From the NCBI GenBank assembly GCA_003250475.1, contig QKGI01000065.1:15240-79239 (forward strand): DNA of 64,000 nucleotides, in the 5' to 3' direction. The notes below the pieces were generated by a model. The model ran no database searches. It was not told the DNA's origin and saw only the letters and a list, made by a program, of their open reading frames with translations. Origin of the DNA: Bacteroidota bacterium (lineage in GTDB: Bacteria; Bacteroidota; Bacteroidia; Bacteroidales; VadinHA17). This document shows, piece after piece, positions 1 through 64,000 of this stretch (within the stretch, counting starts at the first letter, position 1; every line of letters starts with the position of its first letter). The translations under genes were made by a program, and so were the position numbers.

Positions 1-23
1 GGCTATACGTTTTAACCGGCGCC

Positions 24-1967
24 TTACCTGTCTGTGCGGAAGGGTGCTGCCGGCAGACCCTCGCGGTTATAAAGGTTAGCTCCCTCAGGGTTGTCTGCCC
101 AGGCGTACCTTACAGCAACAGGATTCCTGATCTTCTTTCCTCTGACAATAACCCTGTCACACCTGATCCTTGCCCTGGCCCATATAAAACTCATATCCTC
201 ACCGGCAATGGCAAAGCCTGAGAGCCTCTTGCTGCCTTTTGATACCAGTCCCGACCCCGTATTGTCAAATGTCAGGATGACCCGGCGTCCTCTGACTGTC
301 ATCGCTTTGTATGCCGGCCCCGAGAAGACCACTTTCTCATCACCATAGGCCACTTTTCGTGCCACGAGCGCAAGTCTTATCCCTACATCCATTTTGTCAA
401 GAGGGTGGATGTCATTCCATTCCCCTGCATCAATTGTCACAGCCATCCCTGTTGCCGGCAGCACCAGCGCCCCGGCCTGTGCCTCCCTGAACAGCGCCCA
501 GTTACTCTCCCCGGGAACAGCTTTAGCTTCCATGAAATTCGGAAGCTGAACCAGTATAAACGGCAGGTTGACACTGTCAAGGTTATGCCGCCAGTCGTTG
601 ATAAGTGCAGGCAGCAGGTTACCGTATTCCCGGGGTCTGTCAGCATTTGACTCACCCTGGTACCACAGTATGCCCCTGAGCCTGTAGTTCAGTGCTGGCG
701 CAATCATGGCATTGAACAGGCCGCCCGGCTTATATCCGATGAAAGTCTGCCCGGCGAGCGGGGGCATCACTGCACCTATCCTGTATCTCCATTTCCCCTC
801 AAGGCTTATCCTGAATGCCCCGGCAGACAGATCATAGGTCTTGCCCGGGACAAACCCGCCATCACCCGTAGTACTTATCACTTTAACGGTAAGTATGTTT
901 CTACCTCCCCTCAGTACTCCTGCAGGGATCGTATATCTGCGCGGGGGGTACTGATAGGATACTGTCCCGACGAAGGTGCCGTTAACAAATGCCGAATCTG
1001 CATCGACTATCCTGCCAAGGTTCAGGGTCCCGGGAAGGCCTGACGCCGGGAGAGGAACAGTAATCTCCTTTCTGAACCATACCGCCCCGTTTGTTCCTCT
1101 TAAAGGGGTACCCGACCAGTACCCGGGTATTTCAATAGCTCCCCAGCCTCCTGTGTCAATATCAAAATCATGCCATGTGATCCCGGGCCTCATATATCCT
1201 TCATCAGCCAGCCGCAGTTTTTCATACCACCGGTCGATCCTTGTCTTGTCATCCTGTTCAATGGCCTGTATGAGTGAGTCGGATTTGAACCGCTGAAGCT
1301 CATTGTAATGCTCCGGAAACTCTTTCAGGCTCTCTTCGCTTATCCATGCCTCGGCAGGTGACCCGCCATATGCAGAGATTATTAGACCGACCGGAACTCC
1401 GTACGTCTTGTTTATCTCCCTGGCAAAGAACCACGCTGCAGCCGAAAAGTCCAGAACGGTCTCAGGATCAGCTGCCACCCATCTTCCGCCGGGAAGATCT
1501 GCCTGGCGTTCCTTGAACGAGTATTGCCTGGGCACGGTGAATGCTCTGACAGAATTATTCTCTGCCCCTGCTATCTCAGCCTCATACAATGGACGCACCC
1601 TTCTTACGGGGAGTTCCATATTCGACTGACCGGAGCAGAGCCAAACATCACCTACAAGGATATCATTTATCGTTATGTTGTTACTGCCTTCTATCCTCAT
1701 GATATGGGGCCCGCCAGCCGTCATGGGTTTCATTGTCACCATCCATCCGCCGGAAGCGTCAGCCCTGGTATGATAGCTGTCGCCGGCGAAGTCAACGCAG
1801 ACCTCTTCCCCCGGAGCAGCCCAACCCCAAATCCTGAGTTCGGTGTCACGCTGCAACACCATGCCGTCAGATATCAGCCGGGGCAGCCTTACCTCTCCCT
1901 GCACCAGGTCCGGAAAGATCCCTGCCAGAAGAAGAAGGATTGTCAGTGCAGCATTTCTGTTTTTCAT
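24..1967 (-). CDS. SASA/SGNH-type carbohydrate esterase (sialate O-acetylesterase family, CE6-like); probable acetyl-xylan esterase
   Basis: ORF 24..2048. The best start is the ATG at 1967 (MKNRNAALTILLLLAG signal peptide). CSGQSNME catalytic-serine block of the sialate O-acetylesterase fold. It is the last gene of the xylanolytic minus-strand string. The 27 extra N-terminal codons of the tracked ORF read through an intergenic repeat. Confidence 0.7.
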   Translation of the reverse strand: MKNRNAALTILLLLAGIFPDLVQGEVRLPRLISDGMVLQRDTELRIWGWAAPGEEVCVDFAGDSYHTRADASGGWMVTMKPMTAGGPHIMRIEGSNNITINDILVGDVWLCSGQSNMELPVRRVRPLYEAEIAGAENNSVRAFTVPRQYSFKERQADLPGGRWVAADPETVLDFSAAAWFFAREINKTYGVPVGLIISAYGGSPAEAWISEESLKEFPEHYNELQRFKSDSLIQAIEQDDKTRIDRWYEKLRLADEGYMRPGITWHDFDIDTGGWGAIEIPGYWSGTPLRGTNGAVWFRKEITVPLPASGLPGTLNLGRIVDADSAFVNGTFVGTVSYQYPPRRYTIPAGVLRGGRNILTVKVISTTGDGGFVPGKTYDLSAGAFRISLEGKWRYRIGAVMPPLAGQTFIGYKPGGLFNAMIAPALNYRLRGILWYQGESNADRPREYGNLLPALINDWRHNLDSVNLPFILVQLPNFMEAKAVPGESNWALFREAQAGALVLPATGMAVTIDAGEWNDIHPLDKMDVGIRLALVARKVAYGDEKVVFSGPAYKAMTVRGRRVILTFDNTGSGLVSKGSKRLSGFAIAGEDMSFIWARARIRCDRVIVRGKKIRNPVAVRYAWADNPEGANLYNREGLPAAPFRTDR

Positions 1968-1982
1968 TGTCTTATGGTTTAT

Positions 1983-2116
1983 AGTCTGAAGGTAGAATTT
2001 CCCCGCCCTGCAGTCTGGCTCCTTCACTAAAATGATCCACAGGATCATTTCTTGACGCTCGGACCGGTCTGAAGGTCTGAAGTCTGAGGTCTGTTGTTTC
2101 GATGTGTCTTGCAGTC
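1983..2116. repeat. GTCT-family intergenic repeat element, copy 1 (69-bp core 2006..2074 flanked by GTCTGAAG-type and GTCTTGCAG units)
   Basis: Core 2006..2074 matches 35106..35174 at 68/69 positions. It contains the hairpin AAATGATCC-aca-GGATCATTT (2030..2050) and the palindrome GACCGGTC (2062..2069). Flanks are AGTCTGAAGGT (1983..1993), GGTCTGAAGGTCTGAAGTCTGAGGTCTG (2066..2093) and GTCTTGCAGTC (2106..2116). Confidence 0.85.
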
Positions 2117-2124
2117 CAAAGGTC

Positions 2125-5124
2125 TTAATTCTTATTTAATTCTGTCACTGCCTGCTTTCTGTAAAAACTTTCCGGCGGACCAAGGTATGATTGTCTTACG
2201 CCGCCTGTATTTACAACAATTCTCTCGAGTACCATTCCGGGGTCTGTCATCCAGACTTTAAGGGTATGATATCCCGGTTTCCTGACCGGCACATTTCCGC
2301 TGACGAAGCGCATGTTATCCATCACAGTCTGTTCCCATTCCCTGTTCCCGTTACGGGCATCGAACTCCCCGGGTACCACTGTCAATATACTGGCAGCCTC
2401 ATCATCTATTGAGAGCCCGATACAAAAGTCCCTTCCTGGAAGGTAATTGAGTGACGGTGCCATATAGAGTGTCGTTTCAAATTCGCCGGTGGAGAAGAAA
2501 TACATCCTGTATTCGAGTACCGGGGCGTTGACGCCGGGCACAGCCTGTGGCATGTCCGTCGCTGCACCTGTACGCATTCCTGACAGGGTGCGTCCGTAGT
2601 TCTCTATCCGTTGCCAGTACCTCTCCCCGGTATTAAGGTTCCGGGTATAATGTTCAGCTTCAACAGCCACATAACCGTCTGCCTCAACAAATCCTTCGAG
2701 GGTGGCCGGCTGTGGTTTGGCAGGATTAAAAGCTGTCAGTGTTAACCTCACCTCAGTATCAGTGCCATTGACGCAGATGACCCCCTCATGGGTGCCGTAG
2801 GGTAGTATGGCCCAGTCGATGGTCACCAGTATCCTCTCCTGGTCATTTATTGTCCCGGTGGTGTTGCTCAGGATGATCCAGGGATTCCCGGAGGTGATGG
2901 TATAATCAAACGGCATGGTGCCCCTGTTAAATATCTCGATGTACCTTGCCTGTCTGTTATAGACATCAAAAGGTGGCAGTTCAGGCCCTGTGAGGTCTTT
3001 GCCGGGCCAGCTCTTCAGGGAGCCTTCCACGGCAATACCCATTGAGGCAGCTGGTGGCGCCTCCGGCCGTTCAAGCCTAATTGCCCCGAGGCTGTTTTCC
3101 GGGGGGTCATTCCATGCCGTATAACCCAGGTGAGCCTGGTCCATGAAATGATTCCACCTGCCTCCGGCATAGACACGGTTATAGTAGCCCATAAGGGCAG
3201 TATCTGCCGTGAATAGTTCCACGGTACGGTCAGCCATAGCCGCTGTGCCCGACCTTCCCTGTGATGCATATAGCGCATTCAATCCGGCAGTGACATACAG
3301 TTCGTTCACAACAGCACAGGCTTTAACAGGAAACAGTACGAGGTGGAAGTATGCATCATGCATCTCCCCGGGCAGCAGGGTCTGTATCTCTTCAGCCCTG
3401 GCAGCAAGGCGGTTGTATTCGTCTGCTATCCTTTCAGCCTCATGATAATTGACAGGACTGAAGGTATAGGGACTGAGCAGTTCGGGCTTTCGGCGGCTGT
3501 TAAACCTCGTATATGCCGTGATGATCTCACCGATCTCCTCAGCATATTCCTGCCCGAATACTCTTCCGGCCCACCCTGTTGTGTATGCTGTCATGTCATT
3601 ACTGCCCCAGGCATCCGTTTCCCAGGCCAGGGAAAGAAAGTATTCGACAGGCAATTCATACCCGCGGAAATGTCCTGCATTGACAATCCATATTCTATCG
3701 GCTCCGTACTGTTTTGCCAGAGTCATCTGGTCCCATATTTTTGGTATCGGGCTGGTGTTGATCCACTGGTAGCTTCGTGGTCCTCCATGGTAGTCGAAGT
3801 GATAGTACACCCCGGCCCCGCCGCTGCGATGACGCTCCGGTGCATCCGGCAGGCGTCTTACGTTACCCCAGTTGTCTTCGGCCCAGAGCAGGGTAACATC
3901 ATCCGGCACCCTCATGCCCTCATTATAATAGTCCTGTACCTCTTTATACAGGCACCACATCTGAGGTACTGCTGTGACGTCATTGTCAAGTTCTTCCGAA
4001 ATCAGTCTTCGCTGGACCTCAACAATTTTTTCCAGCCTGGCGATATTGGCATCGGGTCCGCCGGGGCCCATCTCGGTGTCATCTGCGCCGCGTAATCCTA
4101 TCGTAATGATACTCTCATAGTCCCTGTTCCTCCTTATCCCTTCGCGCCAGAATTTAACCAGGGTATCAGCGTGGTCTGTCCAGCTCCAGCTGCCCAGTGT
4201 TCCCTGGTAGCGGCGGTCCCACTCCTTCTGAGCCCTGAGCATCGGCTCCTGGTGGGATGTGCCCATGACGACACCGTACTCATCAGCCAGTCGTGCATTG
4301 GCGGTATCGTCCTCATTGAAGGCATTGTTCCACATGGCAGGCCACAGGTAGTTGGCTTTCATCCTGAGCAGCACCTCGAAGATCCTTGCATAGAACTCAC
4401 TGCCGTAGTTAGCCACCCCGGAGGGTACCGGAGGGTTCGCTGAGGGCTGTACGTTACCGTATTTATATTCCACCCATTTTGTCAGTGCAGGGTATTCATC
4501 GTTGAGGAAGATCCCGCGGTATCTGACAGACGGTTCACCCCACACCCGTCTTCCCGGCAAGACATACAGCCCGCTGCTCTTCCTGACCGGCACGTCGGCC
4601 CACCAGTACCATGGTGAGACTCCTATCCTGCCTGAAATGTGATATATGCCGAAGATGGTCCCTCTTTTGTCGCTCCCGGCAATAACGAGAGCCTTTCTTA
4701 TACCCGGCAGAGGGTTATCCACAGTCTGAATGAGAAAGCTTTCCCATTTGCCCGCCACGCCATCGGTATCTATTTTACCCTTTTGAACAAGCCTGTCAAT
4801 CAGGTGACTTTTACCTATTGTGCCGGCTATTACTACCTCCCTGTTTCGCGGTATCTTACCGGTAATAAAACCCGGGGTGATGCCTGTCACCTTGCTTATG
4901 TCGGTCTGCAGGTCTCTCAGTGCCCTGGTGACACCTGGCCACTCCTCCGGGTCAGAGCAGAGGATGGTGGTTTTCCCGGGTTCAGCCAGTGTGAAGCAGC
5001 CATCGCTCCATGCTGATGAAACAAACTGCTCCTCTCCCGGGATGCTGTCCTCCAGGCCTTCCATCCCTGGTGAGGTGATGGGAGCCGGTATCATCAGGGA
5101 CAGAAGCAGTAAAGTGAGTTTCAT
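2125..5124 (-). CDS. GH115 xylan alpha-1,2-glucuronidase
   Basis: 999 aa with a signal peptide. The N-terminal module (FTLAEPGKTTILCSDPEEWPGVTRALRDLQTDISKVTG) and the YRGIFLNDE block are as I remember them for GH115. Its ATG overlaps the upstream GH3 stop (ATGA at 5121..5124). Confidence 0.75.
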   Translation of the reverse strand: MKLTLLLLSLMIPAPITSPGMEGLEDSIPGEEQFVSSAWSDGCFTLAEPGKTTILCSDPEEWPGVTRALRDLQTDISKVTGITPGFITGKIPRNREVVIAGTIGKSHLIDRLVQKGKIDTDGVAGKWESFLIQTVDNPLPGIRKALVIAGSDKRGTIFGIYHISGRIGVSPWYWWADVPVRKSSGLYVLPGRRVWGEPSVRYRGIFLNDEYPALTKWVEYKYGNVQPSANPPVPSGVANYGSEFYARIFEVLLRMKANYLWPAMWNNAFNEDDTANARLADEYGVVMGTSHQEPMLRAQKEWDRRYQGTLGSWSWTDHADTLVKFWREGIRRNRDYESIITIGLRGADDTEMGPGGPDANIARLEKIVEVQRRLISEELDNDVTAVPQMWCLYKEVQDYYNEGMRVPDDVTLLWAEDNWGNVRRLPDAPERHRSGGAGVYYHFDYHGGPRSYQWINTSPIPKIWDQMTLAKQYGADRIWIVNAGHFRGYELPVEYFLSLAWETDAWGSNDMTAYTTGWAGRVFGQEYAEEIGEIITAYTRFNSRRKPELLSPYTFSPVNYHEAERIADEYNRLAARAEEIQTLLPGEMHDAYFHLVLFPVKACAVVNELYVTAGLNALYASQGRSGTAAMADRTVELFTADTALMGYYNRVYAGGRWNHFMDQAHLGYTAWNDPPENSLGAIRLERPEAPPAASMGIAVEGSLKSWPGKDLTGPELPPFDVYNRQARYIEIFNRGTMPFDYTITSGNPWIILSNTTGTINDQERILVTIDWAILPYGTHEGVICVNGTDTEVRLTLTAFNPAKPQPATLEGFVEADGYVAVEAEHYTRNLNTGERYWQRIENYGRTLSGMRTGAATDMPQAVPGVNAPVLEYRMYFFSTGEFETTLYMAPSLNYLPGRDFCIGLSIDDEAASILTVVPGEFDARNGNREWEQTVMDNMRFVSGNVPVRKPGYHTLKVWMTDPGMVLERIVVNTGGVRQSYLGPPESFYRKQAVTELNKN

Positions 5125-7394
5125 AATACTGTCAACAGGGTCTTTTGAAGGTCGGCATCACATGATGAGGGACCTGTCATGATCTCAAAATCACCCGGTT
5201 CAACCACATATTTCATGTCAATATTATGAAATGCCAGTTTGTCGGGTGTAATCTCAAAGGATACCTTTCGTGTTTCACCGGGCTTAAGTGATATACGTGC
5301 AAAGCCTTTCAACTCCTTCACCGGTCTTGTAACGCTGCTTATAAGGTCTCTGATATATAGCTGTACAATTTCATCACCTGCCATCTTTCCGGTATTTGTT
5401 ACCTCCACCATCACACGGGCAGCTTCTCCTTTCTTTATTTTGTTCTTTTTGAGGACCGGTTTTCCATAGTTGAACTCTGTATAACTTAACCCGAAGCCGA
5501 AGCAGAAAAGAGGATTTACATCCTGGGATATGTAGTCCATATACTGGGCGCTTGGTTTGTGATTATAATATAGCGGCAACTGTCCTGCCGACTTCGGGAA
5601 GGTTATAGTAAGCTTTCCTGAAGGATTCACTTCACCGAAGATGATGTCAGCTGCAGCGTTTCCGGTCTCCTGTCCCATATACCATCCTTCGATTATTGCA
5701 GGTACCTTTTCTGTAAGACTGTTTATGGCCAGCGGGCGTCCGTTCATAAGGTAAAGCACGACAGGTTTGTTAAGGGCAGTGATTGCTTCCGCCAGCTCAT
5801 TCTGTTCGCCGAAGAGGTCAAGGGTCATGTTATCACCGATATGGTTTTTTGCCCATGCTTCACGGCAGAGATGTTCATTCTCTCCCAGGGCAAGTATGAT
5901 GACATCAGCGCCTGAAGCAACTTTCACCGCTTCCCTGATGAGTTTGAGGTTCTCCTCACGGGAGGCAAACTTTATCTCATCATATTTCCAGTTGAAATAA
6001 CTGCCTGTAGTGTTTATCGTCAGTCTGCAGCCCTGGGCAAAGAGCACCTCGGTGCCGTTGCCGGCCCTTGTTCTTATGCCATCAAGCAGGCTCGTCTTCT
6101 CATATGGCTCCCCGGAGTAGCCCCCGAACCACAGGTCTTTGGCGCAGGGTCCTATTACGGCTATCTTCCTGTATGTTCCCCTTTTTAAGGGGAGAAGGTT
6201 CTCATTCTTCAGCAACACTATCGATTCATGGGCTGCCTGCAAAGCCATCTTCCTGTGCGACAATGATTTGCTGACGGCGATTGCATTCTTCTCCTCAACA
6301 AAGGGATTTTCAAACAATCCGAGGCTGAACTTGAATGCCAGGACCTGCTCTACTGCTTTGTCGATATCCTCCTTCCTGATCTTTCTTTTTCTTACCAGGT
6401 CGGGGAGTATCCGGTACATGTTACCCTGCGGGAATTCATACTGTACTCCTGCGTTGAAAGCTGTTGCCGCAGCTTCCGTTGCGTCGCCGCATACAAAATG
6501 TTTGTTAAACAGCTGGTCAATGCCATAATAGTCTGACACGATCATTCCCTTGTAACCCCACTCGTTACGCAACAGATCTTTTAACAGCCACCTGTTGGCA
6601 TGTGACGGTACACCGTCCACCTCATTATAGGAGGGCATGACGGAGACCGGTCTGGCATGGTCGATACACATCTTAAACGGAGGCATATGGTAGTCGCGTA
6701 ATACCCGCATGGAGTAGTTGGCAGGGCCCTGGTTCAGCCCGCCCTCCGACTCGCCATGACCAGCAAGGTGTTTCAGTGTGGCAGCCACGTTGTTGTTCCT
6801 GACTATGCCTGTATCACTTCCCTGCAGGCCCTTTACGGCTGCTATTGAGAGCATACCGTTGAGATAGGGATCCTCACCGTAGGTCTCTTCGGTCCTTCCC
6901 CATCTTGGATCACGGCATACGTCTATTACAGGGGTTAGTGCATGATGTGTGCCACGGGATCTCATCTCATGAGCTACTGTGCTGTATACTTTTTCAAACA
7001 GTTTTGTATCCCATGAACATGCCAGCCCGATAGCCTGGGGGAAGACAGTGGATTCTGGTCTCATCATCCCATGCTGACCCTCATCGACAAAGAGAGCCGG
7101 TATGCCCAGCCTGGTCTCTTCAACAAGGTATTTCTGGATGGTGTTACGCATCCTGACTGTATCCCTGATGCCGAAGGGCGCGGGATGAACAGAATGGCAC
7201 CCCTTGCCAAAGATATCTTTCATCATGACAGGGTCGTCGAAGATCTCCGGCTTGAAATCCTCTACACCACCGTTCCATAGTCCCATGAGCTGAGCACATT
7301 TCTCTTCCATGGTCATGCGTGTCATAAGGTCGTCCACCCTTTTCCTGACAGAGAGGGAGGCGTCTTTATACGGTACTTTTGCTGATTGTCTCAT
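5121..7394 (-). CDS. GH3 beta-xylosidase/beta-glucosidase (BglX-like), no signal peptide
   Basis: 757 aa. GH3 motifs GRTEETYGEDPYL, KHLAGHGESEGG and GMIVSDYYG (nucleophile Asp). The N-terminus MRQSAKVPYKDASLSVRK is not signal-like. Confidence 0.85.
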   Translation of the reverse strand: MRQSAKVPYKDASLSVRKRVDDLMTRMTMEEKCAQLMGLWNGGVEDFKPEIFDDPVMMKDIFGKGCHSVHPAPFGIRDTVRMRNTIQKYLVEETRLGIPALFVDEGQHGMMRPESTVFPQAIGLACSWDTKLFEKVYSTVAHEMRSRGTHHALTPVIDVCRDPRWGRTEETYGEDPYLNGMLSIAAVKGLQGSDTGIVRNNNVAATLKHLAGHGESEGGLNQGPANYSMRVLRDYHMPPFKMCIDHARPVSVMPSYNEVDGVPSHANRWLLKDLLRNEWGYKGMIVSDYYGIDQLFNKHFVCGDATEAAATAFNAGVQYEFPQGNMYRILPDLVRKRKIRKEDIDKAVEQVLAFKFSLGLFENPFVEEKNAIAVSKSLSHRKMALQAAHESIVLLKNENLLPLKRGTYRKIAVIGPCAKDLWFGGYSGEPYEKTSLLDGIRTRAGNGTEVLFAQGCRLTINTTGSYFNWKYDEIKFASREENLKLIREAVKVASGADVIILALGENEHLCREAWAKNHIGDNMTLDLFGEQNELAEAITALNKPVVLYLMNGRPLAINSLTEKVPAIIEGWYMGQETGNAAADIIFGEVNPSGKLTITFPKSAGQLPLYYNHKPSAQYMDYISQDVNPLFCFGFGLSYTEFNYGKPVLKKNKIKKGEAARVMVEVTNTGKMAGDEIVQLYIRDLISSVTRPVKELKGFARISLKPGETRKVSFEITPDKLAFHNIDMKYVVEPGDFEIMTGPSSCDADLQKTLLTVL

Positions 7395-7414
7395 CTTATT
7401 TGATTACGGTTTTA

Positions 7415-8533
7415 TTACTTCAGTTTTGCAGCCTCTTTAATAATGGCGTAGTATGCCGGCTTTGGATTATAATCCCGGTCAAACAACAGCGGATAGTTGG
7501 TACGGCCCGGTATTGGCCAGTCATTCTTCCACGAGTAACCGTCATTTATCCCCCAGAATGTCACCCTAGAAACCTGGTCACTGTGCCTGAGCAGCAGCCT
7601 GAACAATTCGGCATACCTGTCAGCAAGCTGTAACCCAACAGAGTCAGGAAGCTCCTTTGCATAGGGATTAAGGGAATCGCGGTATTCGGCCGTCTTTGAT
7701 ATCTCGGCTCCATACAGCCAGGCCGGTGTGGGAAGCACATTGATCTCCATCTCGGTAATCATGACCTTCATTCCCAGGTTTGCATATTCGTTTATGCTTT
7801 CGTCCACGACAGTGAAATCCGGTGAGTCGAGATGCCAGTGCCCCTGTATGCCCACGCCGTCAATACGTATACCCTTCTCCTTCAGGTTGGTTACGATTGC
7901 TGTCACCCCGGCTCTCTTCAACGGCTCTTCGTTGTTGTAGTCGTTGTAATAGAGTTCTGCTTCCGGATCAGCTTCATGTGCATACCGGAATGCCATTTCT
8001 ATATAGTCGTCACCTATTATACTGAGCCATGGTGTCTGCCTCAGGCTGCCATCCTCGTCCACTGCCTCGTTAACCACATCCCATCCAAGGACCTTTCCCC
8101 TGTAGTGGCCGACCACCATCTGGATGTGGTCTTTCATTCTTTCCAGCAGGGCTTCACGTGTCAGCTGGTTTCCCAGGGAGTCGCGGAAGACCCAGTCGGG
8201 CGTCTGTGAATGCCATACCAGGACATGACCTATGACCGCCATCCCGCTGTTCTGAGCAAAATCCATGATACTGTCAGCCAGGTCAAAGTAGTATGTTCCC
8301 GGTTCAGGGTGTATCCTTTCCCACTTCATCGCGTTTTCTGCAGTGACAGCGTTGAAATGCTCCGTAATGAACGGCAGCGCCCCGGGGTCTGCTCCGGAGA
8401 GCTCGCGCCTGTCTATGGAGGTTCCGATAAGGAAGTGGCCGGCAAAGACATCTTTTAGTCCGGGCGCATCGCTGTCGCATGAAGTGAGGAGCGTAACCGA
8501 AATCAGTACTGCGGGCAGTATTTTGTTCTTCAT
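7415..8533 (-). CDS. GH10 endo-1,4-beta-xylanase, lipoprotein
   Basis: 372 aa. Lipobox LLTSC. GH10 catalytic blocks WDVVNEA (acid/base Glu) and ITEMEI (nucleophile Glu). Confidence 0.9.
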   Translation of the reverse strand: MKNKILPAVLISVTLLTSCDSDAPGLKDVFAGHFLIGTSIDRRELSGADPGALPFITEHFNAVTAENAMKWERIHPEPGTYYFDLADSIMDFAQNSGMAVIGHVLVWHSQTPDWVFRDSLGNQLTREALLERMKDHIQMVVGHYRGKVLGWDVVNEAVDEDGSLRQTPWLSIIGDDYIEMAFRYAHEADPEAELYYNDYNNEEPLKRAGVTAIVTNLKEKGIRIDGVGIQGHWHLDSPDFTVVDESINEYANLGMKVMITEMEINVLPTPAWLYGAEISKTAEYRDSLNPYAKELPDSVGLQLADRYAELFRLLLRHSDQVSRVTFWGINDGYSWKNDWPIPGRTNYPLLFDRDYNPKPAYYAIIKEAAKLK

Positions 8534-8552
8534 GATCTGTCTCTTTTTCGGA

Positions 8553-10010
8553 TTACCCTGCGTATTCCTTTCTCCGTTCTGTTAGCTCGTCCTGCATCTG
8601 GTATTCGACCTTTTTACCTATGCCGTAAATGAACAGTGCTATCACGCAGAGTACAAGTGCCACGACAGGGAATAAACTTACTGACAGCCTGATGCCCTGT
8701 ATTGCTGTTGGTGTCTGAACCACATTGGCAACATAGCCGTATGCATTCAGCAACCATCCTGCAAGTGCACCTCCTACAGCAAGTCCTACCTTCAGTCCTA
8801 CTACAATGGCTGCAAACACTATCCCCGTAGCACGGCGGTTGAACTTCCATTCGGAGTAGTCTGCCACGTCAGCCATCATAGCCCATGGCAGGGGCATGGT
8901 AACTCCCCAGGAGAAGTTAAACAGGATTGAAAGGATAAGTATAAGTGTTACCCCGGATGGCGGTGCCACAAAGAAGAGAGCTGCCATCAGGCCGGCCACA
9001 ATAAGCCATATTCTGAAGACGTCTCTTTTCCCGAACCTCTTGGCAAGGGCATTGCCAACGGCTATGCCGGGCAGCGCTGCCAGCTGACCCAGGATATTGA
9101 TCACGCTGAAGCTGTTGTCGGCATAGTTGGCACCGACAGATGTCAGGTTGAGCCCGCCGAGAAGTCCGAAGAGCACTTTGTCGGCGTTGACAAGGAAGGT
9201 TCTCATGCTCTCCGGGTCAAGATAATACTTGAAATAGTAGAGTAGCATGCTGTTCCGCATGGCAAGGAAGATGAACATAAAGAGAAATACAATGAACATC
9301 AGAACCCACTGCCTGTTGTGCAACAGGTCAGAGAGGTCCTGCCTCAGTGATGTTTTTTGCTGCGGAGGAGGGACAATCCGCTCTTTTGTCGTAAAAAATG
9401 TTATCAGGAAAAACAGTATTGCCAGAGAAGCAAAAATACCCATTGTGATCTGGTATCCCCGGGCGCTGCTGCCCTGTCCGAAGTGGTTAACCATAGGCAG
9501 GGTAAAGCCCATAATAGCTATTGTTGCAAGTGTCACAGCCACAAACCGGAAGGAAGAAAGGCTGGTACGCTCCTTCATCTTCCCTGTTATGACACCGCTC
9601 AGGGCTGCGTATGGATTGTTGTTTGCAGAATAGACAGTGAGCAGGAGCAGATAGGTAATGTAGGCATAGATCAGTTTGCCTGTTGATCCGAAGTCAGGGG
9701 TCCTGAATGCAAGGTATCCCAGCACCCCGAAAGGAATGGCCGTCCACAGTATCCATGGCCTGAACTTACCCCACCGTGTATTTGTCCGGTCAGCCAGAGC
9801 GCCGAAGACCGGGTCACACACAGCTCCCCATAACCGGGCCACAAGAAACAACGTAGCAGCTGCACCTGCCGTCAGGCCGAAGGTATCTGTATAAAAGCTG
9901 AGCTGAAGCAGCATCATTGTCTGAAAGATGAAGTTGGCTGCACCATCTCCGAGGCTGTAGCCGACCTTCTCTTTAACCGATAGTTTCCCTGTTTCCGGTT
10001 GCATCATCAT
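8553..10010 (-). CDS. Glycoside-pentoside-hexuronide (GPH):cation symporter, probable xylo-oligosaccharide importer
   Basis: 485 aa, about 12 hydrophobic segments. GPH-type N-terminus LSVKEKVGYSLGDGAANFIFQ. First gene of the minus-strand xylanolytic operon. Confidence 0.8.
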   Translation of the reverse strand: MMMQPETGKLSVKEKVGYSLGDGAANFIFQTMMLLQLSFYTDTFGLTAGAAATLFLVARLWGAVCDPVFGALADRTNTRWGKFRPWILWTAIPFGVLGYLAFRTPDFGSTGKLIYAYITYLLLLTVYSANNNPYAALSGVITGKMKERTSLSSFRFVAVTLATIAIMGFTLPMVNHFGQGSSARGYQITMGIFASLAILFFLITFFTTKERIVPPPQQKTSLRQDLSDLLHNRQWVLMFIVFLFMFIFLAMRNSMLLYYFKYYLDPESMRTFLVNADKVLFGLLGGLNLTSVGANYADNSFSVINILGQLAALPGIAVGNALAKRFGKRDVFRIWLIVAGLMAALFFVAPPSGVTLILILSILFNFSWGVTMPLPWAMMADVADYSEWKFNRRATGIVFAAIVVGLKVGLAVGGALAGWLLNAYGYVANVVQTPTAIQGIRLSVSLFPVVALVLCVIALFIYGIGKKVEYQMQDELTERRKEYAG

Positions 10011-10119
10011 TTAGTTATCAGGATTACATTATTTAATACCATAAATATTCTTCCCTGGACCTGGTATACATCATGGCCGGGTTTAAACTTAATTAAAAGT
10101 ATATAATCCGATTTAATTC

Positions 10120-10133
10120 TGCAACCGATTGCA
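10120..10133. promoter_or_regulatory. Candidate LacI-family operator TGCAACCGATTGCA
   Basis: Fits the generic LacI/CcpA-type operator pattern TGnAAnCGnTTnCA at every constrained position. It lies in the 179-bp divergent region between the transporter operon and the lacI-family gene. Confidence 0.45.
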
Positions 10134-10189
10134 AAAAATACTTCAAAAAATTTCAATAATACCGGTTTTCTTACTTATTTTGAAGAATT

Positions 10190-11233
10190 ATGACAGGAAT
10201 GAAGAAAAAATCGGAGGTCACCATTTATGACATCTCAAAGGTGCTGAACATCTCGGCATCTACCGTCTCGCGTGGACTCAACAATAGTCCGCAGGTAAGA
10301 AAAGACCTCCGGCGCAAGATAATGCAGACAGCCCAGGAGATGGGTTATCAGCACAATAAGTTTGCATCAAATCTAAGGCAGAAGAGGACAAGAACGCTCG
10401 GGGTGGTGATCCCCCGGATAGACAGTCACTTCATGTCAAGTGTGATATCAGGCATGGAGAAGATAGCCAATAACTCGGGTTATCAGCTGCTTATAAGCCA
10501 GAGCGAAGAGTCAGCCACACTGGAGGAGGCAAATATCCAGGCGTTGTTCAACAGCCGTGTTGACGGTATGCTCGTATCACTCTCTTTTGAGACAAAGAAC
10601 AGTGACGCCTTTAAGAATATTTTCCGCAGGGATATCCCTCTCGTGTTTTTCGACAGGGTCTTCGAATGCAACAACTGCGTAAATGTGGTTATTGATAATT
10701 ACAGGGCAGGATACGATGTCACCAAACACCTCATTGACCAGGGGTGCAGGAAGATTGTACATGTGGGGGGGAGCCTGAACCGTAATGTTTATAATGACCG
10801 GTACCGAGGATACAGGCAGGCGCTGGCAGACAACTCGATCCCGTTTGATGACAGGATGCTGATCTTAACCGATCTGGGAGACAGCTCAGGCGTGGCTATT
10901 ATAAACCAACTGCTGGGCGACGGCTCTATGCCTGACGGCATCTTCACGGCAAATGACAATACAGCTGTATCGATCATTTGTGAGCTGAAGAAAAAAGGTT
11001 ACCGGGTGCCCGATGATGTTGCAGTGGCCGGATTCAATGACGACCCTGTATCGCGCATTGTGGAGCCCAACCTTACAACAGTACACTATCCGGGCAGAGC
11101 TATGGGAGAGGTAGCTGCCTCAACAATTATCAGGATACTTGACGGTACTCAGTACGAGAGAGTGAACTCGATAATACTGACCTATGAGCTGATCATACGT
11201 GAATCATCACTCAGGTCAGTCAATACTGCCTGA
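10190..11233 (+). CDS. LacI-family transcriptional regulator
   Basis: 347 aa. N-terminal HTH TIYDISKVLNISASTVSRGLNN followed by a periplasmic-binding-protein-like sugar-binding fold. An alternative start is at 10199. Confidence 0.9.
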   Translation: MTGMKKKSEVTIYDISKVLNISASTVSRGLNNSPQVRKDLRRKIMQTAQEMGYQHNKFASNLRQKRTRTLGVVIPRIDSHFMSSVISGMEKIANNSGYQLLISQSEESATLEEANIQALFNSRVDGMLVSLSFETKNSDAFKNIFRRDIPLVFFDRVFECNNCVNVVIDNYRAGYDVTKHLIDQGCRKIVHVGGSLNRNVYNDRYRGYRQALADNSIPFDDRMLILTDLGDSSGVAIINQLLGDGSMPDGIFTANDNTAVSIICELKKKGYRVPDDVAVAGFNDDPVSRIVEPNLTTVHYPGRAMGEVAASTIIRILDGTQYERVNSIILTYELIIRESSLRSVNTA

Positions 11234-11235
11234 GG

Positions 11236-13392
11236 ATGAAAGCAAGGATTGTCACATTCCTGCTGATTATACTGCTTTCTCCTGTTATTCCGGCAAAAGG
11301 AGATGACGGGTACAGGCTCTGGCTCAGGTATGGCCGGATCACTGACAGGGCATATCTCAGGGAGTGCAGTAAAAGACTGGGAAGTGTGATGGTCAATGGC
11401 GGGTCTCCTGTCCTGGAGGCTGCGTATGATGAGCTTGTTACCGGATTGGAGGGTATGACCGGCATGGAAATAGATATGGTGCATACCCCTGGTGGTAACT
11501 GGACCGTGGCTGCCGGCACCCTGCAGTCGACACCCCTTCTGGCATCGCTTCTTCCTGATATCAGCCCGGGCTCTCTCGGTGAGGAGGGCTATGTAATCAG
11601 AACGGTTAAATCGGGCAGGAGGAGCCTGACTCTGATTGCTTCGGAAGGGGACAGGGGTGTGCTCTATGGTGTCTTCCACCTGCTGAGGCTTGTCAGTATG
11701 CAGGACCCGCTCCATGATCTGTCAATCCTCGAAAAGCCGGCAGTGACTCTCCGGCTCCTGAACCACTGGGATAATCTTGACGGCAGTGTTGAGAGGGGCT
11801 ATTCCGGATGTTCACTCTGGAACTGGCATCTGCTTCCGCATTACATATCACCCCGGTACAGGGACTATGCAAGAGCCAATGCTTCCATAGGTATTAACGG
11901 TACGGTACTTACCAACGTGAATGCAAATGCCCTTGTGCTGACTCCCCGGTACCTGGCCGGGGTAGCTGCCATAGCCGATGTAATGAGACCATACGGCATT
12001 AAGGTATACCTCACTGCACGATTCAGCGCCCCTTCAGAGATAGGCGGGCTTGCCACCTCCGATCCTCTCGATGCTGAAGTGATCAACTGGTGGAGAGACA
12101 AGGTCACCGAGATATATACCTTCATTCCTGATTTCGGAGGATTTCTTGTCAAGGCCAACTCGGAAGGGCAGCCTGGCCCGCAGGACTACGGGCGCACTCA
12201 CGCTGACGGGGCGAATATGCTTGCAGACGCTCTGGCTCCATACGGAGGAGTGGTAATGTGGCGGGCGTTTGTTTATGATAACAATGTGCCCGTTGACAGG
12301 GCCATGCAGGCCTATAATGAATTCCTGCCCTCTGACGGTTCTTTCAGGGACAATGTCATGTTACAGGTAAAAAACGGACCTGTTGATTTCCAGCCGCGTG
12401 AACCTTTTCACCCGCTCTTCGGTGCCATGAAGGATACGCCGATGATGATGGAGTTCCAGATTACCAAGGAGTATCTTGGCTGTGCCACACACCTTGTTTT
12501 CCTGGCGCCTCTCTTTGAGGAGGTGCTCAGAAGCGACACCTATGCCAGGGGGCCCGGGTCAGAGGTTTTCAGGGTGATTGACGGATCATTGTACGGCAAC
12601 AGGCTGACAGGGATAGCCGGTGTGGCCAACACCGGGTCAGACCGTAACTGGACAGGTCACCTCTTCGGGCAGGCCAACTGGTATGCGTTCGGACGTATGG
12701 CATGGCAGCCGGAGCTCTCCTCAGGGCAGGTCGCCACCGAATGGATAAGGATGACTCTGACACATGACAAGGAAACAGAGATGGGTATTAAAAAGATGAT
12801 GCTCAGCTCACGGGAAGCTGCTGTTAATTACATGACACCGCTGGGATTGCACCACATAATGGCAGAGGGTCATCACTGGGGGCCTGGCCCATGGGTAGAC
12901 CAGGGACGTCCGGACTGGACCTCAGTCTATTATCACAGGGCTGACACTGCCGGGATAGGCTTTGACCGTACCCGCGAAGGCAGTACCGGCGTAAGTCAGT
13001 ACTTCCACCCGCTCGACGGGATACTTAATGATCCTCATACATGCCCGGAAAACCTGCTTTTGTGGTTTCATCACCTGCCGTGGGATTACATAATGAGATC
13101 AGGCAACACTCTGTGGGATGAGCTATGCCTTAAGTACCAGGAAGGAGCAGACAGCGTAGAAGAGTATGCCTCTTTCTGGGAGACATTGCAGGGGGAAATT
13201 GATGATGAACAGTATGAACATGTAAGGCAGATGCTGGTAATACAGCATAATGAGGCCATATGGTGGAAGGATGCCTGCCTGCTGTACTTTCAGACCTACT
13301 CGCACAGGCCATTCCCTGAAGGGGTGCATCCTCCTGAACATGACCTGGATTATTACAGGGGACTTAAATTCTATTATGTTCCGGGCATATAG
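11236..13392 (+). CDS. aguA: GH67 alpha-glucuronidase
   Basis: 718 aa with a signal peptide. GH67-type N-terminus DDGYRLWLRY, plus NHWDNLDGSVERGYSG and KANSEGQPGPQDYGRTHADGANMLA blocks. It starts 2 nt after the lacI stop. Confidence 0.85.
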   Translation: MKARIVTFLLIILLSPVIPAKGDDGYRLWLRYGRITDRAYLRECSKRLGSVMVNGGSPVLEAAYDELVTGLEGMTGMEIDMVHTPGGNWTVAAGTLQSTPLLASLLPDISPGSLGEEGYVIRTVKSGRRSLTLIASEGDRGVLYGVFHLLRLVSMQDPLHDLSILEKPAVTLRLLNHWDNLDGSVERGYSGCSLWNWHLLPHYISPRYRDYARANASIGINGTVLTNVNANALVLTPRYLAGVAAIADVMRPYGIKVYLTARFSAPSEIGGLATSDPLDAEVINWWRDKVTEIYTFIPDFGGFLVKANSEGQPGPQDYGRTHADGANMLADALAPYGGVVMWRAFVYDNNVPVDRAMQAYNEFLPSDGSFRDNVMLQVKNGPVDFQPREPFHPLFGAMKDTPMMMEFQITKEYLGCATHLVFLAPLFEEVLRSDTYARGPGSEVFRVIDGSLYGNRLTGIAGVANTGSDRNWTGHLFGQANWYAFGRMAWQPELSSGQVATEWIRMTLTHDKETEMGIKKMMLSSREAAVNYMTPLGLHHIMAEGHHWGPGPWVDQGRPDWTSVYYHRADTAGIGFDRTREGSTGVSQYFHPLDGILNDPHTCPENLLLWFHHLPWDYIMRSGNTLWDELCLKYQEGADSVEEYASFWETLQGEIDDEQYEHVRQMLVIQHNEAIWWKDACLLYFQTYSHRPFPEGVHPPEHDLDYYRGLKFYYVPGI

Positions 13393-13421
13393 ATACATGA
13401 TCAAAACTCAACCTAGACCTT

Positions 13422-14459
13422 ATGAATGACAGACACTGGGAGGACCTATTAAAGGTCATAAAAGGCGAGAAGACGAAGGAGCAGCCCGTGGGTTTTATTA
13501 TTGACAGTCCATGGCTGCCGGGGTGGCATGGATCAACAATACTTGAATATTATACTGATCCGGTGACCTGGTTTGAAGCCAATGCCGGTGCCCAGGAAGC
13601 TTTTCCCGATGTGATGTTCCTGCCCGGTTACTGGGCAGAATACGGGATGTGCACTGAACCGTCAGCCTTTGGGACAAAACTGGTATGGGCAGAAAATGAC
13701 TTTCCCCATCCGGTAAAACTCCGGTGCACAACTGAGGCTGTCTCTTCACTGGAAAAGCCTGATGTAAAGACTGACGGACTCCTGCCTTTTGTCATCAGCA
13801 GGATGGAAAAATATGAGGAGAGACTGAAAAGGAACGGATGTAACTACCGGTTCGCTTCCAGCCGCGGCCCTCTGAACATAGCCTCCTTCCTCTTTGGCAC
13901 AACAGACTTCATGATGGCACTGGCCATAGCGCCTGATGAGGCCGCGAAGGCTCTCAGTGTGATTACGGATTTTGTCATAGACTGGCTTACTCTCCAGTAT
14001 GAAAAATTCCCGGAAATAAGAGGAGTATTCCTGCTCGATGATATTGTAGGCTTCCTTGGACAGCCTGACTTTGAGACCTTCGTGTTACCTCATTTAAAGA
14101 GAATATACAGCACCTTTGATCCTGAGGTCAGTTTTTTCCATAATGATGCTTCGGGACTGATAACAGCAAGTTACCTTGAAGAGATAGGTATCAATCTGTT
14201 CAATTTCAGTTTTAATCACTCCTTCGAAGAGATAAGAAAAATTGCAGGAGAGAGGGTCACCCTTGTTGGAAACCTGCCGCCGAGGGATGTTCTTGCACTG
14301 GGAACACCGGCCGCCGTGGAGGCGGGCGTAATAGCCATGATGCGCACGGTTAAAGACAACAAAAGGATAATATGGTCATGCGGCGGTGGTATGCCACCTG
14401 ATGCTTCTACGGAAAATATACGTACATTTATCTCGACAGTGAGAAGTTTCTATAAATAA
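13422..14459 (+). CDS. Uroporphyrinogen-decarboxylase (URO-D) superfamily protein; HemE versus MtaA/CmuA-like methyltransferase not resolved
   Basis: 345 aa, cytoplasmic. Overall URO-D/MtaA-like pattern (..RGPLNIASFLFG.., ..FFHNDASG.., ..IWSCGGGMPPD..). The His-x-Cys zinc motif of MtaA-type enzymes reads His-Asn-Asp here. Confidence 0.55.
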   Translation: MNDRHWEDLLKVIKGEKTKEQPVGFIIDSPWLPGWHGSTILEYYTDPVTWFEANAGAQEAFPDVMFLPGYWAEYGMCTEPSAFGTKLVWAENDFPHPVKLRCTTEAVSSLEKPDVKTDGLLPFVISRMEKYEERLKRNGCNYRFASSRGPLNIASFLFGTTDFMMALAIAPDEAAKALSVITDFVIDWLTLQYEKFPEIRGVFLLDDIVGFLGQPDFETFVLPHLKRIYSTFDPEVSFFHNDASGLITASYLEEIGINLFNFSFNHSFEEIRKIAGERVTLVGNLPPRDVLALGTPAAVEAGVIAMMRTVKDNKRIIWSCGGGMPPDASTENIRTFISTVRSFYK

Positions 14460-14467
14460 AAAAACGT

Positions 14468-15961
14468 ATGTTATTACTTGGTATTGACCTTGGCAGCTCA
14501 TCAGTGAAAGTCTCTGTCGTTGACGGAGAAACCGGCAGAACCATTTCCTTATCTTCATATCCGCCTTCCGAGATGGAGATTTCGGCGCCCATGCCCGGAT
14601 GGGCTGAGCAGGATCCGGAAGTGTGGTGGAAGAACTTCTCCCTGGCTCTCGGGGCCTGCCTGGAGCCTGTCGGGTCAAAGAGAAAGGATATAGGTGCCAT
14701 AGGCATATCCTACCAGATGCATGGTCTGGTCATGGTTGATAAGGAGCATGAGGTATTGCGTCCCTCGATAATCTGGTGCGACAGCAGGGCTGTAGAAACA
14801 GGACAGAGAGCCTTTGAGAAGATGGGAAAGGACTTTTGCCTTCATCACCTTCTTAATTCACCGGGAAACTTCACTGCATCAAAACTGGCATGGGTAAAAG
14901 AGAATGAGCCGGCCATATATGAGAGAATCTATAAGATAATGCTTCCGGGCGATTACCTGGCGATGAGGCTCACTGATGAGATAAGGACAACATACACGGG
15001 ATTATCTGAAGGGATTTTCTGGGACTTTATGAGGGGTGAAATATCGGAAGAGCTACTCGATTACTACGGTATTGACCCGGAGCTGCTTGCTGAACCGGTG
15101 AAGTCATTTGCCCTGCAGGGCAGGCTTACTGATAAAATGGCGGAAGAGCTGGGGCTTACGGCAGGAATCCCTGTCTCATACAGGGCAGGTGACCAGCCCA
15201 ACAATGCATTGTCACTCAATGTTCTGCAGCCGGGTGAGGTAGCTACCACAGCAGGCACCTCAGGGGTTATCTACGGTGTCACCGACAAGACACAGTTCGA
15301 TCCGATGTCACGTATTAACACCTTCCTTCATGTAAATCATACCGAGCGCATAACACGCCTGGGAGTACTGTTGTGTATCAATGGCACCGGTATCCTCAAT
15401 TCGTGGCTCAATAAAAATACCGGCGGAGGGCTGACATACAGCCGCATGAACGAGATGGCTGCCGGTGTTGAGCCGGGCAGTGACGGTCTCTTTATCCTTC
15501 CGTTCGGCAACGGTGCAGAAAGGATGTTTCAGAACAACAACATAGGTGCCTCTGTGCACCGGCTGAACTTCAATATTCACCGGCAGGCACATCTCTACCG
15601 GGCCGCCCAGGAGGCCATCGCTTACTCTTTCCGCTTTGGCCTTGAGATAATGAAGGAGACAGGTATAAACCCGACAGTTATCAGAGCCGGTGAGTCAAAC
15701 ATGTTCCTAAGCAAGGTATTCAGGGATATACTTTCAAGCCTTACCTCTACGGTGATAACACTGTACAATACAGACGGCTCCGTCGGCGCAGCACGCGGTG
15801 CCGGGATAGGCTGCGGATATTACAGGTCGGAGCAGGAAGCATTCAGGGGACTGGAGGTCACCGGGTCAAGTGAACCTGACAACGAGCTGTCAATGATATA
15901 CGATGCCAGGTACATGGAATGGCTTGAGCTTCTTGATGATCAGTTATATGAACAGAAATAA
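14468..15961 (+). CDS. xylB: Xylulokinase (FGGY family)
   Basis: 497 aa. [13 protein letters not shown]-terminal ATPase motif and GDQPNNALS. Immediately upstream of xylA. Confidence 0.9.
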
Positions 15962-15965
15962 TACT

Positions 15966-17288
15966 ATGGTAAAAAAGAGCAAAAGTGAGATCTTCCCAGG
16001 TATTGGTAAGATACAGTATGAAGGACGGGATTCAAAGAATCCACTTGCTTTCAAATGGTATGACCCTGAGGCCAGGGTAGGGGGCAGAAAGATGAAGGAT
16101 ATCCTCCGGTTTGCAATAGCCTACTGGCATTCATTCTGCGGTGACGGTACCGATACCTTTGGAGCAAAGACCAGAGATTTTCCTTACGACGGTATGGAAG
16201 GTGATGACCGTATAAGAGTGAAGCTGGATATGGCCTTTGAATTCATTGAGAAGATCGGTGCTCCGTTTTACTGCTTCCACGACACCGATCTCGTGGGTGA
16301 CGGTCCGGTATTTGAAATAGAGAAACGTCTTGAGAAATGGGTGCCTGTTATCAAAGCCAGACAGAAAGAAACCGGGATTAAGCTCCTGTGGGGTACTGCT
16401 AACCTGTTCGGCAATCCCCGTTATATGAACGGTGCAGCCACTAACCCTGATTTTAACGTTGTTACCAATGCTGCCGTTCAGCTGAAGAATGCCATTGATG
16501 CAACCATTGCTCTCGGCGGACAGGGATATGTGTTCTGGGGAGGACGTGAGGGTTATCTGTCGCTCCATAATACGGATATGAAGCGTGAGCTTGAACACCT
16601 GGCTATGATGCTTACCCTGGCCCGTGACTACGGACGGAAGAATGGTTTTAAGGGCGTCTTCTATATTGAGCCTAAGCCGATGGAACCCACGAAGCATCAG
16701 TATGACTATGATGCTGCTACGGTGATAGGCTTCCTGCGTCACTACGGTCTTGATCAGGACTTCAAGCTGAATGTCGAGGTCAATCATGCCACGCTTGCCG
16801 GTCACTCTTTCCAGCATGATCTGCAGACTGCTGCCGATGCAGGTATGCTGGGCAGTATAGATGCCAACAGGGGTGACTATCAGAATGGGTGGGATACGGA
16901 TGAGTTTCCCACAAATATCAACGAGATTACCGAAGCCATGCTGGTAATCCAGATGGCCGGAGGTTTTAAAACGGGAGGCGTAAACTTTGACGCTCATGTC
17001 AGGCGTAACTCCACCGACCCTGAAGATCTCTTCATAGCTCATATTAACGGTATGGACACATTCGCCAGGGGACTGATTATTGCAGACCGTATCCTCAGGG
17101 AGTCAGACTATCTCAGGTTGCGTAAGGCAAGATATGCCTCCTTTGACAAGGGTAACGGAGCTTTATATGAGAAGGGCAAGCTTACCCTTGAAGAGCTGCG
17201 TATGCTGGCCATGAAGGATGGCGAGCCGAAAAAGATCAGCGGCAGGCAGGAGCTTTATGAGCAACTCATAAATATGTATATCATCTGA
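15966..17288 (+). CDS. xylA: Xylose isomerase
   Basis: ORF 15903..17288. The true start is the ATG at 15966 ([20 protein letters not shown]), 4 nt after the xylB stop. [15 protein letters not shown] and [13 protein letters not shown] blocks. Confidence 0.95.
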
Positions 17289-17294
17289 TCTTTC

Positions 17295-18722
17295 ATGGCT
17301 CTCTTCACCCCCCTGCGCCGCTGGCAGCCTGCCTTTCATCCGTTCGTAAGGTTATCAGCCGGCAGCAGGCTGCTTACGCTGGTTGAGCGGGTAATCAAGG
17401 GGCCGCTGTTCGGGTGCAGGATGTGTGGAAACTGCCTCCTGCAGGAGACTGCCTTCATATGTCATATGGAGTGCCCGAAAGGGATCAGGAACGGTCCGTG
17501 TGGTGGAGTACATGACGGCTACTGCTATGTGGATCCGAAAAGAAGATGTGCATGGCATCTTATAAATGAGCGGGCACGCAGGTTACACAGGGAACATAAG
17601 CTCCTGGAGGTGCTGCCGCCGGTGGACTGGGACAGGGCCGGGACAGAGACATGGGGGGAGGTCGTAAAAAAAGTCAGGGAGACAGGGCTTCGTAATATCA
17701 TGATGCCTTCAGCCAGAAAGGGAAAGAGTGCAGGAGATGTGCTTGAGGAGGAGGTGTTCAGACCTATCCGGCAGCCATTGTGGTGGAGCGGAGATTCGGA
17801 GTATCATGCACCGGCAGTGGCTGAGCCTCAGTCCCATCTTGAGAGGGAGCTGGGCAGCGGCAGGTTCGTCATCACGGTTGAGGTGACACCCCCGGTGAGC
17901 GCTGCCACTGGCAAACTTGAAGAGAAGATAAAGCTGTTGAAACCCTTTGTCTCAGGCATTAATTTTACCGATGGTTCCTCGGCGGTACCCAGGATGTCAA
18001 GCGCAGCCTGTTCGGCCGTTGCGGCGTCACTGGGGGCAGACCCGGTAATGCAGGTATCAGCCCGTGACAACAACCGCAATAGCCTGCAATCGCAGGCCGT
18101 AGGTGCCAATGCTATAGGAGTATATAACATACTCTGCCTCTCGGGCGACAGCCCGCGGGTAGGACCGAAGCCTCACAGCAGCATGAATATCCTGGATGTG
18201 GATTCTGTGCAGATGCTGTGGATCCTCCGTAGGATGAGGGATGAGGGCATTTATCTCGATGGCCGTGAGTTGAAAAACAGACCGCACCTGTTCCTTGGAG
18301 CTGCCACGGCACCCTTCGCCCAGGAGCCGTATATGCAGGCTTTGCGCATCAGGAAAAAGATCAACGCAGGAGCCCAGTTCATCCAGACAAACCTTGTCTT
18401 CGATCCTGACAGCCTCGACCCCTGGCTTGAACAGCTGGATAAAGAGGGGCTGCTTGATAAAGTGTTTATCCTGGCCGGGATCACTCCGCTGAGGTCAATG
18501 CGTCTTGCTCATTATCTTAATGATCATATTCCCGGGGTGACCATCCCCGAAGAGATAATGAAGAGGCTGTCACGTGCCGGCGATGGCTTTGCGGAAGAGA
18601 GCATTGCCCTTACTGTTGAGAATTTAAGAAGACTCAGAAAGAAACAGGGAATCAGCGGAGTTCATATAATGCCACTTGGCTGGGAGACAGTAGTACCATT
18701 GATTATTGAAAAGTCAGAATGA
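17295..18722 (+). CDS. MetV-MetF fusion: Cys-rich MTHFR_C-type domain fused to a methylenetetrahydrofolate reductase (MetF) barrel
   Basis: 475 aa. The N-terminal ~100 aa are CRMCGNCLLQETAFICHMECPKGIRNGPCGG..GYCYV..RRCAW. The C-terminal ~290 aa are MetF-like (FVITVEVTPP.., INFTDGSSA.., ILCLSGDSP.., AGAQFIQTNLVFD). Confidence 0.65.
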   Translation: MALFTPLRRWQPAFHPFVRLSAGSRLLTLVERVIKGPLFGCRMCGNCLLQETAFICHMECPKGIRNGPCGGVHDGYCYVDPKRRCAWHLINERARRLHREHKLLEVLPPVDWDRAGTETWGEVVKKVRETGLRNIMMPSARKGKSAGDVLEEEVFRPIRQPLWWSGDSEYHAPAVAEPQSHLERELGSGRFVITVEVTPPVSAATGKLEEKIKLLKPFVSGINFTDGSSAVPRMSSAACSAVAASLGADPVMQVSARDNNRNSLQSQAVGANAIGVYNILCLSGDSPRVGPKPHSSMNILDVDSVQMLWILRRMRDEGIYLDGRELKNRPHLFLGAATAPFAQEPYMQALRIRKKINAGAQFIQTNLVFDPDSLDPWLEQLDKEGLLDKVFILAGITPLRSMRLAHYLNDHIPGVTIPEEIMKRLSRAGDGFAEESIALTVENLRRLRKKQGISGVHIMPLGWETVVPLIIEKSE

Positions 18723-20515
18723 AACTTGTAACCTCAAGGGAGCTTGCCAAAGCTACAAATCTTGATACTCCGGGCGGAGTATTCATCGCTGAGGCCCTGA
18801 TGCAGATATTCCGCTATAACAAGCTGAACAAATTATACTCAAGCTCCTATGCCAGTGATCCTTCAATATTTATCAATTCCATCCTGAGGCACCTGGATAT
18901 TAAATATGAGGTACCGGATAAAGACCTTGAGAACATACCGCTGACCGGCTCTTTTATTACAGTTTCAAACCATCCTTTTGGCGGAATAGATGCCCTGATC
19001 CTGCATAAGATACTGGCGGCGCGTCGCCCTGATGTAAAAGTGATGGCTAACTTCCTGCTACAGAGGATTGAGCCTCTTAAAGACCTTATAATACCTGCGG
19101 ATCCTTCTGAGAACTACCACAACAGCAAACTGTTATATACGAGCATAAGGGAGACTCTGAGGTATGTGAAAGAGGGCCATCCTGTTGCCATTTTCCCGGC
19201 GGGTGAGGTATCGACATATCAGTCGGAATCGGGTCTCATAACAGACAGGGAGTGGCAGGAGATACTTCTCAGGGCAATAAGGATTGCAGAAGTACCGGTG
19301 ATACCTGTATATTTTCACGGTACAAACTCACGCTGGTTTCATATACTGGGTCGTATCCATCCTCTTCTGGGCATTGCCAGGCTCGGCTCGGAGATGATAA
19401 ACAAACGACATAATGTGATCAGGGTAAGGATAGGTAAGCCCGTGACCGTTAAGGAACAAGCTGACCTGGGAGATGTCGCCCGTTTCGGTCGCTACCTGAG
19501 AGCAAGAACCTATTCTCTGGGGTCAGCCCTGGAGGCAAGGCCCTTTTTCAGGAACTTCAGGAAGCGAAGGAGCCGCAGGCAGGAACCCGTGGAGAGCCCC
19601 GTAGACCGTAAAGTGCTGATGGAAGAGATCAGTACTGTAAGGCAGTCATATGAGCTTTTTACAAACAAGAATTACCTTGTGCTCTTCGCCCCGACACGCG
19701 TTATCCCCAATCTTATCAGGGAAATAGGAAGACTCCGGGAACTGACATTCAGGGAGGTGGGAGAAGGGACAAACAGGGCAACAGATCTTGATGAGTATGA
19801 CTTTTACTATCACCATCTGATTGTCTGGGACGATGATGCGGGAGCTGTTGTCGGAGCCTACAGGCTCGGGAAAGGGAAAGAGATACTCAGCCAGTATGGC
19901 ATAAAGGGTTTCTATATCCATTCGCTTTTCAGGATCCGCAGGTCATTTGAGCCTGTCCTCAGTGAGTCGCTTGAGCTTGGCAGATCATTCATCGTGAAGG
20001 AGTACCAGCGAAAGGCGATGCCTCTCTTCCTCCTGTGGAAAGGATTGCTGTCGGTCCTTGTCATGCATGCCGAGTACAGGTATCTTATCGGTCCTGTAAG
20101 CATAAGCAACGAATTCTCATCCCTGTCCAAATCGCTGATTGTCGACTTCATCAGGAACAACTGCTATGACTCCTCAATGGCCCGGTTCATAAAACCCAGG
20201 AAAAAGCTCAACCTGCAGGTAGACAAACGTATTGACCGTGATATTATCATAGCTTCGGCGGAGAAGGATATCAGCAAGGTTGAGAAAGTGGTCAGTGATG
20301 TGGATTCCGGGTTCAGAATACCTGTACTGCTTAAAAAGTACCTTGAGATCAATGCTAAAATAATTGGTTTTAATGTGGACCCTGACTTCAATAATTGCCT
20401 TGACGGTCTTATAATGCTTGATGTGTACGAGATCCCTGCAGATTTTGTAAATGCACTTTCACGTGACCAGAATGAGGAAAAGGTAAAGAAGAGATTCGCC
20501 GGCCAGAACAAATGA
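18719..20515 (+). CDS. olsF: Bifunctional O-acyltransferase/N-acyltransferase (OlsF-like aminolipid synthase)
   Basis: 598 aa. N-terminal PlsC-like acyltransferase (VSNHPFGGIDAL, FPAGEVS). C-terminal OlsB/GNAT-like domain (FREVGEGTNRATDLDEYDFYYHHLIVWDDDAGAVVGAYRLG). ATGA overlap with the upstream gene. Confidence 0.65.
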   Translation: MKLVTSRELAKATNLDTPGGVFIAEALMQIFRYNKLNKLYSSSYASDPSIFINSILRHLDIKYEVPDKDLENIPLTGSFITVSNHPFGGIDALILHKILAARRPDVKVMANFLLQRIEPLKDLIIPADPSENYHNSKLLYTSIRETLRYVKEGHPVAIFPAGEVSTYQSESGLITDREWQEILLRAIRIAEVPVIPVYFHGTNSRWFHILGRIHPLLGIARLGSEMINKRHNVIRVRIGKPVTVKEQADLGDVARFGRYLRARTYSLGSALEARPFFRNFRKRRSRRQEPVESPVDRKVLMEEISTVRQSYELFTNKNYLVLFAPTRVIPNLIREIGRLRELTFREVGEGTNRATDLDEYDFYYHHLIVWDDDAGAVVGAYRLGKGKEILSQYGIKGFYIHSLFRIRRSFEPVLSESLELGRSFIVKEYQRKAMPLFLLWKGLLSVLVMHAEYRYLIGPVSISNEFSSLSKSLIVDFIRNNCYDSSMARFIKPRKKLNLQVDKRIDRDIIIASAEKDISKVEKVVSDVDSGFRIPVLLKKYLEINAKIIGFNVDPDFNNCLDGLIMLDVYEIPADFVNALSRDQNEEKVKKRFAGQNK

Positions 20516-20567
20516 GATACATCTCAGCATAAGAGAGACAGCAGCTTCCGTACGGGCTGAAACAGAA

Positions 20568-20592
20568 AGAGGCAGGTTTTAAACCTGCCTCT
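20568..20592. terminator. Hairpin between convergent olsF-like and ppiD genes
   Basis: AGAGGCAGGTT-tta-AACCTGCCTCT, an 11-bp perfect stem. A T-rich tract (TTTCTGTTTC) follows on the minus strand, so it best fits ppiD termination. Confidence 0.6.
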
Positions 20593-20620
20593 GCCGTTAT
20601 CGTAATAAAGATATATTCTC

Positions 20621-22741
20621 CTAATAGAATTTATATCTCATATCCTTCACCTCTTTCTTTTCACGTATGGCCTGATATGCCTCATAGGAAGCACGTATCT
20701 GGTAGCCTGAGTTCAGCCTTTCGCGCACCATGGCCATATCTTCCGTGACAGCAGGTATTGCACTGTTGACCACGAACATATATACTCCGTTATTGCCTTC
20801 GACAGGCTTTGACAGCTTCCCTGTTTCGGAGGCTGAGGCTGCTGCAATCAGTCCCGGTTCAATACCTGCTCCCGGTACGGAATAGGATCTGAAATTTATC
20901 CCGCTTGCATCCTGTACTGTAGTGCTGTATTGAGAGGAGATATCATATAATGTCTTTCCTTCCGCAGCCAGTTTCTTCATCTCGGATTCAATTATCTCCG
21001 CCTTTTTCTTCTTTGCCAGGATAAACCTTATATCGGATGCCACGTCTTCCACTGGTGCGATCCCCTCTTCCTGTGCCCGTGAGCAGTACGCCACCACGTA
21101 CATGTCGGGAAGCTCAAATACGGCCTGGCTGCTGTTGTCAAGCACGATGTGGCCTGCCTTGCTGTTCTGGAAAAGAGCCATCACCAGGGCTCTCGACTGT
21201 GTCAGTCCCGGTAATTCCTTCTGGTCCGGGGTGACATTCATCGCAAGCTTCTTGTTCAGGTTTCCTTCTGCCACGGCCTTGTTGAACTTTTCATAGGTGT
21301 CATTGGTGCCGGCGAACTGTGAGGCTTCAGCGTAAATTCTTTGAGTGGTTGAGTTGCTGGGTATAACCTGACGGTCAACGATACCTATATCATATTTCTT
21401 TACTCTGCGGCTCTGGTCGATGATCTTTATGATGTGGAGTCCGTAAGTTGTCTCTACGGTCACGACATCTCCTTTCTTCCCGCTGAAGCATGCGTTATTG
21501 AATGGAATGATCATCATGCCTTCGCTGAACCAGCCGAGGTCACCGCCTACCTGTGCCGAGCCCTGGTCGTCAGAGTTAGCCATTGCCAGCAAATCGAAAC
21601 TGGCCCCGCCCCTTATAAGTGCTATAAGGCTGTCGGCTTCCTTTCTGGCCTGTGCCATGGTCCTTCCGGCGTTGGGCGAGAGAAGGATGTGGGCTGCTCT
21701 TACAGAGTCGGGACGGTCAGCTATGTCAACGATGCGTGCCAGCTTATATGTGTTATCTTCGAGATAAGGACCCAGGACCGCTGACCTGTCGCCTGATGCC
21801 GCAAGATCGCGGAGATTCTCCGGTAGTTCTGAGAGTGTCCTGTAAATGCCTGTATGGCGTGTGTCTGCAGTAAGGTTAATATATTGTGCTATGTCCGTTG
21901 CATTTGCAAAATGCTCTTTCTCGTTCATCGCCCATGTTTCGGTCTCTTTCAGGTCGGCTTCGGAGGGGGCAATTTCAAATACCATGTACTCCATGTCTCT
22001 CTGTGCCGTACGCTTGTAGTTGTCCTTGTGCTTCTCGTAATAGCTCCTGATCTCTTCAGAGCTAACCTTTACCGCACTGTCAGGGATGGCTGCATAGTTA
22101 CGCGACATGTAGCTGAAGCTGACAGTGTTGCTTGTGAGACTGTTCTCAAACTCAGACTGCCTGTCAGTCACATACAGTCCTTTGGACATAAGGTTCACAA
22201 GCTTGGTATTGAGCCTGTCATTAATGATCTGGTCTTCAAAGAAGAGCCAGTAGTTCTTTGTGGCTTCGTCAGTCTCCGTGGCTTTCAGAAAATTTACAAG
22301 GAACGATTCATTAAAGACGCCTGTCGAAGGATCAGTGAAGAGCTGCCTTACGATAGGATGCGGATTATCTCCGAAAACGAGCATTTCCACCTCGTCAGGG
22401 CTCACTCCCAGGCCAATTTTCTTATAAGTCTTACCCATCAGCTTTTCAGAAAGCAACTGCTGCCACACCTGTTCCCTGAGGCTCTGCATCATCTCTTCAT
22501 TGACCTCATTGGTTCCGGACATTTTATATATCTCCACCAGATCCTGTACCCTGGTTTCAAAGTCCTGGTATGATACAGTCTCGCCGTCAATCACTGCAAG
22601 CTGATAATATTTGTCTGCCTTACGGCGCTGGGCATTATTGTTTCCGAAAAAGTCGCTTACTACAAAGAGAAGCAGCGAAAGCCCGATTATGCCTGCCACC
22701 AGTGGTCCCGCCTTCTCTCTCAGGTTCTGAAGTATTGCCAT
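20621..22741 (-). CDS. ppiD: Periplasmic chaperone / peptidyl-prolyl isomerase PpiD-like
   Basis: ORF 20621..22801. Best start is the ATG at 22741 (MAILQNLREKAGPLVAGIIGLSLLLFV, N-terminal membrane anchor). Parvulin block AAHILL..GGDLGWF in the centre. Confidence 0.8.
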   Translation of the reverse strand: MAILQNLREKAGPLVAGIIGLSLLLFVVSDFFGNNNAQRRKADKYYQLAVIDGETVSYQDFETRVQDLVEIYKMSGTNEVNEEMMQSLREQVWQQLLSEKLMGKTYKKIGLGVSPDEVEMLVFGDNPHPIVRQLFTDPSTGVFNESFLVNFLKATETDEATKNYWLFFEDQIINDRLNTKLVNLMSKGLYVTDRQSEFENSLTSNTVSFSYMSRNYAAIPDSAVKVSSEEIRSYYEKHKDNYKRTAQRDMEYMVFEIAPSEADLKETETWAMNEKEHFANATDIAQYINLTADTRHTGIYRTLSELPENLRDLAASGDRSAVLGPYLEDNTYKLARIVDIADRPDSVRAAHILLSPNAGRTMAQARKEADSLIALIRGGASFDLLAMANSDDQGSAQVGGDLGWFSEGMMIIPFNNACFSGKKGDVVTVETTYGLHIIKIIDQSRRVKKYDIGIVDRQVIPSNSTTQRIYAEASQFAGTNDTYEKFNKAVAEGNLNKKLAMNVTPDQKELPGLTQSRALVMALFQNSKAGHIVLDNSSQAVFELPDMYVVAYCSRAQEEGIAPVEDVASDIRFILAKKKKAEIIESEMKKLAAEGKTLYDISSQYSTTVQDASGINFRSYSVPGAGIEPGLIAAASASETGKLSKPVEGNNGVYMFVVNSAIPAVTEDMAMVRERLNSGYQIRASYEAYQAIREKKEVKDMRYKFY

Positions 22742-22789
22742 CTGAATACTAATTAAATAATGATTATATCTCTTAAAAAATACAGGCGA

Positions 22790-22797
22790 CAAATATA
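22790..22797 (-). promoter_or_regulatory. Candidate Bacteroidota -7 box (TATATTTG on minus strand) for ppiD
   Basis: Matches TAnnTTTG, 49 nt upstream of the ATG at 22741. Confidence 0.35.
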
Positions 22798-22929
22798 ACA
22801 AAAATCAGTTAAACAAAAGGATGCAGCCAGTTCTCATTTTATTTAACGGCAGGGCAGTATGATAATTCTCATGTTTATGATATATCTTTCAGTAACTTAA
22901 TATCTTGTAAAAATCTAAAAAGAATAGCT

Positions 22930-24549
22930 ATGTCCAGGAATCTGAGAGGGCTCTCTGCCCGCAGAGGCCTCAGTGAGGGTCTTTATGAAGATATTGTGGG
23001 AGCCGGTGGGTCCACTCAGCCTGCGGGGCTGAAAAATGTTGCCGGTAAGTTTATGACAGGTGGGGCTGCCGTCATGAGCGCAGGTTCGTTTTATGATTTC
23101 CTTAACCCCGTTCATCAGGGGAAAAAGGTTTACGTCTGTGACGGCACTGCCTGTCTCACATCAGGGAAACAGGGTGATGTCAGGAGTGCGCTTCTAAAGA
23201 GTTTTTCTGAGGATGAGATAGGCACAATGACCTGTCTGGGCCATTGCCACTCAAATGATGCCTTCATGGTCAACGGTGAGGTTCGCCTGTATGAAACCGG
23301 AAATGATCCGCAGGAGCTTAAACCCCGGACAAACGCCGACCGGCCGGCACTTATTGCACCGCAGGGTGAGATCGGTGATTACTATTCCCTTGCCGGGAGA
23401 TGGGTTTCCGATCTCTCCGCCGCCCTTGGGGAGCTTGAGTTGTCAGGGCTGAGGGGCCGTGGCGGAGCAGGCTTCCCGTTCCATATAAAGGTCAGGTCGG
23501 CACGCGATGCCGGATCAGGGCAGAAATATATAGTATGCAACGGTGATGAGGGTGATCCGGGGGCATTCTCCGACAAATGGCTGCTTGAGGAACGTCCTCA
23601 TTCAGTGCTCTTCGGAATGCTTATGACAGGTCTTATCATTGGGGCTGACACCGGGGTTATATATGTCAGGGGAGAATACCCGCTGGCGGTGAAGAGGATG
23701 AGAGAAGCGGTAAGTGCGCTTGAAGAGGCAGGCATCACCGGGGCGACTGATGACAATGCCGGGTACCGTTTCCGCTTTCATGTGGTGGAGGGATCAGGAG
23801 CCTATATATGTGGTGAGGAGACCTCTCTTCTCAACTCTATCGAGGGGTTGAGGCCGGAGGTTCGCACCCGTCCGCCCTTCCCTGCGGTGTATGGACTCTT
23901 CGGGATGCCCACCGTACTGAGTAATGTGGAGACGTTTGCCAACATTCACAATATACTTGAAGCGGGTGGAACCCACTGGGCTTCACTCGGCACCGACAGG
24001 TCGCCAGGCACCAAGCTGGTATCACTTGACGGTGCCTTTAACAGGCCGGGATTACTTGAGGTCAGGATGGGGACGCCCCTGAGCGTTGTCATCAATGAAA
24101 TGGGGGGAGGAACACGTTATCCCGTCAAGGCATTTCAGATCGGCGGACCGCTGGGAGGACTGGTACCTGCATCGAAGGTCGATGATCTTACACTCGACTT
24201 TGAATCATTTGCCGGCGGGGGTTTCCTGCTGGGGCATGCCGGGATAGTGTCCGTGCCGGATGACTTCCCGGTGATCAGGCTCCTGGAACACCTGTTTGAA
24301 TTCACCATGAAGGAGTCGTGCGGGAAATGTTTCCCCTGCCGCCTTGGCTCGGTACGAGGTTATGAGTTGCTGTCACATGCATCAGAAAAGGGAGAGAAGA
24401 TCAGCCGGCGACTATTTGACGATCTCCTGGAGACGATGCAACTGGGATCGCTGTGTGCCCTGGGAGGGGGATTGCCATTGCCGGTAAAAAATGCATTACG
24501 ATATTTCAGCGATGAGATGGATGGTTTCTTCAGGAAAGGAGAGGAGTAG
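22930..24549 (+). CDS. NAD(H)-binding diaphorase subunit (fused NuoE-like 2Fe-2S + NuoF-like FMN/4Fe-4S), formate dehydrogenase beta-type
   Basis: 539 aa. NuoE-type cysteines CDGTAC..CLGHC, then GRGGAGFP, YIVCNGDEGDPGAFSD (FMN/NADH site) and ESCGKCFPCRLG (4Fe-4S). Confidence 0.8.
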   Translation: MSRNLRGLSARRGLSEGLYEDIVGAGGSTQPAGLKNVAGKFMTGGAAVMSAGSFYDFLNPVHQGKKVYVCDGTACLTSGKQGDVRSALLKSFSEDEIGTMTCLGHCHSNDAFMVNGEVRLYETGNDPQELKPRTNADRPALIAPQGEIGDYYSLAGRWVSDLSAALGELELSGLRGRGGAGFPFHIKVRSARDAGSGQKYIVCNGDEGDPGAFSDKWLLEERPHSVLFGMLMTGLIIGADTGVIYVRGEYPLAVKRMREAVSALEEAGITGATDDNAGYRFRFHVVEGSGAYICGEETSLLNSIEGLRPEVRTRPPFPAVYGLFGMPTVLSNVETFANIHNILEAGGTHWASLGTDRSPGTKLVSLDGAFNRPGLLEVRMGTPLSVVINEMGGGTRYPVKAFQIGGPLGGLVPASKVDDLTLDFESFAGGGFLLGHAGIVSVPDDFPVIRLLEHLFEFTMKESCGKCFPCRLGSVRGYELLSHASEKGEKISRRLFDDLLETMQLGSLCALGGGLPLPVKNALRYFSDEMDGFFRKGEE

Positions 24550-24551
24550 TC

Positions 24552-27299
24552 ATGGAAAAAACAGCATATATAGACAACAAACCCTTCCCGGTAATTGCCG
24601 GAGAGACGATACTTGAATTTGTTCGCCGCAATATAGGCCGGGAGGTGATACCTACACTATGCCAGGCAGACAATCTTGAAAACTACGGATCATGCCGTAT
24701 CTGTTCCGTGGAGGTGGCCCTGAAACAGGATGGTCCGGCAAAGGTTATGGCATCATGTCACACGCCGGTTGCACCGGGGTATCACATTTATCCTTCAACA
24801 GAAAGGATCAGGAGACTCAGGAGTAATATCCTTGAGCTCGTTCTCTCCGAATATCCGCCGGAGAAAATAGCGCCGGCGCCAGGCATGATAGCAACCGAGT
24901 TCCAGAGGATTGTGGCTGAGAACGGTGTCGGTGAAGTGAGGTACGGACACAGGATTGCAGGGTATGAGGAAGACAGAAGTCACCCGTATGTGTGGTCTGA
25001 CCTCAATGAGTGCATAAAATGTTACAGGTGTGTAAGGGCATGCGATGAACTGCAGGCCGAGCATGTGCTCGGCATCAGCGGGCGGGGACATAACAGCACT
25101 ATAATCAAGGGACTTGATCAGTCCTTTCGTGATTCTCCCTGCGTGTCGTGCGGAGCCTGTGTCCAGACCTGCCCGACAAATGCATTGACAGACAGGTATT
25201 CTACAAAGACCCTGGATGCAGACAGGATAATAAGAACCACATGTACCTACTGTGGTGTGGGTTGTAACCTCGAAGTCAAGGTAATTGATGGAAGAGTGCG
25301 TGGGATTCAGGCACCTGTTGACGGGGAAACAAACAGGGGGCATACATGCCTCAAAGGCAGGTTTGCTTTCGAATTTTACAATCACCCTGAGAGACTAACC
25401 TCACCCCTGATGAGGAAGAACGGGGTTCTCACCGAGGTCTCATGGGATGAAGCATACGACTATACAGCGGCCAGGTTCAGGGAGATAAAGGAGAAATACG
25501 GTCCTGATGCTCTTGCAGGTATCTCGTCTGCACGATGTACCAACGAGGAGAACTACCTGATGCAGAAGTTCTTCCGGATTGTTATCGGAACCAACAACAT
25601 CGATGGTTGTGCAAGGGTGTGCCATGCCCCCACTGCCATGGGTATGCAGTGGGCTTACGGTACCGGGGCAGCCACAAACTCAATTGACGATCTTTACAGG
25701 ACAGGATGCATACTTATAATAGGAGCCAATCCGTCAGCCGCCCATCCTGTTACGGGAGCCCGGATCAGGTCAGTGGTTGAATCAGGCAAACCCCTGATAG
25801 TCATTGACCCGTTGAAGATAGATCTTGCCAGGCTGGCAAAATATCATCTCCAGATCAATCCCGGCACAAATGTAGCAGTGCTGAACCTTTTCGCATACTT
25901 TCTTCTTTTAGAAGGACTTATCGATGAGGATTTTATCAGTAACCGGACGGAGGGATGGGAGGATTTCAGGCGCTACCTCATGTCACTTGATATTGATGAG
26001 CTTGAGAGGGTATGCGGTGTCTCCCGTGAGCTTGTGAGAGCTGCTGCCATAGAATACGGCACGGCTCATGCAGCCATGGAGTTTCATGGTCTGGGTGTGA
26101 CGGAACACTGGCAGGCAACAAAGGCTATCACGCTCATCTCCAACATTGCCATGATGACAGGCAATATTGGCAAAGAGGGGTGTGGTGTCAACCCGCTGCG
26201 CGGCCAGAATAATGTGCAGGGAGCTGCAGACATGGGAATACAGCCTCATCAGGGGGCAGGGTACCTTGACGTAACCAACCCGGCAAATATTGAGATCTAT
26301 AACTCATTCTACGGTACCCAGCACCCGACAAAGCCAGGTTACAGGATACCTGAGATGTTCTCTGCAGCCGGCAGGGGAGACCTGAAAGCCCTGTGGATCA
26401 TGGGTGAAGATATCCTGCAGACGGATCCTAACACCTGTCACGTACGGAGCTCGTTACAGGGACTTGATTTCCTCGTTGTGCAGGAGCTCTTTATGACCGA
26501 GACAGCCAGGATTGCCGATGTTATCTTCCCGGCCTCCTCTTTCTTTGAGAAGGAGGGTACATTCACCAACGGGGAGCGAAGGATACAGAGGGTTCAGAGG
26601 GTAGTGGAGCCCATGGAGGGTACCAGGCCTGACGGTCAGATTGTTGTCGACATGATGAACCGTATGGGATACAGCCAGCCGGGCTACACGGCAGATATAA
26701 TACTGAAGGAAATAGCCGGGATAGTCCCCTTCTTTAAAGGTGTAAAGTGGGATGAGCTGGGGAATAACGGCAAACAGTGGCCTGTCACGGAAGATGGTGA
26801 AGGAACGAAGATACTACACACAGAAACATTCAAGCGCGGTAAGGGAAAGTTCCATTCATGGGACTATGATATTTCGCCGGAGCTTAATGAACATAGCGGG
26901 CGCTTTCCTTATATACTAACCACAGGAAGGCTTCTGGAGCATTACAACAGCGGCACTATGACGCGGCGTACGCCTAACAGGGAGCTTGTTACGGAAGATG
27001 TCCTGTTTGTCCACCCCCATGATGCGGAGATAAAGGGAGTGGTCAGCGGGGATTATGCCAGGATATTCTCAGCAAGGGGGATAACCACCATGAAGGTACA
27101 GGTAACAGATGTTGTCAGGCCCGGAGTGATATATACCACATTTCATTTCCCGGATGCTGCCATTAATTTCCTCACCAGCGGTATCGGGGATGAGTTTACC
27201 CTGACTCCTGAATATAAGATTGTAGCTGTTGATTTTGAGAAATCCCATTATGGCATCTTCAAACGTGCTGAATGCCGTTCAGATCTGAAAAATGCATAA
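24552..27299 (+). CDS. Molybdopterin formate dehydrogenase alpha subunit (FdsA/FdhA-type), cysteine variant
   Basis: 915 aa. N-terminal 2Fe-2S (CQADNLENYGSCRICSVEV), two ferredoxin-type clusters (CIKCYRCVRAC, CVSCGACVQTC) and the MopB cluster (CTYCGVGCNLEV). The active-site block GCARVCHAPT has Cys where selenoproteins have Sec. Confidence 0.85.
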   Translation: MEKTAYIDNKPFPVIAGETILEFVRRNIGREVIPTLCQADNLENYGSCRICSVEVALKQDGPAKVMASCHTPVAPGYHIYPSTERIRRLRSNILELVLSEYPPEKIAPAPGMIATEFQRIVAENGVGEVRYGHRIAGYEEDRSHPYVWSDLNECIKCYRCVRACDELQAEHVLGISGRGHNSTIIKGLDQSFRDSPCVSCGACVQTCPTNALTDRYSTKTLDADRIIRTTCTYCGVGCNLEVKVIDGRVRGIQAPVDGETNRGHTCLKGRFAFEFYNHPERLTSPLMRKNGVLTEVSWDEAYDYTAARFREIKEKYGPDALAGISSARCTNEENYLMQKFFRIVIGTNNIDGCARVCHAPTAMGMQWAYGTGAATNSIDDLYRTGCILIIGANPSAAHPVTGARIRSVVESGKPLIVIDPLKIDLARLAKYHLQINPGTNVAVLNLFAYFLLLEGLIDEDFISNRTEGWEDFRRYLMSLDIDELERVCGVSRELVRAAAIEYGTAHAAMEFHGLGVTEHWQATKAITLISNIAMMTGNIGKEGCGVNPLRGQNNVQGAADMGIQPHQGAGYLDVTNPANIEIYNSFYGTQHPTKPGYRIPEMFSAAGRGDLKALWIMGEDILQTDPNTCHVRSSLQGLDFLVVQELFMTETARIADVIFPASSFFEKEGTFTNGERRIQRVQRVVEPMEGTRPDGQIVVDMMNRMGYSQPGYTADIILKEIAGIVPFFKGVKWDELGNNGKQWPVTEDGEGTKILHTETFKRGKGKFHSWDYDISPELNEHSGRFPYILTTGRLLEHYNSGTMTRRTPNRELVTEDVLFVHPHDAEIKGVVSGDYARIFSARGITTMKVQVTDVVRPGVIYTTFHFPDAAINFLTSGIGDEFTLTPEYKIVAVDFEKSHYGIFKRAECRSDLKNA

Positions 27300-27399
27300 A
27301 AATTGATTTATACCCCTCAAAAAATAGGGGTAGTGACAAAAAATATATAAAATAATAAAAAAATACCCTCAAAATATTGGGGTGTATTCTGAAATAATC

Positions 27400-27407
27400 T
27401 ATTTTTG
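27400..27407 (+). promoter_or_regulatory. Candidate -7 box TATTTTTG for glnN
   Basis: Matches TAnnTTTG, 16 nt upstream of the ATG at 27423. Confidence 0.35.
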
Positions 27408-27422
27408 TAAAAAAATCAGATT

Positions 27423-29612
27423 ATGGCAGAATTACGTTTCAGTGCATTGAAAGAATCGTTCAACAGGGAGCCTGTTGAGGTTGTTACACCAGGGGAGTCC
27501 GTCTCTTCCTATTTTTCAGAGAATGTTTTTGACAAGCTCAAAATGGAGCGTTATCTGAGCCGTGAGGCTTACAGGGCGGTAATAACGGCTATAGATGAAG
27601 GTACACCGATAACCAGGCAGATAGCTGACCAGGTAGCTACCGGGATGCAGGCCTGGGCAATGGAACGTGGTGTGACACATTTCACCCACTGGTTTCATCC
27701 GCTGACCGACGCTACGGCAGAAAAGCATGATTCGTTTGTCGGAAGGGGAGAACGGGGTACGATCATAGAGATTTTCTCCGGCGAGGTGCTGGTACAGCAG
27801 GAGCCTGATGCTTCGAGCTTTCCCAGTGGCGGTATCAGGAATACCTTCGAGGCCAGGGGTTACACTGCATGGGATGTTTCATCACCAGCATTTATTGTCG
27901 GTAACACATTATGTATCCCTACCGTCTTCGTCTCATACACGGGCGAGGCGCTTGACTACAAGACCCCGCTGCTTCGGTCGCTGGCTGTGCTCGACCGTGC
28001 CGCCGTGGAGGTATGTCATCTTTTTGACAAAGAGGTGAAAAAGGTGATCTCCAACCTGGGATGGGAGCAGGAGTATTTCCTTATCGATGAGGCACTTTAC
28101 TATGCACGTCCGGATCTGATGCTCGCAGACCGTACACTGATGGGACATCCGTCGTCAAAAGACCAGCAGCTCTCCGACCATTACTTCGGGTCTATCCCGG
28201 AGAGGGTAAAAGCGTTTATGAGTGAGTTTGAGTTTGAGGCTTACAAGCTCGGTATACCGGTAAAGACACGCCATAATGAGGTAGCACCAAATCAGTTTGA
28301 GTGTGCACCGGTATATGAGGAAGCAAACCTGGCTGTCGATCATAATCAGCTTATAATGGATATAATGCGAAGGGTGGCCAGGAAACATAAGTTCAGGGTC
28401 CTGTTCCATGAAAAGCCTTTTGCAGAGGTAAACGGCTCGGGCAAGCACAGTAACTGGTCAATGATGACCGATACCGGTGTAAACCTGCTCTCGCCGGGGA
28501 AGAATCCCAAGACGAACATGCAATTCCTTACATTCCTCGTGAATGTTGTCAAGGCTGTGAACGACAACCAGGAACTGCTCAGGGCCAGTGTTACAAACGA
28601 GAACAATTCCTACAGGCTGGGTGGCCATGAGGCGCCTCCCTCAATAATCTCTGTCTTTCTGGGCAGTTATCTGTCGGAGATACTCGACAGCATAGCCAGC
28701 AAGGTGAAAGACAAGAAGATGACTCCGCAGGAAAAGACGGAGATCAAGCTGGGCCTTGGAAAGATACCCGGCATCCTGCTGGATAATACCGACAGGAACC
28801 GGACCTCCCCGTTTGCCTTTACAGGCAACAGGTTTGAATTCAGGGCTGTCGGCTCCTCGGCGAACTGCAGTTCCTCGATGATTGTTCTCAACTCTGCCGT
28901 GGCACGTCAGCTCAAGTCGTTTATTGATGAGGTGAACGCACTTGTACAAAAGGGACGCAAGAAAGATGAAGCCATCTTCCAGGTACTGAAAAAGTGTATA
29001 ATTGATTCCAAAAGGATAAGGTTCGAGGGTGACGGGTACAGTGAAGAATGGCATCTTGAGGCTGCCCGCAGGGGACTGACTGCTGAGTCAAGCGTGCCCA
29101 AGACACTGAAGGCATATGTCACACCTTCATCACGCGAGACCCTCGTTAACACAGGGGTGCTGAGCGGACGCGAACTTGAAAGCAGGGTAGAGGTTGAACT
29201 GGAGAAGTTTACAAAGAAACTGCAGATCGAATCACGCGTTCTGGGTGACCTGGCTATTAACCATATCGTTCCAACAGCAGTAAATTACATGACCTCGCTG
29301 GTTGAGAATGTAAGAGGTCTGCGCGAGATCTTTGATGATAATGATTACATGCGTCTTGCCGGTGCACGCAAAGAGCTGATAGTAGTCATCTCAGACCATA
29401 TTTCCATGATAAAGAAACTGGTGACAGAGATGATTGACGAACGGAGAAAGGCGAATGTGATTGACGACCTATATAAGAAATCTATTGCCTATGAGAGTAA
29501 GGTCAAGCCGTTCCTCAATGAGATCAGGACACATATAGACAAGCTCGAGCTGGTGGTGGATAATGAATTGTGGCCGTTGCCCAAATATCGCGAGCTTCTT
29601 TTTACACGCTAA
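27423..29612 (+). CDS. glnN: Glutamine synthetase type III
   Basis: 729 aa, the length and N-terminal region typical of GSIII. NGSGKHSNWS catalytic block. Confidence 0.9.
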   Translation: MAELRFSALKESFNREPVEVVTPGESVSSYFSENVFDKLKMERYLSREAYRAVITAIDEGTPITRQIADQVATGMQAWAMERGVTHFTHWFHPLTDATAEKHDSFVGRGERGTIIEIFSGEVLVQQEPDASSFPSGGIRNTFEARGYTAWDVSSPAFIVGNTLCIPTVFVSYTGEALDYKTPLLRSLAVLDRAAVEVCHLFDKEVKKVISNLGWEQEYFLIDEALYYARPDLMLADRTLMGHPSSKDQQLSDHYFGSIPERVKAFMSEFEFEAYKLGIPVKTRHNEVAPNQFECAPVYEEANLAVDHNQLIMDIMRRVARKHKFRVLFHEKPFAEVNGSGKHSNWSMMTDTGVNLLSPGKNPKTNMQFLTFLVNVVKAVNDNQELLRASVTNENNSYRLGGHEAPPSIISVFLGSYLSEILDSIASKVKDKKMTPQEKTEIKLGLGKIPGILLDNTDRNRTSPFAFTGNRFEFRAVGSSANCSSSMIVLNSAVARQLKSFIDEVNALVQKGRKKDEAIFQVLKKCIIDSKRIRFEGDGYSEEWHLEAARRGLTAESSVPKTLKAYVTPSSRETLVNTGVLSGRELESRVEVELEKFTKKLQIESRVLGDLAINHIVPTAVNYMTSLVENVRGLREIFDDNDYMRLAGARKELIVVISDHISMIKKLVTEMIDERRKANVIDDLYKKSIAYESKVKPFLNEIRTHIDKLELVVDNELWPLPKYRELLFTR

Positions 29613-29642
29613 TTCTTAGTTTTCTTTCATAAGTTTTTGGGG

Positions 29643-29677
29643 AATAATGCTCTCATAAATGAGGGCATTATTTTTGT
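29643..29677 (+). terminator. Rho-independent terminator after glnN
   Basis: AATAATGCTCTCA-taaa-TGAGGGCATTATT (13-bp stem with one G-U pair) running into a T tract (TTTTTG). Confidence 0.75.
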
Positions 29678-29738
29678 TGTATGGTCTGGTGTGCGGCAAT
29701 TATTAAAATGGCACTACGTTAACATTGATAACAATCAT

Positions 29739-29746
29739 TACTTTTG
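29739..29746 (+). promoter_or_regulatory. Candidate -7 box TACTTTTG
   Basis: Matches TAnnTTTG, 22 nt upstream of the ATG at 29768. Confidence 0.35.
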
Positions 29747-29767
29747 CATAAATCAAAGGTGGTCTGT

Positions 29768-31744
29768 ATGAACAAATCAATTTTCCTGCTGATTCTTCTG
29801 TTATTGTTTATCCCCCGGGCGCTTGATGCACAGAAGCAGAAGACAGAGCGCGCATACGCCGCTTATGAGGCCGGCAGCTACTTTGATGCGATCGACCTGT
29901 TCAAGGATGTCTATTCAAAGACGCGTGACAGGCAGTTGAAGGCCGACATGGTCTTCATGGTATCGGAGTGTTACCGCCTTATCGATGATCCCAGGAACGC
30001 GGAGCTCTGGTACAAAAGGGCTGTCAGGTCGTCCTTCCCGAGGCCCGAGGCACAATACTGGCTGGCTGAAAGCACGAAGAAGCTGGGTCGTTATCCCCAG
30101 GCCATAGAGGAGTTCCGGAAATACCGGCAGCTTGTGCCGGGTGACCCGCGCACCGAGCAGCAGATACGTTCCTGTGAACTGGCGATGGAGTGGCAGGCCT
30201 CGCCGGAAGCTTATGTCGTTGAGGAACTGAAGGAGGCAAATTCCAGGGACTCCGACTTCAGCCCGGCTTTCGGACGGGATGACTACGGGCTTGTATGGTT
30301 CACCTCATCGCGCGATGATGCCAGGGGTAACAAGGAACACGGTGCCACAGGCCAGAGCTTCACAGATATTTTCGAGACCAGGCTTGACAAAAAGGGTAAG
30401 TGGAGCACCCCCGTGCCGCTTGATTTCCTGAACAGTGAGTTTGAGGACGGAACACCATCATTCTCATCAGATTATACAGAGGTCTATTTTACCCGGTGCG
30501 AGGCAGGCAAGAGGGAGAGAAAGGGATGTGAGATAATGTACTCAACACGTGAGGGTACAGGCTGGACAGACCCGGTGAAGATCGACCTTGTTGCCGACTC
30601 TCTGGTAGTTGCCCACCCGGCACTGTCACCCGACGGCCAGACCCTCTACTTTGTCTCCGATATGCCGGGAGGCAGGGGAGGTAAGGATATCTACCGCTCA
30701 ACACGCACCTCACCGGGAAGCCCATGGTCGAGGCCGGAGAATCTTGGGCCCGACATCAATACAAGGGGTAACGAGCTGTTTCCCTTTGTCAGGGAAGACG
30801 GAACCCTCTATTTCGCGTCTGACGGCCATATAGGAATGGGCGGACTGGATATTTTCAAAGCGACACCCCAGGCCGGTGACGGATGGATCGTGGATAACAT
30901 GAAAGTCCCGATAAACAGCCCGGAAGACGACTTCGGCATCACCTTCGAGAAAGAGGCCGAGAAGGGTATCTTCAGCTCCTCACGCAAGGGCAGGAGCGGT
31001 GATGATCTCTATACCTTTGAAATGCCCCCGCTGCTGTTCAGCATAACAGGACTGGTGAAAGATGAAAAGACCGGACAACCGGTGGGTGCTGCCATAGTGC
31101 AGCTTATCGCCAGCGACGGCGCTAACCTTCAGACAGAGACAGGGGCAGCAGGCGACTTCAGGTTCAGCCTCAGACCGGAGGTGGATTATATCTTCCTCGC
31201 CTCAAAGAACGGCTATCTCAACGGCAAGGAGAAAGAGACAACAAGAGGGCAGGACAAGAGCCGCGAATTCATGGCGACAATATTGCTTACGCCGATTGAC
31301 AAGCCCATTGAGCTTCCGAATATTTTCTATGACTTCGGAAAATGGGATCTGCGTCCCGAATCCATGGTCTCTCTTGACAAGCTTGTTGAGACCCTCAATG
31401 ACAACCCGAACGTGACCATTGAATTGATGTCTCATACCGACTCGCGCGACACCGAGGAGTATAATATGGACCTGTCGCAGAAAAGGGCACAATCGGTAGT
31501 TGACTACCTGATTGGCAAAGGCATTGCCGCTGAAAGGCTTACGGCAAAAGGATACGGAGAGACCAGTCCCAAGGTGGTTGATGAGGCCATCATGAAAGAC
31601 GCGCCTTTCCTGCGGCTGGGAACCACCCTCACAGAACAGTATATTAACTCCCTCGATAACGATGAGCAGAAGGAGATTGCTCACCAGATAAACCGCCGCA
31701 CAGAGTTCAGGGTGCTGAGAACAGATTATGAGGCTGCAAAATAA
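29768..31744 (+). CDS. OmpA-family outer-membrane-associated protein with TPR, PD40/TolB-like repeats and C-terminal OmpA domain
   Basis: The tracked ORF begins at a TTG (29744). The ATG at 29768 gives MNKSIFLLILLLLFIPRALDAQ (Q-rule signal peptide). Repeated D..P..S.DG..LYF(A/V)SD PD40-like units. C-terminus HTDSRDT..YNMDLSQKRAQSV..NRRTEF. Confidence 0.8.
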   Translation: MNKSIFLLILLLLFIPRALDAQKQKTERAYAAYEAGSYFDAIDLFKDVYSKTRDRQLKADMVFMVSECYRLIDDPRNAELWYKRAVRSSFPRPEAQYWLAESTKKLGRYPQAIEEFRKYRQLVPGDPRTEQQIRSCELAMEWQASPEAYVVEELKEANSRDSDFSPAFGRDDYGLVWFTSSRDDARGNKEHGATGQSFTDIFETRLDKKGKWSTPVPLDFLNSEFEDGTPSFSSDYTEVYFTRCEAGKRERKGCEIMYSTREGTGWTDPVKIDLVADSLVVAHPALSPDGQTLYFVSDMPGGRGGKDIYRSTRTSPGSPWSRPENLGPDINTRGNELFPFVREDGTLYFASDGHIGMGGLDIFKATPQAGDGWIVDNMKVPINSPEDDFGITFEKEAEKGIFSSSRKGRSGDDLYTFEMPPLLFSITGLVKDEKTGQPVGAAIVQLIASDGANLQTETGAAGDFRFSLRPEVDYIFLASKNGYLNGKEKETTRGQDKSREFMATILLTPIDKPIELPNIFYDFGKWDLRPESMVSLDKLVETLNDNPNVTIELMSHTDSRDTEEYNMDLSQKRAQSVVDYLIGKGIAAERLTAKGYGETSPKVVDEAIMKDAPFLRLGTTLTEQYINSLDNDEQKEIAHQINRRTEFRVLRTDYEAAK

Positions 31745-31765
31745 ACAAAAGGCTGTCCTGGCATC

Positions 31766-32935
31766 ATGACTGACCTGTCAAGATATGCAAAAAGGGGAGT
31801 CTCATCCGGGAAGGAGGAGGTCCATGCCGCAATAAGCAATGTTGACAAAGGTCTGTTTCCCGGCGCTTTCTGCCGTATAGTACCCGACCTGCTCACGGGT
31901 GACCCGGGGTGGTGTAACATCATGCATGCTGACGGTGCCGGGACAAAGTCATCACTTGCCTATATATACTGGAAGGAAACCGGTGATCTCTCGGTCTGGA
32001 AGGGGATTGCGCAGGATGCCGTTGTGATGAACCTTGACGATCTCTTATGTGTGGGTGTTACGGATAATATTTTGCTCTCGTCAACCATTGGCAGGAACAA
32101 GAGACTAATCCCCGGAGAGGTGATCAAAGCTATCATTGAAGGAACGGAAGAGTTTCTCGGTAAGATGAGGGAGGCAGGTATAGGGATATGGTCCACCGGA
32201 GGGGAGACGGCAGATGTGGGGGACCTGGTCAGGACAATCATTGTTGATTCCACCGTTACTGCACGTATGCGAAGGACCGAGGTCATTGACAACGCCGGAA
32301 TAAGGCAGGGCGATGTGATAGTAGGCCTGGCCTCCTCAGGACAGACTTCATATGAGAGCTGCTATAACGGGGGCATGGGCAGCAATGGTCTTACCTCCGC
32401 CCGCCATGATGTATTTCACAATTATCTTGCACATCTCTATCCGGAGAGTTATGACAAAGATATTCCCGGGTCACTTGTTTACTCCGGCGGCATGAAGCTG
32501 ACTGATCCGACAGCCGTTCCGGGGGTGGATGCGGGCAAGCTGGTCCTTTCTCCCACGCGAACCTATGCACCCGTGATAAGAAAGGTGCTTGAAGTAATGA
32601 GACCGGCAATACATGGCATGGTACACTGTTCAGGGGGAGGACAGACAAAGATCAAACATTTCATTGACAGGCTGCATGTCATCAAGGACAATCTCTTCCC
32701 GGTACCGCCTCTGTTCGCAATGATACAGGAAAACTCAGCCACTCCATGGGAGGAGATGTACCGGGTGTTCAACATGGGTCACCGGATGGAGCTCTACGTA
32801 GACGGGAAGGATGCCCGGGCTATTATCGATATAGCCTCTTCGTTCAGCCTGGAGGCACGTATCATAGGACGGTGCGAGCCTTCAGCATCGAACCGGTTAA
32901 CGATACATAGCAGTACCGGTACATATGAATATTAA
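31766..32935 (+). CDS. purM: Phosphoribosylformylglycinamidine cyclo-ligase (AIR synthase), long Bacteroidota form
   Basis: 389 aa. RYAKRGVSSGKEEVHAAI..IMHADGAGTKSSLAYIYWKETGD and an AIR-synthase-type C-terminal domain. Confidence 0.75.
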   Translation: MTDLSRYAKRGVSSGKEEVHAAISNVDKGLFPGAFCRIVPDLLTGDPGWCNIMHADGAGTKSSLAYIYWKETGDLSVWKGIAQDAVVMNLDDLLCVGVTDNILLSSTIGRNKRLIPGEVIKAIIEGTEEFLGKMREAGIGIWSTGGETADVGDLVRTIIVDSTVTARMRRTEVIDNAGIRQGDVIVGLASSGQTSYESCYNGGMGSNGLTSARHDVFHNYLAHLYPESYDKDIPGSLVYSGGMKLTDPTAVPGVDAGKLVLSPTRTYAPVIRKVLEVMRPAIHGMVHCSGGGQTKIKHFIDRLHVIKDNLFPVPPLFAMIQENSATPWEEMYRVFNMGHRMELYVDGKDARAIIDIASSFSLEARIIGRCEPSASNRLTIHSSTGTYEY

Positions 32936-33108
32936 CCGACAGCCTGCCACCGGGGCTGACGGATGACTGCCACAAGAGAATCCGGCAATGGTGGCAGCCG
33001 GAGATCTGTTACTGTTGAATGACCTGCACGCCTCTTTCCTGATTTAAAAAATGCTCCCGGGCCTTTTATTAACCGGCAGCACTCTATTGCCTATTGCCTG
33101 ACAATAAT

Positions 33109-33116
33109 TACCTTTG
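33109..33116 (+). promoter_or_regulatory. Candidate -7 box TACCTTTG for prfA
   Basis: Matches TAnnTTTG, 22 nt upstream of the ATG at 33138. Confidence 0.35.
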
Positions 33117-33137
33117 CACCCTGAAATTTAGCATGTA

Positions 33138-34223
33138 ATGGCAAACAATCTTATACTTGAGAGGCTTCTTGGTGTTAAGAAACGCTTTCTCGAGGTGGGT
33201 GATCTCCTGACCTCACCCGATGTGATGTCGGATATGAAGCGTTATATCCGGTTAAACAAGGAATACAAGGATCTGAAGCCTGTCATAGAGGCGTATGAGA
33301 AGTACAAGAGTGCAATAGACAACCTCGAGAGCGCCAGGTCGCTTCTTGCTGCCGAGAAGGATGAGGAGATGCGTGAGATGGCTAAAATGGAGATAGATAA
33401 TCTGCTTGAGGCCATCCCTGGAATGGAGGAAGAGATAAGGTACCTCCTCCTCCCGGCCGATCCTGAAGATGAGAAGAATGCTGTCATGGAGATAAGAGCC
33501 GGCACCGGTGGTGATGAGGCCAGCATCTTTGCCGGAGACCTCTTTCGCATGTACTCAAAGTATATTGAATCCATGGGATGGAAACTGGATCTTAACTACT
33601 ATTCCGAAGGTACTGCCGGTGGATATAAGGAGGTCGTTTTCACGGTTATCGGAGAGGGTGTCTATGGCATTTTAAAGTATGAGTCGGGTGTGCACCGTGT
33701 ACAGAGGGTGCCCCAGACCGAGACACAGGGCCGGATACACACATCCGCGGCCACCGTGGCAGTATTGCCTGAGGCCGGTGAGTTCGACATTGAGGTACGT
33801 AACGAGGACATCCGGAAGGACACCTACTGTTCATCAGGTCCCGGCGGACAGAGTGTCAACACCACCTATTCGGCCATAAGACTTACCCATATACCCACCG
33901 GGCTGGTGGTGACATGCCAGGATGAGAAGTCGCAGATCAAGAACCTGGAAAAAGCCATGAGAGAACTGCGCACGAGACTTTATAACCTCGAGTATCAGAA
34001 ATACCTTGATGAGATTTCTCACAAGCGTAAGACCATGGTCTCAACGGGTGACAGGTCAGCCAAGATACGTACATACAACTATCCCCAGGGAAGGGTGACA
34101 GACCACCGGATCAATCTTACCCTTTATAACCTTCCTGTGGTGCTTGACGGTAACATACAGGAACTGCTCGATAAGCTCCAGATGGCTGAGAACGCTGAGC
34201 GCCTTAAGGAGAGTGATAATTAA
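33138..34223 (+). CDS. prfA: Peptide chain release factor 1
   Basis: 361 aa. GGQ motif ([12 protein letters not shown]), RF1-type PxT tripeptide (PQT) and HRVQRVP. Confidence 0.92.
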
Positions 34224-34233
34224 CAGATTTGTA

Positions 34234-35064
34234 ATGACATCCAGAGACATCTATCAGCAAATCCTGAAGAAACAGTCCTTCCTCTGCGTGGGGCTTGATC
34301 CTGAGATCTCAAAGCTGCCGGCCAGTGTGAGTGGAGCCGATGACCCGATATTTGAATTTAACAGGCGGATAATCGATGCCACCCATGAATATACTGTAGC
34401 ATACAAGCCTAATTTTGCATTTTACGAGTCATACGGTCCCGCCGGTATGGCTGCGCTTGACAGGACAGTCAGGTATATAAACAAGCTGGATACGAATATC
34501 TTTATCATAGCAGATGCCAAGCGCGGTGACATTGGGAATACGTCCAGGATGTATGCCAGGGCCGTATTTGGAGAGATGCCTTTTGATGCCGTCACCGTGG
34601 CGCCCTATATGGGTGAAGACTCCGTCACCCCGTTCCTTTCATACCCGGGTAAATGGGCAGTAATACTGGCCCTCACTTCAAACAGGGGTGCCGACGACTT
34701 TCAGTATCACAACGATAAAGGCCAGAGGTTGTTTGAAAGAGTTCTCACGGTAACACAGAGGTGGGGTACCACTGATAACCTTATGTATGTTGTGGGAGCC
34801 ACCAGGGCCGAGATGCTTGCAGATATACGCAAAATAGTTCCTGATCATTTTCTCCTGGTACCGGGTGTAGGGGCACAGGGAGGCAGTCTTGAAGAGGTTT
34901 CACATTATGGTATGAACAGTCGTTGCGGGCTGCTGGTCAATTCATCACGCGCCATCATATATGCTGACAGCAGTGCGAATTTTGCTGAGGTCGCAGGGAA
35001 AAAGGCCCGTGACATGCAGCAGGAGATGGCTATTCAGCTGGAGAAGAAAGGTCTGAAGGAATAA
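34234..35064 (+). CDS. pyrF: Orotidine-5'-phosphate decarboxylase (type 2)
   Basis: ORF 34144..35064. The ATG at 34234 ([23 protein letters not shown]) starts 11 nt after the prfA stop. [13 protein letters not shown] active-site block. Confidence 0.88.
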
Positions 35065-35185
35065 GGTCTGAAGGTCTGAAGGTCTGGGGTCTTTTCGATT
35101 GCCATCCCTGCAGTCTGGCTCCTTCACTAAAATGATCCGCAGGATCATTTCTTGACGCTCGGACCGGTCTGAAGTCTGAAGGTCC
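35050..35185. repeat. GTCT-family intergenic repeat element, copy 2 (69-bp core 35106..35174 flanked by GGTCTGAAG microsatellites)
   Basis: The left microsatellite GGTCTGAAG..GGTCTGAAGGTCTGAAGGTCTGGGGTCT (35050..35092) starts inside the last pyrF codons. The core matches copy 1 at 68/69 positions. The right flank is GGTCTGAAGTCTGAAGGTCC (35166..35185) followed by a T9 run. Confidence 0.85.
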
Positions 35186-35199
35186 GTTTTTTTTGTTCC

Positions 35200-36465
35200 T
35201 TATTCTTCATTGTTTATCTCCGCTCTTTGCGGTATCTGTCCGTTATCCCGTTTTCTAATCTCTTCCTTTACTATAGACCTGATCGGCGGGATCAGGAAGG
35301 CTCCCAGTCCCAGGGCGGCAATACTGCTGCCTGAGATGATGAAAGCATTACCTATGCCTATAGTGTCAGCTACATACCCTGTTGCCAGAAGACCTATCAT
35401 TGCCGGTAACAGGGTTATGCTGGAGTAAAGAGAGAAGACCCTTCCAAGGGCTGCCGGTTTGACCATTGTCTGCAGAACCACTGTGAAGGATCCGGAGTAT
35501 ATAGTGAATGTTACTCCTCCGATGGCAGTTATGGCTGCAAACAATGCAAAACCGGAGGACGGGAGTATCCCGGAAAAGAGGAACGTCAGTCCCAGTATCA
35601 TGTACATAAGGTTAATGAGAACTACCTTATAGTTGTTAAGGCGTTTATGTCCTATGATGGCTCCCCCGGCAAACATGCCAATGCCCCAGGCTATCTCGAC
35701 AATGCTCATCATGTATGTTGTTCCGTTGAAATGCTGCAGTGTCATGAGCGGAAACAAGGCTGCAACAGGCATGATGAAGAACATAGCCGAAAGTGCAAGT
35801 ATAAAAAGCCATAATAGTCCCGGCTTGCTGTAAATTTCTTTTAAACCCTCCATCAGTTCTCTCACCAGGTTCGGGCTCTCTATGTTCTTTTTTTCAGGAT
35901 CGGGGATACGTACCATAAGCAGTGTTATGACTGCTATTATGGCACCGGCAACATCGATCAGGAGGATCCACTGCAACTCAAACAGGCTTATCAGCAGCGC
36001 TGCCAGGGCCGGGCTGGCTACGGTGCTGACCGACTGTATCATGTTGTTTATACCGGCTATCTTCATCAGTTTATCCTTAGGGGCAATAAGAGGCACCGAG
36101 GCCTGCATTGCCGGGACATGGAAAGCCATTCCTGCAGAACGCATCACAAGAAGTATGTATATGTAGAAGATCTTTGCCTCGCTGAGCCAGAACAGGGCGA
36201 CCATCGCCAGTGTGCAGAAAGCGATAAACAGATCGGAAAAAATCATTGTCCACTTGCGCTTCCAGCGGTCAACAAAGACACCCGTGAAAAGTCCCAGTAC
36301 CATCTGGGGAAGGAGAGAAGCTATAGTAGCATAGGCAAGTACTTCGGCTGATCCTGTCTCAACACTCAACCAGAAGATAACGGCATAGCCAACCACATAG
36401 CTGCTCAGTGTTGAGGCCAGCTGGCCGCTGAAAATAATGGTAAATACTCTCTTCCAGTCCTTCAT
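35200..36465 (-). CDS. MFS transporter (efflux-type, 12 TMS)
   Basis: ORF 35200..36480. The ATG at 36465 gives MKDWKRVFTIIFSGQLAS. Hydrophobic throughout, with a VDRWKRK loop motif typical of MFS. Confidence 0.75.
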   Translation of the reverse strand: MKDWKRVFTIIFSGQLASTLSSYVVGYAVIFWLSVETGSAEVLAYATIASLLPQMVLGLFTGVFVDRWKRKWTMIFSDLFIAFCTLAMVALFWLSEAKIFYIYILLVMRSAGMAFHVPAMQASVPLIAPKDKLMKIAGINNMIQSVSTVASPALAALLISLFELQWILLIDVAGAIIAVITLLMVRIPDPEKKNIESPNLVRELMEGLKEIYSKPGLLWLFILALSAMFFIMPVAALFPLMTLQHFNGTTYMMSIVEIAWGIGMFAGGAIIGHKRLNNYKVVLINLMYMILGLTFLFSGILPSSGFALFAAITAIGGVTFTIYSGSFTVVLQTMVKPAALGRVFSLYSSITLLPAMIGLLATGYVADTIGIGNAFIISGSSIAALGLGAFLIPPIRSIVKEEIRKRDNGQIPQRAEINNEE

Positions 36466-36477
36466 GATCCAAAGCAA

Positions 36478-36485
36478 CAAAGATA
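36478..36485 (-). promoter_or_regulatory. Candidate -7 box (TATCTTTG on minus strand) for the MFS gene
   Basis: Matches TAnnTTTG, 13 nt upstream of the ATG at 36465. Confidence 0.35.
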
Positions 36486-36665
36486 TTCCTGAATAAGTTT
36501 ATTGCACCGCTCAAAATTAGGGTTTTGATTTCAAACCCGGGATGAGAATAAGGCACGGTAAGCCTGTCAGTGGTTCAAAATCCCTTTTTTCAGGGAGGCT
36601 GAGCTGAACCGGTCTGAGCCCGGTCAGCTAAATAATTATTCCTGACAGCCAATAGCCGATTGACT

Positions 36666-36710
36666 GAATATGCCGGCGAATTACAGTTTTCGCCGGCATA
36701 TTCTCATTTT
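36666..36710. terminator. Strong hairpin downstream of the six-gene exported-protein operon
   Basis: GAATATGCCGGCGAA-ttacagtt-TTCGCCGGCATATTC, a 15-bp perfect stem. The T tract (TCATTTT) is on the plus strand only, so the strand of action is ambiguous. Confidence 0.55.
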
Positions 36711-36771
36711 GAACCAACTAAAATATTTGAGCATCCGTATCTGCCCGTGAAGGGATCACGCTTCCATCCCT

Positions 36772-37803
36772 TTAATCAAGCGGAAGATGTAAACTGCTGA
36801 GATCAAGTTCACTGAGCAGTCTGTAAACATAGTAATAGCCGTCACCCCTGCGCAGGCAATCGTTCATCTTACTCCTTACCACCTGCATGGCAGGGACCTC
36901 CATGATGATTATCTGTATTGCTGACCGTGGCAGGTTCCTGTTCCAATAGTCAGGGTCAGGCCTCATCACCGGCGTATCATTTTTCACAGAACCGATCCTG
37001 GAGATGCTTTCCGTGTTGCCCATATAGGCATATGAATCTTTTTCAGCTTCGGAAAACCTGTTCAACTCACCTGTCAGCAGAGGAACCATAACATCTGACT
37101 GAGCCTTATCGGGCATGAGTCTCCAGTAATCGATCATCAACCGGAATACCTCGCGGATCGTCACCTGTTCCCAGTAGCCCGGCCGGTCTGCATTGAATAT
37201 CACGATATTATCCCCGTAACGGTCTATCCCGGGACTGATATGCTCCTTTACTCCCGGCTGAAAAAAAAGCTCTTTAAGGGCAATGGTCGCTCTATGCATG
37301 CTGTTTTCGTTAAAGGCCGGGTTGGTGGGATTGTATGCGTTGCTGTAGTCTGAAACGTTGAAGCCGCTGCTGCAGAACTTGTCTGTCCTGTTCACACTGA
37401 ACCGCCATTGAGGTGGTTCGACCGTCCATTGCGTCTCCTTTCCGTTGCGCATGTTCCACGTTCTGAAATAGAAGCATACCGTTGAAGTGACGCCATAACC
37501 ATACCTGGAGTTACAGCTTCCTCCGCCGAGGTCACATACCCCGTCAAAGCCTTTGTTTTCTTTCAGCACCGGTAACACACGGAATATCTGAACAAGCTTT
37601 TCCAGGGTCTTCAATGATTCTTCAGATTCGAAATCAGAGATATTGCATGATTTGCCATAAAGGTCTGGTCCCTGTCCGTTCAGAGGATTCCTGACTATTT
37701 TAAAAGTCCCGGGCTTGTCAGTCAGCAGTTCTTTATCCTGTGCGGGAGCTGCCTGAAAAAGAGCCATGAATAATACCGGTATAAAAATGTTCAGTTGTTT
37801 CAT
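36772..37803 (-). CDS. Exported hypothetical protein, paralogue A (last gene of the orphan operon)
   Basis: ORF 36772..37824. The ATG at 37803 gives MKQLNIFIPVLFMALFQAAPAQ (Q-rule signal peptide). Shares PGTF.I, EPP.W, PGID.Y, RP.YW..VT..E.F and NRNLPRS.IQ blocks with the upstream gene. Confidence 0.7.
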   Translation of the reverse strand: MKQLNIFIPVLFMALFQAAPAQDKELLTDKPGTFKIVRNPLNGQGPDLYGKSCNISDFESEESLKTLEKLVQIFRVLPVLKENKGFDGVCDLGGGSCNSRYGYGVTSTVCFYFRTWNMRNGKETQWTVEPPQWRFSVNRTDKFCSSGFNVSDYSNAYNPTNPAFNENSMHRATIALKELFFQPGVKEHISPGIDRYGDNIVIFNADRPGYWEQVTIREVFRLMIDYWRLMPDKAQSDVMVPLLTGELNRFSEAEKDSYAYMGNTESISRIGSVKNDTPVMRPDPDYWNRNLPRSAIQIIIMEVPAMQVVRSKMNDCLRRGDGYYYVYRLLSELDLSSLHLPLD

Positions 37804-37853
37804 TAACAGGTTGATTAGCTTCAATATCAGTTATATCTCGATGAAAGGCATCT

Positions 37854-38837
37854 TCAAAGGCCAATAAGTCCGGACAGGTTTCGTATGTCTGTCATGCCAA
37901 AGGAGAGCTCAAAGCGGGTGAGATCACATCCGCTGCCTGTGCCTTTCCTGCGATGTTCCAGGCATTCGTCCATAGTTTGTCTCATGTATTTCTTGTTCTG
38001 AACGGACGAGAACCACAAGAACTGGATAGTCGATCTCGGAAGATTCCTGTTCAGGTATTCAGGATTTACCTTCATTATTCGCGGGAAGATACTATCCTGT
38101 CCCCCGTATCCGTGTGATGCTGAGACACGCGAGAGTCCGCCGCCGAGATATGCTGGTTTCTGCCTGTCGGAAACAGGTATAGCATCCCATTCCTGATCAA
38201 GGAACTGCTTGTTATATGAGGCGGCTATTTCATCTTTCTCCTTCGCGGCAAATTCCCTGGCTGCCATAAAGGCTTCCTCCACCGTTACAGGTAACCAGTA
38301 CGGAGGCCGTTCCGGGTCATAAATGATCCAGCCTTCACCGTCATACACATCAATCCCGGGCTCAACGGTTGTCTTTCTCAGTGGCACCGCAAAGTATCCG
38401 TGGGCGCTGTCAAAGCCCTCGGTCCAGCCGGCCACCATATCATTTGTGTAGAGTGACCACGAAGGAGGCTCAATTGTATTGAACACAACCTTACCCTCTT
38501 TGTTAAAGAAGAACGAACAGAACTCGAATGCTATCCGTGCCGGTACTCCATACCACTCTTTGCCTTTGCATGTCATAGACATGGTATGTATTCTTGCCCT
38601 TCCGTTAAAGCCTTTTATGTCAGCCAGGACAGGATTTTCCCTTACAATAGCTATCACCTCCCTTATTTTTTCAAGGTTGGATGCCACATCTGCTTTTGTA
38701 AAGCCGCACTCAGCCATAGTGTAATCTGTCCTTCCCAGTATTTCGAAGGTTCCGGGCCTCTGCGAAAGGTCCTCCTGGGCTGCTGCCCGGAAGGTGAAAA
38801 GGGTCAGGGCTGAAATTATAACAAGATATTTTTTCAT
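37854..38837 (-). CDS. Exported hypothetical protein, paralogue B
   Basis: ORF 37854..38861. The ATG at 38837 gives MKKYLVIISALTLFTFRAAAQ. An alternative ATG at 38861 forms an ATGA overlap with the upstream stop. Confidence 0.7.
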   Translation of the reverse strand: MKKYLVIISALTLFTFRAAAQEDLSQRPGTFEILGRTDYTMAECGFTKADVASNLEKIREVIAIVRENPVLADIKGFNGRARIHTMSMTCKGKEWYGVPARIAFEFCSFFFNKEGKVVFNTIEPPSWSLYTNDMVAGWTEGFDSAHGYFAVPLRKTTVEPGIDVYDGEGWIIYDPERPPYWLPVTVEEAFMAAREFAAKEKDEIAASYNKQFLDQEWDAIPVSDRQKPAYLGGGLSRVSASHGYGGQDSIFPRIMKVNPEYLNRNLPRSTIQFLWFSSVQNKKYMRQTMDECLEHRRKGTGSGCDLTRFELSFGMTDIRNLSGLIGL

Positions 38838-38857
38838 GGTTTCTGTCTCTTTCAAAG

Positions 38858-40012
38858 TCATTCCCTGGTCAATGTAAAGTCAATTGTCACAGTAGTCTTT
38901 TCATTGCCCTGCGACACGTCTTTAGTTTCATTCATGCTCAGCACCTTATCTGCAGCTGTACCCTGGTAAGGACCAAAAACAGCGGTAAAGGGAACATCAA
39001 TACTTTTTGTTTTTGTGTCAGGAGGCTCATCTTCGTTCCCGCCCGTACAGGGACCGTCTACTTTCTTTTCCGTGGTGATCTTCATGGGCCCTTTTTCAGA
39101 GGTGGCCTTGACTGTCAGAAGAAAGCTCCCGTCATCGAGGAAGGTGATTCTGATTCTTGCATCGGAGACCTGTACCCCTCCTGAGATACTTTCATTAGAT
39201 AAGCCTTCCACCTTCGCTTCCGACTCCTTCGTCTCCGTTATCCGGGCAAAGCCCCTGTTGCCATCCTTGCATACATAGCATGGGTTACTTGTCACGGTAG
39301 TGTATTTCTCCTTCAGGTCATACGTCACAGTGCCCGAAGTCAGGGCCAGGTCCTCCTTCATAAGTTCCCACCTCAGTGTCGAATTGCTTTCTGTTTCAAC
39401 ATCCGTGACGATCATACCTGCATGACAGGGCGTCGAAGAGGAGGTTGATTCTTCCCGATCGCTTTTTACTTCGATGTTAACAGGACCGGTATAAGGGCAG
39501 ATCTCATGCTTCTTAAACTCGTCGACCAGTCTTTTTACAGGGGGTATAGATCCGTCTCCCGTCACGTCGGCTGCCGGGAAGGTCTCCGTGAAATCAGCCA
39601 GTATCTCACCTTCGCTGTTGGCACATGTCACCGTAGCAGTGACAGTCTCCGGTGAGTTGATGTACATGCAGTATTTTACGGCAAGATCAGGATTGGTCAA
39701 ACCACCGGCGATTTTACTTATTATCGGTCCCACATCGCGATTGCCGAATTCAGCTGTACCCTGAAGACGTAATTCATCCATGCATAAATCTGCCGTTACC
39801 GGGTCAGTGACTCCGATACAGGGATAATTTCTTTCCATCTCACTGATAATATCAGAGAGAAAGATGTTGTTAATACCTTTTGACAGGTACAGGAGGTTGG
39901 TATCTGCAGCTCCCGCCCTGGCCAGAAGAAGCATCGTCTTTTCGCGCGACTGTGCCCCGACCCGGAGAGGGAGGAGCAGTATTAGCAGGATTAGAAGGCC
40001 GGGATGTTTCAT
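38858..40012 (-). CDS. Exported hypothetical protein (384 aa, Cys-containing, T/E/K-rich)
   Basis: Signal peptide MKHPGLLILLILLLPLRVGAQ. ATGA overlap with the upstream gene at 40009..40012. I see no recognisable domain. Confidence 0.7.
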   Translation of the reverse strand: MKHPGLLILLILLLPLRVGAQSREKTMLLLARAGAADTNLLYLSKGINNIFLSDIISEMERNYPCIGVTDPVTADLCMDELRLQGTAEFGNRDVGPIISKIAGGLTNPDLAVKYCMYINSPETVTATVTCANSEGEILADFTETFPAADVTGDGSIPPVKRLVDEFKKHEICPYTGPVNIEVKSDREESTSSSTPCHAGMIVTDVETESNSTLRWELMKEDLALTSGTVTYDLKEKYTTVTSNPCYVCKDGNRGFARITETKESEAKVEGLSNESISGGVQVSDARIRITFLDDGSFLLTVKATSEKGPMKITTEKKVDGPCTGGNEDEPPDTKTKSIDVPFTAVFGPYQGTAADKVLSMNETKDVSQGNEKTTVTIDFTLTRE

Positions 40013-40974
40013 CTGGTGAGTACATTACAGGAAGGGTACTTGCTCTTTATAATCTCAATCTCAGATTCCGGCACATCCGTATTTGTCAGCCCAAGCTCTG
40101 TGAGGTTGACGAGGTCATTAATAACAGGCAGGGTGGTCGTAAGCGGATTGTTGTCTGCATACAGCTTTCGGAGGCCAGGCAGGTGTGCTATACCTGAAGG
40201 CAATGAACGGATCATATTGTTAAAGATGCCCAGCGTATTCAGTCCGGGGTATTGATTGATCTCCCGCGGAAGAGTGGTCACGTAAACACCAAGATTAACA
40301 ATATATAATTCTTTAAGGGGATAGCCGGCGGCGTTTTTAAGGATTTCCTGCAGGTCAACCGGTACAGGATACTGGCTGCTGGTAATAATAAGGGTGCTGA
40401 CCGACTTATATAAAGGCATCATGTCTATTACCGCCTGGATACCCTGCATTGACATGTCTATCACCAATACTTCCAGTTCTTCCGCTACAAACGGAACCGG
40501 CTTCCGGGTCTCCTCCTCCCTGTATTCATTCACGATCTCTTCCCTGAGTGGTTCAGCCAGCAGGATATCAGCCCCTTCGCCTCCGGCTGCGGCTTTCCAT
40601 ATCTGGCTGTAGATATCCATTTTCTGGTCGACCATGGCCTCATTGATCTCTGCCAGCTCCTCAGCATCATTGGAAGCATTCTGACTATCCTGACTGCCGG
40701 AAGAAGAACCTGTGCCGGCTCCTGCGCTACTATTCAGCCGGCCTGGCCCCATCATCAGCATTTTTGCCAGTCGCCTGATCTCGGCATTGGCCTTTTCTGC
40801 AGATGCAGGATCATCCCAGTTGGTCGTCTGCCTGATCTTTGCCATCTGCTCTCTAATATCGGCGGCAGAGGTTTCTGTCTGTGCACCCGCCGTAACACAG
40901 AAGAATAGCAGGAGCACCATAAGTCCGGACTTCACCCCCATGACACAGCTCTTTTTTGTTGAAGAACAGTTCAT
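40009..40974 (-). CDS. Exported protein with C-terminal leucine-rich repeats
   Basis: 321 aa. Signal region ..GLMVLLLFFCVTAGAQ (possible lipobox LFFC). A S/G/N/Q-rich linker. The C-terminus carries LRR units (LNTLGIFNNMIRSLPSGIAHLPGLRKLYADNNPLTTTLPVINDLVNLTELGLTNTDV). TAATG 1-nt overlap with the upstream stop. An alternative start is at 40941. Confidence 0.7.
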   Translation of the reverse strand: MNCSSTKKSCVMGVKSGLMVLLLFFCVTAGAQTETSAADIREQMAKIRQTTNWDDPASAEKANAEIRRLAKMLMMGPGRLNSSAGAGTGSSSGSQDSQNASNDAEELAEINEAMVDQKMDIYSQIWKAAAGGEGADILLAEPLREEIVNEYREEETRKPVPFVAEELEVLVIDMSMQGIQAVIDMMPLYKSVSTLIITSSQYPVPVDLQEILKNAAGYPLKELYIVNLGVYVTTLPREINQYPGLNTLGIFNNMIRSLPSGIAHLPGLRKLYADNNPLTTTLPVINDLVNLTELGLTNTDVPESEIEIIKSKYPSCNVLTR

Positions 40975-41969
40975 TAATAGCTATCCTCAGGGTAATAGAG
41001 CTTGAAGCCGTATACCTCCTTTAACTTCCGGAGATAGTCGGCTATAGCTGAAAGACCGGCAATCTCCCGGCATTCCGGCGGAGTGGATATACCCGTCTGA
41101 AGCTTATTGGACTCATCCAATATTTCACCGTAGTTTTTATAATCGGGCAATGAAGCCTTAAGTATTTGCATATGTTGACGAAGGGCTCCCCTGTATCGTG
41201 GAGTGAACCTGTCACAGTACCTTACCTGCTCATTTTTAATAAGCAGCGCCAGGGAGTCCATCTGTTTTCCCTGTCCATAGTCAACACCGGCCATTGACGT
41301 TATTCCGGCATGCCAGTCATCTATCCTGTCGAGCATAGCCTGCCTTTCAGGGTCACCCTCCAGTGGAGAATAGAGATCCGCAATCCTCTGTTGTATTGAA
41401 GATATCTTATTCATGGCATTGGTACGGGCGTTCAATGACTCGTACAGCGATCTGGCATTTGCGCTTTTTGCCTGCCGGGCCGGGTCGGTCTCCGCAACAG
41501 CCATAGATTCTGTTGCATATGCCTCAGCATAGGCTTTTCTCCCGGCATCACTCATTTTTGAAAGGTTCTGGACTTCACCCATAGACATGTTGGTCTGTTG
41601 CTGCATCATTTTATTGGCCAGGGCCTGTTTCTCAGCTGCCGACATGTTTTTTGCGTTTTTCATCTTCTCCAGGTCTGCCTGCGAGATCCCGTACTGCTGT
41701 GACAGCTGTCTCATTGCCGTCTCCTGTGCTGTTGAGGCATTACTCTCCATAGTTGTGTTTTGCAGGCCGGTCAACATATCAATATCTGCCTGGATATCCT
41801 GCAAGATACCATCCACCCTGGCCTCAAATGCCTCTGCCTTTGCCCTTGTTACATTACATGAATCATCTGGCAGGACAGGGACCTTTGCCATATAACCGGC
41901 AGTCCTGTTTTGTGCCGATGTCACAATGGAAAAAGCTGCTGCAAGAAGGAATATGGCCGTTCTTTTCAT
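40974..41969 (-). CDS. Exported hypothetical protein (331 aa, helical, M/Q/A/N-rich)
   Basis: Signal peptide MKRTAIFLLAAAFSIVTSAQ. The composition suggests a coiled coil. I see no recognisable domain. Confidence 0.7.
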   Translation of the reverse strand: MKRTAIFLLAAAFSIVTSAQNRTAGYMAKVPVLPDDSCNVTRAKAEAFEARVDGILQDIQADIDMLTGLQNTTMESNASTAQETAMRQLSQQYGISQADLEKMKNAKNMSAAEKQALANKMMQQQTNMSMGEVQNLSKMSDAGRKAYAEAYATESMAVAETDPARQAKSANARSLYESLNARTNAMNKISSIQQRIADLYSPLEGDPERQAMLDRIDDWHAGITSMAGVDYGQGKQMDSLALLIKNEQVRYCDRFTPRYRGALRQHMQILKASLPDYKNYGEILDESNKLQTGISTPPECREIAGLSAIADYLRKLKEVYGFKLYYPEDSY

Positions 41970-41971
41970 AA

Positions 41972-43282
41972 TCAGAGCTTAATAAATTCAACCCTGCGGT
42001 TCAAAGCCTTGTTGGCGGGGGTATCATTCTGAGCTACAGGCTGGCTCTCACCCATACCATCCGATTCCAGCCTGGATGCTTCAATGCCGAAGGTCTTCAC
42101 AAGCTCGTTTTTCACTGAGGCACCTCTTCTCCTGGAGAGGTCCATGTTAGCAGCATCTGCACCGTCAGCATCGGTATGGCCAACAATTTTCACCCTTATG
42201 TCCGGATTTTCCTGGAGGACGGTGGCAATTTCCTTCAGGGTGCCATAAGACTCAGGCTTGACCACGTCCCTGTTGACATCAAAATATATCCCGTACGTAA
42301 CCAGTTTGCCTTCGGTTATAAGCTTATTACGTGTATCCGGTGCTCCTACAGCTATGCGTATATTGGATATCATAGCCGCACCGTATTCAAACCGCAGCCT
42401 GTCCGGCTTCACGCAGCCTGCAGGCAATGCCCTTGGAAGATCAATAATCTTGTTCTGATCCTGGTACAGGCGGATCCTTGTTTTCTGAACCCATATGGAA
42501 ATATGGTATTTCTGGTTCATTTTTTCCTTGTACTGGTCGCCCTCCACATAGCCGCTCAACTGTGCTTTACCGCAATCCTCACCATAGAACCAGGTATGAT
42601 ATCCCGGTCTGCCGAAATACTCTACTTTAAACTCGAATCCACCCTGGCCCGGAGCCGATCCGCCGTCCCATGCCCTGGCGTTTTTGGCCTGCATCAGCTT
42701 CATATGCCATCCTGACATCCCCTGGCCTTCAAGACCACCGATAGGAATAATATCGTATTCTATCGTATAATTTTCAGGTAATTTCAGCAACTCATCAGTC
42801 CAGACACACTGATTCATGACGAACTTCATCCAGTTACCGGGGAATAAGTTAGTGGTAACTACTTCGGCTGTCCCATTTGTGTTCCACAGGGCAGGGAAAT
42901 CGCCAACGGCATCCTGGCTGAAATCCTCATAAAAGATCACCTTTTCTCCCGGAATAAAGTCAAATCTGGAATAGCTTTCAAGTGATGCCTGCTGCTGCCC
43001 TGAAGTACCGGAGGGATTAGCATTCCCCTTCCCTTGGTTCTGGTCTGTTGAATTGTCCTGTCCGGTACCCTGGTTTGTCTTCCCGTTATTTTTCATGTCC
43101 GCGGTAATACTGTCCTCCACGGAATCAAGTACCTTATCTATTGCCTGGTCCGTCTTCTGGTTAAGCCTTCGGTTAACCTGCTGTTCAAGTTTCTTTTTGA
43201 AGTCTACCTTGATCTGACCCTGCACATTCATTGTCAGGCTTATCAAAACCAGGGCGATTAAAAATCTGATTATGGATCTCAT
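41972..43282 (-). CDS. OmpA-family protein: N/Q/G-rich linker + beta-rich domain + C-terminal OmpA/MotB peptidoglycan-binding domain
   Basis: 436 aa. Signal peptide ..LTMNVQGQ. FDFIPGEKVIFYEDF block. C-terminus VKIVGHTDADGADAANMDLSRRRGASVKNELV..NRRVEFIKL. Confidence 0.8.
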   Translation of the reverse strand: MRSIIRFLIALVLISLTMNVQGQIKVDFKKKLEQQVNRRLNQKTDQAIDKVLDSVEDSITADMKNNGKTNQGTGQDNSTDQNQGKGNANPSGTSGQQQASLESYSRFDFIPGEKVIFYEDFSQDAVGDFPALWNTNGTAEVVTTNLFPGNWMKFVMNQCVWTDELLKLPENYTIEYDIIPIGGLEGQGMSGWHMKLMQAKNARAWDGGSAPGQGGFEFKVEYFGRPGYHTWFYGEDCGKAQLSGYVEGDQYKEKMNQKYHISIWVQKTRIRLYQDQNKIIDLPRALPAGCVKPDRLRFEYGAAMISNIRIAVGAPDTRNKLITEGKLVTYGIYFDVNRDVVKPESYGTLKEIATVLQENPDIRVKIVGHTDADGADAANMDLSRRRGASVKNELVKTFGIEASRLESDGMGESQPVAQNDTPANKALNRRVEFIKL

Positions 43283-43441
43283 TCTGTAAAATTTTTAGTT
43301 TGGCGTTTAAACGGAGTTATACCAAAGTAAACCTACCAACAGATTTTGACTGTGTACTCCCCTTTTTTGGGGATTTTTCACTCAGGGAAATATCTTTCCA
43401 ATATCCCTGAAAAAGGGGAAGTCTGATAAACGAATATTAAT

Positions 43442-43449
43442 TAGGTTTG
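43442..43449 (+). promoter_or_regulatory. Candidate -7 box TAGGTTTG for the histidine kinase gene
   Basis: Matches TAnnTTTG, 18 nt upstream of the ATG at 43467. Confidence 0.3.
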
Positions 43450-43466
43450 TGTAATATTTTTCATTC

Positions 43467-45398
43467 ATGAAACGGGCCCAGAGCAGACTCTACTTTTTTA
43501 TTCCATTGATTATAATGTTTATGTGCATGCCCGGGCTTCAAGGCCAGGTGCCTGATTCAATTGAAGAAAAAATAAACTCCATCCTGTATGCCGCGCCTGT
43601 AACTAACAGGTCAGACCAGAAGGGGTTTGCTGACGATTCACTGATGATTGAATCTTTACTGTCAAACACCGAGAAATATCAGGCAATTAATTCAGATACG
43701 TCACTGTATTTTGCACAGACAGCACTGAGTCATTCGCTCCGGTATGGATCATTACCGTTGATTTCATGTTCCCTGCAGGCTATGGGAGACTATTATTTAA
43801 GCCACGAGATGTATCGTGAATCAATGGCCTATTACCTTAAGAGTCTGGCGATTGAGGAAAAAGCCGGCAATCAGGGACGTATGGCCGACCTGTATGATGA
43901 ACTGGGAACGGTCTATTATTATCTGGAGGTGTTTGACAAATCACTTGATTATAATCAGAAGGCTCTCAATATATTCAGGGAGATCGAAGATACCACAGGG
44001 ATTGCCAAGGTACTCAGTCACCTTGGCTCTCTTCACAGCTCCAGGGAGTTTTGTGAGGTGAGATCCAAAGCGGAGAAACTTATTGACTTTCAGACTGCGA
44101 TAGTCTATCATGAGCAATCGATACGATACTCGGCTATGACCGGTGACAACCGGAGCATAGCCAGGGGCAACCAGAACATTGCGTCAGTTTATAATAAGCT
44201 TGAGAAGCCGGGAGTAGCACTGATATATATCCGGAAGTCGCTCGATTATTACAGGAGCACCAATGACCCGGAAGGTACCCTCAGCGCATTGTTTACCCTT
44301 GGCAAGACCTACTACAGGCTTAAAGAATACAGTAAGGCCATTGATGCTTTCAGGGAGTCAGAAAAAATAGCCAGCGAGAGAAAACTGACAGGAGGTCTGC
44401 AATATCTCTATGAGGCCCTGGCTATGCCATACTACGATATCGGCGATTACAAAAATGCCTACAACACCTATATCAGGTATATGACCATCCGGGATTCTGT
44501 CTATAACGCTGAGAAATCGAAACAGATCATTGAGCTGGAAACTAAATACCAGAGTGAGATTAAGCAGAATGAGATTTTGAGGCTCAGGGCTGAGGAGAAG
44601 AGGAAGACAACGCTTCTCTATCTGCTGGCGGTGATAATCGTTCTGCTCGGTTTTTCCATTTACTATTATGTAAGGCTCCTCAGGAAGAACCGGATTATTG
44701 CTGAACAAAATCTTCAGATCAGGGAAGATAAAATCAAGGAACTGGAGAAAGAAAGACTTTATCTGGCGGCCAGGTCAGTCATTGAGGGTGAGGAGGCCGA
44801 GAGATCACGACTGGCCAGTGATCTTCATAATGGACTTGGCGGTTTATTGTCAGGAATAAGAATCAATCTCTCGTCAATGAAAGAAAATTCTGTAATCACG
44901 CATGACAATGTAAATGCATTCAATCATGCCCTGTCATTGCTCGACACATCCATCAGCGAGCTTCGCAGGATCGCTCACAATCTGATGCCGGAGACATTAA
45001 ACCATTATGGTTTAAAGACCGCTCTGGAAGATTTCTGCACGCAGGTTTCCCCCACAGGTAATCCGGAAATAAGCCTGCAGTTCTTCGGAGATGAGATTCG
45101 ATACACCAGGGAGCTGGAATTAACCATGTACAGGGCAGTTCAGGAGCTGGTGAATAATGCCCTGAAGTATTCGGAAGCAACCAGGATAAATGTGCAGCTG
45201 TTTTCGGAACCTAACAGACTGTCTGCCCAGGTGACCGATAATGGAAGAGGATTCGACAGCAGTGCGACAGAGAAAGGGAGGAAAGGCAAAGGCCTTGAAA
45301 ATATACGTGACAGGATAACGGCGCTTAACGGCAGGTTTGATATCTGGAGCGAACCAGGTCAGGGGACAGAGATAAGTGTTGAAATAGAAATTGAGTGA
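43467..45398 (+). CDS. TPR-repeat sensor histidine kinase (HisKA_3/NarX-type)
   Basis: 643 aa. Signal/anchor ..MPGLQGQ, about 8 TPR-like repeats and one TM segment (TTLLYLLAVIIVLLGFSIYYYV). H-box ERSRLASDLHNGLGG. HATPase blocks NALKYSEA, DNGRGF and GKGLENIRDR. Confidence 0.85.
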   Translation: MKRAQSRLYFFIPLIIMFMCMPGLQGQVPDSIEEKINSILYAAPVTNRSDQKGFADDSLMIESLLSNTEKYQAINSDTSLYFAQTALSHSLRYGSLPLISCSLQAMGDYYLSHEMYRESMAYYLKSLAIEEKAGNQGRMADLYDELGTVYYYLEVFDKSLDYNQKALNIFREIEDTTGIAKVLSHLGSLHSSREFCEVRSKAEKLIDFQTAIVYHEQSIRYSAMTGDNRSIARGNQNIASVYNKLEKPGVALIYIRKSLDYYRSTNDPEGTLSALFTLGKTYYRLKEYSKAIDAFRESEKIASERKLTGGLQYLYEALAMPYYDIGDYKNAYNTYIRYMTIRDSVYNAEKSKQIIELETKYQSEIKQNEILRLRAEEKRKTTLLYLLAVIIVLLGFSIYYYVRLLRKNRIIAEQNLQIREDKIKELEKERLYLAARSVIEGEEAERSRLASDLHNGLGGLLSGIRINLSSMKENSVITHDNVNAFNHALSLLDTSISELRRIAHNLMPETLNHYGLKTALEDFCTQVSPTGNPEISLQFFGDEIRYTRELELTMYRAVQELVNNALKYSEATRINVQLFSEPNRLSAQVTDNGRGFDSSATEKGRKGKGLENIRDRITALNGRFDIWSEPGQGTEISVEIEIE

Positions 45399-45400
45399 CT

Positions 45401-46045
45401 ATGACCGCAGATTATCCGGTTGTAAGCAAAAAGGTTCTGATAGTTGAGGATCATCCTATCGTTTCTGACAGCCTGCTGCGTCTCATCAATGAGTCGTTTG
45501 AAAACACATTATGTGTGCATGCCGCAACAGGGGCAAAGGGCCTGTCATATCTTAACGGAAATATCTTTGACATAATACTGCTCGACATTAATCTTCCTGA
45601 CATGTCAGGCATCGATTTCAGCATCCGGGCAAGATCAAGGTTCCCCGGATTGAAGATCCTTGTTGTTACATCACTGGCCCAGAGACATATAATCGAAAAG
45701 GCAGTCAGGGCAGGAGTGAAAGGGTTTGTTCTTAAGACTTCGGATATTAAAGATATTACCGAAGGTATAAAGAAGGTCATGGAGGGAGAAAACTATTTCG
45801 GGGCAGGAGTCAGGGAGATTACCTTCGGACATTCGGTAAGCGGCACTTCCGAACCGCTGATAACAAGGCGGGAGAGCGAAATACTAAGGCTCATTGCTGA
45901 CGGTTTTACAAACCAGGAGATAGCGGAGAGACTTTTCATCAGCACCTCCACCGTTGACAGCCACCGGAAGAATCTACTTGTGAAGTTCGATGCAAAAAAC
46001 ACTGCTGCTCTTGTAAAGACAGCGATCTCAAGGGGGATAATTTAG
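45401..46045 (+). CDS. NarL/LuxR-family response regulator
   Basis: The tracked ORF starts at the GTG at 45395. The ATG at 45401 gives MTADYPVVSKKVLIVEDHP. Receiver Asp in IILLDINLPDMSG. LuxR HTH LITRRESEILRLIADGFTNQEIAERLFISTSTVDSHRKNL. Confidence 0.9.
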   Translation: MTADYPVVSKKVLIVEDHPIVSDSLLRLINESFENTLCVHAATGAKGLSYLNGNIFDIILLDINLPDMSGIDFSIRARSRFPGLKILVVTSLAQRHIIEKAVRAGVKGFVLKTSDIKDITEGIKKVMEGENYFGAGVREITFGHSVSGTSEPLITRRESEILRLIADGFTNQEIAERLFISTSTVDSHRKNLLVKFDAKNTAALVKTAISRGII

Positions 46046-46131
46046 GTCTGAAGGTCTGAAGGTCTGGGGTCTGAAGGTCTGAGGTCTGGGGTCTGAGGTC
46101 TGAAGGTCTGAGGTCTGAAGGTCTCAAGGTC
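46045..46131. repeat. Microsatellite (GGTCTGA[A]/GGTCTGG)n, 11 units of 7-8 bp
   Basis: Reads ggtctgaa ggtctgaa ggtctgg ggtctgaa ggtctga ggtctgg ggtctga ggtctgaa ggtctga ggtctgaa ggtctcaa ggtc. The first G is the last base of the regulator's TAG stop. Confidence 0.9.
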
Positions 46132-46173
46132 ATGTCGGAGCGGGGCGGAGATCCCCGGCCGTAAGGTCGGGAC

Positions 46174-46238
46174 GGTCTTACGGTCTTGCAGTCTTGCGGT
46201 CTTGCAGTCTTGCAGTCTTGCAGTCGTGCAGTCTGAGG
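46174..46238. repeat. Microsatellite (GTCTTGCR)n, about 7 units of 8 bp
   Basis: Reads ggtcttac ggtcttgca gtcttgcg gtcttgca gtcttgca gtcttgca gtcgtgca gtctgagg. The same unit occurs once at 2106..2116. Confidence 0.9.
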
Positions 46239-46284
46239 ATGTGTTAAAAAACCCCGTTCATTTGTCCCGCTTTGTTTTTGTTAT

Positions 46285-46292
46285 TAAATTTG
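46285..46292 (+). promoter_or_regulatory. Candidate -7 box TAAATTTG for the DUF2851 gene
   Basis: Matches TAnnTTTG, 29 nt upstream of the ATG at 46321. Confidence 0.35.
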
Positions 46293-46320
46293 ATCAGCTG
46301 CATTTCTAAATACCCTGAAC

Positions 46321-47643
46321 ATGAAAGAGGAGTTTCTGCACTGGTTGTGGAAGAACCGGCTTTTTGATGCCGGCCGTCTGGGCAACGTGGAGACCGGACC
46401 TGTCGCGATAATCACCCCGGGGGACTATAACCGGGATTCGGGACCTGACTTTTTCAACTCCCGCCTGGTTATTGCCGGCACTGAATGGGCCGGTAACATC
46501 GAGATACATATCAACTCATCTGACTGGTATCGTCACGGGCACCATACCGATCATGCATACGATAACGTAATCCTTCACCTGGTGCACAACAACGATGCTG
46601 ACGTCTATACGGCATCAGGACGACGTCTTGTCACGATGCGGCTCGAATTTGATCCCTCGCTGTGGGATAACTATATTGATTTTATCAATAACCCCTCAGT
46701 TCTCTCCTGTTCCGGCCTTATTGACAAGGCTGACGGCTTTATGGTGAAGCACTGGCTGTGGTCTCTTGCCGTCGGGCGGCTGGAGAGGAAAAGCAACGAG
46801 ATCAGCGAAATGCTTGGGAAGACCGGCAACGACTGGGAGGAGACGCTCTACAGGCTTATCTCGCGGTACTTCGGCTTCAGGGTGAATACCGACCCGTTTG
46901 AAATGCTGGCCTCAAGACTACCGCTCAAGATAATCAGGAAGCACTCCGACAACCTTTTACAGGTGGAGGCTCTTCTCTTCGGCACTGCAGGTCTGCTTGA
47001 CGAGGCGCTTTTCAGAGAAGCTGTAAACGATGAATATTACCTTCTCCTGTTGCGGGAATTCAATATAATGCGTGCCAAGTACAGCCTGACACCTGTCGAC
47101 GGCTGGCTGTGGAAGTTCCACCGGTTGCGTCCGGCCAACTTTCCCACTGTCAGGCTTGCACAACTGGCAACACTCCTGGCGCACAGTGACGGCCTCTTTT
47201 CAAGGATACTTGAATGTCATAATGCAGGCAGCCTGAGAGCTCTGCTGAGCGTCACAACTTCAGGATACTGGAATAATCATTATCTCTTCGGCAAAGAGGT
47301 GCCTTTCAAGGCCGGCCGGGCGGGAAAACAATCGGTAGATCTGTTGATAATCAATGCTGCCGTTCCAGTGTTGTTCGTTTACGGCAAAGCAAAGCAGCAA
47401 CAGGAAATATGTGACACCGCGGTAGAAATACTTGACAGCCTGCCACCTGAAGATAACAGTGTTGTAAAAGATTTCACGGCAGCAGGGCTCATACCTGAGT
47501 CGGCCTTTGCCACCCAGGCGCTTCTGGAGCTGAGAACATTGTGGTGCAGATATCACAGATGCCTCGACTGCAGGATCGGGACTTCCCTGATTGGAATGGG
47601 ACACGGGATAAGGGGCTCGGGTTCGCTGCTGCTGGAGCCCTGA
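46321..47643 (+). CDS. DUF2851-family protein
   Basis: 440 aa. The N-terminus MKEEFLHWLWKNRLF..PGDYNRDSGPDFFNSRLVIAGTEWAGNIEIHINSSDWYRHGHHTDHAYDNVILHLV matches my memory of DUF2851. Confidence 0.7.
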   Translation: MKEEFLHWLWKNRLFDAGRLGNVETGPVAIITPGDYNRDSGPDFFNSRLVIAGTEWAGNIEIHINSSDWYRHGHHTDHAYDNVILHLVHNNDADVYTASGRRLVTMRLEFDPSLWDNYIDFINNPSVLSCSGLIDKADGFMVKHWLWSLAVGRLERKSNEISEMLGKTGNDWEETLYRLISRYFGFRVNTDPFEMLASRLPLKIIRKHSDNLLQVEALLFGTAGLLDEALFREAVNDEYYLLLLREFNIMRAKYSLTPVDGWLWKFHRLRPANFPTVRLAQLATLLAHSDGLFSRILECHNAGSLRALLSVTTSGYWNNHYLFGKEVPFKAGRAGKQSVDLLIINAAVPVLFVYGKAKQQQEICDTAVEILDSLPPEDNSVVKDFTAAGLIPESAFATQALLELRTLWCRYHRCLDCRIGTSLIGMGHGIRGSGSLLLEP

Positions 47644-47843
47644 AATGCCCGTTTATCGTATTGTGCAATTTTCTCCGCGATTGTTGAATAAAGTTTTCAG
47701 CGTGCGCAACTTTTGGTATTATTCTTGCGTCTTTCCTATAAAGACTCTCCGGTGCCAATTAGTTATCCGGGAGGAGAATAGTTAATACGCTGTCAAATAC
47801 AAAAATTTATTCAAATTGTTTGAATTATTACAAATAAGAGTTG

Positions 47844-47851
47844 TATCTTTG
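47844..47851 (+). promoter_or_regulatory. Candidate rpsO promoter -7 box TATCTTTG (with TTTG -33 element at 47819..47822)
   Basis: TAnnTTTG lies 46 nt upstream of the ATG at 47897. A TTTG sits 21 nt upstream of the box, matching Bacteroidota -33/-7 spacing. Confidence 0.45.
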
Positions 47852-47896
47852 CGAACCAAAATTGGAGAATTTATTAACAATCTATTGGATAAGGAT

Positions 47897-48166
47897 ATGT
47901 ATTTGACTACGGAGAAAAAACAGGAATTTTTCAAGACATTCGGATCGTCAGAGATGGATACAGGCAGTACTGAGGGTCAGATTGCTCTTTTCTCCTACAG
48001 GATTGCGCACCTTACTGAGCACCTGAAGAAAAACAAAAAGGATTTCAGTACACAGAGGTCGCTTATAAAGCTGGTCGGAAAAAGAAGGCGTTTGCTTGAC
48101 TATCTAAAGGTTAAAGATATTTCAAGGTATCGTGAGATTATCAAGGCACTGAACCTTCGTAAGTAA
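47897..48166 (+). CDS. rpsO: 30S ribosomal protein S15
   Basis: ORF 47816..48166. The ATG at 47897 gives an 89-aa product MYLTTEKKQEFFKTFG..TEGQIALFSYRIAHLTEHLKKNKKDFSTQRSL. Confidence 0.93.
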   Translation: MYLTTEKKQEFFKTFGSSEMDTGSTEGQIALFSYRIAHLTEHLKKNKKDFSTQRSLIKLVGKRRRLLDYLKVKDISRYREIIKALNLRK

Positions 48167-48170
48167 AGAG

Positions 48171-48197
48171 AAAAGGCAATTTCATATTGCCTTTTTT
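48171..48197 (+). terminator. Rho-independent terminator/attenuator between rpsO and pnp
   Basis: AAAAGGCAAT-ttcat-ATTGCCTTTT followed by more T residues. Confidence 0.75.
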
Positions 48198-48255
48198 AAT
48201 TCCCGGAGAAGTCTCCCCTTATTTATCAATTATCCCGTAATAATCAGTAATACAG

Positions 48256-50493
48256 ATGTATAAGTTAGTTGAAAAAAGCATTGACCTGGGCGATGGCCGG
48301 TCAATAGTAATAGAGACGGGCAAGCTGGCCAAACAGGCTGACGGCGCAGTGGTGGTAAGGATGGGTCGTACCATGCTTCTGGCAACCGTTGTTGCTGCAA
48401 AAGATGCCAAGGAAGACGTCGACTTCATGCCTCTTTCCGTTGAATATAAGGAAAAATATGCGGCTTCAGGCCGTTTCCCCGGAGGCTTCCTCAAGAGGGA
48501 GGCCAGGCCAGGGGATAATGAGATACTCACCTCCCGCCTTGTCGACAGGGTGCTGCGTCCGCTGTTCCCCGAAGACTTCCATGCCGAGGTCTTTGTGACA
48601 ATCAACCTTATCTCCGCCGATAAGGATATCATGCCCGATGCACTGGCCGGGCTGGCAGCTTCGGCTGCACTGGCGGTCTCAGATATCCCATTCCACGGAC
48701 CTATATCCGAGGTGAGGGTCGCCAGGGTTGACGGCAAGTTCATTGTCAATCCGACATTCGACCAGGTGGAGAACTGTGATCTTGACATTATCGTTGGCGC
48801 CACCTACGAGAACATTATGATGGTTGAAGGTGAGATGAAAGAGGTATCCGAGGATGTTATGCTCGAGGCTCTCCGTATTGCCCACGAAGCCATCAAACCA
48901 CAGTGTCTCGCGCAGAAAGAGCTTTCCGAGATGGTTGGAAAGACAGTGAAGAGGGAGTATTGCCATGAAGTCAATGATGAGGAGCTCCGCAAGAAAATCT
49001 GGGACGAAACATATTCTAAGTGTTATGAACTGGCAGCAACGGGCTCTGATAAAAAGACCCGTTCGGATGGATTTGAAGCCATCAGGGCTGAGTTCCTTGC
49101 ACAGTTCACCGAAGAGGAACCTGTCAACGAGATGTTGGTAAACAGGTACTTCCATGATGTTGAGAAAGAAGCAGCCCGTCGTCTTGTGCTTGACAAGCAC
49201 CAGCGTCTTGACGGCAGAAAGCTTGACGAGATACGGCCTATATGGTGTGAGATTGATCCTCTGCCTGCAGCACACGGCTCTGCCATCTTCACCAGAGGAG
49301 AGACACAGTCACTTACCACAGTTACCCTGGGTACAAAACTCGATGAGAAAATGATCGACGAAGTACTGAAACAGGGATCCGAAAAATTTACCCTGCACTA
49401 TAACTTCCCGCCCTTTGCGACAGGTGAGGCAAAACCTGCCCGTGGTACCAGCCGGAGGGAGATAGGACATGGGAACCTCGCTCACAGGGCTCTGAAAAAC
49501 ATGATGCCTCCTGAAGAGACTAACCCCTATGCCATACGCATCGTTTCAGACATACTGGAATCAAACGGGTCATCGTCAATGGCCACCGTCTGTGCCGGAA
49601 CCCTTGCTCTTATGGATGCAGGTATCAAGATCCGCAAACCGGTATCCGGTATAGCAATGGGCCTGATAACCGACAAGGATGGAAAGAAATTTGCAGTCCT
49701 GTCAGATATACTGGGTGACGAGGATCATCTTGGCGATATGGACTTCAAGGTCACAGGAACGCGCGACGGAATTACCGCCACACAGATGGACATCAAGGTT
49801 GACGGGCTGTCGTTCGAGGTGTTAAAGCAGGCTCTTGACCAGGCTCGTAAAGGGAGAATGCATATCCTTGACATCATGGAACAGACAATAGCCGAACCAA
49901 GGCCCGACCTGAAACCTCATGCCCCAAGGATAGAGAAAATTTATATTCCTAAGGAGATGATTGGCGCAGTTATCGGTCCCGGTGGAAAGATTATCCAGGA
50001 TATCCAGGCAACAACAGGCGCAACCATTGTGATAGAGGAGATAAACGGACAGGGTATGGTTGACGTGTTCGGGGATAACTATGAGATCATCAGGGCTGCC
50101 CTCGACAGGATCAACGCCATATGCGCTGTGCCGGAGGTAGGTAAGGTGTACACAGGAAAGGTAAAGACTATCACACAATTCGGGGCATTTGTAGAGATAC
50201 TTCCGAATAAGGACGGACTTCTTCATATCTCGGAAATGGACTGGAAGAAGGTGGGGACGGTTGAGGAATTGTTTAAGGAAGGAGACCTGGTCGAGGTACA
50301 ACTCATAGAGGTCGATCAGAAGACCGGTAAGCTGAGACTCTCACGCAAGCCGCTGATACCGAAGCCCGAAGGGTATGTAGAACCACCTAAACGTGAATTT
50401 AGCGAGAGAAGAGACCATCATGGCTCCCGTGACGGCAATCGCGGTAACCGTGATCACCGTTCACACGACCGCCGTCGTGATAACGACCGGTAG
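48256..50493 (+). CDS. pnp: Polyribonucleotide nucleotidyltransferase (PNPase) with basic R/D/H-rich C-terminal tail
   Basis: 745 aa. Two RNase PH domains ([20 protein letters not shown].., [13 protein letters not shown]..), KH ([13 protein letters not shown]), S1 ([20 protein letters not shown]), then the tail [30 protein letters not shown]. Confidence 0.95.
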
Positions 50494-50528
50494 CTCTTCA
50501 TAAGATATTCATCCAGAATCGTTTTTTG

Positions 50529-50565
50529 AATGCTGAGGCTCACCATTGCGGGTCTCAGCATTTTT
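50529..50565 (+). terminator. Rho-independent terminator after pnp
   Basis: AATGCTGAG-(16 nt)-CTCAGCATT running into TTTTT. Confidence 0.7.
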
Positions 50566-50589
50566 GTTGGTATTGTGACCGTCAAACAT

Positions 50590-50597
50590 TATTTTTG
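50590..50597 (+). promoter_or_regulatory. Candidate -7 box TATTTTTG for the deoxynucleoside kinase gene
   Basis: Matches TAnnTTTG, 26 nt upstream of the ATG at 50623. Confidence 0.35.
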
Positions 50598-50622
50598 ATA
50601 ATGATTGCAACAAGCGAAACCG

Positions 50623-51267
50623 ATGGAGACCGTGAGGTATAATTACATTGTTATTGAAGGAAATATAGGTGCCGGGAAGACTACACTGGCTTCAATGATA
50701 GCCAGGGAGTTCAATGCAAAACTGATCCTCGAACGGTTCGCCGACAATCCCTTCCTTCCCAAGTTCTACGATGACCCGGCAAGGTACTCCTTCCCCCTTG
50801 AGCTTTCATTCCTGGCTGACAGGTACAGGCAGCTCAAGGATGAGCTGGTGGAGCAGGATCTCTTCATGAGCTTCACCGTGGCAGATTACTATTTCATGAA
50901 ATCACTTGTCTTCTCATCAAAGACCCTGGAGAAGGACGAGTTCAGCCTGTACAGGCAGATCTTCTATATCATCTACAGCTCACTGCCAAAGCCTGATCTA
51001 TATGTTTACCTGCATGTCCCGCCGGAAAGGCTTCTCAGAAATATCGCGGCCAGAGGAAGGGAATACGAGCAATCAATCACCGCGGAGTATCTCTCAGGTA
51101 TTCAGGATAGTTATTTCAACTTCTTCAGGCAGAATCCGGAGAACCGCTACCTGGTACTTGATACTTCAAATATAGATTTTGTGGCCAGCGGTGAGGACTA
51201 CCGGAAAGTAAAGGAAGTCATTTTCGGAGAGACTGTAAAGCCGGGTATCAATCTGTTTAATTTCTGA
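50623..51267 (+). CDS. Deoxynucleoside kinase
   Basis: The tracked ORF starts at the TTG at 50605. The ATG at 50623 gives METVRYNYIVIEGNIGAGKTTLA (P-loop). ERF.DNPFL and ARGREYE blocks of the dNK family. Confidence 0.8.
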   Translation: METVRYNYIVIEGNIGAGKTTLASMIAREFNAKLILERFADNPFLPKFYDDPARYSFPLELSFLADRYRQLKDELVEQDLFMSFTVADYYFMKSLVFSSKTLEKDEFSLYRQIFYIIYSSLPKPDLYVYLHVPPERLLRNIAARGREYEQSITAEYLSGIQDSYFNFFRQNPENRYLVLDTSNIDFVASGEDYRKVKEVIFGETVKPGINLFNF

Positions 51268-51309
51268 TTTTTTCATCCGGTGTTTGCTGTTAATGACTAA
51301 AAATTATCT

Positions 51310-51317
51310 TAAATTTG
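51310..51317 (+). promoter_or_regulatory. Candidate -7 box TAAATTTG
   Basis: Matches TAnnTTTG, 72 nt upstream of the ATG at 51389. Confidence 0.3.
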
Positions 51318-51388
51318 CAACCAAATCAGAAATATTGTATAATTGTTTAATTAAACAGAAACTGATCGCAACTAATAAAAAACAAATT

Positions 51389-53095
51389 ATGAAAAATTTC
51401 ACCAGACTTTTTGTCATTCTGCTCGCTGCTGTGCTTATGTCAGGTTGCAGCAGTCTTGACAAGATGAAGAAAAACGCCAATCTTGTCAAGTATGAGATTA
51501 CGCCTAAGGTACTTGAGACTCATGCTGGCATAGTTGCCGCCCAGGTAAAAGCCACCTATCCGGAGAAGTACTTTGACAAAAACACGACTCTGAAGATCAC
51601 CCCCGTCCTTGTTTACGAAGGTGGCGAAACAGCATTTGACGAACTCCTCTATGCACAGGGTGAGAAGGTTCTGGCTAATAACAAATCTGTCAGTTGGACA
51701 GGTGGAACCATCAACTGGTCAGGAGATGTCAACTATATACCGGAAATGAAGGTCTCTGAGTTTATGCTCCGCGTTGAGGCAGAAAGAAAAGGCAAGACCC
51801 TGGCGTTTGATCCCATCAAACTGGCCGACGGTGTCATTGCAACCTCCACGCTGGTTGAAGATCACGCTAAGCCAATAGTGCTGAAAGATAAATATCAGAG
51901 GATCGTCCCTGAGCAGAAGATGGCTGATATTCTTTATATTATAAACAGGTCTGATATACGCCCGGCCGAACTGAAGGCTGAAGATATACAGGCTCTCAAG
52001 GATTATGTTGCTCTTGTCATGCAGAACGACAGAATGGAAGTAAAGGGTGTGACAACAAGCTCATACGCTTCACCTGACGGTCCGCTTACCCTCAACGAAA
52101 AACTGTCAGTTCAGAGAGGCAAGGCAGCTGAGAAATATCTGCAGAAAGAGTATGGCAAGATACCTGAACTCGCAGAACTCTTCTCAAGCCAGACCACAGC
52201 TGAAGACTGGGACGGATTCAAGGCTCTCGTCCAGGAATCATCAATGGCCGACAAGGAGCTCATCCTCAGAGTGCTTTCAATGTACCAGGATCCTGTCGTT
52301 CGTGAACAGGAGATCAAGAATATGTCAACCGCCTATGAGGCTCTCGCTGATGAGATTCTTCCCCAGCTGAGAAGGTCAAAATTCATTGTTGACGTTAACC
52401 TGGTAGGCCTCAGTGATGAGGAGATACTGAACGCAATCAAGAATGATCCTTCAATCCTCAGCCTCGAGCAGCTGCTCTATGCCGCCACCCTGACGGAAGA
52501 TCCTATGGAGATGCTTAAGGACTACCAGCTGGCTGCAGAGAAGGAACCCAAGTGCTACCGTGCATGGAACAACATCGGCTGGGTATACCTGAGCATGGGT
52601 AAAGCAGATGAGGCTATGCAGGCACTCGAAAAAGCCAAGGCTCTGAAGAATGATGACAATGTAAAGAATAATATGGGTTTTGCTGCCCTGTTACAGGGTG
52701 ACATCCAGGCTGCTGCCGAGTACTTCAACTCAATGTCAGCCGCCACACCCGAATCAAGATTCGGACTTGGAACCATCGCAATACATGAAGGTAAATATGA
52801 CCAGGCTGTCAACTTCCTCAGCGACAAGCCTTCCATGAACCTTGCCCTTGCACAGCTTCTTAAAGGAGACCTCAACAAGGCCAAGACTACCATGGAATCA
52901 GTTAAGCCATGCAAATGCGGTGCACCTTCTTACCTGAAGGCTGTCATAGCTGCCCGCCTTGACGACAAGGACGGTGTCATCAATGGCCTGCGTGAAGCTA
53001 TCGGCTACAACAGCGAATGGAAGAACTATGCAAGAACCGATCTGGAGTTTGCTAAATTCTTTTTAGATGATACATTTGATTCTGTCACCAAGTAA
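51389..53095 (+). CDS. Lipoprotein with an OmpA-like segment and C-terminal TPR repeats
   Basis: ORF 51284..53095. The ATG at 51389 gives MKNFTRLFVILLAAVLMSGCSS (lipobox). YASPDGPLTLNEKLSVQRGKAAEKYL resembles the OmpA-like motif. TPR-like repeats lie in the last ~200 aa. Confidence 0.65.
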   Translation: MKNFTRLFVILLAAVLMSGCSSLDKMKKNANLVKYEITPKVLETHAGIVAAQVKATYPEKYFDKNTTLKITPVLVYEGGETAFDELLYAQGEKVLANNKSVSWTGGTINWSGDVNYIPEMKVSEFMLRVEAERKGKTLAFDPIKLADGVIATSTLVEDHAKPIVLKDKYQRIVPEQKMADILYIINRSDIRPAELKAEDIQALKDYVALVMQNDRMEVKGVTTSSYASPDGPLTLNEKLSVQRGKAAEKYLQKEYGKIPELAELFSSQTTAEDWDGFKALVQESSMADKELILRVLSMYQDPVVREQEIKNMSTAYEALADEILPQLRRSKFIVDVNLVGLSDEEILNAIKNDPSILSLEQLLYAATLTEDPMEMLKDYQLAAEKEPKCYRAWNNIGWVYLSMGKADEAMQALEKAKALKNDDNVKNNMGFAALLQGDIQAAAEYFNSMSAATPESRFGLGTIAIHEGKYDQAVNFLSDKPSMNLALAQLLKGDLNKAKTTMESVKPCKCGAPSYLKAVIAARLDDKDGVINGLREAIGYNSEWKNYARTDLEFAKFFLDDTFDSVTK

Positions 53096-53114
53096 AGAAT
53101 CGTACAGATAAAGG

Positions 53115-53150
53115 AAACCCCGTCATCCTTCAGGCATGACGGGGTTTTTT
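53115..53150. terminator. Terminator hairpin between convergent genes
   Basis: AAACCCCGTCAT-ccttcaggc-ATGACGGGGTTT, a 12-bp perfect stem, followed by TTTTTT on the plus strand. The stop codon of the minus-strand gene overlaps the T tract. Confidence 0.8.
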
Positions 53151-53685
53151 ATTTGTTGCCTGTTGCCTTGCCCGCCAGCTCCCACAGGACTATTCCTGCG
53201 CTGACGGCTATGTTAAATGAATGTTTGGTCCCATACTGAGGTATCTCGATACAGGCATCAGAAAGATCCACAACCTCGTTACTTACGCCGTTGATCTCAT
53301 GCCCGAACACAAGAGCATATTTAGTTCCCGGTACAACAGCATACCGGTCAAGTGCAACAGCCTCATCGGCCTGTTCGACGGATACTACCGTGTATCCCTC
53401 ATCCTTCAACTCCCTGACAGCCTCCACGGCACTCTTGTAATATTTCCATTTAACAGAATCAGTGGCACCGAGCGCCGTCTTATGAATCTCCCTGTGAGGA
53501 GGGGTGGCAGTTATACCACACAGATATACGGCTTCAACAATAAATGCGTCAGCTGTGCGGAAAACTGACCCTACATTATTGAGGCTTCTGACATTGTCAA
53601 GCACAATAACGAAGGGAGACTTTTCAGAAGCATGAAATTCCGTTACACTCTTGCGATTAAGCTCTTCATTGGTCAGCTTCCTCAT
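53149..53685 (-). CDS. TrmH/SpoU-family RNA 2'-O-methyltransferase
   Basis: 178 aa. SpoU blocks LDNVRSLNNVGSVFRTADAF, LVFGHEINGVS and IEIPQYGTKHSFNIAVSAGIVL. Confidence 0.8.
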   Translation of the reverse strand: MRKLTNEELNRKSVTEFHASEKSPFVIVLDNVRSLNNVGSVFRTADAFIVEAVYLCGITATPPHREIHKTALGATDSVKWKYYKSAVEAVRELKDEGYTVVSVEQADEAVALDRYAVVPGTKYALVFGHEINGVSNEVVDLSDACIEIPQYGTKHSFNIAVSAGIVLWELAGKATGNK

Positions 53686-53781
53686 AGATAAAATTTTTAA
53701 CGAAAATAATTATAAAAAAGAGTAAATTACAATCCTGTTAAGAGGGAGCTACATTACTAACCACATATCAGATTTCTTATC

Positions 53782-54972
53782 ATGAATATCCACGAATACC
53801 AGGGAAAATCCATATTACAGGCCCATGGGGTACCGGTACAGGAGGGCTTTGTGGCTGAGACTGCCGGACAGGCAAAGATGATAGCCGAAGAGCTGCAGAA
53901 GAAATATGGTACAGAAGTATTTGTCATCAAGGCGCAGATCCACGCAGGAGGAAGAGGCAAGGGCGGAGGGGTGAAGATAGCCCGTTCTCCTGATGAAGCT
54001 GCGGAAGTTGCTTCACGTATACTTGGAATGACCCTTGTGACCCCGCAGACTGGTCCTGCCGGGAAAGTAGTACATAAGGTCCTGGTAGCCCGTGATGTTT
54101 ATTATAAGGGTGAATCAGATATCAGGGAATTCTATATGTCCATCCTTCTTGACCGTAAGAAATCGGCATACGTGGTTGTGTATTCCACCGAAGGAGGTAT
54201 GGATATCGAGGAGGTGGCAGCAAGCAAGCCGGATGCCATCTTCACCGAGGTAGTAGACTCCAGCTGCTGCCTCCACGAGTTTCAGATGCGTACAATAGCC
54301 TCTAACCTGGGCCTTCATGGCAAAGCCTACAGGGAGATGACTGACTTCATCAGGGGGCTCTGGGAATCATTTGTCAGCTCCGATGCCTCACTTATAGAGA
54401 TTAACCCGCTCCTGAAGACCAGTGATGATAAGGTTCTTGCGGTCGACTGTAAGGTCTCCCTTGATGATAACGCTCTCTACCGGCATCCCGAGTTTGAGGC
54501 TATGCGTGACCTGAATGAGGAAGACCCTACTGAAGTGGAGGCCGGAGCCAGCAACCTTAATTATGTTAAACTCGACGGCGACGTGGGTTGCATGGTTAAC
54601 GGTGCAGGTCTGGCCATGGCTACGATGGACCTGATACAGCTATCCGGTGGCAGGCCTGCCAACTTTCTGGATGTTGGTGGCGGGGCCAATGCAAAGACAG
54701 TGGAGGCAGGCTTCAGGATCATCCTTAAGGATCCGAATGTCAGGGCCATACTGATAAATATCTTTGGCGGTATTGTCAGATGTGACCGTGTTGCTGAGGG
54801 TATCATTGAAGCATATAAATCGATAGGCAACATAAATGTCCCGGTAATTGTCAGGCTCCAGGGCACCAACGCAATTGAGGCCAAGGAGCTGATTGACCGT
54901 TCGGGACTAAAAGTCATTGCAGCATCGACTTTCTCCGATGCAGCAGGAAAAGTGAGAGCAGCACTTAATTAA
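53782..54972 (+). CDS. sucC: Succinate-CoA ligase (ADP-forming) beta subunit
   Basis: 396 aa. MNIHEYQGKSILQAHGVPV, KAQIHAGGRGKGGGVK and NIFGGIVRCD. Confidence 0.92.
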   Translation: MNIHEYQGKSILQAHGVPVQEGFVAETAGQAKMIAEELQKKYGTEVFVIKAQIHAGGRGKGGGVKIARSPDEAAEVASRILGMTLVTPQTGPAGKVVHKVLVARDVYYKGESDIREFYMSILLDRKKSAYVVVYSTEGGMDIEEVAASKPDAIFTEVVDSSCCLHEFQMRTIASNLGLHGKAYREMTDFIRGLWESFVSSDASLIEINPLLKTSDDKVLAVDCKVSLDDNALYRHPEFEAMRDLNEEDPTEVEAGASNLNYVKLDGDVGCMVNGAGLAMATMDLIQLSGGRPANFLDVGGGANAKTVEAGFRIILKDPNVRAILINIFGGIVRCDRVAEGIIEAYKSIGNINVPVIVRLQGTNAIEAKELIDRSGLKVIAASTFSDAAGKVRAALN

Positions 54973-55062
54973 CCGGTCTTTATTACTTCAGCCGTTGATA
55001 ATTTCAGGTCACCCTCCCTGTAGTTATTGCCATTTATTTATAATTTGGCTCAGTTTCAACCA

Positions 55063-57072
55063 ATGAACAAAGGGTTTGCGGATATAATAATACCTGTGGC
55101 TGTCGGTGGCAGTTTTACCTATGGTATCCCGGTGGATCTGCTGGGAACGGTTAGACGCGGCAGCCTGGTGACTGTCCCTTTTCGTCAGAGCAGTGATACC
55201 ATCGGTCTTGTTATCAATACCCACGATACGCCGCCGTCCGGCATGAGCTTCAGGGAGATCATCAGCTGCCTCCCTGAAGAGGCTTCAGTCAATGAGAAGC
55301 TGGTTGAATTTATTATGTGGGTCTCCGACTACTACATGGCTTACCCTGGTGAGGTGATGAAGGCTGCCATCCCCCCGGGTAGTGAGCTTCCGGGTAATAA
55401 GGTTAAACGCAGGAGGAAACAGGAGAGCGGGAGCGATGAGGTGCTCACGCTGCCTGCCAGGCTGAACGCCCTGCAGACAGATGTGTCAGGTGCAATACGC
55501 AACCTTTTTAAGGAACAGGAGGTGGTCCTTCTTCACGGGGTAACCTCCAGCGGCAAGACGGAGATATATATCCATCACATGCAGGAGCAGCTCGCAGCAG
55601 GCAGACAGGTACTATATATGCTTCCTGAGATAGCCCTCACCACCCAGATCATAGAACGCCTCAGGAAGCACTTCGGATCCTCCATCGGTGTGTTTCACTC
55701 ACGACTGACCCCCTCGGCACGCAGGGAGGTATGGAAGAAGGTCAGTGATGGCACCCTCAGGGCTGTCCTGGGTGTGAGATCGTCGCTCTTCCTGCCCTTC
55801 AGGGACCTGGGACTGATCATCATCGATGAGGAGCATGACTCATCATATAAGCAATATGACCCTGCACCACGGTATCACGCGCGTGATGCTGCCATGATAC
55901 TGGCACGTATCCATGGGGGCAAGACCCTGCTTGGCTCCGCCACTCCTTCACTGGAGAGCTATCATAATGCCACCGTCGGCAGGTATGGCCTCGTTGAGCT
56001 GATGACAAGATATGGAGAGGTAATGATGCCGGAGATGATCATAGCAGATACCCGTTCAACTCAAAAGAGCAGAAAAGGAGTAACCCACTTCACACCAAGG
56101 CTGCTCAAGGCTATCGGAGAGGCACTTGACAATGAAGAGCAGGTCATACTCTTTCAGAACAGGAGAGGTTTCTCACCATTCATCATGTGCCCTGACTGCG
56201 GCTGGGTACCTCAATGCACAAACTGTTCCGTAAGTTATACTTATCATAAGAGCATAGGACGGATGATATGTCACTATTGCGGTAAAAGTGTCAGGCTTCC
56301 CGCAGAATGCCCTGAATGCGGGTCGACCTCGCTGACAACAAAAGGATTCGGTACCGAAAAGATAGAGGAGGAGATTAAGATAATGTTTCCTTCTGCCAGG
56401 GTGGCAAGGATGGACCAGGATACGACAAGAAGAAGAAATGCCGCATCAGAGATTTTAACAGACTTTGCTGCCGGGGAAACGGACATCCTTATCGGTACCC
56501 AGATGATATCAAAGGGGCTCGACTTCGAGAGGCTGACGGTGGTAGGTGTCCTTGATGCCGATAACATGATGCATTTTCCCGATTTCAGAGCCTTCGAGCG
56601 CAGCTTCCAGCTCATGGCGCAGGTCAGCGGCAGGGCAGGCAGGAGGACCCGCAGAGGAAAGGTTATCATCCAGACGGCTGACCCGGCTCACATGGTGCTC
56701 AGACAGGTGCTGAAAAATGACTACCAGGCAATGTGCAGGTACCAGCTCGAAGAGAGGTCTCTGTTCGGGTATCCGCCATTTGTGAGAATTATCAGGATTG
56801 TGATCAGGCACCGCGACCTTGAGGAATTGAACATATCAGCATCACGCCTGGCAGAGAGTCTAAAGAAACATCTCGGCAGCAAAGTGCTCGGACCTGAGTT
56901 TCCACTGGTAAGGCAGGTCCAGAAATGGTTCATCAAGACCATCATGATCAAGATTGATAACAGCCTGTCACCATCAAGGGTGAAAGAGGTTATAAGGAGA
57001 GAAATTGATAATGAGATGAAAAGGACAAGGCAGGGGATTCTGCGGATCCACGCCGATGTGGACCCGCAGTGA
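55063..57072 (+). CDS. priA: Primosomal protein N' (replication restart helicase PriA)
   Basis: The tracked ORF starts at the TTG at 55027. The ATG at 55063 gives MNKGFADIIIPVAV. Walker A GVTSSGKTE, DEEHD, and the Cys-rich zinc region CPDCGWVPQCTNCSVSYTYH..CHYCG..CPECGS. Confidence 0.9.
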   Translation: MNKGFADIIIPVAVGGSFTYGIPVDLLGTVRRGSLVTVPFRQSSDTIGLVINTHDTPPSGMSFREIISCLPEEASVNEKLVEFIMWVSDYYMAYPGEVMKAAIPPGSELPGNKVKRRRKQESGSDEVLTLPARLNALQTDVSGAIRNLFKEQEVVLLHGVTSSGKTEIYIHHMQEQLAAGRQVLYMLPEIALTTQIIERLRKHFGSSIGVFHSRLTPSARREVWKKVSDGTLRAVLGVRSSLFLPFRDLGLIIIDEEHDSSYKQYDPAPRYHARDAAMILARIHGGKTLLGSATPSLESYHNATVGRYGLVELMTRYGEVMMPEMIIADTRSTQKSRKGVTHFTPRLLKAIGEALDNEEQVILFQNRRGFSPFIMCPDCGWVPQCTNCSVSYTYHKSIGRMICHYCGKSVRLPAECPECGSTSLTTKGFGTEKIEEEIKIMFPSARVARMDQDTTRRRNAASEILTDFAAGETDILIGTQMISKGLDFERLTVVGVLDADNMMHFPDFRAFERSFQLMAQVSGRAGRRTRRGKVIIQTADPAHMVLRQVLKNDYQAMCRYQLEERSLFGYPPFVRIIRIVIRHRDLEELNISASRLAESLKKHLGSKVLGPEFPLVRQVQKWFIKTIMIKIDNSLSPSRVKEVIRREIDNEMKRTRQGILRIHADVDPQ

Positions 57073-57228
57073 CCCCGGTTGTCATTTGATATCATAAATG
57101 ATATACTTTTACAGGTTAATACCCTGAGGATGCTAATTGAGGCATCAGGCGAGGAAGTGGCTGATGCCCTGACAAACACCTTACATATGTTGAAAAGAGA
57201 TACTGAGACTGGCAAAGAAAAGCTGAAC

Positions 57229-59559
57229 ATGGCAGGTTTTATATTATTGAGAGCCAGGCTGAGGGCCTTGTCAGTGCTGACAGGAGTCCTGGCTGTCATC
57301 TTACTGTATGGATGCCGTTGCGGCGATGACAGCACGGCTGACCCGGCTGACCTTGTTAATACTTTGATGGGGACTGATTCCGAATACCTGCTCTCCCACG
57401 GTAATACCTATCCGGCTGTTGCCCTTCCCTTCGGAATGAACTTCTGGACACCACAGACAAGAAGAAACGGCGACGGCTGGGCCTATGCCTATGACGACCA
57501 TAAGCTTACGGGTATCAAGCAGACTCACCAGCCAAGCCCGTGGATCAATGACTATGCGGCTTTCTCCCTGATGCCGGTAACAGGTGGTAACAGGATATCC
57601 GAGGAAGAAAGGGCTTCATGGTTCTCACACAAGGCGGAAGTGGCACGACCATACTATTATAGTGTTTACCTTGCTGACTATGACATAACTGCGGAGGTCT
57701 CACCCACGGAGAGAGCTGCTCTCTTCAGGTTTACCTTCCCGGCTCATGACTCTTCTGCAGTGGTTATAGACGCTTTCAGAGGAGGCTCGATGGTCAGGAT
57801 AATACCGGAGGAAAACAAGGTAATAGGCTATTGCAGGAATAACCATGGTGGCGTTCCCGGTAACTTTCATAACTATTTTGTGATAGTCTTTGACCGTGCA
57901 TTTGATTTTTATTCATCATGCCTTGACGGTGTTCAGAAGCCGGGAGAGAGGGAGCAGGAGGGGGATCACGCTGCCGTGGTGGTAGGCTTCAGAACAGAGA
58001 GAGGAGAAAGGATTACTGCCAGGGTGGCATCATCATTCATATCACCCCGACAGGCATTGCTTAACCTCGAGAGGGAGACGGGAGGACATGATTTTAATGC
58101 GATACGCGATGCCGCTCATGAGAAGTGGACCAGGGAACTGGGCCGTATAAAAGTTGAGGGTGGAACGGATGACCAGGTCCGCACTTTCTATTCAACCCTG
58201 TACCGGACAATGCTTTTCCCGCGTATGTTTTACGAAACGGACAGTGAGGGTAACATTGTGCACTATAGCCCATATAACGGAGAGGTGCTTCCCGGAAGGC
58301 TTTTTACCGACAACGGGTTCTGGGATACCTTCAGGGCTGCAATGCCTCTTGTCACGTTCATGTATCCGGAAGTCAGCTCCGGGATCATGGAGGGCCTGGT
58401 AAATGCTTACCTTGAGAGTGGCTGGCTGCCGGAATGGGCAAGCCCGGGCCATCGTAACTGCATGATTGGGAGCAACTCCGCGTCACTGATAGCAGACGCC
58501 TATCTGAAGGGGATAAGGGGCTATCCTATCGATACCCTGTGGACAGCACTGGTGAGGAATACTCTTGGTCACGGACCGGTTCACTCTGTAGGCAGATACG
58601 GCGCTGAATACTATAATACAATAGGATATGTACCTTATGACACAGGGATAGATGAGAATGTCGCGCGTACTCTGGAATATGCTTATGCCGACTGGTGCCT
58701 CTGGAAACTGGCTCAGGCTCTCGGCAGGCCAAAGGAGGAGGTCGATCTCTATGCTTTGAGGGCACAGAATTATAAGAATGTGTTCGACAGGGAGAGAAAG
58801 TTGATGAGAGGCAGAAACCTTGACGGTACCTTTCAGTCACCCTTCAGTCCTTATAAGTGGGGCGATGCGTTTACCGAGGGCAATAGCTGGCACTATACCT
58901 GGAGTGTTTTTCAGGATATCGCCGGCCTGGCAGAGATGATGGGCGGACCACAACAGATGGCACGTATGCTTGATTCCGTTTTCGTGGTTCCTCCTTTGTT
59001 TGATGATTCTTATTACGGCTTTCCGATACACGAGATCAGGGAGATGCAGGTGATGAACATGGGTAACTATGCTCATGGCAACCAGCCTATACAGCATATG
59101 ATATACCTGTATAATTACACTCCCGAACCGTGGAAAGCGCAGCAGAGGGTGAGAGAGGTAATGGACAGGCTTTACAACTATGCTCCGGATGGCTACTGTG
59201 GCGATGAGGACAACGGGCAGACGTCGGCCTGGTATGTCTTCAGTGCCCTGGGTTTCTATCCGGTTACACCGGGGACAGGTGAATATGTGCTGGGTTCGCC
59301 GTTGTTCAGGAGGGTTGTTGTCACCCTTCCCGACGGTAAGAAGCTGGTTATATCAGCACCGGGGAACAGTCCCCGGAATGTATATGTCAAAGATGTCATG
59401 CTCAACGGCAGGCACCTTGATGTTAATTATGTGACTCATGCCAGCCTGCTGGAAGGAGGAACACTTAAGTTCGTGATGTCCCCGGAGCCTGACAGGGAGA
59501 GGGGCACCGGTGCGGCAGCGTACCCTTACTCGATGAGCAAACAAACCAGTTCTAATTAA
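57229..59559 (+). CDS. GH92 alpha-mannosidase, lipoprotein
   Basis: ORF 57079..59559. The ATG at 57229 gives MAGFILLRARLRALSVLTGVLAVILLYGC (lipobox). GH92 blocks GNTYPAVALPFGMNFWTPQT and YCGDEDNGQTSAWYVFSALGFYPV. The start choice is uncertain (57079, 57130 and 57187 are also in frame). Confidence 0.85.
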   Translation: MAGFILLRARLRALSVLTGVLAVILLYGCRCGDDSTADPADLVNTLMGTDSEYLLSHGNTYPAVALPFGMNFWTPQTRRNGDGWAYAYDDHKLTGIKQTHQPSPWINDYAAFSLMPVTGGNRISEEERASWFSHKAEVARPYYYSVYLADYDITAEVSPTERAALFRFTFPAHDSSAVVIDAFRGGSMVRIIPEENKVIGYCRNNHGGVPGNFHNYFVIVFDRAFDFYSSCLDGVQKPGEREQEGDHAAVVVGFRTERGERITARVASSFISPRQALLNLERETGGHDFNAIRDAAHEKWTRELGRIKVEGGTDDQVRTFYSTLYRTMLFPRMFYETDSEGNIVHYSPYNGEVLPGRLFTDNGFWDTFRAAMPLVTFMYPEVSSGIMEGLVNAYLESGWLPEWASPGHRNCMIGSNSASLIADAYLKGIRGYPIDTLWTALVRNTLGHGPVHSVGRYGAEYYNTIGYVPYDTGIDENVARTLEYAYADWCLWKLAQALGRPKEEVDLYALRAQNYKNVFDRERKLMRGRNLDGTFQSPFSPYKWGDAFTEGNSWHYTWSVFQDIAGLAEMMGGPQQMARMLDSVFVVPPLFDDSYYGFPIHEIREMQVMNMGNYAHGNQPIQHMIYLYNYTPEPWKAQQRVREVMDRLYNYAPDGYCGDEDNGQTSAWYVFSALGFYPVTPGTGEYVLGSPLFRRVVVTLPDGKKLVISAPGNSPRNVYVKDVMLNGRHLDVNYVTHASLLEGGTLKFVMSPEPDRERGTGAAAYPYSMSKQTSSN

Positions 59560-59576
59560 ACATACCAGACACCATT

Positions 59577-60491
59577 ATGACACATTTAAGTTTCAGGGGC
59601 ATCTTCCCGCCATTGCCCACCTCATTTGACAGAGATGAGAATCTCATGCCTGAAAAGATCAGGCAGAACATAACACAGTTATCAGAATATGACCTGTCAG
59701 GTTTTCTTATCCTTGGCTCCAACGGTGAGCAGGTGATGCTCTCTGAGAGTGAGAAGATAGAAGCGATAGCCGCTGCCAGGGAGGCGATACCCCCGGGCAA
59801 GTTGCTACTGGCCGGAACAGGTTGCCAGTCGACGCGTGAGACTATTGCCCTGACAAAAGCAGCAGCGGCAGAAGGGGCGGACGCAGTTCTTGTGATCAAT
59901 CCTTTCTACTATAAGGGCAGCATGAATCATGAAGAGCTGGTAAGGCATTATTATGATGTCGCCGATGCTTCACCGGTGCCGGTGCTGGTTTATAATATGC
60001 CCGGTAATACAGGCATAGACATGACCGCCGCAGCTATCATTGACATGGCCTCTCATCCCAATATAGCAGGGCTTAAGGAGTCAGGTGGCAATGTGGTGAA
60101 AATGGGAGAGGTACTACGTAATGTAAAACCTGAGTTCCGGGTGCTTGCCGGAGGTGCCGGTTTTCTGCTTCCTGCATTGGCCATGGGTGCTTCCGGGGGG
60201 GTCCTTGCCAGCGCAAATATAGCACCGCAGCATTGTATAGATATTTATAAAGCATTCACAACAGGTGAGGCTGACAGGGCAAGGTACCTGCAACAGAGGA
60301 TAATCCCGCTTAATGCCGCAGTAACATCAAAATGGGGCGTCCCGGCCCTCAAGGTGGCAATGGATCATGTCGGATTATGGGGAGGACATGTAAGGAGACC
60401 GCTGCTCCCGTGCGGGGACAGGCTGAAACAGCAAGTTGTTGACCTTCTCAGTGACAGCGAATTAGAAATTTATAACCAACCCGGTGAATAG
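59577..60491 (+). CDS. DapA/NanA-family class I aldolase (dihydrodipicolinate-synthase-like)
   Basis: 304 aa. Family pattern GFLILGSNGEQVMLSESEK.., GADAVLVINPFYYK, VLVYNMPGNTG. Substrate unresolved. Confidence 0.7.
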   Translation: MTHLSFRGIFPPLPTSFDRDENLMPEKIRQNITQLSEYDLSGFLILGSNGEQVMLSESEKIEAIAAAREAIPPGKLLLAGTGCQSTRETIALTKAAAAEGADAVLVINPFYYKGSMNHEELVRHYYDVADASPVPVLVYNMPGNTGIDMTAAAIIDMASHPNIAGLKESGGNVVKMGEVLRNVKPEFRVLAGGAGFLLPALAMGASGGVLASANIAPQHCIDIYKAFTTGEADRARYLQQRIIPLNAAVTSKWGVPALKVAMDHVGLWGGHVRRPLLPCGDRLKQQVVDLLSDSELEIYNQPGE

Positions 60492-60494
60492 ATC

Positions 60495-61616
60495 ATGAAA
60501 GGAAGAAGATTACTGATGATACCCGGTCCGATCGAATTTGAACCGGAGGTGATGACTGCCGTAGGTATGGCAACAACAAGCCATGTGGCTCCTGATTTCA
60601 TAGAGTCATTCGGCCGTTCACTGGAGCTGATGAGAAAAGTCTGGCTTGCTCCGTCAGGGCAGCCGTTTATCATTGCCGGCACCGGCACGCTGGCAATGGA
60701 CATGGCCGGGTCAAACCTTGTCGAACAGGGAGACTCTGTGCTCGTGCTGTCAACAGGATATTTCGGGGAGCGGTATGCGGAACTCCTGGGGCGCTATGGT
60801 GCTGAGGTTACAGTATTGAGAGCCCCGGCAGGAAGCGTCCCCGACATCCATGCTGTAGAGGATGCACTGAAGAGCAGGCGTTACACGATGATGACCTTTA
60901 CACATGTGGATACATCAACAGCAGTGAGGGTTGATCCGGAACCGCTGGGTGCCCTTGGCCAGAAATATGGAGTCATTACAGTACTTGATGGTGTTTGCTC
61001 TGTGGCAGGAGAGACGATCAGGCAGGATGAGTGGCACATCGATGTAGTGCTCACAGCATCACAAAAGGCGGTAGGCGTGCCCCCGGGTCTGGCACTCATG
61101 GTGGTGTCGGAACGTGCGATGGAAAAGTGGCGCAGCAGGAAGACACCTGTCGGAAATTACTACTGTGACTGGCAAAACTGGCTCCCGGTAATGCGCGCCT
61201 ATGAGGAGAGGAGGCCGTCATATTTCGGTACCCCGGCAGTTAACCTGGTATGTGGCCTGGAGGCAAGCCTGAACCTCATACTGAAGGAGGGGATGGAAGC
61301 ACGGTTCGAGAGGCACCGTAAGGCAGGACAGACATTCCGCCTCGCTATGAGAGAGATGGGACTGGGCATGATACCGGTAAGCGAAGAGGTGAGTGCCAAC
61401 ACACTGTCAGCACCTTTCTATCCTGAAGGAGTGAAAGGCGGCGACTTCATGAGGGAAATAGCTGCATCGGATGTAATACTGGCAGGGGGACTCCTTCCGG
61501 AGCTGAAAGACAAATATTTCCGCGTGGGACATATGGGTTCCGTGACACAGGGAGACCTCCTTACTACCGTTTCTGCTATCTCCGGAGCACTGGCTTCCTG
61601 CGGATACAGGAAATGA
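60495..61616 (+). CDS. Class V aminotransferase (serine-pyruvate / alanine-glyoxylate aminotransferase type)
   Basis: 373 aa. MIPGPIEFEP N-terminus, PLP-lysine block TASQKAVGVPPGL, and a FRVGHMG C-terminal motif. Confidence 0.8.
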   Translation: MKGRRLLMIPGPIEFEPEVMTAVGMATTSHVAPDFIESFGRSLELMRKVWLAPSGQPFIIAGTGTLAMDMAGSNLVEQGDSVLVLSTGYFGERYAELLGRYGAEVTVLRAPAGSVPDIHAVEDALKSRRYTMMTFTHVDTSTAVRVDPEPLGALGQKYGVITVLDGVCSVAGETIRQDEWHIDVVLTASQKAVGVPPGLALMVVSERAMEKWRSRKTPVGNYYCDWQNWLPVMRAYEERRPSYFGTPAVNLVCGLEASLNLILKEGMEARFERHRKAGQTFRLAMREMGLGMIPVSEEVSANTLSAPFYPEGVKGGDFMREIAASDVILAGGLLPELKDKYFRVGHMGSVTQGDLLTTVSAISGALASCGYRK

Positions 61617-61666
61617 ATACTTGGTTATAAGAGCCCGGGGTTGATGGACCCTAAGGCAAAAAACAA

Positions 61667-61674
61667 TAAATTTG
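61667..61674 (+). promoter_or_regulatory. Candidate -7 box TAAATTTG
   Basis: Matches TAnnTTTG, 36 nt upstream of the ATG at 61710. Confidence 0.35.
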
Positions 61675-61709
61675 TAACATATTCCACAGTTTAAAAGAAA
61701 TTCCTGATC

Positions 61710-62159
61710 ATGTCACTTTCAGAGAAAATAGCAGGCGACCTGATGGCCGCCATGAAAGCACAGAACAAAGGCGTGCTTGAAGCACTCAGGGCTGCAAAGA
61801 CAGCATTCATCCTCGCCAGGTCGGAGAGAGGCCAGGATACTGTCCTTACACAGGATGAAGAGATAAAAATCATTCAGAAGCTCGTGAAACAGAGGAAGGA
61901 ATCTGCTGTCATATACAGGGAACAGAACAGGCCTGACCTCTACGAGAAAGAGGAAAATGAAGCTTCGGTTCTTGAAAAGTACCTGCCTGCAAAGATGAGC
62001 GAGGCAGACCTCGTGGCCGCCCTGAAAGATATCATCGCCAGGCTGGGAGCAAAGGCACCCTCAGACATGGGAAAAGTCATGGGAGTGGCTACAAAAGAGC
62101 TTGCCGGGAAGGCTGACGGAAGGGAGATATCGGCAAAAGTAAAGGAGCTTCTTGCCTGA
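61710..62159 (+). CDS. GatB/YqeY-domain protein
   Basis: 149 aa. LMAAMKAQNKGVLEALRAAKTAF.. and ..MGKVMGVATKELAGKADGREISAKVKELL are typical of YqeY. Confidence 0.85.
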   Translation: MSLSEKIAGDLMAAMKAQNKGVLEALRAAKTAFILARSERGQDTVLTQDEEIKIIQKLVKQRKESAVIYREQNRPDLYEKEENEASVLEKYLPAKMSEADLVAALKDIIARLGAKAPSDMGKVMGVATKELAGKADGREISAKVKELLA

Positions 62160-62176
62160 CAACAGGGCAGTAAAGA

Positions 62177-62767
62177 TCATTCCGGGTTTTTCTTGTCCGG
62201 TTTCCCTTTATGTTTGAGCAGCCGGAGGATACGCCTCCGTTTTGCAACAAGATCGCTGAGCTCGATCACCATATCAGCATTGACCTTTTTTGCCATGGGG
62301 ATAACGAATTTCTCAGTCTGGTCAAGGTAATCGGAGATCTTCTGTTCAGAATGAGTGTCACGGTGAAGGTCGGTGAGATTGCTTATACGGTCAGCACATT
62401 TGAGTAAAAGAGCCCTTCCCGATCCCTTCTCAAGCACCCTTTGAAGATACTGTTCCTTGGTCTCATCCTTTCTCTTTGTGACCTCCAGGACAAGTTCGAC
62501 AACCTTTGTGCCGTCACCGTCGATCCACCTGATCTCATCCACCTGTGTCTCAGGCATATCCTCAAGAAGATCATGGAGCAGCGACGCTTTCAACAGCACA
62601 CTGTCGGTGAAGAACTTATAGTCAAGCAAAATACCCAGGGTGGAGAAACAGTGCCGGAACTGGTTGCCACCCACATCCCTGTGAACACTGATAAGCGCAG
62701 TGGCTTTCAAAATATACGGTGCAAGTACAATATCTCTCAGGCTTTCCAGGGCTGTCATAAGCATCAT
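62177..62767 (-). CDS. HD-domain phosphohydrolase (RelA/SpoT-hydrolase-like)
   Basis: ORF 62177..62797. ..FRHCFSTLGIL.. and ASLLHDLLEDMPE resemble the (p)ppGpp-hydrolase HD motif. The start is uncertain (ATGs at 62797, 62767, 62764 and 62758). Confidence 0.6.
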   Translation of the reverse strand: MMLMTALESLRDIVLAPYILKATALISVHRDVGGNQFRHCFSTLGILLDYKFFTDSVLLKASLLHDLLEDMPETQVDEIRWIDGDGTKVVELVLEVTKRKDETKEQYLQRVLEKGSGRALLLKCADRISNLTDLHRDTHSEQKISDYLDQTEKFVIPMAKKVNADMVIELSDLVAKRRRILRLLKHKGKPDKKNPE

Positions 62768-62910
62768 TCTGAAAGGATAAAAATAAAGAATCCGCATCAG
62801 GAGCCTGCCGGGGCGCTATACCAAATTATAAACACTGTTTCCACAGTTTAAGCACAGGTGCAAGGTACGGAGTGGATAAATATCAGTGAACATCAGTGAA
62901 CATATTGCCC

Positions 62911-62918
62911 TATCTTTG
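62911..62918 (+). promoter_or_regulatory. Candidate -7 box TATCTTTG for the ABC exporter gene
   Basis: Matches TAnnTTTG, 27 nt upstream of the ATG at 62945. Confidence 0.35.
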
Positions 62919-62944
62919 CCTTTCTTACTACGTGAGTTAATTGC

Positions 62945-64000
62945 ATGGCTGAAAGGAAAAACAATAAAAGCAGCTCGGGCCTGAGAGAGATGTCAAGGTT
63001 GTACAGGTTCCTGAAACCTTATCGATGGAGGTTTGCTCTCGGACTGTTCTTTCTTCTTCTCTCGACATCAGCCAGCCTTATGTTTCCGAAATTACTTGGT
63101 GATATGGTTGACCTTGCCAACAAGGGCAGAATGTCAGCCGAGATTACTCGCACAGGCCTGTTTCTGCTTGCCATACTTGTTGCACAGGCTCTCTTTTCAT
63201 ACACACGCACCAGACTGTTCGTTGTTGTCACGGAGAGGACCCTGGCATCGATCAGGCAACATCTGTATAACCATCTCATAAAACTACCCATGTCGTTCTT
63301 CTCGTCGCGAAGGGTGGGGGAGCTTAACAGCCGCATATCCTCGGATGTATCCTTGTTGCAGGATACGCTTACATATACTCTTGCTGACCTTATCTCCCAG
63401 GTCATGGTGATAATAGGTGGCGTTACACTCATGATGATAAGTTCGTTCAGGCTTACACTTTTTACTCTTGCAATTGTGCCGGCGATATCGCTCCTGGCAT
63501 TCTACTCGGGAAGGGCCATCAGGCGTTATTCCAAAAAGGCGCAGTCTTTTGTGGCAGAGTCGAATACAATAGTTGAAGAGACCCTTCAGGGCATTCAGAA
63601 TGTGAAAGCCTTTACCAATGAGTCCTTTGAGAGCAGGCGCTACCACGATAAGACTGAGGAGGTGGCAAGAGCAGGTATCAAAGGGGGAAGATACCAGGCG
63701 GCCATCTCGTTCATAGTCCTTGGATTTTTTGTTGCGATGGCAGCCGTCATATGGAGAGGGGCAACAATGATCGCCAACGGGCAGATGGAGGCCGGCCAAC
63801 TTTTCTCATTCGTAATATATTCAGGTTTTATTGGGGGTAACATTGCCGGGATGGCAGGTGTTTATACCAGGTTGCAGAAAACGATAGGTGCTTCTGAAAA
63901 CCTTCTCCTGCTGCTTGATGAGCCTGCAGAGAAGATAGACGGGGAATATATTCCTGCCCCGGAATTTACAATCCACGGTCAGATTACGTTCGATGAGGTC
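62945..64000 (+). CDS. ABC exporter, fused permease/ATPase (MsbA-like), 3'-truncated by the window end
   Basis: Not in the ORF track because no stop is reached. My translation from the ATG at 62945 runs 352 codons without a stop: MAERKNNKSSSGLREMSRLYRFLKPYRWRFALGLFFLLLSTSASLMFPKLLGDMVDL...ERTLASIRQHLYNHLIKLPMSFFSSRRVGELNSRISSD...GQITFDEV. That is the type-1 ABC exporter TMD entering the NBD. Confidence 0.85.
   Translation, partial: MAERKNNKSSSGLREMSRLYRFLKPYRWRFALGLFFLLLSTSASLMFPKLLGDMVDLANKGRMSAEITRTGLFLLAILVAQALFSYTRTRLFVVVTERTLASIRQHLYNHLIKLPMSFFSSRRVGELNSRISSDVSLLQDTLTYTLADLISQVMVIIGGVTLMMISSFRLTLFTLAIVPAISLLAFYSGRAIRRYSKKAQSFVAESNTIVEETLQGIQNVKAFTNESFESRRYHDKTEEVARAGIKGGRYQAAISFIVLGFFVAMAAVIWRGATMIANGQMEAGQLFSFVIYSGFIGGNIAGMAGVYTRLQKTIGASENLLLLLDEPAEKIDGEYIPAPEFTIHGQITFDEV

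Follow-up and report, generated by a model that had tools for sequence, protein, structure and literature searches.

The xylan utilization locus

The window analysed here, i.e., the whole stretch of 64,000 nucleotides from a Bacteroidota bacterium, carries a xylan utilization cluster near its start. The following features were recognized in it, with the kind of evidence given in brackets.

24..2048, - strand: SASA-type carbohydrate esterase with a signal peptide (profile match, leader)
2125..5124, - strand: GH115 alpha-glucuronidase with a signal peptide (PF15979 and PF17829, leader)
5121..7394, - strand: GH3 beta-xylosidase-like protein without a leader (profile matches, leader scan)
7415..8533, - strand: GH10 endoxylanase with a lipoprotein leader (profile match, leader)
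8553..10010, - strand: GPH (glycoside-pentoside-hexuronide) cation symporter (TIGR00792, 385 bits; glucuronide-transporter model, E 1.9e-77)
10190..11233, + strand: LacI-family regulator that opens the + strand operon (found in each of the 14 loci of the clade at least 66% identical)
11236..13392, + strand: GH67 alpha-glucuronidase with a signal peptide, freeing (4-O-methyl-)glucuronic acid from aldouronates (Pfam GH67 N, M and C domains; N-terminal leader)
13422..14459, + strand: URO-D-fold protein of the "DSPW...HND" subfamily, candidate 4-O-methyl-glucuronate:corrinoid methyltransferase of the donor side, MT1 (PF01208, operons of relatives)
14133..14156, + strand: FFHNDASG motif, its H240-N241-D242 standing opposite the zinc motif H-N-C of an MtaA-like paralogue (alignment)
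14468..15961, + strand: xylulokinase XylB (TIGR01312, 303 bits)
15966..17288, + strand: xylose isomerase XylA (NF003998, 655 bits, aligned from residue 29)
17295..18722, + strand: MetV-MetF fusion (DUF5981 and MTHFR), methylene-THF reductase (Pfam and NCBIfam matches)

The GPH symporter is likely an importer of xylo-oligosaccharides, aldouronates or glucuronides. The ORF listed for xylA begins at 15903, overlapping xylB; the ATG at 15966 is more likely its true start. Directly 3' of xylA lies the MetV-MetF gene, which was absent from the earlier note on this DNA and is syntenic in close relatives only. The next gene in the same operon encodes OlsF, which is unrelated.

The earlier note had placed a gene of 345 codons between GH67 and xylB, 8 nt before the latter. 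This arrangement holds, with a gap of 29 nt rather than 30 after the end of the GH67 ORF. Co-transcription, held there to be almost certain, is plausible only: no + strand terminator-like site was found in the intergenic gaps from GH67 through the gene after MetV-MetF, but co-transcription itself has not been shown.

Several functions are missing from the window. A tblastn search with the B12 module of MetH detected no B12-binding domain in the 64 kb, confirming the caveat of the earlier note that no corrinoid-binding protein is encoded here. A RACo/RamA-type activase is absent from the window, as is an acceptor-side MeTr-type methyltransferase, at whose place MetV-MetF stands. Neither uxaC, uxuAB and kdgKA nor feruloyl esterase and aromatic-catabolism genes were found in the window, and no cobalamin riboswitch was detected in it or in loci L001, L083 and L103.

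The URO-D-fold protein

The ORF at 13422-14459 runs from ATG to TAA and matches PF01208 with 120.4 bits (E 1.1e-34, cutoff 23.9). Residues 8-342 cover profile positions 5-345 of 346, i.e., the full length of the URO-D domain. The protein lacks a signal peptide, in agreement with the cytoplasmic location assigned earlier, whereas GH67, GH115, GH10 and the SASA esterase all carry one. An initial AF2 model from 18 close sequences (pLDDT 72.8) did not separate HemE from MtaA. The final model, built from 31 sequences, reached a pLDDT of 94.1 and a pTM of 0.93 and has the URO-D (beta/alpha)8 barrel, with Foldseek TM-scores of 0.74-0.83 to MtaA and HemE structures. The top structural match is MtaA (4ay7/4ay8, TM 0.81-0.83, rmsd 3.1-3.2 A).

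The FFHNDASG motif occupies residues 238-245, and its reading as His-Asn-Asp in place of His-x-Cys was correct, D242 standing at the Cys position. H240 is invariant and N241 nearly so across the family, in an alignment reaching down to 23% identity. The zinc ligands H225, C227 and C306 of the MtaA-like protein align with H240, D242 and G322. The conserved polar pocket residues of the family are D28, S29, E73, E79, R148, D206, D207, H240, N241, D242, N261 and N284, and such a highly polar pocket, as predicted from the conserved residues, would suit a sugar acid.

The protein is neither HemE nor MtaA. Database names do read "uroporphyrinogen decarboxylase", and sequence matches to HemE in the PDB reach E-values of 5e-7 to 1e-8, so a genuine HemE lying by chance in a sugar operon had to be considered. 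The HemE model TIGR01464 yields only 57.4 bits against an equivalog cutoff of 302.95 (NCBIfam); the DSPW motif stands where HemE has RQAGR, and R27, R31, Y154 and H327 of the E. coli enzyme align with I27, P30, F156 and G322. The region of HemE D77 is poorly aligned; the human counterparts tested are R37, R41, D86, Y164 and H339. The window is devoid of haem genes, in line with the earlier remark that haem synthesis has no obvious place in the operon, and different phyla share the linkage to glycan loci. Clustering with HemE and retention of its substrate residues had been named as the outcome that would refute a demethylation role; with a score of 57 against 303 and four catalytic residues replaced, it did not occur. 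The HemE identity is effectively refuted. Membership in the MtaA/CmuA group was rejected as well (TIGR01463, 58.8 against 235.4 bits; NF004889, 60.7 against 244 bits), and both zinc cysteines of MtaA are lost, D242 and G322 being in their place while H240 is retained. A rebuilt His/Cys/Cys zinc site using C320 can also be discarded, as this residue is clade-specific and off the ligand position.

Distribution of the subfamily and linkage to hexuronate genes

The protein belongs to a distinct "DSPW...HND" subfamily. Members occur in at least 544 species-level genomes, which come from the Bacteroidota, Planctomycetota, Acidobacteriota, Chloroflexota and Verrucomicrobiota. The co-occurrence with glucuronidases that the earlier note proposed to check does recur in other genomes, and a lack of linkage, another refuting outcome named there, was not observed: three separate subfamilies are tied to GH67/GH115, namely the xylan clade to which the gene belongs, clade D (12 of 80 loci) and the P0128 subfamily. 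Hexuronate genes appear in three further contexts, with UxaC/UxaE adjoining P0125 and also present in L073, and an enolase-superfamily dehydratase and a KDPG aldolase next to P0123. The contigs of P0174, P0122 and P0128 are short and give little gene context.

Other neighbours are more diverse. Most relatives at 51-57% identity adjoin genes that have no relation to methyl transfer (Gfo/Idh/MocA, DUF6807, ThuA and an Nramp-like protein), which remain unexplained by a methyltransferase model. Additional members lie beside GH38 (L176), GH3 and GH116 (L175) or a sulfatase and GH78 (L015), which suggests that the substrate range varies across the family.

Corrinoid-linked relatives

In clade D, whose members are about 31% identical to the window's protein and share its DSPW/HND signature, the URO-D gene is followed by a corrinoid protein, defined by PF02607 and PF02310, in 57 of the 62 loci with enough flank, then by RACo (36 of 40 with enough flank) and a homocysteine methyltransferase (27 of 30). 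These operons offer no other candidate for the donor-side enzyme than the URO-D protein. The 80 clade-D loci are mutually 80-84% identical, so that the counts are not independent; the metagenome scan gave one narrow lineage, 80-84% identical to P0136, and hence one context, not 80. In L103, a single same-strand operon comprises an enolase-type acid-sugar dehydratase, URO-D, the corrinoid protein, RACo, a protein termed c4, the homocysteine methyltransferase, an SDR and GH67. In L156 the order is GH115, URO-D, corrinoid protein, RACo. No Pfam, NCBIfam or PDB match was obtained for c4.

Closer relatives (L083, L175 and L176, 49-54% identical) also have operons combining URO-D with a corrinoid protein, arranged as homocysteine methyltransferase, corrinoid protein and URO-D, then a MetH activation domain or an MtaA-like methyltransferase. 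The homocysteine methyltransferase was found in L083 and L176 as in clade D; a MetH activation domain takes the place of RACo in L175 and L176, and L083 has a separate MtaA-like protein with H-N-C...C beside URO-D. In a neighbour-joining tree without support values, these three nest inside the 82-member orthologous group of the window's protein, with clade D placed outside this group. The corrinoid-linked members have 85 invariant residues; all 15 xylan-clade sequences retain 64 of these, among them every polar one. The absence of a corrinoid protein from the window weighs less than it did in the earlier note, since corrinoid proteins, RACo and acceptor methyltransferases are operonic with subfamily members elsewhere.

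Within the xylan clade, the slot after xylA is occupied by MetV-MetF or by a methyl-THF:corrinoid methyltransferase. The latter (NF005719, 210 bits) is found in L177, which is 71% identical and has the same LacI-GH67-URO-D-XylB-XylA order as the window. No B12 domain was found in L177 or L178, and only 1 of 80 loci with relatives at 51% identity or above has one within 10 kb. No close relative of the L083 corrinoid protein from Bacteroidota came to light: its 120 best named matches are all from Acidobacteriota. No in-trans corrinoid partner was found in this organism.

A putative 4-O-methyl-glucuronate demethylase

The xylans of hardwoods and of many dicots carry 4-O-methyl-glucuronic acid (MeGlcA) as their main acidic side chain. 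From what is established about the pathway, the 4-O-methyl group can be reasoned to stand in the way of the KDG/KDPG-aldolase route. We propose, with somewhat more confidence than doubt, that the URO-D-fold gene encodes the donor-side component (MT1) of a corrinoid (B12)-dependent O-demethylase acting on MeGlcA. The suggestion of the earlier note that the methyl ether is removed without oxygen thereby gains support, which comes from comparative genomics only and not from biochemistry; the substrate is inferred and the cognate corrinoid partner has not been found.

In the proposed scheme, GH10, GH67 and GH115 would free MeGlcA or aldouronates in the periplasm, and these would enter via the GPH symporter. 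The cytoplasmic enzyme would bind the sugar acid and activate its ether oxygen, for which the conserved H240/D242/D206/D207/E73 cluster is the probable agent. The methyl group would pass to cob(I)amide, leaving ordinary glucuronate for the hexuronate pathway; this transfer is itself an inference. Methyl-corrinoid might then be discharged onto tetrahydrofolate by a MeTr-type enzyme, with the co-operonic MetV-MetF oxidizing methyl-THF, or alternatively onto homocysteine, yielding methionine. The partners in trans are likewise inferred: the corrinoid carrier, the activase and the acceptor-side enzyme may be encoded elsewhere in the organism or shared with methionine synthase.

The direction of transfer is inferred from the operons of relatives. 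The enzyme is assigned to the donor side because clade D and L176 already have a homocysteine methyltransferase to serve as acceptor-side enzyme. An acceptor-side, MtaA-like function (MT2), in which methyl-corrinoid would hand its methyl group to a thiol or other acceptor, might be read from the top structural match to MtaA and from the NCBIfam MtaA/CmuA models, which marginally outscore that of HemE. The two missing zinc-ligand cysteines, together with the MtaA-like H-N-C...C protein that L083 already has alongside URO-D, speak against this function, and it appears very improbable. The earlier note had also counted the missing zinc motif as a caveat to methyl transfer. The absence of H-x-C stands, and its weight is reduced: not all URO-D-type donor-side methyltransferases require zinc, CdmB and the Moorella O-demethylase being zinc-free (PMC13222342), and the lack of the motif is therefore compatible with MT1 function.

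The main weakness of the MT1 reading is that no B12 domain occurs in the window nor near 79 of the 80 relatives. In addition, known URO-D-type MT1 enzymes act on aryl ethers and halides, which are better leaving groups than an aliphatic sugar methyl ether. It is possible, though unlikely in our judgement, that the Bacteroidota/Planctomycetota branch shares ancestry with the corrinoid-linked members and is now corrinoid-independent, using a uronate or sugar acid in a different reaction, such as isomerization, decarboxylation or an acid/base or metal-assisted beta-elimination of methanol. The 4-O-methyl group of MeGlcA lies beta to the C6 carboxylate, the geometry of mannonate dehydratase or polysaccharide lyase, and beta-elimination is not excluded. 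Besides the scarcity of B12 domains within 10 kb, such a function would fit the frequent partners (oxidoreductases, DUF6807, ThuA and TIM-barrel isomerases), the dense conserved acidic/His/Asn cluster, which could bind metal or sugar, and the cofactor-free nature of HemE itself. It is less easily reconciled with a clade that is bracketed by corrinoid-linked members in the tree, with one group nested inside, that retains every polar residue invariant in them, and that has a methyl-THF:corrinoid methyltransferase or MetV-MetF in its operons; moreover, we know of no URO-D superfamily member acting as a lyase. A corrinoid-dependent MT1 might instead take its methyl group from another donor, i.e., a methoxylated aromatic of the xylan-lignin complex (e.g., ferulate) or another methylated sugar. 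GH67 and GH115 release MeGlcA as their sole methylated product, and with the hexuronate enzymes they are the tightest and most repeated partners; the window also lacks the feruloyl esterase and aromatic catabolism that an aromatic donor would call for. Even with the varied neighbours of L176, L175 and L015, and the fact that aryl methyl ethers are the substrates of every characterized URO-D-type O-demethylase (PMC13222342), a different donor seems rather improbable.

Comparison with known systems

Among the closest functional parallels to the proposed MT1 are MtvB, OdmB, VdmB and the archaeal MtoB, the URO-D-type MT1 proteins of three-component aryl methyl ether O-demethylases. They share the URO-D TIM-barrel fold, the proposed substrate:corrinoid role, the O2-independent chemistry and, in relatives of the window's protein, the operonic corrinoid protein, RACo/RamA-type activase and acceptor methyltransferase, with a MeTr-type pterin-binding MT2 in L177. 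The proposed donor differs, being an aliphatic carbohydrate methyl ether and not an aryl ether; many relatives use a homocysteine methyltransferase and a MetH activation domain, not a THF enzyme; and the gene lies inside a xylan utilization cluster with no corrinoid protein in cis. It also falls in the separate DSPW...HND subfamily, no direct sequence comparison having been made with MtvB, OdmB and MtoB. The only PDB match to an MT1 is a weak one to CdmB (9rui, E 0.1-0.2).

CdmB and CmuA, the haloalkane:corrinoid methyltransferases, are likewise donor-side members of the URO-D superfamily, but the substrate channel of CdmB is hydrophobic and takes haloalkanes, in contrast with the polar pocket described above. 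The methylcobamide:CoM methyltransferases MtaA and MtbA keep the His of H-x-C in common with the protein, which differs from them in its zinc site, in scoring only 59-61 bits against cutoffs of 235-244 and in its predicted, opposite direction of transfer. With HemE only the fold (TM 0.74-0.81) and PF01208 are shared; the replaced catalytic and substrate residues, the score far under cutoff and the lack of haem context set the two apart.

Demethylation of sugars is known from cytochrome P450 O-demethylases of marine Bacteroidota, which act on 6-O-methyl-D-galactose (PMC6292453). Both systems would answer the same need, the removal of a methyl ether that obstructs sugar catabolism, and in both the gene lies in a polysaccharide utilization locus. 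The P450 reaction is oxidative, needs O2 and releases formaldehyde, whereas the proposed one would be an O2-free nucleophilic transfer to cob(I)amide in which the methyl group is kept as methyl-THF or methionine. A further parallel is offered by MtgB/MtgC/MtgD of Ruegeria, which join glycine-betaine demethylation to methionine synthase (PMC12478193). There, a substrate-specific MT1 supplies a cobalamin-binding core, and this core produces methionine as well. This sets a precedent for an MT1 gene located away from the shared corrinoid core, and likewise for "split MetH" operons such as those of L176 and clade D. MtgB differs in belonging to the MttB superfamily and in acting on a quaternary amine.

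Significance

No description of an enzyme for the anaerobic removal of the methyl group of MeGlcA was found in full-text searches of the literature, and no prior description of the demethylase role proposed here was found either. An ACS Omega paper on Me-MeGlcA deals with the methyl ester and with glucuronoyl esterase and has no bearing on this step. The analysis corrects the common mis-annotation "uroporphyrinogen decarboxylase" and supplies testable operons for expression, namely L103 and L176. More speculatively, and with doubts that clearly outweigh our confidence, the DSPW...HND proteins at large could be widespread, unrecognized carbohydrate methyl-ether demethylases, with clades tuned to different O-methyl sugars. 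Members without a nearby corrinoid protein might dock on the B12 module of methionine synthase or another shared corrinoid core, and methyl ethers on glycans of plants and algae would in that case pass directly into methionine or methyl-THF.

If the assignment to MeGlcA is true, the missing enzyme for its anaerobic demethylation would be named, and aliphatic sugar ethers would join aryl ethers and halomethanes as substrates of corrinoid O-demethylation. Fibre breakdown in gut, digester, sediment and peat would thereby be tied to B12 supply and to one-carbon and methionine metabolism.

Gene neighbourhood

The 345-aa URO-D-fold reading frame described in the earlier note proved to be real, running from ATG to TAA and matching Pfam PF01208 over its full length (120 bits, E 1e-34). 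The distance of 8 nt to xylB was confirmed, and that from the stop of the GH67 alpha-glucuronidase gene was corrected from 30 to 29 nt. The gene belongs to a compact xylan cluster, with a SASA esterase, GH115, GH3, GH10 and a GPH symporter on the minus strand, and LacI, GH67, URO-D, XylB, XylA, MetV-MetF and OlsF, in this order, on the plus strand. Plus-strand terminator-like sites are absent from the intergenic gaps from GH67 through OlsF. Export signals are present in GH67, GH115, GH10 and the SASA esterase, and none was detected in GH3, URO-D, XylB or XylA.

Features of the window
13422-14459, plus strand: URO-D-fold gene under study
17295-18722, plus strand: MetV-MetF fusion, methylene-THF reductase, with a DUF5981 zinc-ribbon/Cys-rich N-terminus and an MTHFR domain
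18719-20515, plus strand: OlsF-like ornithine-lipid synthase, the gene next after MetV-MetF
22930-27299, plus strand: NuoF-like flavoprotein, then a molybdopterin formate-dehydrogenase-type subunit with several Fe-S domains
36772-43282, minus strand: run of ORFs (350, 335, 384, 321, 331 and 436 aa), four without any Pfam match, one with leucine-rich repeats and one with an OmpA domain

The acetogen-style MetV-MetF fusion, absent from the earlier note, begins 6 nt downstream of xylA and overlaps the OlsF-like gene by 4 nt, so that xylose, one-carbon and lipid genes are brought together in an odd operon composition. The xylA ORF as listed starts at 15903 and overlaps xylB by 59 nt; judging from sequence alone, translation probably begins instead with the ATG at 15966, 4 nt past the xylB stop, because the family alignment begins near residue 29. 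In every close relative the NuoF-like/formate-dehydrogenase-type pair keeps its synteny with the xylan operon. It could take a methyl group all the way to CO2, or its position could be a coincidence. The minus-strand ORF run may be an uncharacterised cell-surface operon.

A family distinct from HemE and MtaA

HemE and MtaA were both ruled out. The protein scores 57 bits against the NCBIfam HemE model (cutoff 303) and 59-61 bits against the MtaA/CmuA models (cutoffs 235-244). HemE residues R27, R31, Y154 and H327, taken from an E. coli sequence validated at 99.7% identity, align with I27, P30, F156 and G322, and the H-x-C...C zinc ligands of an MtaA-like paralogue with H240, D242 and G322, in exact agreement with the His-Asn-Asp motif read in the earlier note. 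The protein is therefore neither HemE nor MtaA. Its structure model (pLDDT 94.1, pTM 0.93) is a URO-D barrel, nearest to MtaA (TM 0.81-0.83) and slightly more distant from HemE (TM 0.74-0.81).

The family is large. At least 7573 of 8000 scored candidates are homologous at E<=1e-5, the exhaustive homologue search gave 1273 clusters at 50% identity, and scanning species-representative genomes yielded at least 544 confirmed loci, in Bacteroidales, Prolixibacteraceae (including Maribellus and Draconibacterium), Sedimentisphaerales, Phycisphaerae, Verrucomicrobia, Chloroflexia and Acidobacteria. Its signature comprises D28-S29-P30-W31, E73, E79, R148, Q192, D206-D207, H240-N241-D242, N261, N284 and S319-x-G-G-G, H240 being invariant in homologues down to 23% identity.

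Genomic contexts and the link to glucuronate

At all loci at least 66% identical to the query (the xylan clade) the gene stays in the xylan cluster, always preceded by LacI, usually with GH67 upstream and XylB/XylA downstream; in its most reduced form the arrangement is LacI followed by URO-D, divergent to GPH-GH10-GH3-GH115. The GH67/GH115 linkage noted for this genome recurs in others, in the xylan clade, in clade D (a subfamily about 31% identical to the query) and in a third subfamily, where GH67 is adjacent and divergent to the gene for protein P0128. In clade D, GH67 or GH115 occurs at 12 of 80 loci. One of these, L103, is a single same-strand operon of an enolase-superfamily acid-sugar dehydratase, URO-D, corrinoid protein (CP), RACo reductive activase, a conserved protein c4, homocysteine methyltransferase (Hcy-MT), SDR and GH67; another, L156, has the order GH115, URO-D, CP, RACo. 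Elsewhere, P0125 is one of three consecutive URO-D paralogues ahead of UxaC, UxaE being close by, locus L073 reads UxaC, URO-D, TRAP transporter, and P0123 is flanked by an enolase-superfamily dehydratase on one side and by SDR, Zn-ADH and KDPG aldolase on the other. Because GH67 is normally rare within a genome, its recurrence in distant subfamilies is judged, without a formal statistic, to be far beyond chance. The glucuronate linkage is independent and repeated.

At L087 (5646-9050), a tandem array of three divergent URO-D paralogues (384, 361 and 349 aa) sits immediately 5' of UxaC. Genes for an Opp-type ABC transporter, an amidohydrolase, a glucosamine-6-P-isomerase-like protein and a GDSL protein flank the array on the opposite side, and there is no CP within 8 kb.

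Relatives at 51-57% identity are found in other conserved operons. One, AraC, URO-D, DUF6807, ThuA, TAT-signal Gfo/Idh/MocA, SDR, occurs at seven loci of Prolixibacteraceae and relatives (L026, L044, L048, L054, L058, L079, L084), with export signals in the partner proteins and none in URO-D; it is unaccounted for by a demethylase. Another reads GcvP, URO-D, DUF6807, Oxidoreduct_C. A planctomycete operon comprises GFO, SSS, dehydrogenase, a second URO-D, an Nramp-like protein and URO-D. This distantly Nramp-like membrane protein (587 aa) lies directly 5' of URO-D at 16 Planctomycetota loci (L018, L021, L024, L032, L034, L035, L040, L043, L045-L047, L049, L060, L062, L067, L071); the genes before it often encode an SSS transporter, a HIBADH-type dehydrogenase and another URO-D paralogue, which is MtaA-like. 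Xylan genes (SASA, GH43, GH10, GPH, CE4) reappear at three planctomycete loci, and at L015, which is the closest outgroup to the xylan clade, URO-D follows a sulfatase near GH78.

Corrinoid and methyl-THF links

A tblastn search with the MetH B12 module gave one match among the first 85 loci, in the Chloroflexia locus L083, whose URO-D is 54% identical to the query. A canonical CP (DxHxxG, SxL and GG motifs; PF02607 and PF02310) stops 3 nt upstream of it, with an MtaA-like paralogue bearing H-N-C...C downstream and a divergent Hcy-MT upstream. Close homologues of this CP are abundant, and two on megabase contigs (L175, L176) lie in the same module extended by the MetH reactivation domain (Met_synt_B12, PF02965), in the order Hcy-MT | CP, URO-D, Met_synt_B12. 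The L176 URO-D shares 49% identity with the query and 55-59% with planctomycete relatives without a nearby CP. At L175 (10665-12737) the URO-D and MtaA-like genes were called as three fragments (310, 182 and 204 aa), a sign of frameshifts or misassembly in that MAG.

Clade D was sampled by a metagenome scan seeded on the subfamily around P0136 (80 loci, peat and soil). Where the downstream flank reaches 0.8 kb or more (62 loci), CP follows URO-D in 57; further on there is a RACo/AcsV-type activase in 36/40 and Hcy-MT in 27/30. The c4 protein (about 270 aa; L103, 13608-14426, and about 35 other clade-D loci), always between activase and Hcy-MT, is without a sequence match in Pfam, NCBIfam or PDB and is an unknown component of this corrinoid system. 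The NJ tree places clade D outside the 82-member orthologous group of the query, and nests the L083 group within it; the xylan clade is thus bracketed by corrinoid-linked members. Among these members 85 alignment columns are invariant; 64 of the columns, with all polar candidate catalytic residues among them, are unchanged throughout the 15 xylan-clade sequences.

In locus L177 (URO-D 71% identical, gene order and downstream synteny identical), the slot after xylA holds, in place of MetVF, a 270-aa pterin-binding protein with matches to methyl-THF:corrinoid methyltransferase (NF005719, 210 bits, E 4e-62), the acceptor-side type of bacterial O-demethylases (PMC13222342), and also to the folate module of MetH. 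Two different methyl-THF enzymes in one operon slot point to a link with methyl-THF, on the strength of a single replacement event. The gene for this protein lies between spacers of 238 and 277 nt (L177, 13869-15196) with short direct repeats (among them 'ccgcagaagagagcg' twice and 'cgccgccaatcgcc'-like runs), and its GC content above that of xylA (0.576 versus 0.494) suggests that it was inserted recently.

Proposed function

In clade D and L176, URO-D is the sole possible donor-side enzyme, because Hcy-MT already holds the acceptor role. The absent zinc ligands fit such a role, and URO-D-type donor-side methyltransferases without zinc are documented (PMC13222342). 4-O-methyl-glucuronate (MeGlcA), or aldouronates bearing it, would be made in the periplasm and plausibly imported by the GPH symporter. 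In the cytoplasm, the URO-D enzyme would offer the 4-O-methyl group to cob(I)amide, its polar H/D/E/N pocket binding the sugar acid and activating the ether oxygen. Glucuronate would enter the standard pathway, and the methyl group would pass to THF and MetVF, or to homocysteine. There is a precedent for a common cobalamin core that supplies both demethylase and methionine synthesis (PMC12478193).

A corrinoid-independent function in the query's branch is unlikely but remains a serious rival to corrinoid-dependent demethylation. The B12-binding domain is absent from all 64 kb, as the earlier note had cautioned; no CP has been found for this organism, only one of 80 close relatives has one within 10 kb, and a cobalamin riboswitch is likewise missing. 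The Gfo/DUF6807/ThuA/Nramp-like contexts are unexplained, and cleaving an aliphatic ether is chemically more demanding than cleaving the substrates known for such enzymes. The bracketing of the xylan clade bears on the other side. All the clade-D loci come from a single lineage and nearly duplicate one another, and both the ORF calling and the NJ tree are crude.

A full-text search found no literature linking MeGlcA, xylan or methylated sugars to corrinoid methyltransferases or URO-D-like proteins; the only sugar O-demethylases described, as far as found, are oxygen-dependent P450s (PMC6292453). The proposed demethylase would be the same kind of system as the three-component corrinoid methyltransferases, and what would be new is the substrate class, the donor-side methyltransferase subfamily and the genomic setting.

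Follow-up and report, generated by a model that had tools for sequence, protein, structure and literature searches.

A predicted MetV-MetF fusion in the glucuronoxylan locus of a Bacteroidales genome and its possible role in corrinoid-dependent methyl transfer

Results

Gene content of the glucuronoxylan locus

The window, a stretch of 64,000 nucleotides from contig QKGI01000065.1 of a Bacteroidota genome (order Bacteroidales), carries a glucuronoxylan locus that extends beyond its left end on the same contig (Table 1). The operon that runs from the predicted operator at 10120 ends with the xylA and metVF genes, with an OlsF-like gene co-riding. The neighbourhood given in a preliminary description of this DNA was recovered in full: genes for a LacI-family regulator, GH67, a URO-D-like protein, XylB and XylA lie upstream of metVF, the OlsF-like gene lies downstream, and an NAD-type formate dehydrogenase follows. 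The tight spacing of these genes was also confirmed, with the TGA stop codon of xylA ending at 17288, six bases before the ATG of metVF at 17295, and the stop codon of metVF overlapping the start of olsF as ATGA at 18719-18722.

Table 1. Features of the glucuronoxylan locus; positions are those of the window, except for those prefixed L022, which belong to genes left of it.
Feature	Position	Strand	Basis
Corrinoid protein (CP)	L022:12796-13461		PF02607 (B12-binding_2) and PF02310 (B12-binding); DLHDIG motif (DxHxxG)
MT2, pterin-binding methyl-THF:corrinoid methyltransferase	L022:13555-14424		PF00809; NF005719, 259.5 bits (cut-off 259)
Met_synt_B12-like (MetH-type) reactivation protein	L022:14484-15113		Domain match
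SASA-type carbohydrate esterase	24..2048	-	PF03629
GH115 alpha-glucuronidase	2125..5124	-	PF15979, PF17829
GH3, probable beta-xylosidase	5121..7394	-	GH3 N and C domains, Fn3-like
GH10 xylanase	7415..8533	-	PF00331
GPH/MFS_2 sugar:cation symporter	8553..10010	-	Pfam MFS_2; NCBIfam GPH family
LacI-type operator TGCAACCGATTGCA in divergent promoter region	10120..10133	.	Sole pattern match in window
LacI-family regulator of the locus	10190..11233	+	Pfam LacI and Peripla_BP
GH67 alpha-glucuronidase, releases (4-O-methyl)glucuronate	11236..13392	+	Pfam GH67 N, M, C
URO-D-like protein, candidate donor-side corrinoid methyltransferase (MT1)	13422..14459	+	PF01208, E 1.1e-34
xylB (xylulokinase)	14468..15961	+	FGGY_N and FGGY_C; best NCBIfam match XylB
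xylA (xylose isomerase), listed ORF of 461 aa	15903..17288	+	TIGR02630, 629 bits (cut-off 533)
metV-metF fusion, 475 aa, accessory MetFV-type methylene-THF reductase	17295..18722	+	PF12225 and PF02219; fold
MetV-type Cys-rich domain, aa 28-113	17376..17633	+	PF12225
Eight invariant Cys, aa 41-85	17415-17549	+	Within MetV-type domain
MTHFR TIM-barrel domain, aa 183-474	17841..18716	+	PF02219, Foldseek
OlsF-like aminolipid synthase	18719..20515	+	NCBIfam OlsF, 401 bits (below cut-off 620)
NAD-type formate dehydrogenase (NuoE/F-like subunit and FdhA)	22930..27299	+	NCBIfam Fdh-alpha, 750 bits (cut-off 666)

The real start of xylA is probably near 15969, because the proteins of relatives have 439 aa. 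The GH67 protein has a signal-peptide-like N-terminus. The URO-D-like protein falls far under the hemE and MtaA equivalog cut-offs of NCBIfam, where its best matches, which are weak, are methyltransferases of the MtaA/CmuA type; a separate URO-D-family gene elsewhere in the genome (C139) is probably hemE. The OlsF-like gene is probably co-transcribed without a role in the pathway considered below, and it directly follows metVF in only 10 of the 18 related (clade-A) loci. A scan of positions 9900-20800 for sigma-70 promoters and terminators returned chance-level counts with a consensus ill-suited to Bacteroidota. The sole strong hairpin of that interval is located 3' of olsF.

The MetVF protein and the MTHFRs of the genome

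The fusion of MetV and MetF claimed for positions 17295-18722 was borne out by domain matches, conserved cysteines and an MTHFR fold. PF12225 (DUF5981, 'MTHFR C-terminal', MetV-type) matched the N-terminal region with an E value of 1.8e-26 (92 bits, Pfam cut-off 23) and PF02219 (MTHFR) matched the C-terminal region with 5.7e-29 (102 bits, cut-off 24). The Cys strings quoted earlier for the N-terminal domain are present in the translation, and residues C41, C44, C47, C56, C60, C69, C77 and C85 are conserved without exception among 43 homologues (55-80% identity). MetV and MetF are encoded by one ORF rather than as separate subunits, and the fusion is retained in 80 of the 80 best genome matches.

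The AlphaFold model of MetVF has an overall pLDDT of 78.8, with most of the barrel above 85, and Foldseek matched this barrel to the solved MTHFRs of Thermus, E. coli, yeast and human (target TM-scores of about 0.8, E values of about 1e-13). The pLDDT drops below 50 at residues 34-59, the Cys-rich stretch, as expected for a metal site that was modelled without its metal, and the cluster geometry is unreliable. A search with the MetVF sequence against solved structures returned distant MTHFR barrels only, and no solved MetV was found by sequence search or by Foldseek. Two barrel residues are invariant among the homologues, namely Glu196 in 'E-V-T-P-P' and Asp285 in 'SGD', the latter aligned to the 'RGD' of Thermus MTHFR; they may be the equivalents of E. 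coli Glu28 and Asp120.

Judged by its domains, MetVF is a predicted fused variant of the MetFV-type MTHFRs. Heteromeric MTHFRs containing FeS are classed as type 3 (PMC11868366), and the presence of the MetV domain places MetVF with them by architecture, the type-4 motifs not having been aligned. Its flavin and Fe-S content and its preference for an electron donor or acceptor are inferred, in the absence of protein data.

The search for another canonical metF, which the preliminary description had proposed as a check, was positive. A metF gene (320 aa) lies directly 3' of a full-length metH (1206 aa; 1841 bits, cut-off 1497) and adjoins metK on C19. It scores 289.9 bits on the canonical MetF equivalog TIGR00676 (NCBIfam cut-off 293.7), on which MetVF reaches only 51.6 bits; at the level of predicted genes, MetVF is clearly the second MTHFR of this genome. 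FolD, formyl-THF synthetase and UxaC are encoded as well. Acetyl-CoA synthase was not found in the genome, so that an acetogenic use of a methyl group is unlikely.

Corrinoid genes and a shared operator

To the left of the window, the locus continues with genes for SusC, SusD, two TIG proteins and GH10, followed by those for the corrinoid protein, MT2 and the MetH-type reactivation protein. Each of these last three genes is single-copy in the genome and located on C84. A 108-aa ORF 3' of the activator gene (L022:15134-15460) was rejected as a gene, being repetitive, of low complexity and without a Pfam or NCBIfam match. No match to the RACo-type activase (PF14574) was obtained in the 97.8%-complete genome, and RACo and the MetH-type activator are mutually exclusive in the 92 loci compared. 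We propose that the MetH-type protein, whose function is inferred, stands in place of a RACo-type activase.

The exact 14-mer of the operator occurs only twice in the 3.47-Mb genome, at position 10120 of the window and at C84:3486, about 310 bp upstream of susC. Relatives share this operator: in seven clade-B loci it precedes the corrinoid-protein gene by 106-142 nt, and it is present at LacI or GH115 as well. The corrinoid genes and the xylA-metVF operon are therefore both placed behind one predicted LacI-type operator (TGCAAYCGRTTGCA sites), and this sharing is only a proxy for co-expression of metVF with the xylan genes.

Distribution and gene neighbourhoods in relatives

The fusion is patchy and was present in 11 of 300 genomes of the order. 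Orthologues of MT2 occur in 10 of these 11 genomes versus 1 of the 289 without the fusion, and those of the URO-D-like protein in 8 of 11 versus 19 of 289. The MT2 and MetVF genes are adjacent, with a median gap of 34 nt over 92 loci. Among 61 Bacteroidota loci, xylA or xylB is found within 10 kb in 26, and GH67 or GH115 in 13. The xylA-metVF junction measures 6-7 nt in 17 of the 18 clade-A loci, most of which also have GH67 and the URO-D gene, while in a second clade a CP-MT2-MetVF-MetHact module (MetHact being the MetH-type activator) is linked to xylB-xylA, GH115, GH67 or CE15. The two gene orders, XylB-XylA-MetVF on the one hand and CP-MT2-MetVF-MetHact followed by XylB-XylA, by GH3-GH115 or by CE15 on the other, occupy separate branches of the tree. 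The synteny with xylAB and GH67 that had been suggested as a second check is thus met in two different arrangements.

These data bear on the possibility, left standing by the preliminary description, that MetVF is simply the ordinary MetF of the organism and lies behind xylA by chance. Operon membership alone is weak evidence because the unrelated olsF shares the operon, and in one genome (G021, locus L030) the fusion sits among housekeeping genes without any of its partners. Against this, a canonical metF adjoins metH and metK, the fusion is patchy, the xylA junction is conserved, the co-occurrence with MT2 is near-strict and one operator serves the locus. Chance placement is already contradicted by these results and is in our view scarcely tenable; both checks support a non-trivial reading of MetVF.

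The URO-D gene directly follows GH67 in the window and adjoins GH115, CE15 or UxuA in other genomes, and its orthologues are often found in xylan loci or next to SmethylT-CP-MetHact genes. In clade B, the orthologue lies outside the xylan locus and adjoins gcvP and a gene for a GFO-type oxidoreductase. At L132 and L135 the sole partners of URO-D are a homocysteine methyltransferase, a corrinoid protein and an activator, and URO-D must there supply the methyl group, that is, act on the donor side. The clade-B module is flanked by GFO/IDH/MocA oxidoreductases and DUF6807 proteins; a role for these in priming the sugar for demethylation was considered and dropped for this locus, the genome being without a close homologue.

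Discussion

Direction of the reaction

The analysis demonstrates the domain architecture of MetVF, its status as a second MTHFR, its tight link to MT2, the placement of the corrinoid genes within this one locus behind a shared operator, and a module that recurs beside xylan and uronate genes. Our preferred reading is that MetVF is the folate-side redox enzyme of a B12-dependent methyl transfer from 4-O-methyl-glucuronate to THF and oxidises the resulting methyl-THF, to which we give a probability slightly above even (about 0.55). That the reaction runs oxidatively is an inference, and so are the methyl donor, the cofactors and the electron acceptor.

The enzyme could also work reductively and supply methyl-THF to the MT2 and corrinoid protein of a second, split system resembling methionine synthase or serving another methylation. 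URO-D would then be an MtaA-like methyltransferase on the acceptor side and the position in a xylan locus would have no catabolic meaning. The family as such is not intrinsically oxidative: a relative 51% identical to MetVF is fused to a whole MetH (P0122), and two genomes (G185 and G298) have SmethylT-CP-MetHact with MT2-MetVF, a module that is probably their methionine synthase because full MetH and canonical MetF are both missing from them. In addition, the activator of the window's locus is a MetH-type domain, the MtaA/CmuA-type proteins that URO-D matches best methylate a thiol, and bidirectional corrinoid/THF methyltransferases such as MtgD are known (PMC12478193). However, the window's genome already has metH-metF-metK and no stand-alone homocysteine methyltransferase was found in it. 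The xylan operator controls the module in this genome and in at least seven relatives, and the module recurs, in two gene orders, beside GH67, GH115, CE15 and xylAB, and the donor-side position of URO-D in L132 and L135 does not fit an acceptor-side enzyme. In other clades, genes for formyl-THF synthetase, a formate channel, FdhD and parts of a formate dehydrogenase lie beside MT2-MetVF, and an independent locus (L029) unites FdhD, NuoE/F-like genes, two formyl-THF synthetase genes, MT2 and MetVF; such neighbours suit an outflow of C1 units. A reductive role is for these reasons considered improbable.

Identity of the methyl donor

The preferred enzyme chain and oxidative role of MetVF could also be kept with another donor, either methanol, released for instance from methyl or glucuronoyl esters or by beta-elimination of the 4-O-methyl group, or an aryl methyl ether such as ferulate or the lignin fragments accompanying xylan. 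Methanol is a possible donor because one genome (G270) has a true, full-length MtaB (PF12176, 515 bits) in the same module, between the corrinoid protein and the activator of a GH115-GH3-GH10-MFS-LacI locus with a URO-D gene (L138). CE15 glucuronoyl esterases and SASA or GDSL esterases, including orthologues of the SASA-type esterase of the window, are also found near the module in relatives, and for all characterised URO-D-like MT1s that can be cited the substrates are aryl methyl ethers or methyl halides (PMC8630106, PMC13222342). These findings are opposed by the absence of an MtaB homologue from the window's genome and by the xylan locus of the window, in which neither a feruloyl esterase nor an arabinofuranosidase was seen. 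Moreover, the position of the URO-D gene after GH67 here and beside GH115, CE15 or UxuA elsewhere indicates the uronic acid itself as donor. A different donor is therefore unlikely, without being negligible.

Comparison with known systems

MetF interconverts methyl-THF and methylene-THF. The MetFV-type ('type 3') MTHFRs of acetogens combine MetF with the FeS protein MetV, alone or with RnfC2 or HdrABC-MvhD, and those of methylotrophic acetogens also run oxidatively. MetVF shares with them the MTHFR barrel, the Cys-rich MetV/PF12225 module and the association with methyl-THF:corrinoid methyltransferases. In contrast to them, it is a single polypeptide encoded in a polysaccharide utilisation locus of a non-acetogenic Bacteroidales host, and its gene has no Hdr, Mvh or RnfC2 partner next to it.

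S6MTHFR ('type 4') of Sphingobium lignivorans SYK-6, encoded in the ligM-metF-ligH operon, oxidises the methyl-THF made by a demethylase and feeds it into C1 metabolism, and its type-4 motifs excluding NADH are Leu-Pro in loop beta2-alpha3, Arg in helix alpha8 and Pro-Phe in loop beta8-alpha11 (PMC11868366). MetVF is likewise a second MTHFR genetically coupled to a demethylase presumed to produce methyl-THF, as its co-occurrence with MT2 indicates. S6MTHFR differs in being a single-domain enzyme of an aerobic host whose LigM uses THF directly without B12, whereas MetVF is coupled to corrinoid genes.

Corrinoid O-demethylases and related systems have three or four components (MtvABC, Odm and MtoABCD, PMC8630106; CdmBCA, PMC13222342), with a UroD fold in their MT1 enzymes (PMC13222342). 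The window's locus has the same parts: a UroD-fold MT1, a corrinoid protein of about 220 aa with DxHxxG, a pterin-binding MT2 to THF and a reactivating protein. It is unlike them in its presumed substrate, a carbohydrate methyl ether rather than an aryl methyl ether or methyl halide (the demethylation activity itself being inferred), in its MetH-type activator with no RACo found in the genome, in the spread of its genes over two operons of one xylan locus, and in having an MTHFR in the set. MtgBCD of Ruegeria pomeroyi, a modular cobalamin system that is both a glycine-betaine demethylase and a methionine synthase, relies for the two jobs on a single corrinoid protein and on a THF methyltransferase that works in either direction (PMC12478193). 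The picture is similarly mixed here, with SmethylT at L023, L024 and L138 and the MetH fusion P0122. MtgBCD differs by its MttB-type donor enzyme MtgB, its quaternary amine substrate, its aerobic host and its lack of a MetVF.

Marine Bacteroidota possess a cytochrome P450 demethylase of 6-O-methyl-D-galactose, which is encoded inside a polysaccharide utilisation locus, depends on O2 and yields formaldehyde. Both it and the system proposed here would remove a sugar methyl ether in a polysaccharide locus, but the latter would do so independently of O2 and pass the methyl group to folate.

Proposed pathway and its limits

In the proposed pathway, GH67 and GH115 would release 4-O-methyl-glucuronate, which would be imported, and the cytoplasmic URO-D-like MT1 would transfer its methyl group to the Co(I) corrinoid protein. 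MT2 would then hand the methyl group to tetrahydrofolate, and MetVF would convert methyl-THF to methylene-THF, the electrons leaving via the Cys-rich domain to an unknown acceptor. FolD and formyl-THF synthetase may carry the carbon to formate with a gain of ATP, and the nearby formate dehydrogenase could take it on to CO2; alternatively, the C1 unit may enter biosynthesis or MetH. Reactivation of the corrinoid would fall to the MetH-type protein instead of the usual RACo. The formate dehydrogenase is only a possible, inferred sink, supported by L029 and by a synteny with metVF that is limited to close relatives.

Several points weigh against the demethylation reading. Expression and biochemical data are lacking, 19 genomes have a URO-D orthologue but no fusion, and the clade-B orthologue is away from the xylan locus. 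No case is known to us in which a corrinoid system cleaves an alkyl (sugar) methyl ether, the MT1 substrates known to us being aryl methyl ethers, methanol, methyl halides and methylamines. Finally, the oxidation of methyl-THF with NAD+ or ferredoxin is energetically uphill, and no electron acceptor for MetVF was identified.

Conclusions

Few polymers on land are as abundant as glucuronoxylan, whose glucuronate side chains are mostly 4-O-methylated. Our literature search found no description of how anaerobes handle this methyl ether, nor any publication on a corrinoid system that demethylates 4-O-methyl-glucuronate or on MetVF within polysaccharide loci of Bacteroidota. An 'mlp' gene-cluster preprint (PMC10418091), a cockroach preprint and a Marinifilaceae paper were set aside, their content being unrelated.

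Taken as a whole, the locus may represent the first O2-independent, B12-dependent demethylase pathway for a carbohydrate methyl ether, 4-O-methyl-glucuronate, with MetVF as its dedicated methyl-THF oxidase leading to formate, ATP or C1 units. It would be widespread in uncultured anaerobic Bacteroidales, with related forms in Chloroflexota, and would make the use of methylated xylan dependent on B12. This broader proposal remains tentative, and we hold it with less than even confidence. If true, it offers a testable enzyme set, consisting of the URO-D MT1, the corrinoid protein, MT2, the MetH-type activator and MetVF, as well as a natural single-chain MetFV enzyme useful for the open question of the electron partner of MetFV-type reductases. 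It would also tie fibre degradation to vitamin B12 and folate C1 metabolism, and would point to a supply of formate or methyl groups for anoxic sediments and guts.

Architecture of the fusion protein and a second MTHFR

Examination of the ORF for the MetV-MetF fusion protein (MetVF) upheld the fusion named in the preliminary description: the sequence strings quoted there are present, and Pfam places a MetV-type module (PF12225, residues 28-113, E 1.8e-26) and an MTHFR barrel (PF02219, residues 183-474, E 5.7e-29) in one ORF. Eight cysteines (C41, C44, C47, C56, C60, C69, C77 and C85) are invariant in two alignments, of 16 and of 43 homologues (55-80% identical), as are the barrel residues Glu196, Asp285 and Asn366. 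In an AlphaFold model derived from the larger alignment (pLDDT 78.8) the barrel is confident and the Cys-rich stretch poorly modelled. Foldseek related the model to the MTHFRs of Thermus, E. coli, yeast and human (target TM-scores of about 0.8); no solved MetV structure was found by Foldseek or by sequence search of solved structures.

The genome assembly (3.47 Mb, 168 contigs, 97.8% complete) contains two MTHFR genes, metVF and one on contig C19. On the MetF equivalog TIGR00676, the C19 product (320 aa) reaches 289.9 bits and MetVF only 51.6 bits. The C19 gene directly follows metH, which is full-length (1206 aa; 1841 bits against a cut-off of 1497), and adjoins metK. The check proposed earlier for another canonical metF thus found one, and the alternative that MetVF is the ordinary MetF of the organism, placed here by chance, was rejected. 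The full-length fusion is present in only 11 of 300 sampled genomes of the same order, and metVF is therefore a patchy accessory gene.

Organization of the xylan locus

Window position 1 corresponds to C84:15240. Upstream of it on the same contig (neighbourhood L022), genes follow in the order SusC, SusD, two TIG-domain surface proteins, GH10, corrinoid protein (CP), methyl-THF:corrinoid methyltransferase (MT2) and MetH-type reactivation protein (MetHact). The CP gene begins one base after that for GH10 and encodes B12-binding_2 and B12-binding domains with the motif DLHDIG; MT2 is pterin-binding (NF005719, 259.5 bits, cut-off 259) and MetHact resembles the reactivation domain of MetH. The locus continues in the window with genes for a SASA esterase, GH115, GH3, GH10 and a GPH symporter on the minus strand, and LacI, GH67, a URO-D-like gene, xylB, xylA and metVF on the plus strand. 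Six bases separate the xylA stop TGA from the metVF ATG, and the stop of metVF and the start of olsF overlap in ATGA, both as previously described. Some caution is needed, since olsF is an unrelated gene, so that the operon holds unrelated riders.

The locus glycosidases have signal-peptide-like N-termini, which are absent from the examined N-termini of the URO-D protein, CP, MT2, the activator and MetVF. The genes for all of these are single-copy in the genome, where no RACo activase was found. A repetitive, low-complexity ORF of 108 aa (SCSLAV-type repeats) between the activator and esterase genes matched no family and probably represents repeat DNA rather than a gene; a short similar match occurs in neighbourhood L137.

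Coordinates of features in the window, its genome (contigs C) and related neighbourhoods (L)
Feature	Position	Strand	Remarks
MetV-MetF fusion (MetVF)	17295-18722	+	475 aa; PF12225 + PF02219
URO-D-like gene	13422-14459	+	candidate donor-side methyltransferase (MT1)
Formate dehydrogenase genes	22930-27299		
LacI-type site TGCAACCGATTGCA	10120-10133		exact match search of genome
Further copy of TGCAACCGATTGCA	C84:3486		reverse orientation
Third pattern match, TGCAACCGCTTTCA	C136:15590		
108-aa ORF	L022:15134-15460		window 1-221
Module with MtaB	L138:9105-13867		genome G270
CE15 gene	L095:14555-15946		adjoins corrinoid module
CE15 gene	L127:4687-6060		adjoins URO-D gene
Split or interrupted formate dehydrogenase genes	L005:15552-18303		
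Split or interrupted formate dehydrogenase genes	L007:15731-20099		

Relatives of the fusion

A scan of species-representative genomes revealed at least 597 relatives of the fusion; the best 80 come from MAGs of Bacteroidales or Bacteroidia and of Chloroflexota and are 55-78% identical over the full length. Neighbours in 92 loci were labelled by phmmer with proteins of established Pfam identity. The median gap between MT2 and MetVF genes is 34 nt (at most 150 nt in 47/64 loci), and RACo and a MetH-type activator never occur together (0/92), each locus having one or neither. Among 61 Bacteroidota loci, xylA or xylB lies <=10 kb from the fusion in 26, and GH67 or GH115 does so in 13.

The fusion-protein tree has four clades. 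Clade A, which holds the window, has the order XylB-XylA-MetVF, with a 6-7 nt XylA-MetVF junction in 17/18 loci; clade B has CP-MT2-MetVF-MetHact, often then XylB-XylA, or GH3, CE15, GH115 or GH67. The link with xylan therefore exists in two gene orders on separate branches, and the synteny with xylAB/GH67 that had been proposed for checking is kept in relatives. Clade C combines sulfatase, RACo, CP, AraC, formate channel, formyl-THF synthetase, MT2 and MetVF, and the Chloroflexota clade RACo, MT2 and MetVF. Formyl-THF synthetase and formate channel genes flank MT2-MetVF in other clades, and FdhD and NuoE/F-like formate dehydrogenase genes do so in L029.

The complete clade-C-type cluster is conserved in L008, L025, L053, L056, L075, L101 and L112. 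GH3 often comes next after it, and, in L008, proteins without Pfam match; no MT1 was identified in these seven clusters, which may be methyl-group oxidation modules for a methylated sulfated glycan. The Chloroflexota MAGs (L051-L113; Anaerolineae, Ardenticatenia, Thermoflexales) carry RACo-MT2-MetVF with fusions 55-60% identical to the Bacteroidales proteins. As these form one clade nested among Bacteroidota branches, their phylogeny suggests a transfer between phyla. In the close relatives L005, L006 and L007, the downstream formate dehydrogenase genes are broken up into at least two ORFs or interrupted, which may reflect assembly errors or decay.

The LacI-type site has exactly one further copy genome-wide, about 310 bp upstream of susC, and the degenerate pattern TGNAANCGNTTNCA only three occurrences in 3.47 Mb. 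In 80 related loci, 22 of 24 pattern matches fall in promoter regions of the CP gene, LacI/MFS or SusC. Seven clade-B loci have the operator 106-142 nt in front of the CP-MT2-MetVF-MetHact genes, and L083 and L105 have a second site at LacI or GH115. Co-regulation of the corrinoid genes and metVF with xylan use is thus a prediction from operator sequences, with no measured expression.

The URO-D partner

Of the 300 sampled genomes, 10/11 with the fusion and 1/289 without it have an MT2 orthologue; for URO-D orthologues the counts are 8/11 and 19/289. Related genomes are not independent in these counts; at genus level, URO-D co-occurs in 4 of 7 fusion-carrying genera of the sample (5/8 counting the window's own genus). 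A URO-D orthologue (50-53% identity) was found in 5/5 clade-B genomes tested, away from the module, beside gcvP and a GFO-type oxidoreductase gene. The conserved block there (L120-L124, genomes G301-G305) comprises PCMT, metallo-beta-lactamase, GcvP, URO-D and a GFO/Oxidoreduct_C oxidoreductase, with DUF6807 in L122; pairs of GFO-type oxidoreductase and DUF6807 also flank the CP-MT2-MetVF-MetHact operon.

URO-D orthologues of genomes without the fusion lie again in xylan or uronate loci, with SusD, GH115, CE15, SASA and LacI (L127, L128) or with GH115, MFS, GH10, GH43, UxuA and SASA (L137). In L132 and L135, also without the fusion, URO-D is divergent from a homocysteine methyltransferase (SmethylT), CP and MetHact. 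If SmethylT is the sole other methyltransferase, the donor function must fall to the URO-D protein. MetVF is missing from systems with homocysteine as the acceptor and present in those with the THF-directed MT2, which ties it to the pool of methyl-THF formed or consumed by MT2. CE15 glucuronoyl esterases, encoded beside a corrinoid module and beside a URO-D gene, act on esters of 4-O-methyl-glucuronate.

Proposed role and alternatives

In the mechanism that we propose, a xylan-derived methyl group would pass from the URO-D MT1 to Co(I) CP and through MT2 to THF, and MetVF would oxidise methyl-THF to methylene-THF, with electrons leaving via the Cys-rich domain to an unknown acceptor. The donor would most likely be 4-O-methyl-glucuronate released by GH67 and GH115, although to our knowledge Co(I) cleavage of a sugar alkyl methyl ether has no precedent. 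FolD and formyl-THF synthetase (encoded on contigs C68 and C90, respectively) and the formate dehydrogenase could finish the oxidation to CO2, gaining ATP, and glucuronate could enter catabolism via UxaC (C127). Acetyl-CoA synthase was not found in the window's genome, so an acetogenic fate of the methyl group is unlikely.

Methanol is a serious alternative donor, since a full-length, genuine MtaB (methanol:cobalamin methyltransferase, 515 bits) lies within the module of a xylan locus in G270, but the window's genome has no MtaB. That Bacteroidales locus (L138; GH115-GH3-GH10-MFS-LacI) holds a URO-D orthologue and divergent SmethylT, CP, MtaB and MetH-type activator, which suggests capture of methanol for methionine synthesis.

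The MetVF family can also run reductively. In P0122, the nearest outlier (51% identical to the window protein), MetVF is fused to a whole MetH, and genome searches found neither full MetH nor canonical MetF in G185 and G298, so that in both genomes the module probably serves as the methionine synthase, similar to the bidirectional MtgCD system (PMC12478193). P0122 (1681 aa; MetV, MTHFR, S-methyl_trans, Pterin_bind, B12-binding_2, B12-binding, Met_synt_B12) may be either a genuine mega-fusion or an artefact of gene calling. L023 (G298) and L024 (G185) combine URO-D, SmethylT, CP and MetHact with MT2-MetVF (L050, same contig, is titled Lentimicrobiaceae), and UxuA as well as SASA and GDSL esterases are encoded close to the G185 module. 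This set looks like a split methionine synthase, which may perhaps also take methyl from a catabolic donor.

The concept behind the proposed mechanism has precedents in the Sphingobium operon ligM-metF-ligH (PMC11868366) and in the O-demethylases of acetogens (PMC8630106, PMC13222342). In the absence of expression or enzyme data, we hold this full mechanism to be only slightly better than an even bet. Far better supported (roughly estimated probability about 0.85) is the narrower proposal of MetVF as redox partner to the corrinoid/THF methyltransferase encoded in the locus. In architecture MetVF is a variant of the MetFV (type 3) reductases with the two parts fused; in role it is similar to S6MTHFR (type 4) without belonging to that type. 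The locus system is a variant of the corrinoid O-demethylases in which the activator is of MetH type and the substrate presumably a carbohydrate.

Follow-up and report, generated by a model that had tools for sequence, protein, structure and literature searches.

A conserved six-gene operon of exported proteins in uncultured Bacteroidia, unlike any described system

A 64,000-nucleotide stretch of DNA from a Bacteroidota bacterium (GCA_003250475.1 QKGI01000065.1:15240-79239; hereafter the window) contains a conserved operon of six genes (g1 to g6; Table 1), all encoding exported proteins, that matches no described system. As read from its sequence, the operon may encode a periplasmic protein assembly of an undescribed kind, anchored to peptidoglycan and under the control of a regulator, which would be switched on as one unit by a TPR-containing kinase and a NarL/LuxR-type regulator. 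We hold this reading with about even confidence.

Table 1. Features of the operon and its surroundings, numbered from the first nucleotide of the window.
Feature	Position	Strand	Description
MFS transporter gene	35200-36480	-	MFS_1/MFS_3 match
Operator-like motif	36582-36595	+	One mismatch; 102 bp upstream of MFS transporter gene
Hairpin	36666-36703	-	15-bp stem; 69 nt downstream of g6
g6	36772-37824	-	350 aa ORF
g5	37854-38861	-	335 aa ORF; alternative start Met9 (38837)
g4	38858-40012	-	384 aa ORF
g3	40009-40974	-	321 aa ORF; alternative start Met12 (40941)
g2	40974-41969	-	331 aa ORF
g1	41972-43282	-	436 aa ORF
Divergent control region	43283-43466	.	Between g1 and kinase gene
Sensor histidine kinase	43467-45398	+	TPR_12, HisKA_3, HATPase_c (Pfam)
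Response regulator, NarL/LuxR type	45395-46045	+	PF00072 E 8.5e-20, PF00196 E 4.6e-18

The six open reading frames were found head to tail on the minus strand, where a sequence-only reading of the window had placed them. The junctions that it listed were also recovered: a 2-nt gap between g1 and g2, a TAATG sequence (1-nt overlap) between g2 and g3, ATGA sequences (4-nt overlap each) at the g3/g4 and g4/g5 junctions, and 184 bp between g1 and the divergent kinase gene. The gap between g5 and g6 is 29 nt. From this gene spacing, we infer co-transcription of the six genes as one transcription unit, whose end is probably marked by the previously described hairpin downstream of g6; on the operon strand, no T-tract was read at this hairpin. 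The TAATG overlap was seen with the 321-aa version of g3 and was not kept at other loci. On an identical contig (L003), g3 was independently called with a start 11 codons later (310 aa), which leaves a 32-nt g2/g3 gap and removes the overlap; the start codon of g3 is ambiguous. The start of g5 is possibly Met9, since homologues begin there.

Inspection of the N-termini agreed with the earlier claim of a Sec signal peptide for signal peptidase I (SPI) with Gln at position +1 in every product (6/6). This Q-rule holds for most SPI substrates in Bacteroidetes (PMC5837995), and is a sign of phylum and export route rather than of this operon. A hydrophobicity scan detected no internal hydrophobic segment or membrane helix in any of the six products, and none of them contained a lipobox, an outer-membrane barrel signature or a T9SS tail. 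The description of the module as outer-membrane-associated found no support, no product having a membrane anchor. In line with the reported absence of Sus and T9SS signatures, Pfam and NCBIfam searches of the six products yielded no C-terminal sorting domain (Por_Secre_tail or related) at E ≤ 1, and neither a TonB-dependent receptor nor a SusD domain. Type IX secretion substrates and a Sus-like polysaccharide utilisation locus, with its SusC/SusD pair, were rejected as assignments.

The proposed module passed the main test that had been set for it, conserved co-occurrence of the six-gene order. The order g1-g2-g3-g4-g5/6 was found in 30 species-level (GTDB) genomes and in further metagenome contigs; all carriers were uncultured Bacteroidia from few lineages, and the core order persists between family-level lineages whose proteins are 25-30% identical. 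In some genomes, the g3-g4 pair occurs in up to four copies and the g2-g3-g4 triad in up to three, and one to three g5/6 copies were found per locus elsewhere; the mutual identity of all these copies is low. An orphan gene of ~800 aa that is present in most close relatives is absent from the window, as are several accessory genes of other loci, among them MORN_2 proteins. One locus (L001) has an RCC1-repeat protein with a T9SS tail inside the cluster. The cluster in the window is flanked by the kinase, the regulator, DUF2851, the MFS transporter and homologues of pyrF and prfA, the last two named by reading.

The first product, g1, consists of a signal peptide (ending in ...NVQG before the Gln), a Q/N/K-rich low-complexity segment (~25-100), a middle domain (~105-320) and a C-terminal OmpA-type domain (333-429). 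The latter had been recognised as an OmpA/MotB module and matched PF00691 (Pfam) well above the cut-off (E 4.5e-22; 78.7 bits versus 27.2), as well as OmpA, OprF and YiaD domains in the PDB (E down to 8e-21). A search for the peptidoglycan-binding motif GHTD...N..LS..RA, whose conserved Asp and Arg we take to be the peptidoglycan-contacting residues of the OmpA domain family, showed it to be intact in g1, as GHTD(368)...LSRRR(382). Weak DUF6250 matches of the middle domain in six of nine homologues (best E 5e-4) indicated that this region is probably a concanavalin-like (lectin-like) β-sandwich. The lipobox Cys is absent, so that g1 is not a Pal-type lipoprotein. Full-length g1 also remained below the NCBIfam cut-offs for YiaD (118 versus 175 bits), Pal (65 versus 125) and PorE (61 versus 600), and its assignment as a Pal/YiaD/YfiB-type lipoprotein was rejected. 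PADLOC matches of g1 were limited to ZorB (MotB-domain) models, on the OmpA domain.

Searches of four HMM libraries (Pfam, NCBIfam, PADLOC and PHROGs), in which g2, g4, g5 and g6 had no match, and Foldseek searches with models of g4 and g5, which placed neither in a characterised family, supported the earlier description of these four as orphans. The residue composition of g2 is rich in Met, Gln and Ala, as had been noted, with three Cys residues (38, 252 and 300). Its homologues form 217 clusters, all 'hypothetical' and without a Pfam domain, and the gene lies upstream of g3-g4 at 34 junctions. The protein is an exported member of an unannotated family and looked helical in the first reading.

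In the third product, g3, a Gly/Ser linker follows a conserved N-terminal segment and leads to a C-terminal leucine-rich repeat (LRR) domain (~165-318) with Pfam matches to LRR_4 (29.3 bits versus a cut-off of 27) and LRR_14. Multiple stretches over residues 165-318 matched the Leptospira proteins LIC11098, LIC12759 and LIC10831 (E 2e-31 to 2e-24). C-terminal LRRs had thus been correctly recognised, but the repeat number was revised from about four to about six, of which about four are canonical. In PADLOC, g3 gave a single, non-significant match (JetB, E 0.025). Of 40 g3/g4 junctions, 39 show a 4-nt overlap of the g3 stop with the g4 start codon (38 ATGA, one GTGA). The two genes are thus translationally coupled almost always, which suggests that their products form a g3:g4 complex.

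An AlphaFold2 model of g4 (pLDDT 88, pTM 0.73) comprised an N-terminal α/β domain (25-166) and a C-terminal β domain (175-382) with long strands of 17-23 residues. The best Foldseek matches were TolB and TolB-Pal complexes (E 3e-5, prob 0.98), with a TM-score of only 0.22 (range 0.19-0.23), so that the likeness to TolB covers at most the N-terminal domain, which in the model is TolB-N-like. The Cys residues mentioned in the sequence-only reading include six that are invariant (C65, C172, C196, C245, C248 and C322), and the Cys-rich β domain is probably disulphide-bonded. None of the 103 clusters of g4 homologues is annotated, and the family alignment matched nothing among PDB sequence profiles.

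The last two products had been called paralogues, in agreement with the 28% identity (E 3e-32) of g5 and g6; both carry invariant Glu, Asp, Lys and Arg residues. The AlphaFold2 model of g5 was confident (pLDDT 90.5, pTM 0.84). Foldseek returned no significant match (best E 0.08, prob 0.2, in the PDB; 0.039 in BFVD), and a comparison of the g5/6 family alignment with PDB sequence profiles gave nothing. The family comprises only 226 clusters among 1.84 billion representatives. Ten remote members had no Pfam domain above the gathering score, with one weak sub-threshold match. Remote g5-like proteins also occur without g1-g4, one in a cluster of SLH proteins and one as a solitary gene, which indicated that g5/6 proteins need not act in a complex.

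The adjacent regulatory genes encode a kinase with, in order, a signal or transmembrane segment, a periplasmic TPR domain (~30-380), a transmembrane segment (~381-399), HisKA_3 and HATPase_c (hydrophobic peaks at residues 8 and 381), and a regulator with a REC domain and a GerE helix-turn-helix, whose gene overlaps the kinase stop by 4 nt. The kinase adjoins the cluster in nine loci including the window; seven fetched loci contain full-length orthologues (35-72% identical, in distant lineages), and in L039 a truncated kinase lies next to g1. Orthologues of the regulator (41-77% identical) were found in six other loci. Within the control region, the near-palindrome C[AC]CC-TTTTT-N-[AG]GGG occurs twice, at 43359-43372 (+) and 43405-43418 (-); the window as a whole contains four matches, versus 0.48 ± 0.70 expected. 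The motif, with the conserved form TCCCC-T5-N-GGGGA, was also present in the kinase-g1 intergenic regions of L007, L009, L018, L020, L023 and L032, and is conserved across lineages in which g4 is only ~30% identical. It was found at 7 of 8 kinase-adjacent g1 promoters, versus 3 of 19 others (Fisher p = 9e-4; 27 promoters scored), and is a candidate operator of the LuxR-type regulator. In L032, an exact copy precedes the orthologue of the MFS transporter gene by 121 bp; as the gene in the window is likewise preceded by a near-match (Table 1), this transporter may be an extra member of the regulon. The pair was absent within 10 kb at 19 of the 27 scored g1 promoters, including those of the closest syntenic relatives, and control by this kinase and regulator therefore cannot be universal. 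The proposal that the operon is under the adjacent two-component system, and conserved together with it, was thus supported beyond adjacency by the orthologous pairs and the palindrome, with the qualification that most loci have no such pair next to the cluster.

In the proposed mechanism, the divergently transcribed kinase and regulator would switch the operon on: the periplasmic TPR domain of the kinase would sense a periplasmic protein or peptide cue, and the regulator would bind TCCCC-T5-N-GGGGA and thereby activate both divergent promoters. The operon products would form a soluble periplasmic assembly held on the cell wall. Its tether to peptidoglycan would be g1, whose lectin-like middle domain may contact glycan. 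A 1:1 heterodimer of the LRR protein g3 with g4 would constitute the ligand-binding unit, g2 an adaptor or chaperone-like partner of this pair, and g5 and g6 the effector or enzymatic subunits. Most likely, the system would serve to maintain or protect the envelope on induction, by binding proteins. A bolder version, to which we give little credence, is an inducible periplasmic recognition system in which diversifying, cell-wall-tethered LRR-g4 heterodimers would catch foreign or damaged proteins and pass them to g5/g6 enzymes, with ligands of this class also being the signal that the TPR kinase would sense.

The cluster could instead be a periplasmic recognition or immunity island, in which LRR-g4 pairs and g5/6 paralogues neutralise toxins (T6SS effectors, bacteriocins or phage lysins) and duplication widens specificity. 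Consistent with this explanation, LRR and TPR domains bind proteins, the g3-g4, g2-g3-g4 and g5/6 copies have multiplied and diverged, all products would be periplasmic, where such toxins act, and some loci carry MORN_2 genes, presumably of the YwqK type that is elsewhere annotated as antitoxin or immunity protein. However, gene order and content are much more conserved than in known immunity islands, a length of 320-440 aa would be large for an immunity protein, the neighbourhoods inspected contained no gene for a toxin, T6SS component, recombinase or mobile element, and PADLOC yielded only the generic MotB-domain match. The peptidoglycan anchor and the sensor kinase dedicated to the cluster also speak against an immunity island, which was considered unlikely. 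The idea that the products leave the periplasm by an unrecognised route and build an adhesin, an S-layer-like coat or another structure on or outside the cell surface was given a similarly low probability. The Leptospira proteins nearest to the g3 LRRs, the lectin-like domain of g1, the remote g5-like protein among SLH cell-wall-anchored proteins and the T9SS-tailed protein within the L001 cluster all point in this direction; against it, the six products have no lipobox, T9SS C-terminal domain or β-barrel signature, and an OmpA-type domain binds peptidoglycan, beneath the outer membrane. That unrelated periplasmic proteins are co-transcribed by chance in a syntenic run, as variable accessory content and solitary g5-like genes might suggest, was judged highly improbable in view of the conserved core order, the near-universal g3/g4 coupling, duplication of the module as a unit, and conservation of regulator and motif alongside the cluster.

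In many respects, including T9SS, an extended BAM complex and the Q-rule, the envelopes of Bacteroidia depart from the proteobacterial model. To these envelopes the cluster adds a conserved, probably regulated set of predicted periplasmic proteins without a database description, comprising four new protein families, one of which was modelled confidently but resembles no known structure, and a near-obligate LRR-partner pair. The sensor-regulator-operator-operon unit could be transferred to a tractable Bacteroidota host for testing. If its function is envelope protection or protein recognition, it would represent a new type of periplasmic system, and if specifically the recognition version is true, an LRR-based surveillance module in the bacterial periplasm with almost all families lacking known relatives. 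Otherwise, several hundred 'hypothetical' clusters still leave the dark matter of Bacteroidia from anaerobic sediment, freshwater and digesters.

Among known systems, the cluster resembles Tol-Pal in encoding a TolB-N-like protein, as modelled for g4, together with an OmpA/Pal-type protein. A Tol-Pal-like tether, with g4 as a TolB analogue that binds g1 and keeps outer membrane and cell wall coordinated as the cell grows or divides, would fit the Foldseek matches of g4 and the sequence matches of the g1 C-terminal domain to Pal (E 2e-6 to 1e-4). This explanation was nevertheless regarded as very unlikely. The low TM-score and the long strands of the C-terminal half, in which the model has no six-bladed β-propeller, led to rejection of g4 as a true TolB, while g1 is no lipoprotein and has an extra lectin-like domain. 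Membership of Tol-Pal was rejected as well: tolQ, tolR and tolA are not adjacent in the window, and none with Tol-type Pfam domains was found among the annotated genes of related loci. Moreover, the cluster has added LRR, Met-rich and g5/6 proteins, and is sporadic, confined to few Bacteroidia lineages and regulator-controlled, whereas Tol-Pal is a housekeeping system.

At the domain level, g1 matches OmpA-family anchors (PorE, TssL/TagL, MotY/PomB and YiaD/YfiB) and, by analogy, likely fixes a periplasmic assembly to the cell wall as they do. Its full-length scores were far below their cut-offs, its N-terminal two-thirds are unrelated, and the partner genes of T9SS, T6SS and flagellar machines are absent from the cluster. 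The three Leptospira LRR proteins are the nearest solved relatives of the g3 LRR domain, from which g3 differs by its only ~6 repeats, its unique conserved N-terminal segment, the Gly/Ser linker and the coupling to g4. Periplasmic α/β domains of the PelC/CsgG/LpoB type, a fold class shared with the TolB N-terminal domain, were the top, non-significant Foldseek matches of g5 (prob ≤ 0.21, query-normalised TM ≤ 0.16), but they are less than half the size of g5, which is no lipoprotein. Assignment to a known anti-phage defence system was rejected after the PADLOC-DB search, in which the generic ZorB match of g1 and the weak JetB match of g3 were the only ones among the six products. The adjacent kinase (HisKA_3 and HATPase_c) and regulator (REC and GerE) fit the NarL/LuxR-type two-component systems, and share the domain architecture of those in which a HisKA_3 kinase is combined with a TPR sensor outside the cytoplasm; FimS of P. 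gingivalis is a TPR-sensing kinase. The divergent layout, probable autoregulation and candidate inverted-repeat operator are further likenesses; what sets this cluster apart are the TCCCC-T5-N-GGGGA palindrome and the target operon.

The sequence-only reading described a head-to-tail operon of six minus-strand ORFs (g1 to g6, in order of transcription), and the ORF list placed all six exactly where they had been proposed. As claimed, g1 and g2 are separated by 2 nt, g2 and g3 share the TAATG overlap, and g3/g4 and g4/g5 each overlap by ATGA; the short gap noted before g6 measures 29 nt. Both the 184-bp divergent spacer between g1 and a histidine kinase gene and the downstream hairpin with a 15-bp stem were found. 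The TAATG overlap of g2 and g3 was present with a 321-aa g3, but was not kept in relatives, which makes the g3 start uncertain. In an independent gene call on an identical contig, g3 encoded 310 aa and, because of this call and the unconserved overlap, its true start may lie 11 codons downstream. Similarly, g5 may start at Met9, where its homologues begin. An Rfam search of the 64-kb window yielded no match. A sigma-70 promoter scan tells little in Bacteroidota; the Bacteroidetes -7 box TAnnTTTG had an exact match on the kinase side only. A short palindrome, CGTTTAAACG, precedes the g1 start codon by 22-31 bp.

Positions of features in the window and in fetched relative loci (L numbers)
Feature	Position	Strand	Remark
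g1	41972-43282	-	436 aa, ORF list
g2	40974-41969	-	331 aa, ORF list
g3	40009-40974	-	321 aa, ORF list
g4	38858-40012	-	384 aa, ORF list
g5	37854-38861	-	335 aa, ORF list
g6	36772-37824	-	350 aa, ORF list
Hairpin	36666-36703		15-bp stem
Short palindrome	43304-43313		upstream of g1
Palindrome copy	43359-43372	+	kinase-g1 intergenic region
Palindrome copy	43405-43418	-	kinase-g1 intergenic region
Motif copy, one mismatch	36582-36595		upstream of MFS gene
Exact motif	6178-6191		inside 757-aa ORF 5121-7394
Kinase gene	43467-45398	+	
Regulator gene	45395-46045	+	
MFS gene	35200-36480	-	MFS_1/MFS_3
~800-aa orphan	L009:12369-14846		
~800-aa orphan	L011:11160-13529		
~800-aa orphan	L018:12627-15077		
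~800-aa orphan	L032:14386-16875		
~800-aa orphan	L008:11174-13720		
Enlarged cluster	L001:169-21167		
Peptidase_C1 protein	L008:5970-7047		two ORFs
Peptidase_C1 protein	L009:5891-6958		
Exact motif	L032:17666-17679		upstream of MFS orthologue
Remote g5/6-family protein	L038:9977-11608		535 aa

The claim of a single system depended on co-occurrence of these genes in related genomes, and their order indeed recurred across uncultured Bacteroidia, even where protein identity fell to 25-30%. With one genome taken per GTDB species, a motif-plus-tblastn scan detected g4 relatives in 30 species, all of them uncultured MAGs of Bacteroidia, with record titles naming Rikenellaceae/Rikenella, Bacteroidales (including UBA1458), Prolixibacteraceae, Draconibacterium, Mariniphaga, Marinilabiliaceae, Tangfeifania and 'Odoribacter sp.'. 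When HMMs built from the window proteins were mapped onto 37 fetched loci, the core order was g1, small variable genes, g2, g3, g4, an exported orphan of ~800 aa, and one to three genes of the g5/6 family. Of 40 g3/g4 junctions, 39 showed a 4-nt overlap of the g3 stop with the g4 start (38 ATGA, one GTGA). This overlap is the strongest single evidence for a functional unit, and its conservation argues for a stoichiometric g3:g4 complex. Units were also duplicated: L001 carried the g3-g4 pair four times, L026 the g2-g3-g4 triad three times, and L024 two separate g2-g3-g4-g5/6 sets. Accessory exported genes varied by locus (DUF3108-like, MORN_2, FN3-like 150-aa, papain-family peptidase and TPR proteins). 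The ~800-aa orphan, which has a Pro-rich linker and belongs to no Pfam family, was carried by most close relatives but not by the window. That the cluster represents a periplasmic immunity or recognition island is improbable, as its order is conserved, its proteins are large and no toxin or mobile genes were seen nearby.

The ~800-aa orphan, encoded between or after g4 and g5/6, consists of a β-rich N-terminal half, a Gly/Ala-rich centre, the linker and, at the C-terminus, a conserved domain whose last residues are ...VDS[VLI][KS]T[KN]Y. The enlarged L001 cluster contained four LRR-g4 pairs, three g2 and three g5/6 copies, together with a Big_1 protein and a protein of RCC1 repeats; the C-terminus of the latter resembles, by eye, a T9SS sorting tail (no Pfam match on record). 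An exported papain-family (Peptidase_C1) protein was encoded between g1 and g2 in L008 and L009; in L008, its division into two ORFs may reflect a frameshift or an assembly error.

All six proteins began, as proposed, with a Sec/signal peptidase I (SPI) signal peptide, with Gln directly after the predicted cleavage site (VQG↓Q in g1, TSA↓Q in g2, AGA↓Q in g3, VGA↓Q in g4, AAA↓Q in g5, APA↓Q in g6). Since this Q-rule holds for most SPI substrates across the phylum (PMC5837995), it marks the products as exported proteins of Bacteroidota and carries no operon-specific meaning. None of the six products contained an internal hydrophobic segment, and inspection of their sequences, Pfam and NCBIfam revealed neither a lipobox Cys nor a T9SS tail. 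The OmpA-type domain attributed to g1 was confirmed (PF00691, E 4.5e-22, residues 333-429), with an intact GHTD...LSRRR motif. Matches to the solved domains of OmpA, OprF, YiaD, YfiB, Pal and PomB were confined to the same residues, and g1 scored below every full-length NCBIfam cut-off. Upstream of this domain are a Q/N/K-rich low-complexity stretch and a strongly conserved domain of ~220 residues with the motif FDFIPGEKVIF..DF...VGDFP..W. Weak DUF6250 matches recurred in six of nine homologues (best E 5e-4), alongside two weak galectin matches, and the domain is probably a concanavalin-like β-sandwich. A PDB sequence-profile search with the N-terminal domain of g1 gave no match. A surface adhesin or coat is also improbable: Sec is the only export signal, and the anchor binds peptidoglycan.

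Homologues of g2 formed 217 clusters, all unannotated ('hypothetical') and without a Pfam domain. The C-terminal LRR domain noticed earlier in g3 was present, but comprised about six repeats (residues ~165-318) rather than four. Its closest relatives were Leptospira LIC11098, LIC12759 and LIC10831 (E 2e-31 to 2e-24), and it is preceded by a conserved segment and a Gly/Ser linker. None of the 103 clusters of g4 homologues had a Pfam domain, and six Cys were invariant across 51 homologues. The structure model of g4 was confident (pLDDT 88, pTM 0.73) and showed two domains, an α/β one at 25-166 and, after it, a β one at 175-382 with four strands of 17-23 residues and about eight shorter ones. The best Foldseek matches in the PDB were TolB and TolB-Pal complexes (E 3e-5, prob 0.98); because TM was only 0.19-0.23, the likeness to TolB would concern the N-terminal domain at most. 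As modelled, the C-terminal half is no propeller. Outer-membrane barrels, MACPF and lipovitellin ranked lower, with low probability, and were matched owing to long β-hairpins in the model. An outer-membrane barrel was ruled out, since g4 has polar strands and its C-terminus, ...TLTRE, lacks a final aromatic residue. A Tol-Pal-like tether is very unlikely, as the cluster lacks a propeller, TolQRA and a lipobox.

The suspected paralogy of g5 and g6 was substantiated by 28% identity (E 3e-32). A homologue search with g5 gave 296 clusters, none with a Pfam domain, and an exhaustive profile search for the g5/6 family, run against 1.84 billion representatives, retrieved 226 clusters. Nearly all were ≤ ~390 aa and had no added domain; one member had 535 aa. 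Ten remote members showed no Pfam domain above the gathering score. The g5 model was very confident (pLDDT 90.5, pTM 0.84), and Foldseek found nothing significant in BFVD or in the PDB, where the best matches (Cj1090c, PelC, CsgG) reached E 0.08 and prob 0.2. A relationship between the g4 and g5/6 families was rejected by profile-profile comparison (prob 4%). Remote g5-like proteins also occurred outside the cluster. One is encoded by a solitary gene; another, of 535 aa (E 8e-33 to the g5/6 HMM), is encoded in L038 (contig Ga0068270_10021) next to an AraC regulator and to SLH-domain, Big_5, RCC1/WD40 and TPR proteins. We take the SLH domains to suggest a host outside Bacteroidota, so that the g5/6 domain extends beyond the operon and, probably, beyond the phylum.

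Searches of the six products against Pfam, NCBIfam, PADLOC and PHROGs returned only the OmpA and LRR domains, leaving g2, g4, g5 and g6, already read as orphans, without a significant match in these libraries. PDB sequence-profile searches with the g4 and g5/6 family alignments gave nothing. A match to 9n2d_B, from the Flavobacterium johnsoniae BAM complex, was dropped as a lead, since chain B could not be assigned from the corresponding paper (PMC12611786); BamP, considered as a possible analogue of g1, is not presented there as OmpA-like or peptidoglycan-binding. Homologues of g2, g4 and g5 were unannotated proteins of metagenomes and Bacteroidales MAGs, and IMG/VR viral contigs contained no g4 or g5 relative.

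The divergent kinase has a signal/TM segment, a TPR region and a TM segment (~381-399), followed by HisKA_3 and HATPase_c; its TPR domain, lying between the two membrane segments, is thus predicted to be periplasmic. The next gene encodes a NarL/LuxR-type regulator (REC and GerE). The proposed link of this pair to the operon found support in other loci. Orthologues adjoined the cluster in L007, L009, L015 (on the other side), L018, L020 and L023, with L032 showing the kinase only, at a contig edge; identities were 35-72% for the kinase, over its full length including the TPR part, and 41-77% for the regulator. In L039, a truncated kinase flanks g1. However, the closest syntenic relatives (L005, L008, L011, L013, L014 and L034) lacked the pair and had a DUF2851 gene abutting g1, which makes the pair a recurrent but dispensable neighbour. 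The pair behaves as an insertion or deletion between the DUF2851 gene and g1 (window 43467-47643).

Alignment of kinase-g1 intergenic regions revealed a conserved near-palindrome, TCCCC-TTTTT-N-GGGGA. The window contained four matches with ≤ 1 mismatch, versus 0.48 ± 0.70 expected. The window and about 623 kb of loci together held 27 matches; 15 were intergenic and directly upstream of g1, 12 of these in kinase-g1 divergent regions. The motif occurred at 7/8 kinase-adjacent g1 promoters versus 3/19 others (Fisher p = 9e-4), and we infer that it is a candidate operator of the LuxR-type regulator. Except for L008, the pair-less closest relatives also lacked the motif. A one-mismatch copy was present 102 bp ahead of the MFS gene downstream of the operon, and an exact copy 121 bp ahead of its orthologue in L032; this transporter may be part of the regulon. 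The exact match CCCCTTTTTAAGGG, far from the operon, is probably due to chance. Conservation, coupling, unit duplication and the shared regulator motif speak against a mere co-transcription of unrelated genes, an explanation with very little probability.

Export as soluble proteins, the peptidoglycan-binding domain of g1, conservation of the cluster, the coupling of g3 to g4 and a promoter motif tied to the kinase are established; the mechanism is a proposal. In it, the periplasmic TPR domain of the kinase would sense a protein or peptide cue, after which the phosphorylated regulator would bind the palindromes and activate both divergent promoters. The operon products would then form a periplasmic assembly held to the cell wall by g1, with an LRR-g4 heterodimer and g2 as binding module and g5/g6 as effector subunits. 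The role would probably be inducible envelope maintenance or protection. We give this architectural and regulatory reading roughly even chances; any specific biochemical function assigned to the cluster would, at best, be a long shot.

The central observation of the sequence-only reading was thus confirmed, and its interpretation found support; conservation breadth, g3-g4 coupling, modular duplication, the candidate operator and the possible MFS link are new. As an envelope module that has not been described, the cluster is clean and testable, but it has no phenotype and no cultured host, and conserved unknown clusters of its kind are no rarity in MAG dark matter. No paper or family model describing it was found. 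Because four of the six families lack annotated relatives, no structural neighbour exists for one confident model and no description was found, we rate the cluster, from absent matches and uncultured genomes, as outside every known kind of system. It differs as a system from Tol-Pal, Sus systems and the PADLOC defence systems, g1 is distinct from Pal/YiaD lipoproteins, and the products are not T9SS cargo. With respect to Type V pili and Bat, the six products had no Pfam match to pilin or vWA domains. What the cluster shares with known systems lies at the level of domains only: OmpA_C, LRR and a NarL-type two-component system.
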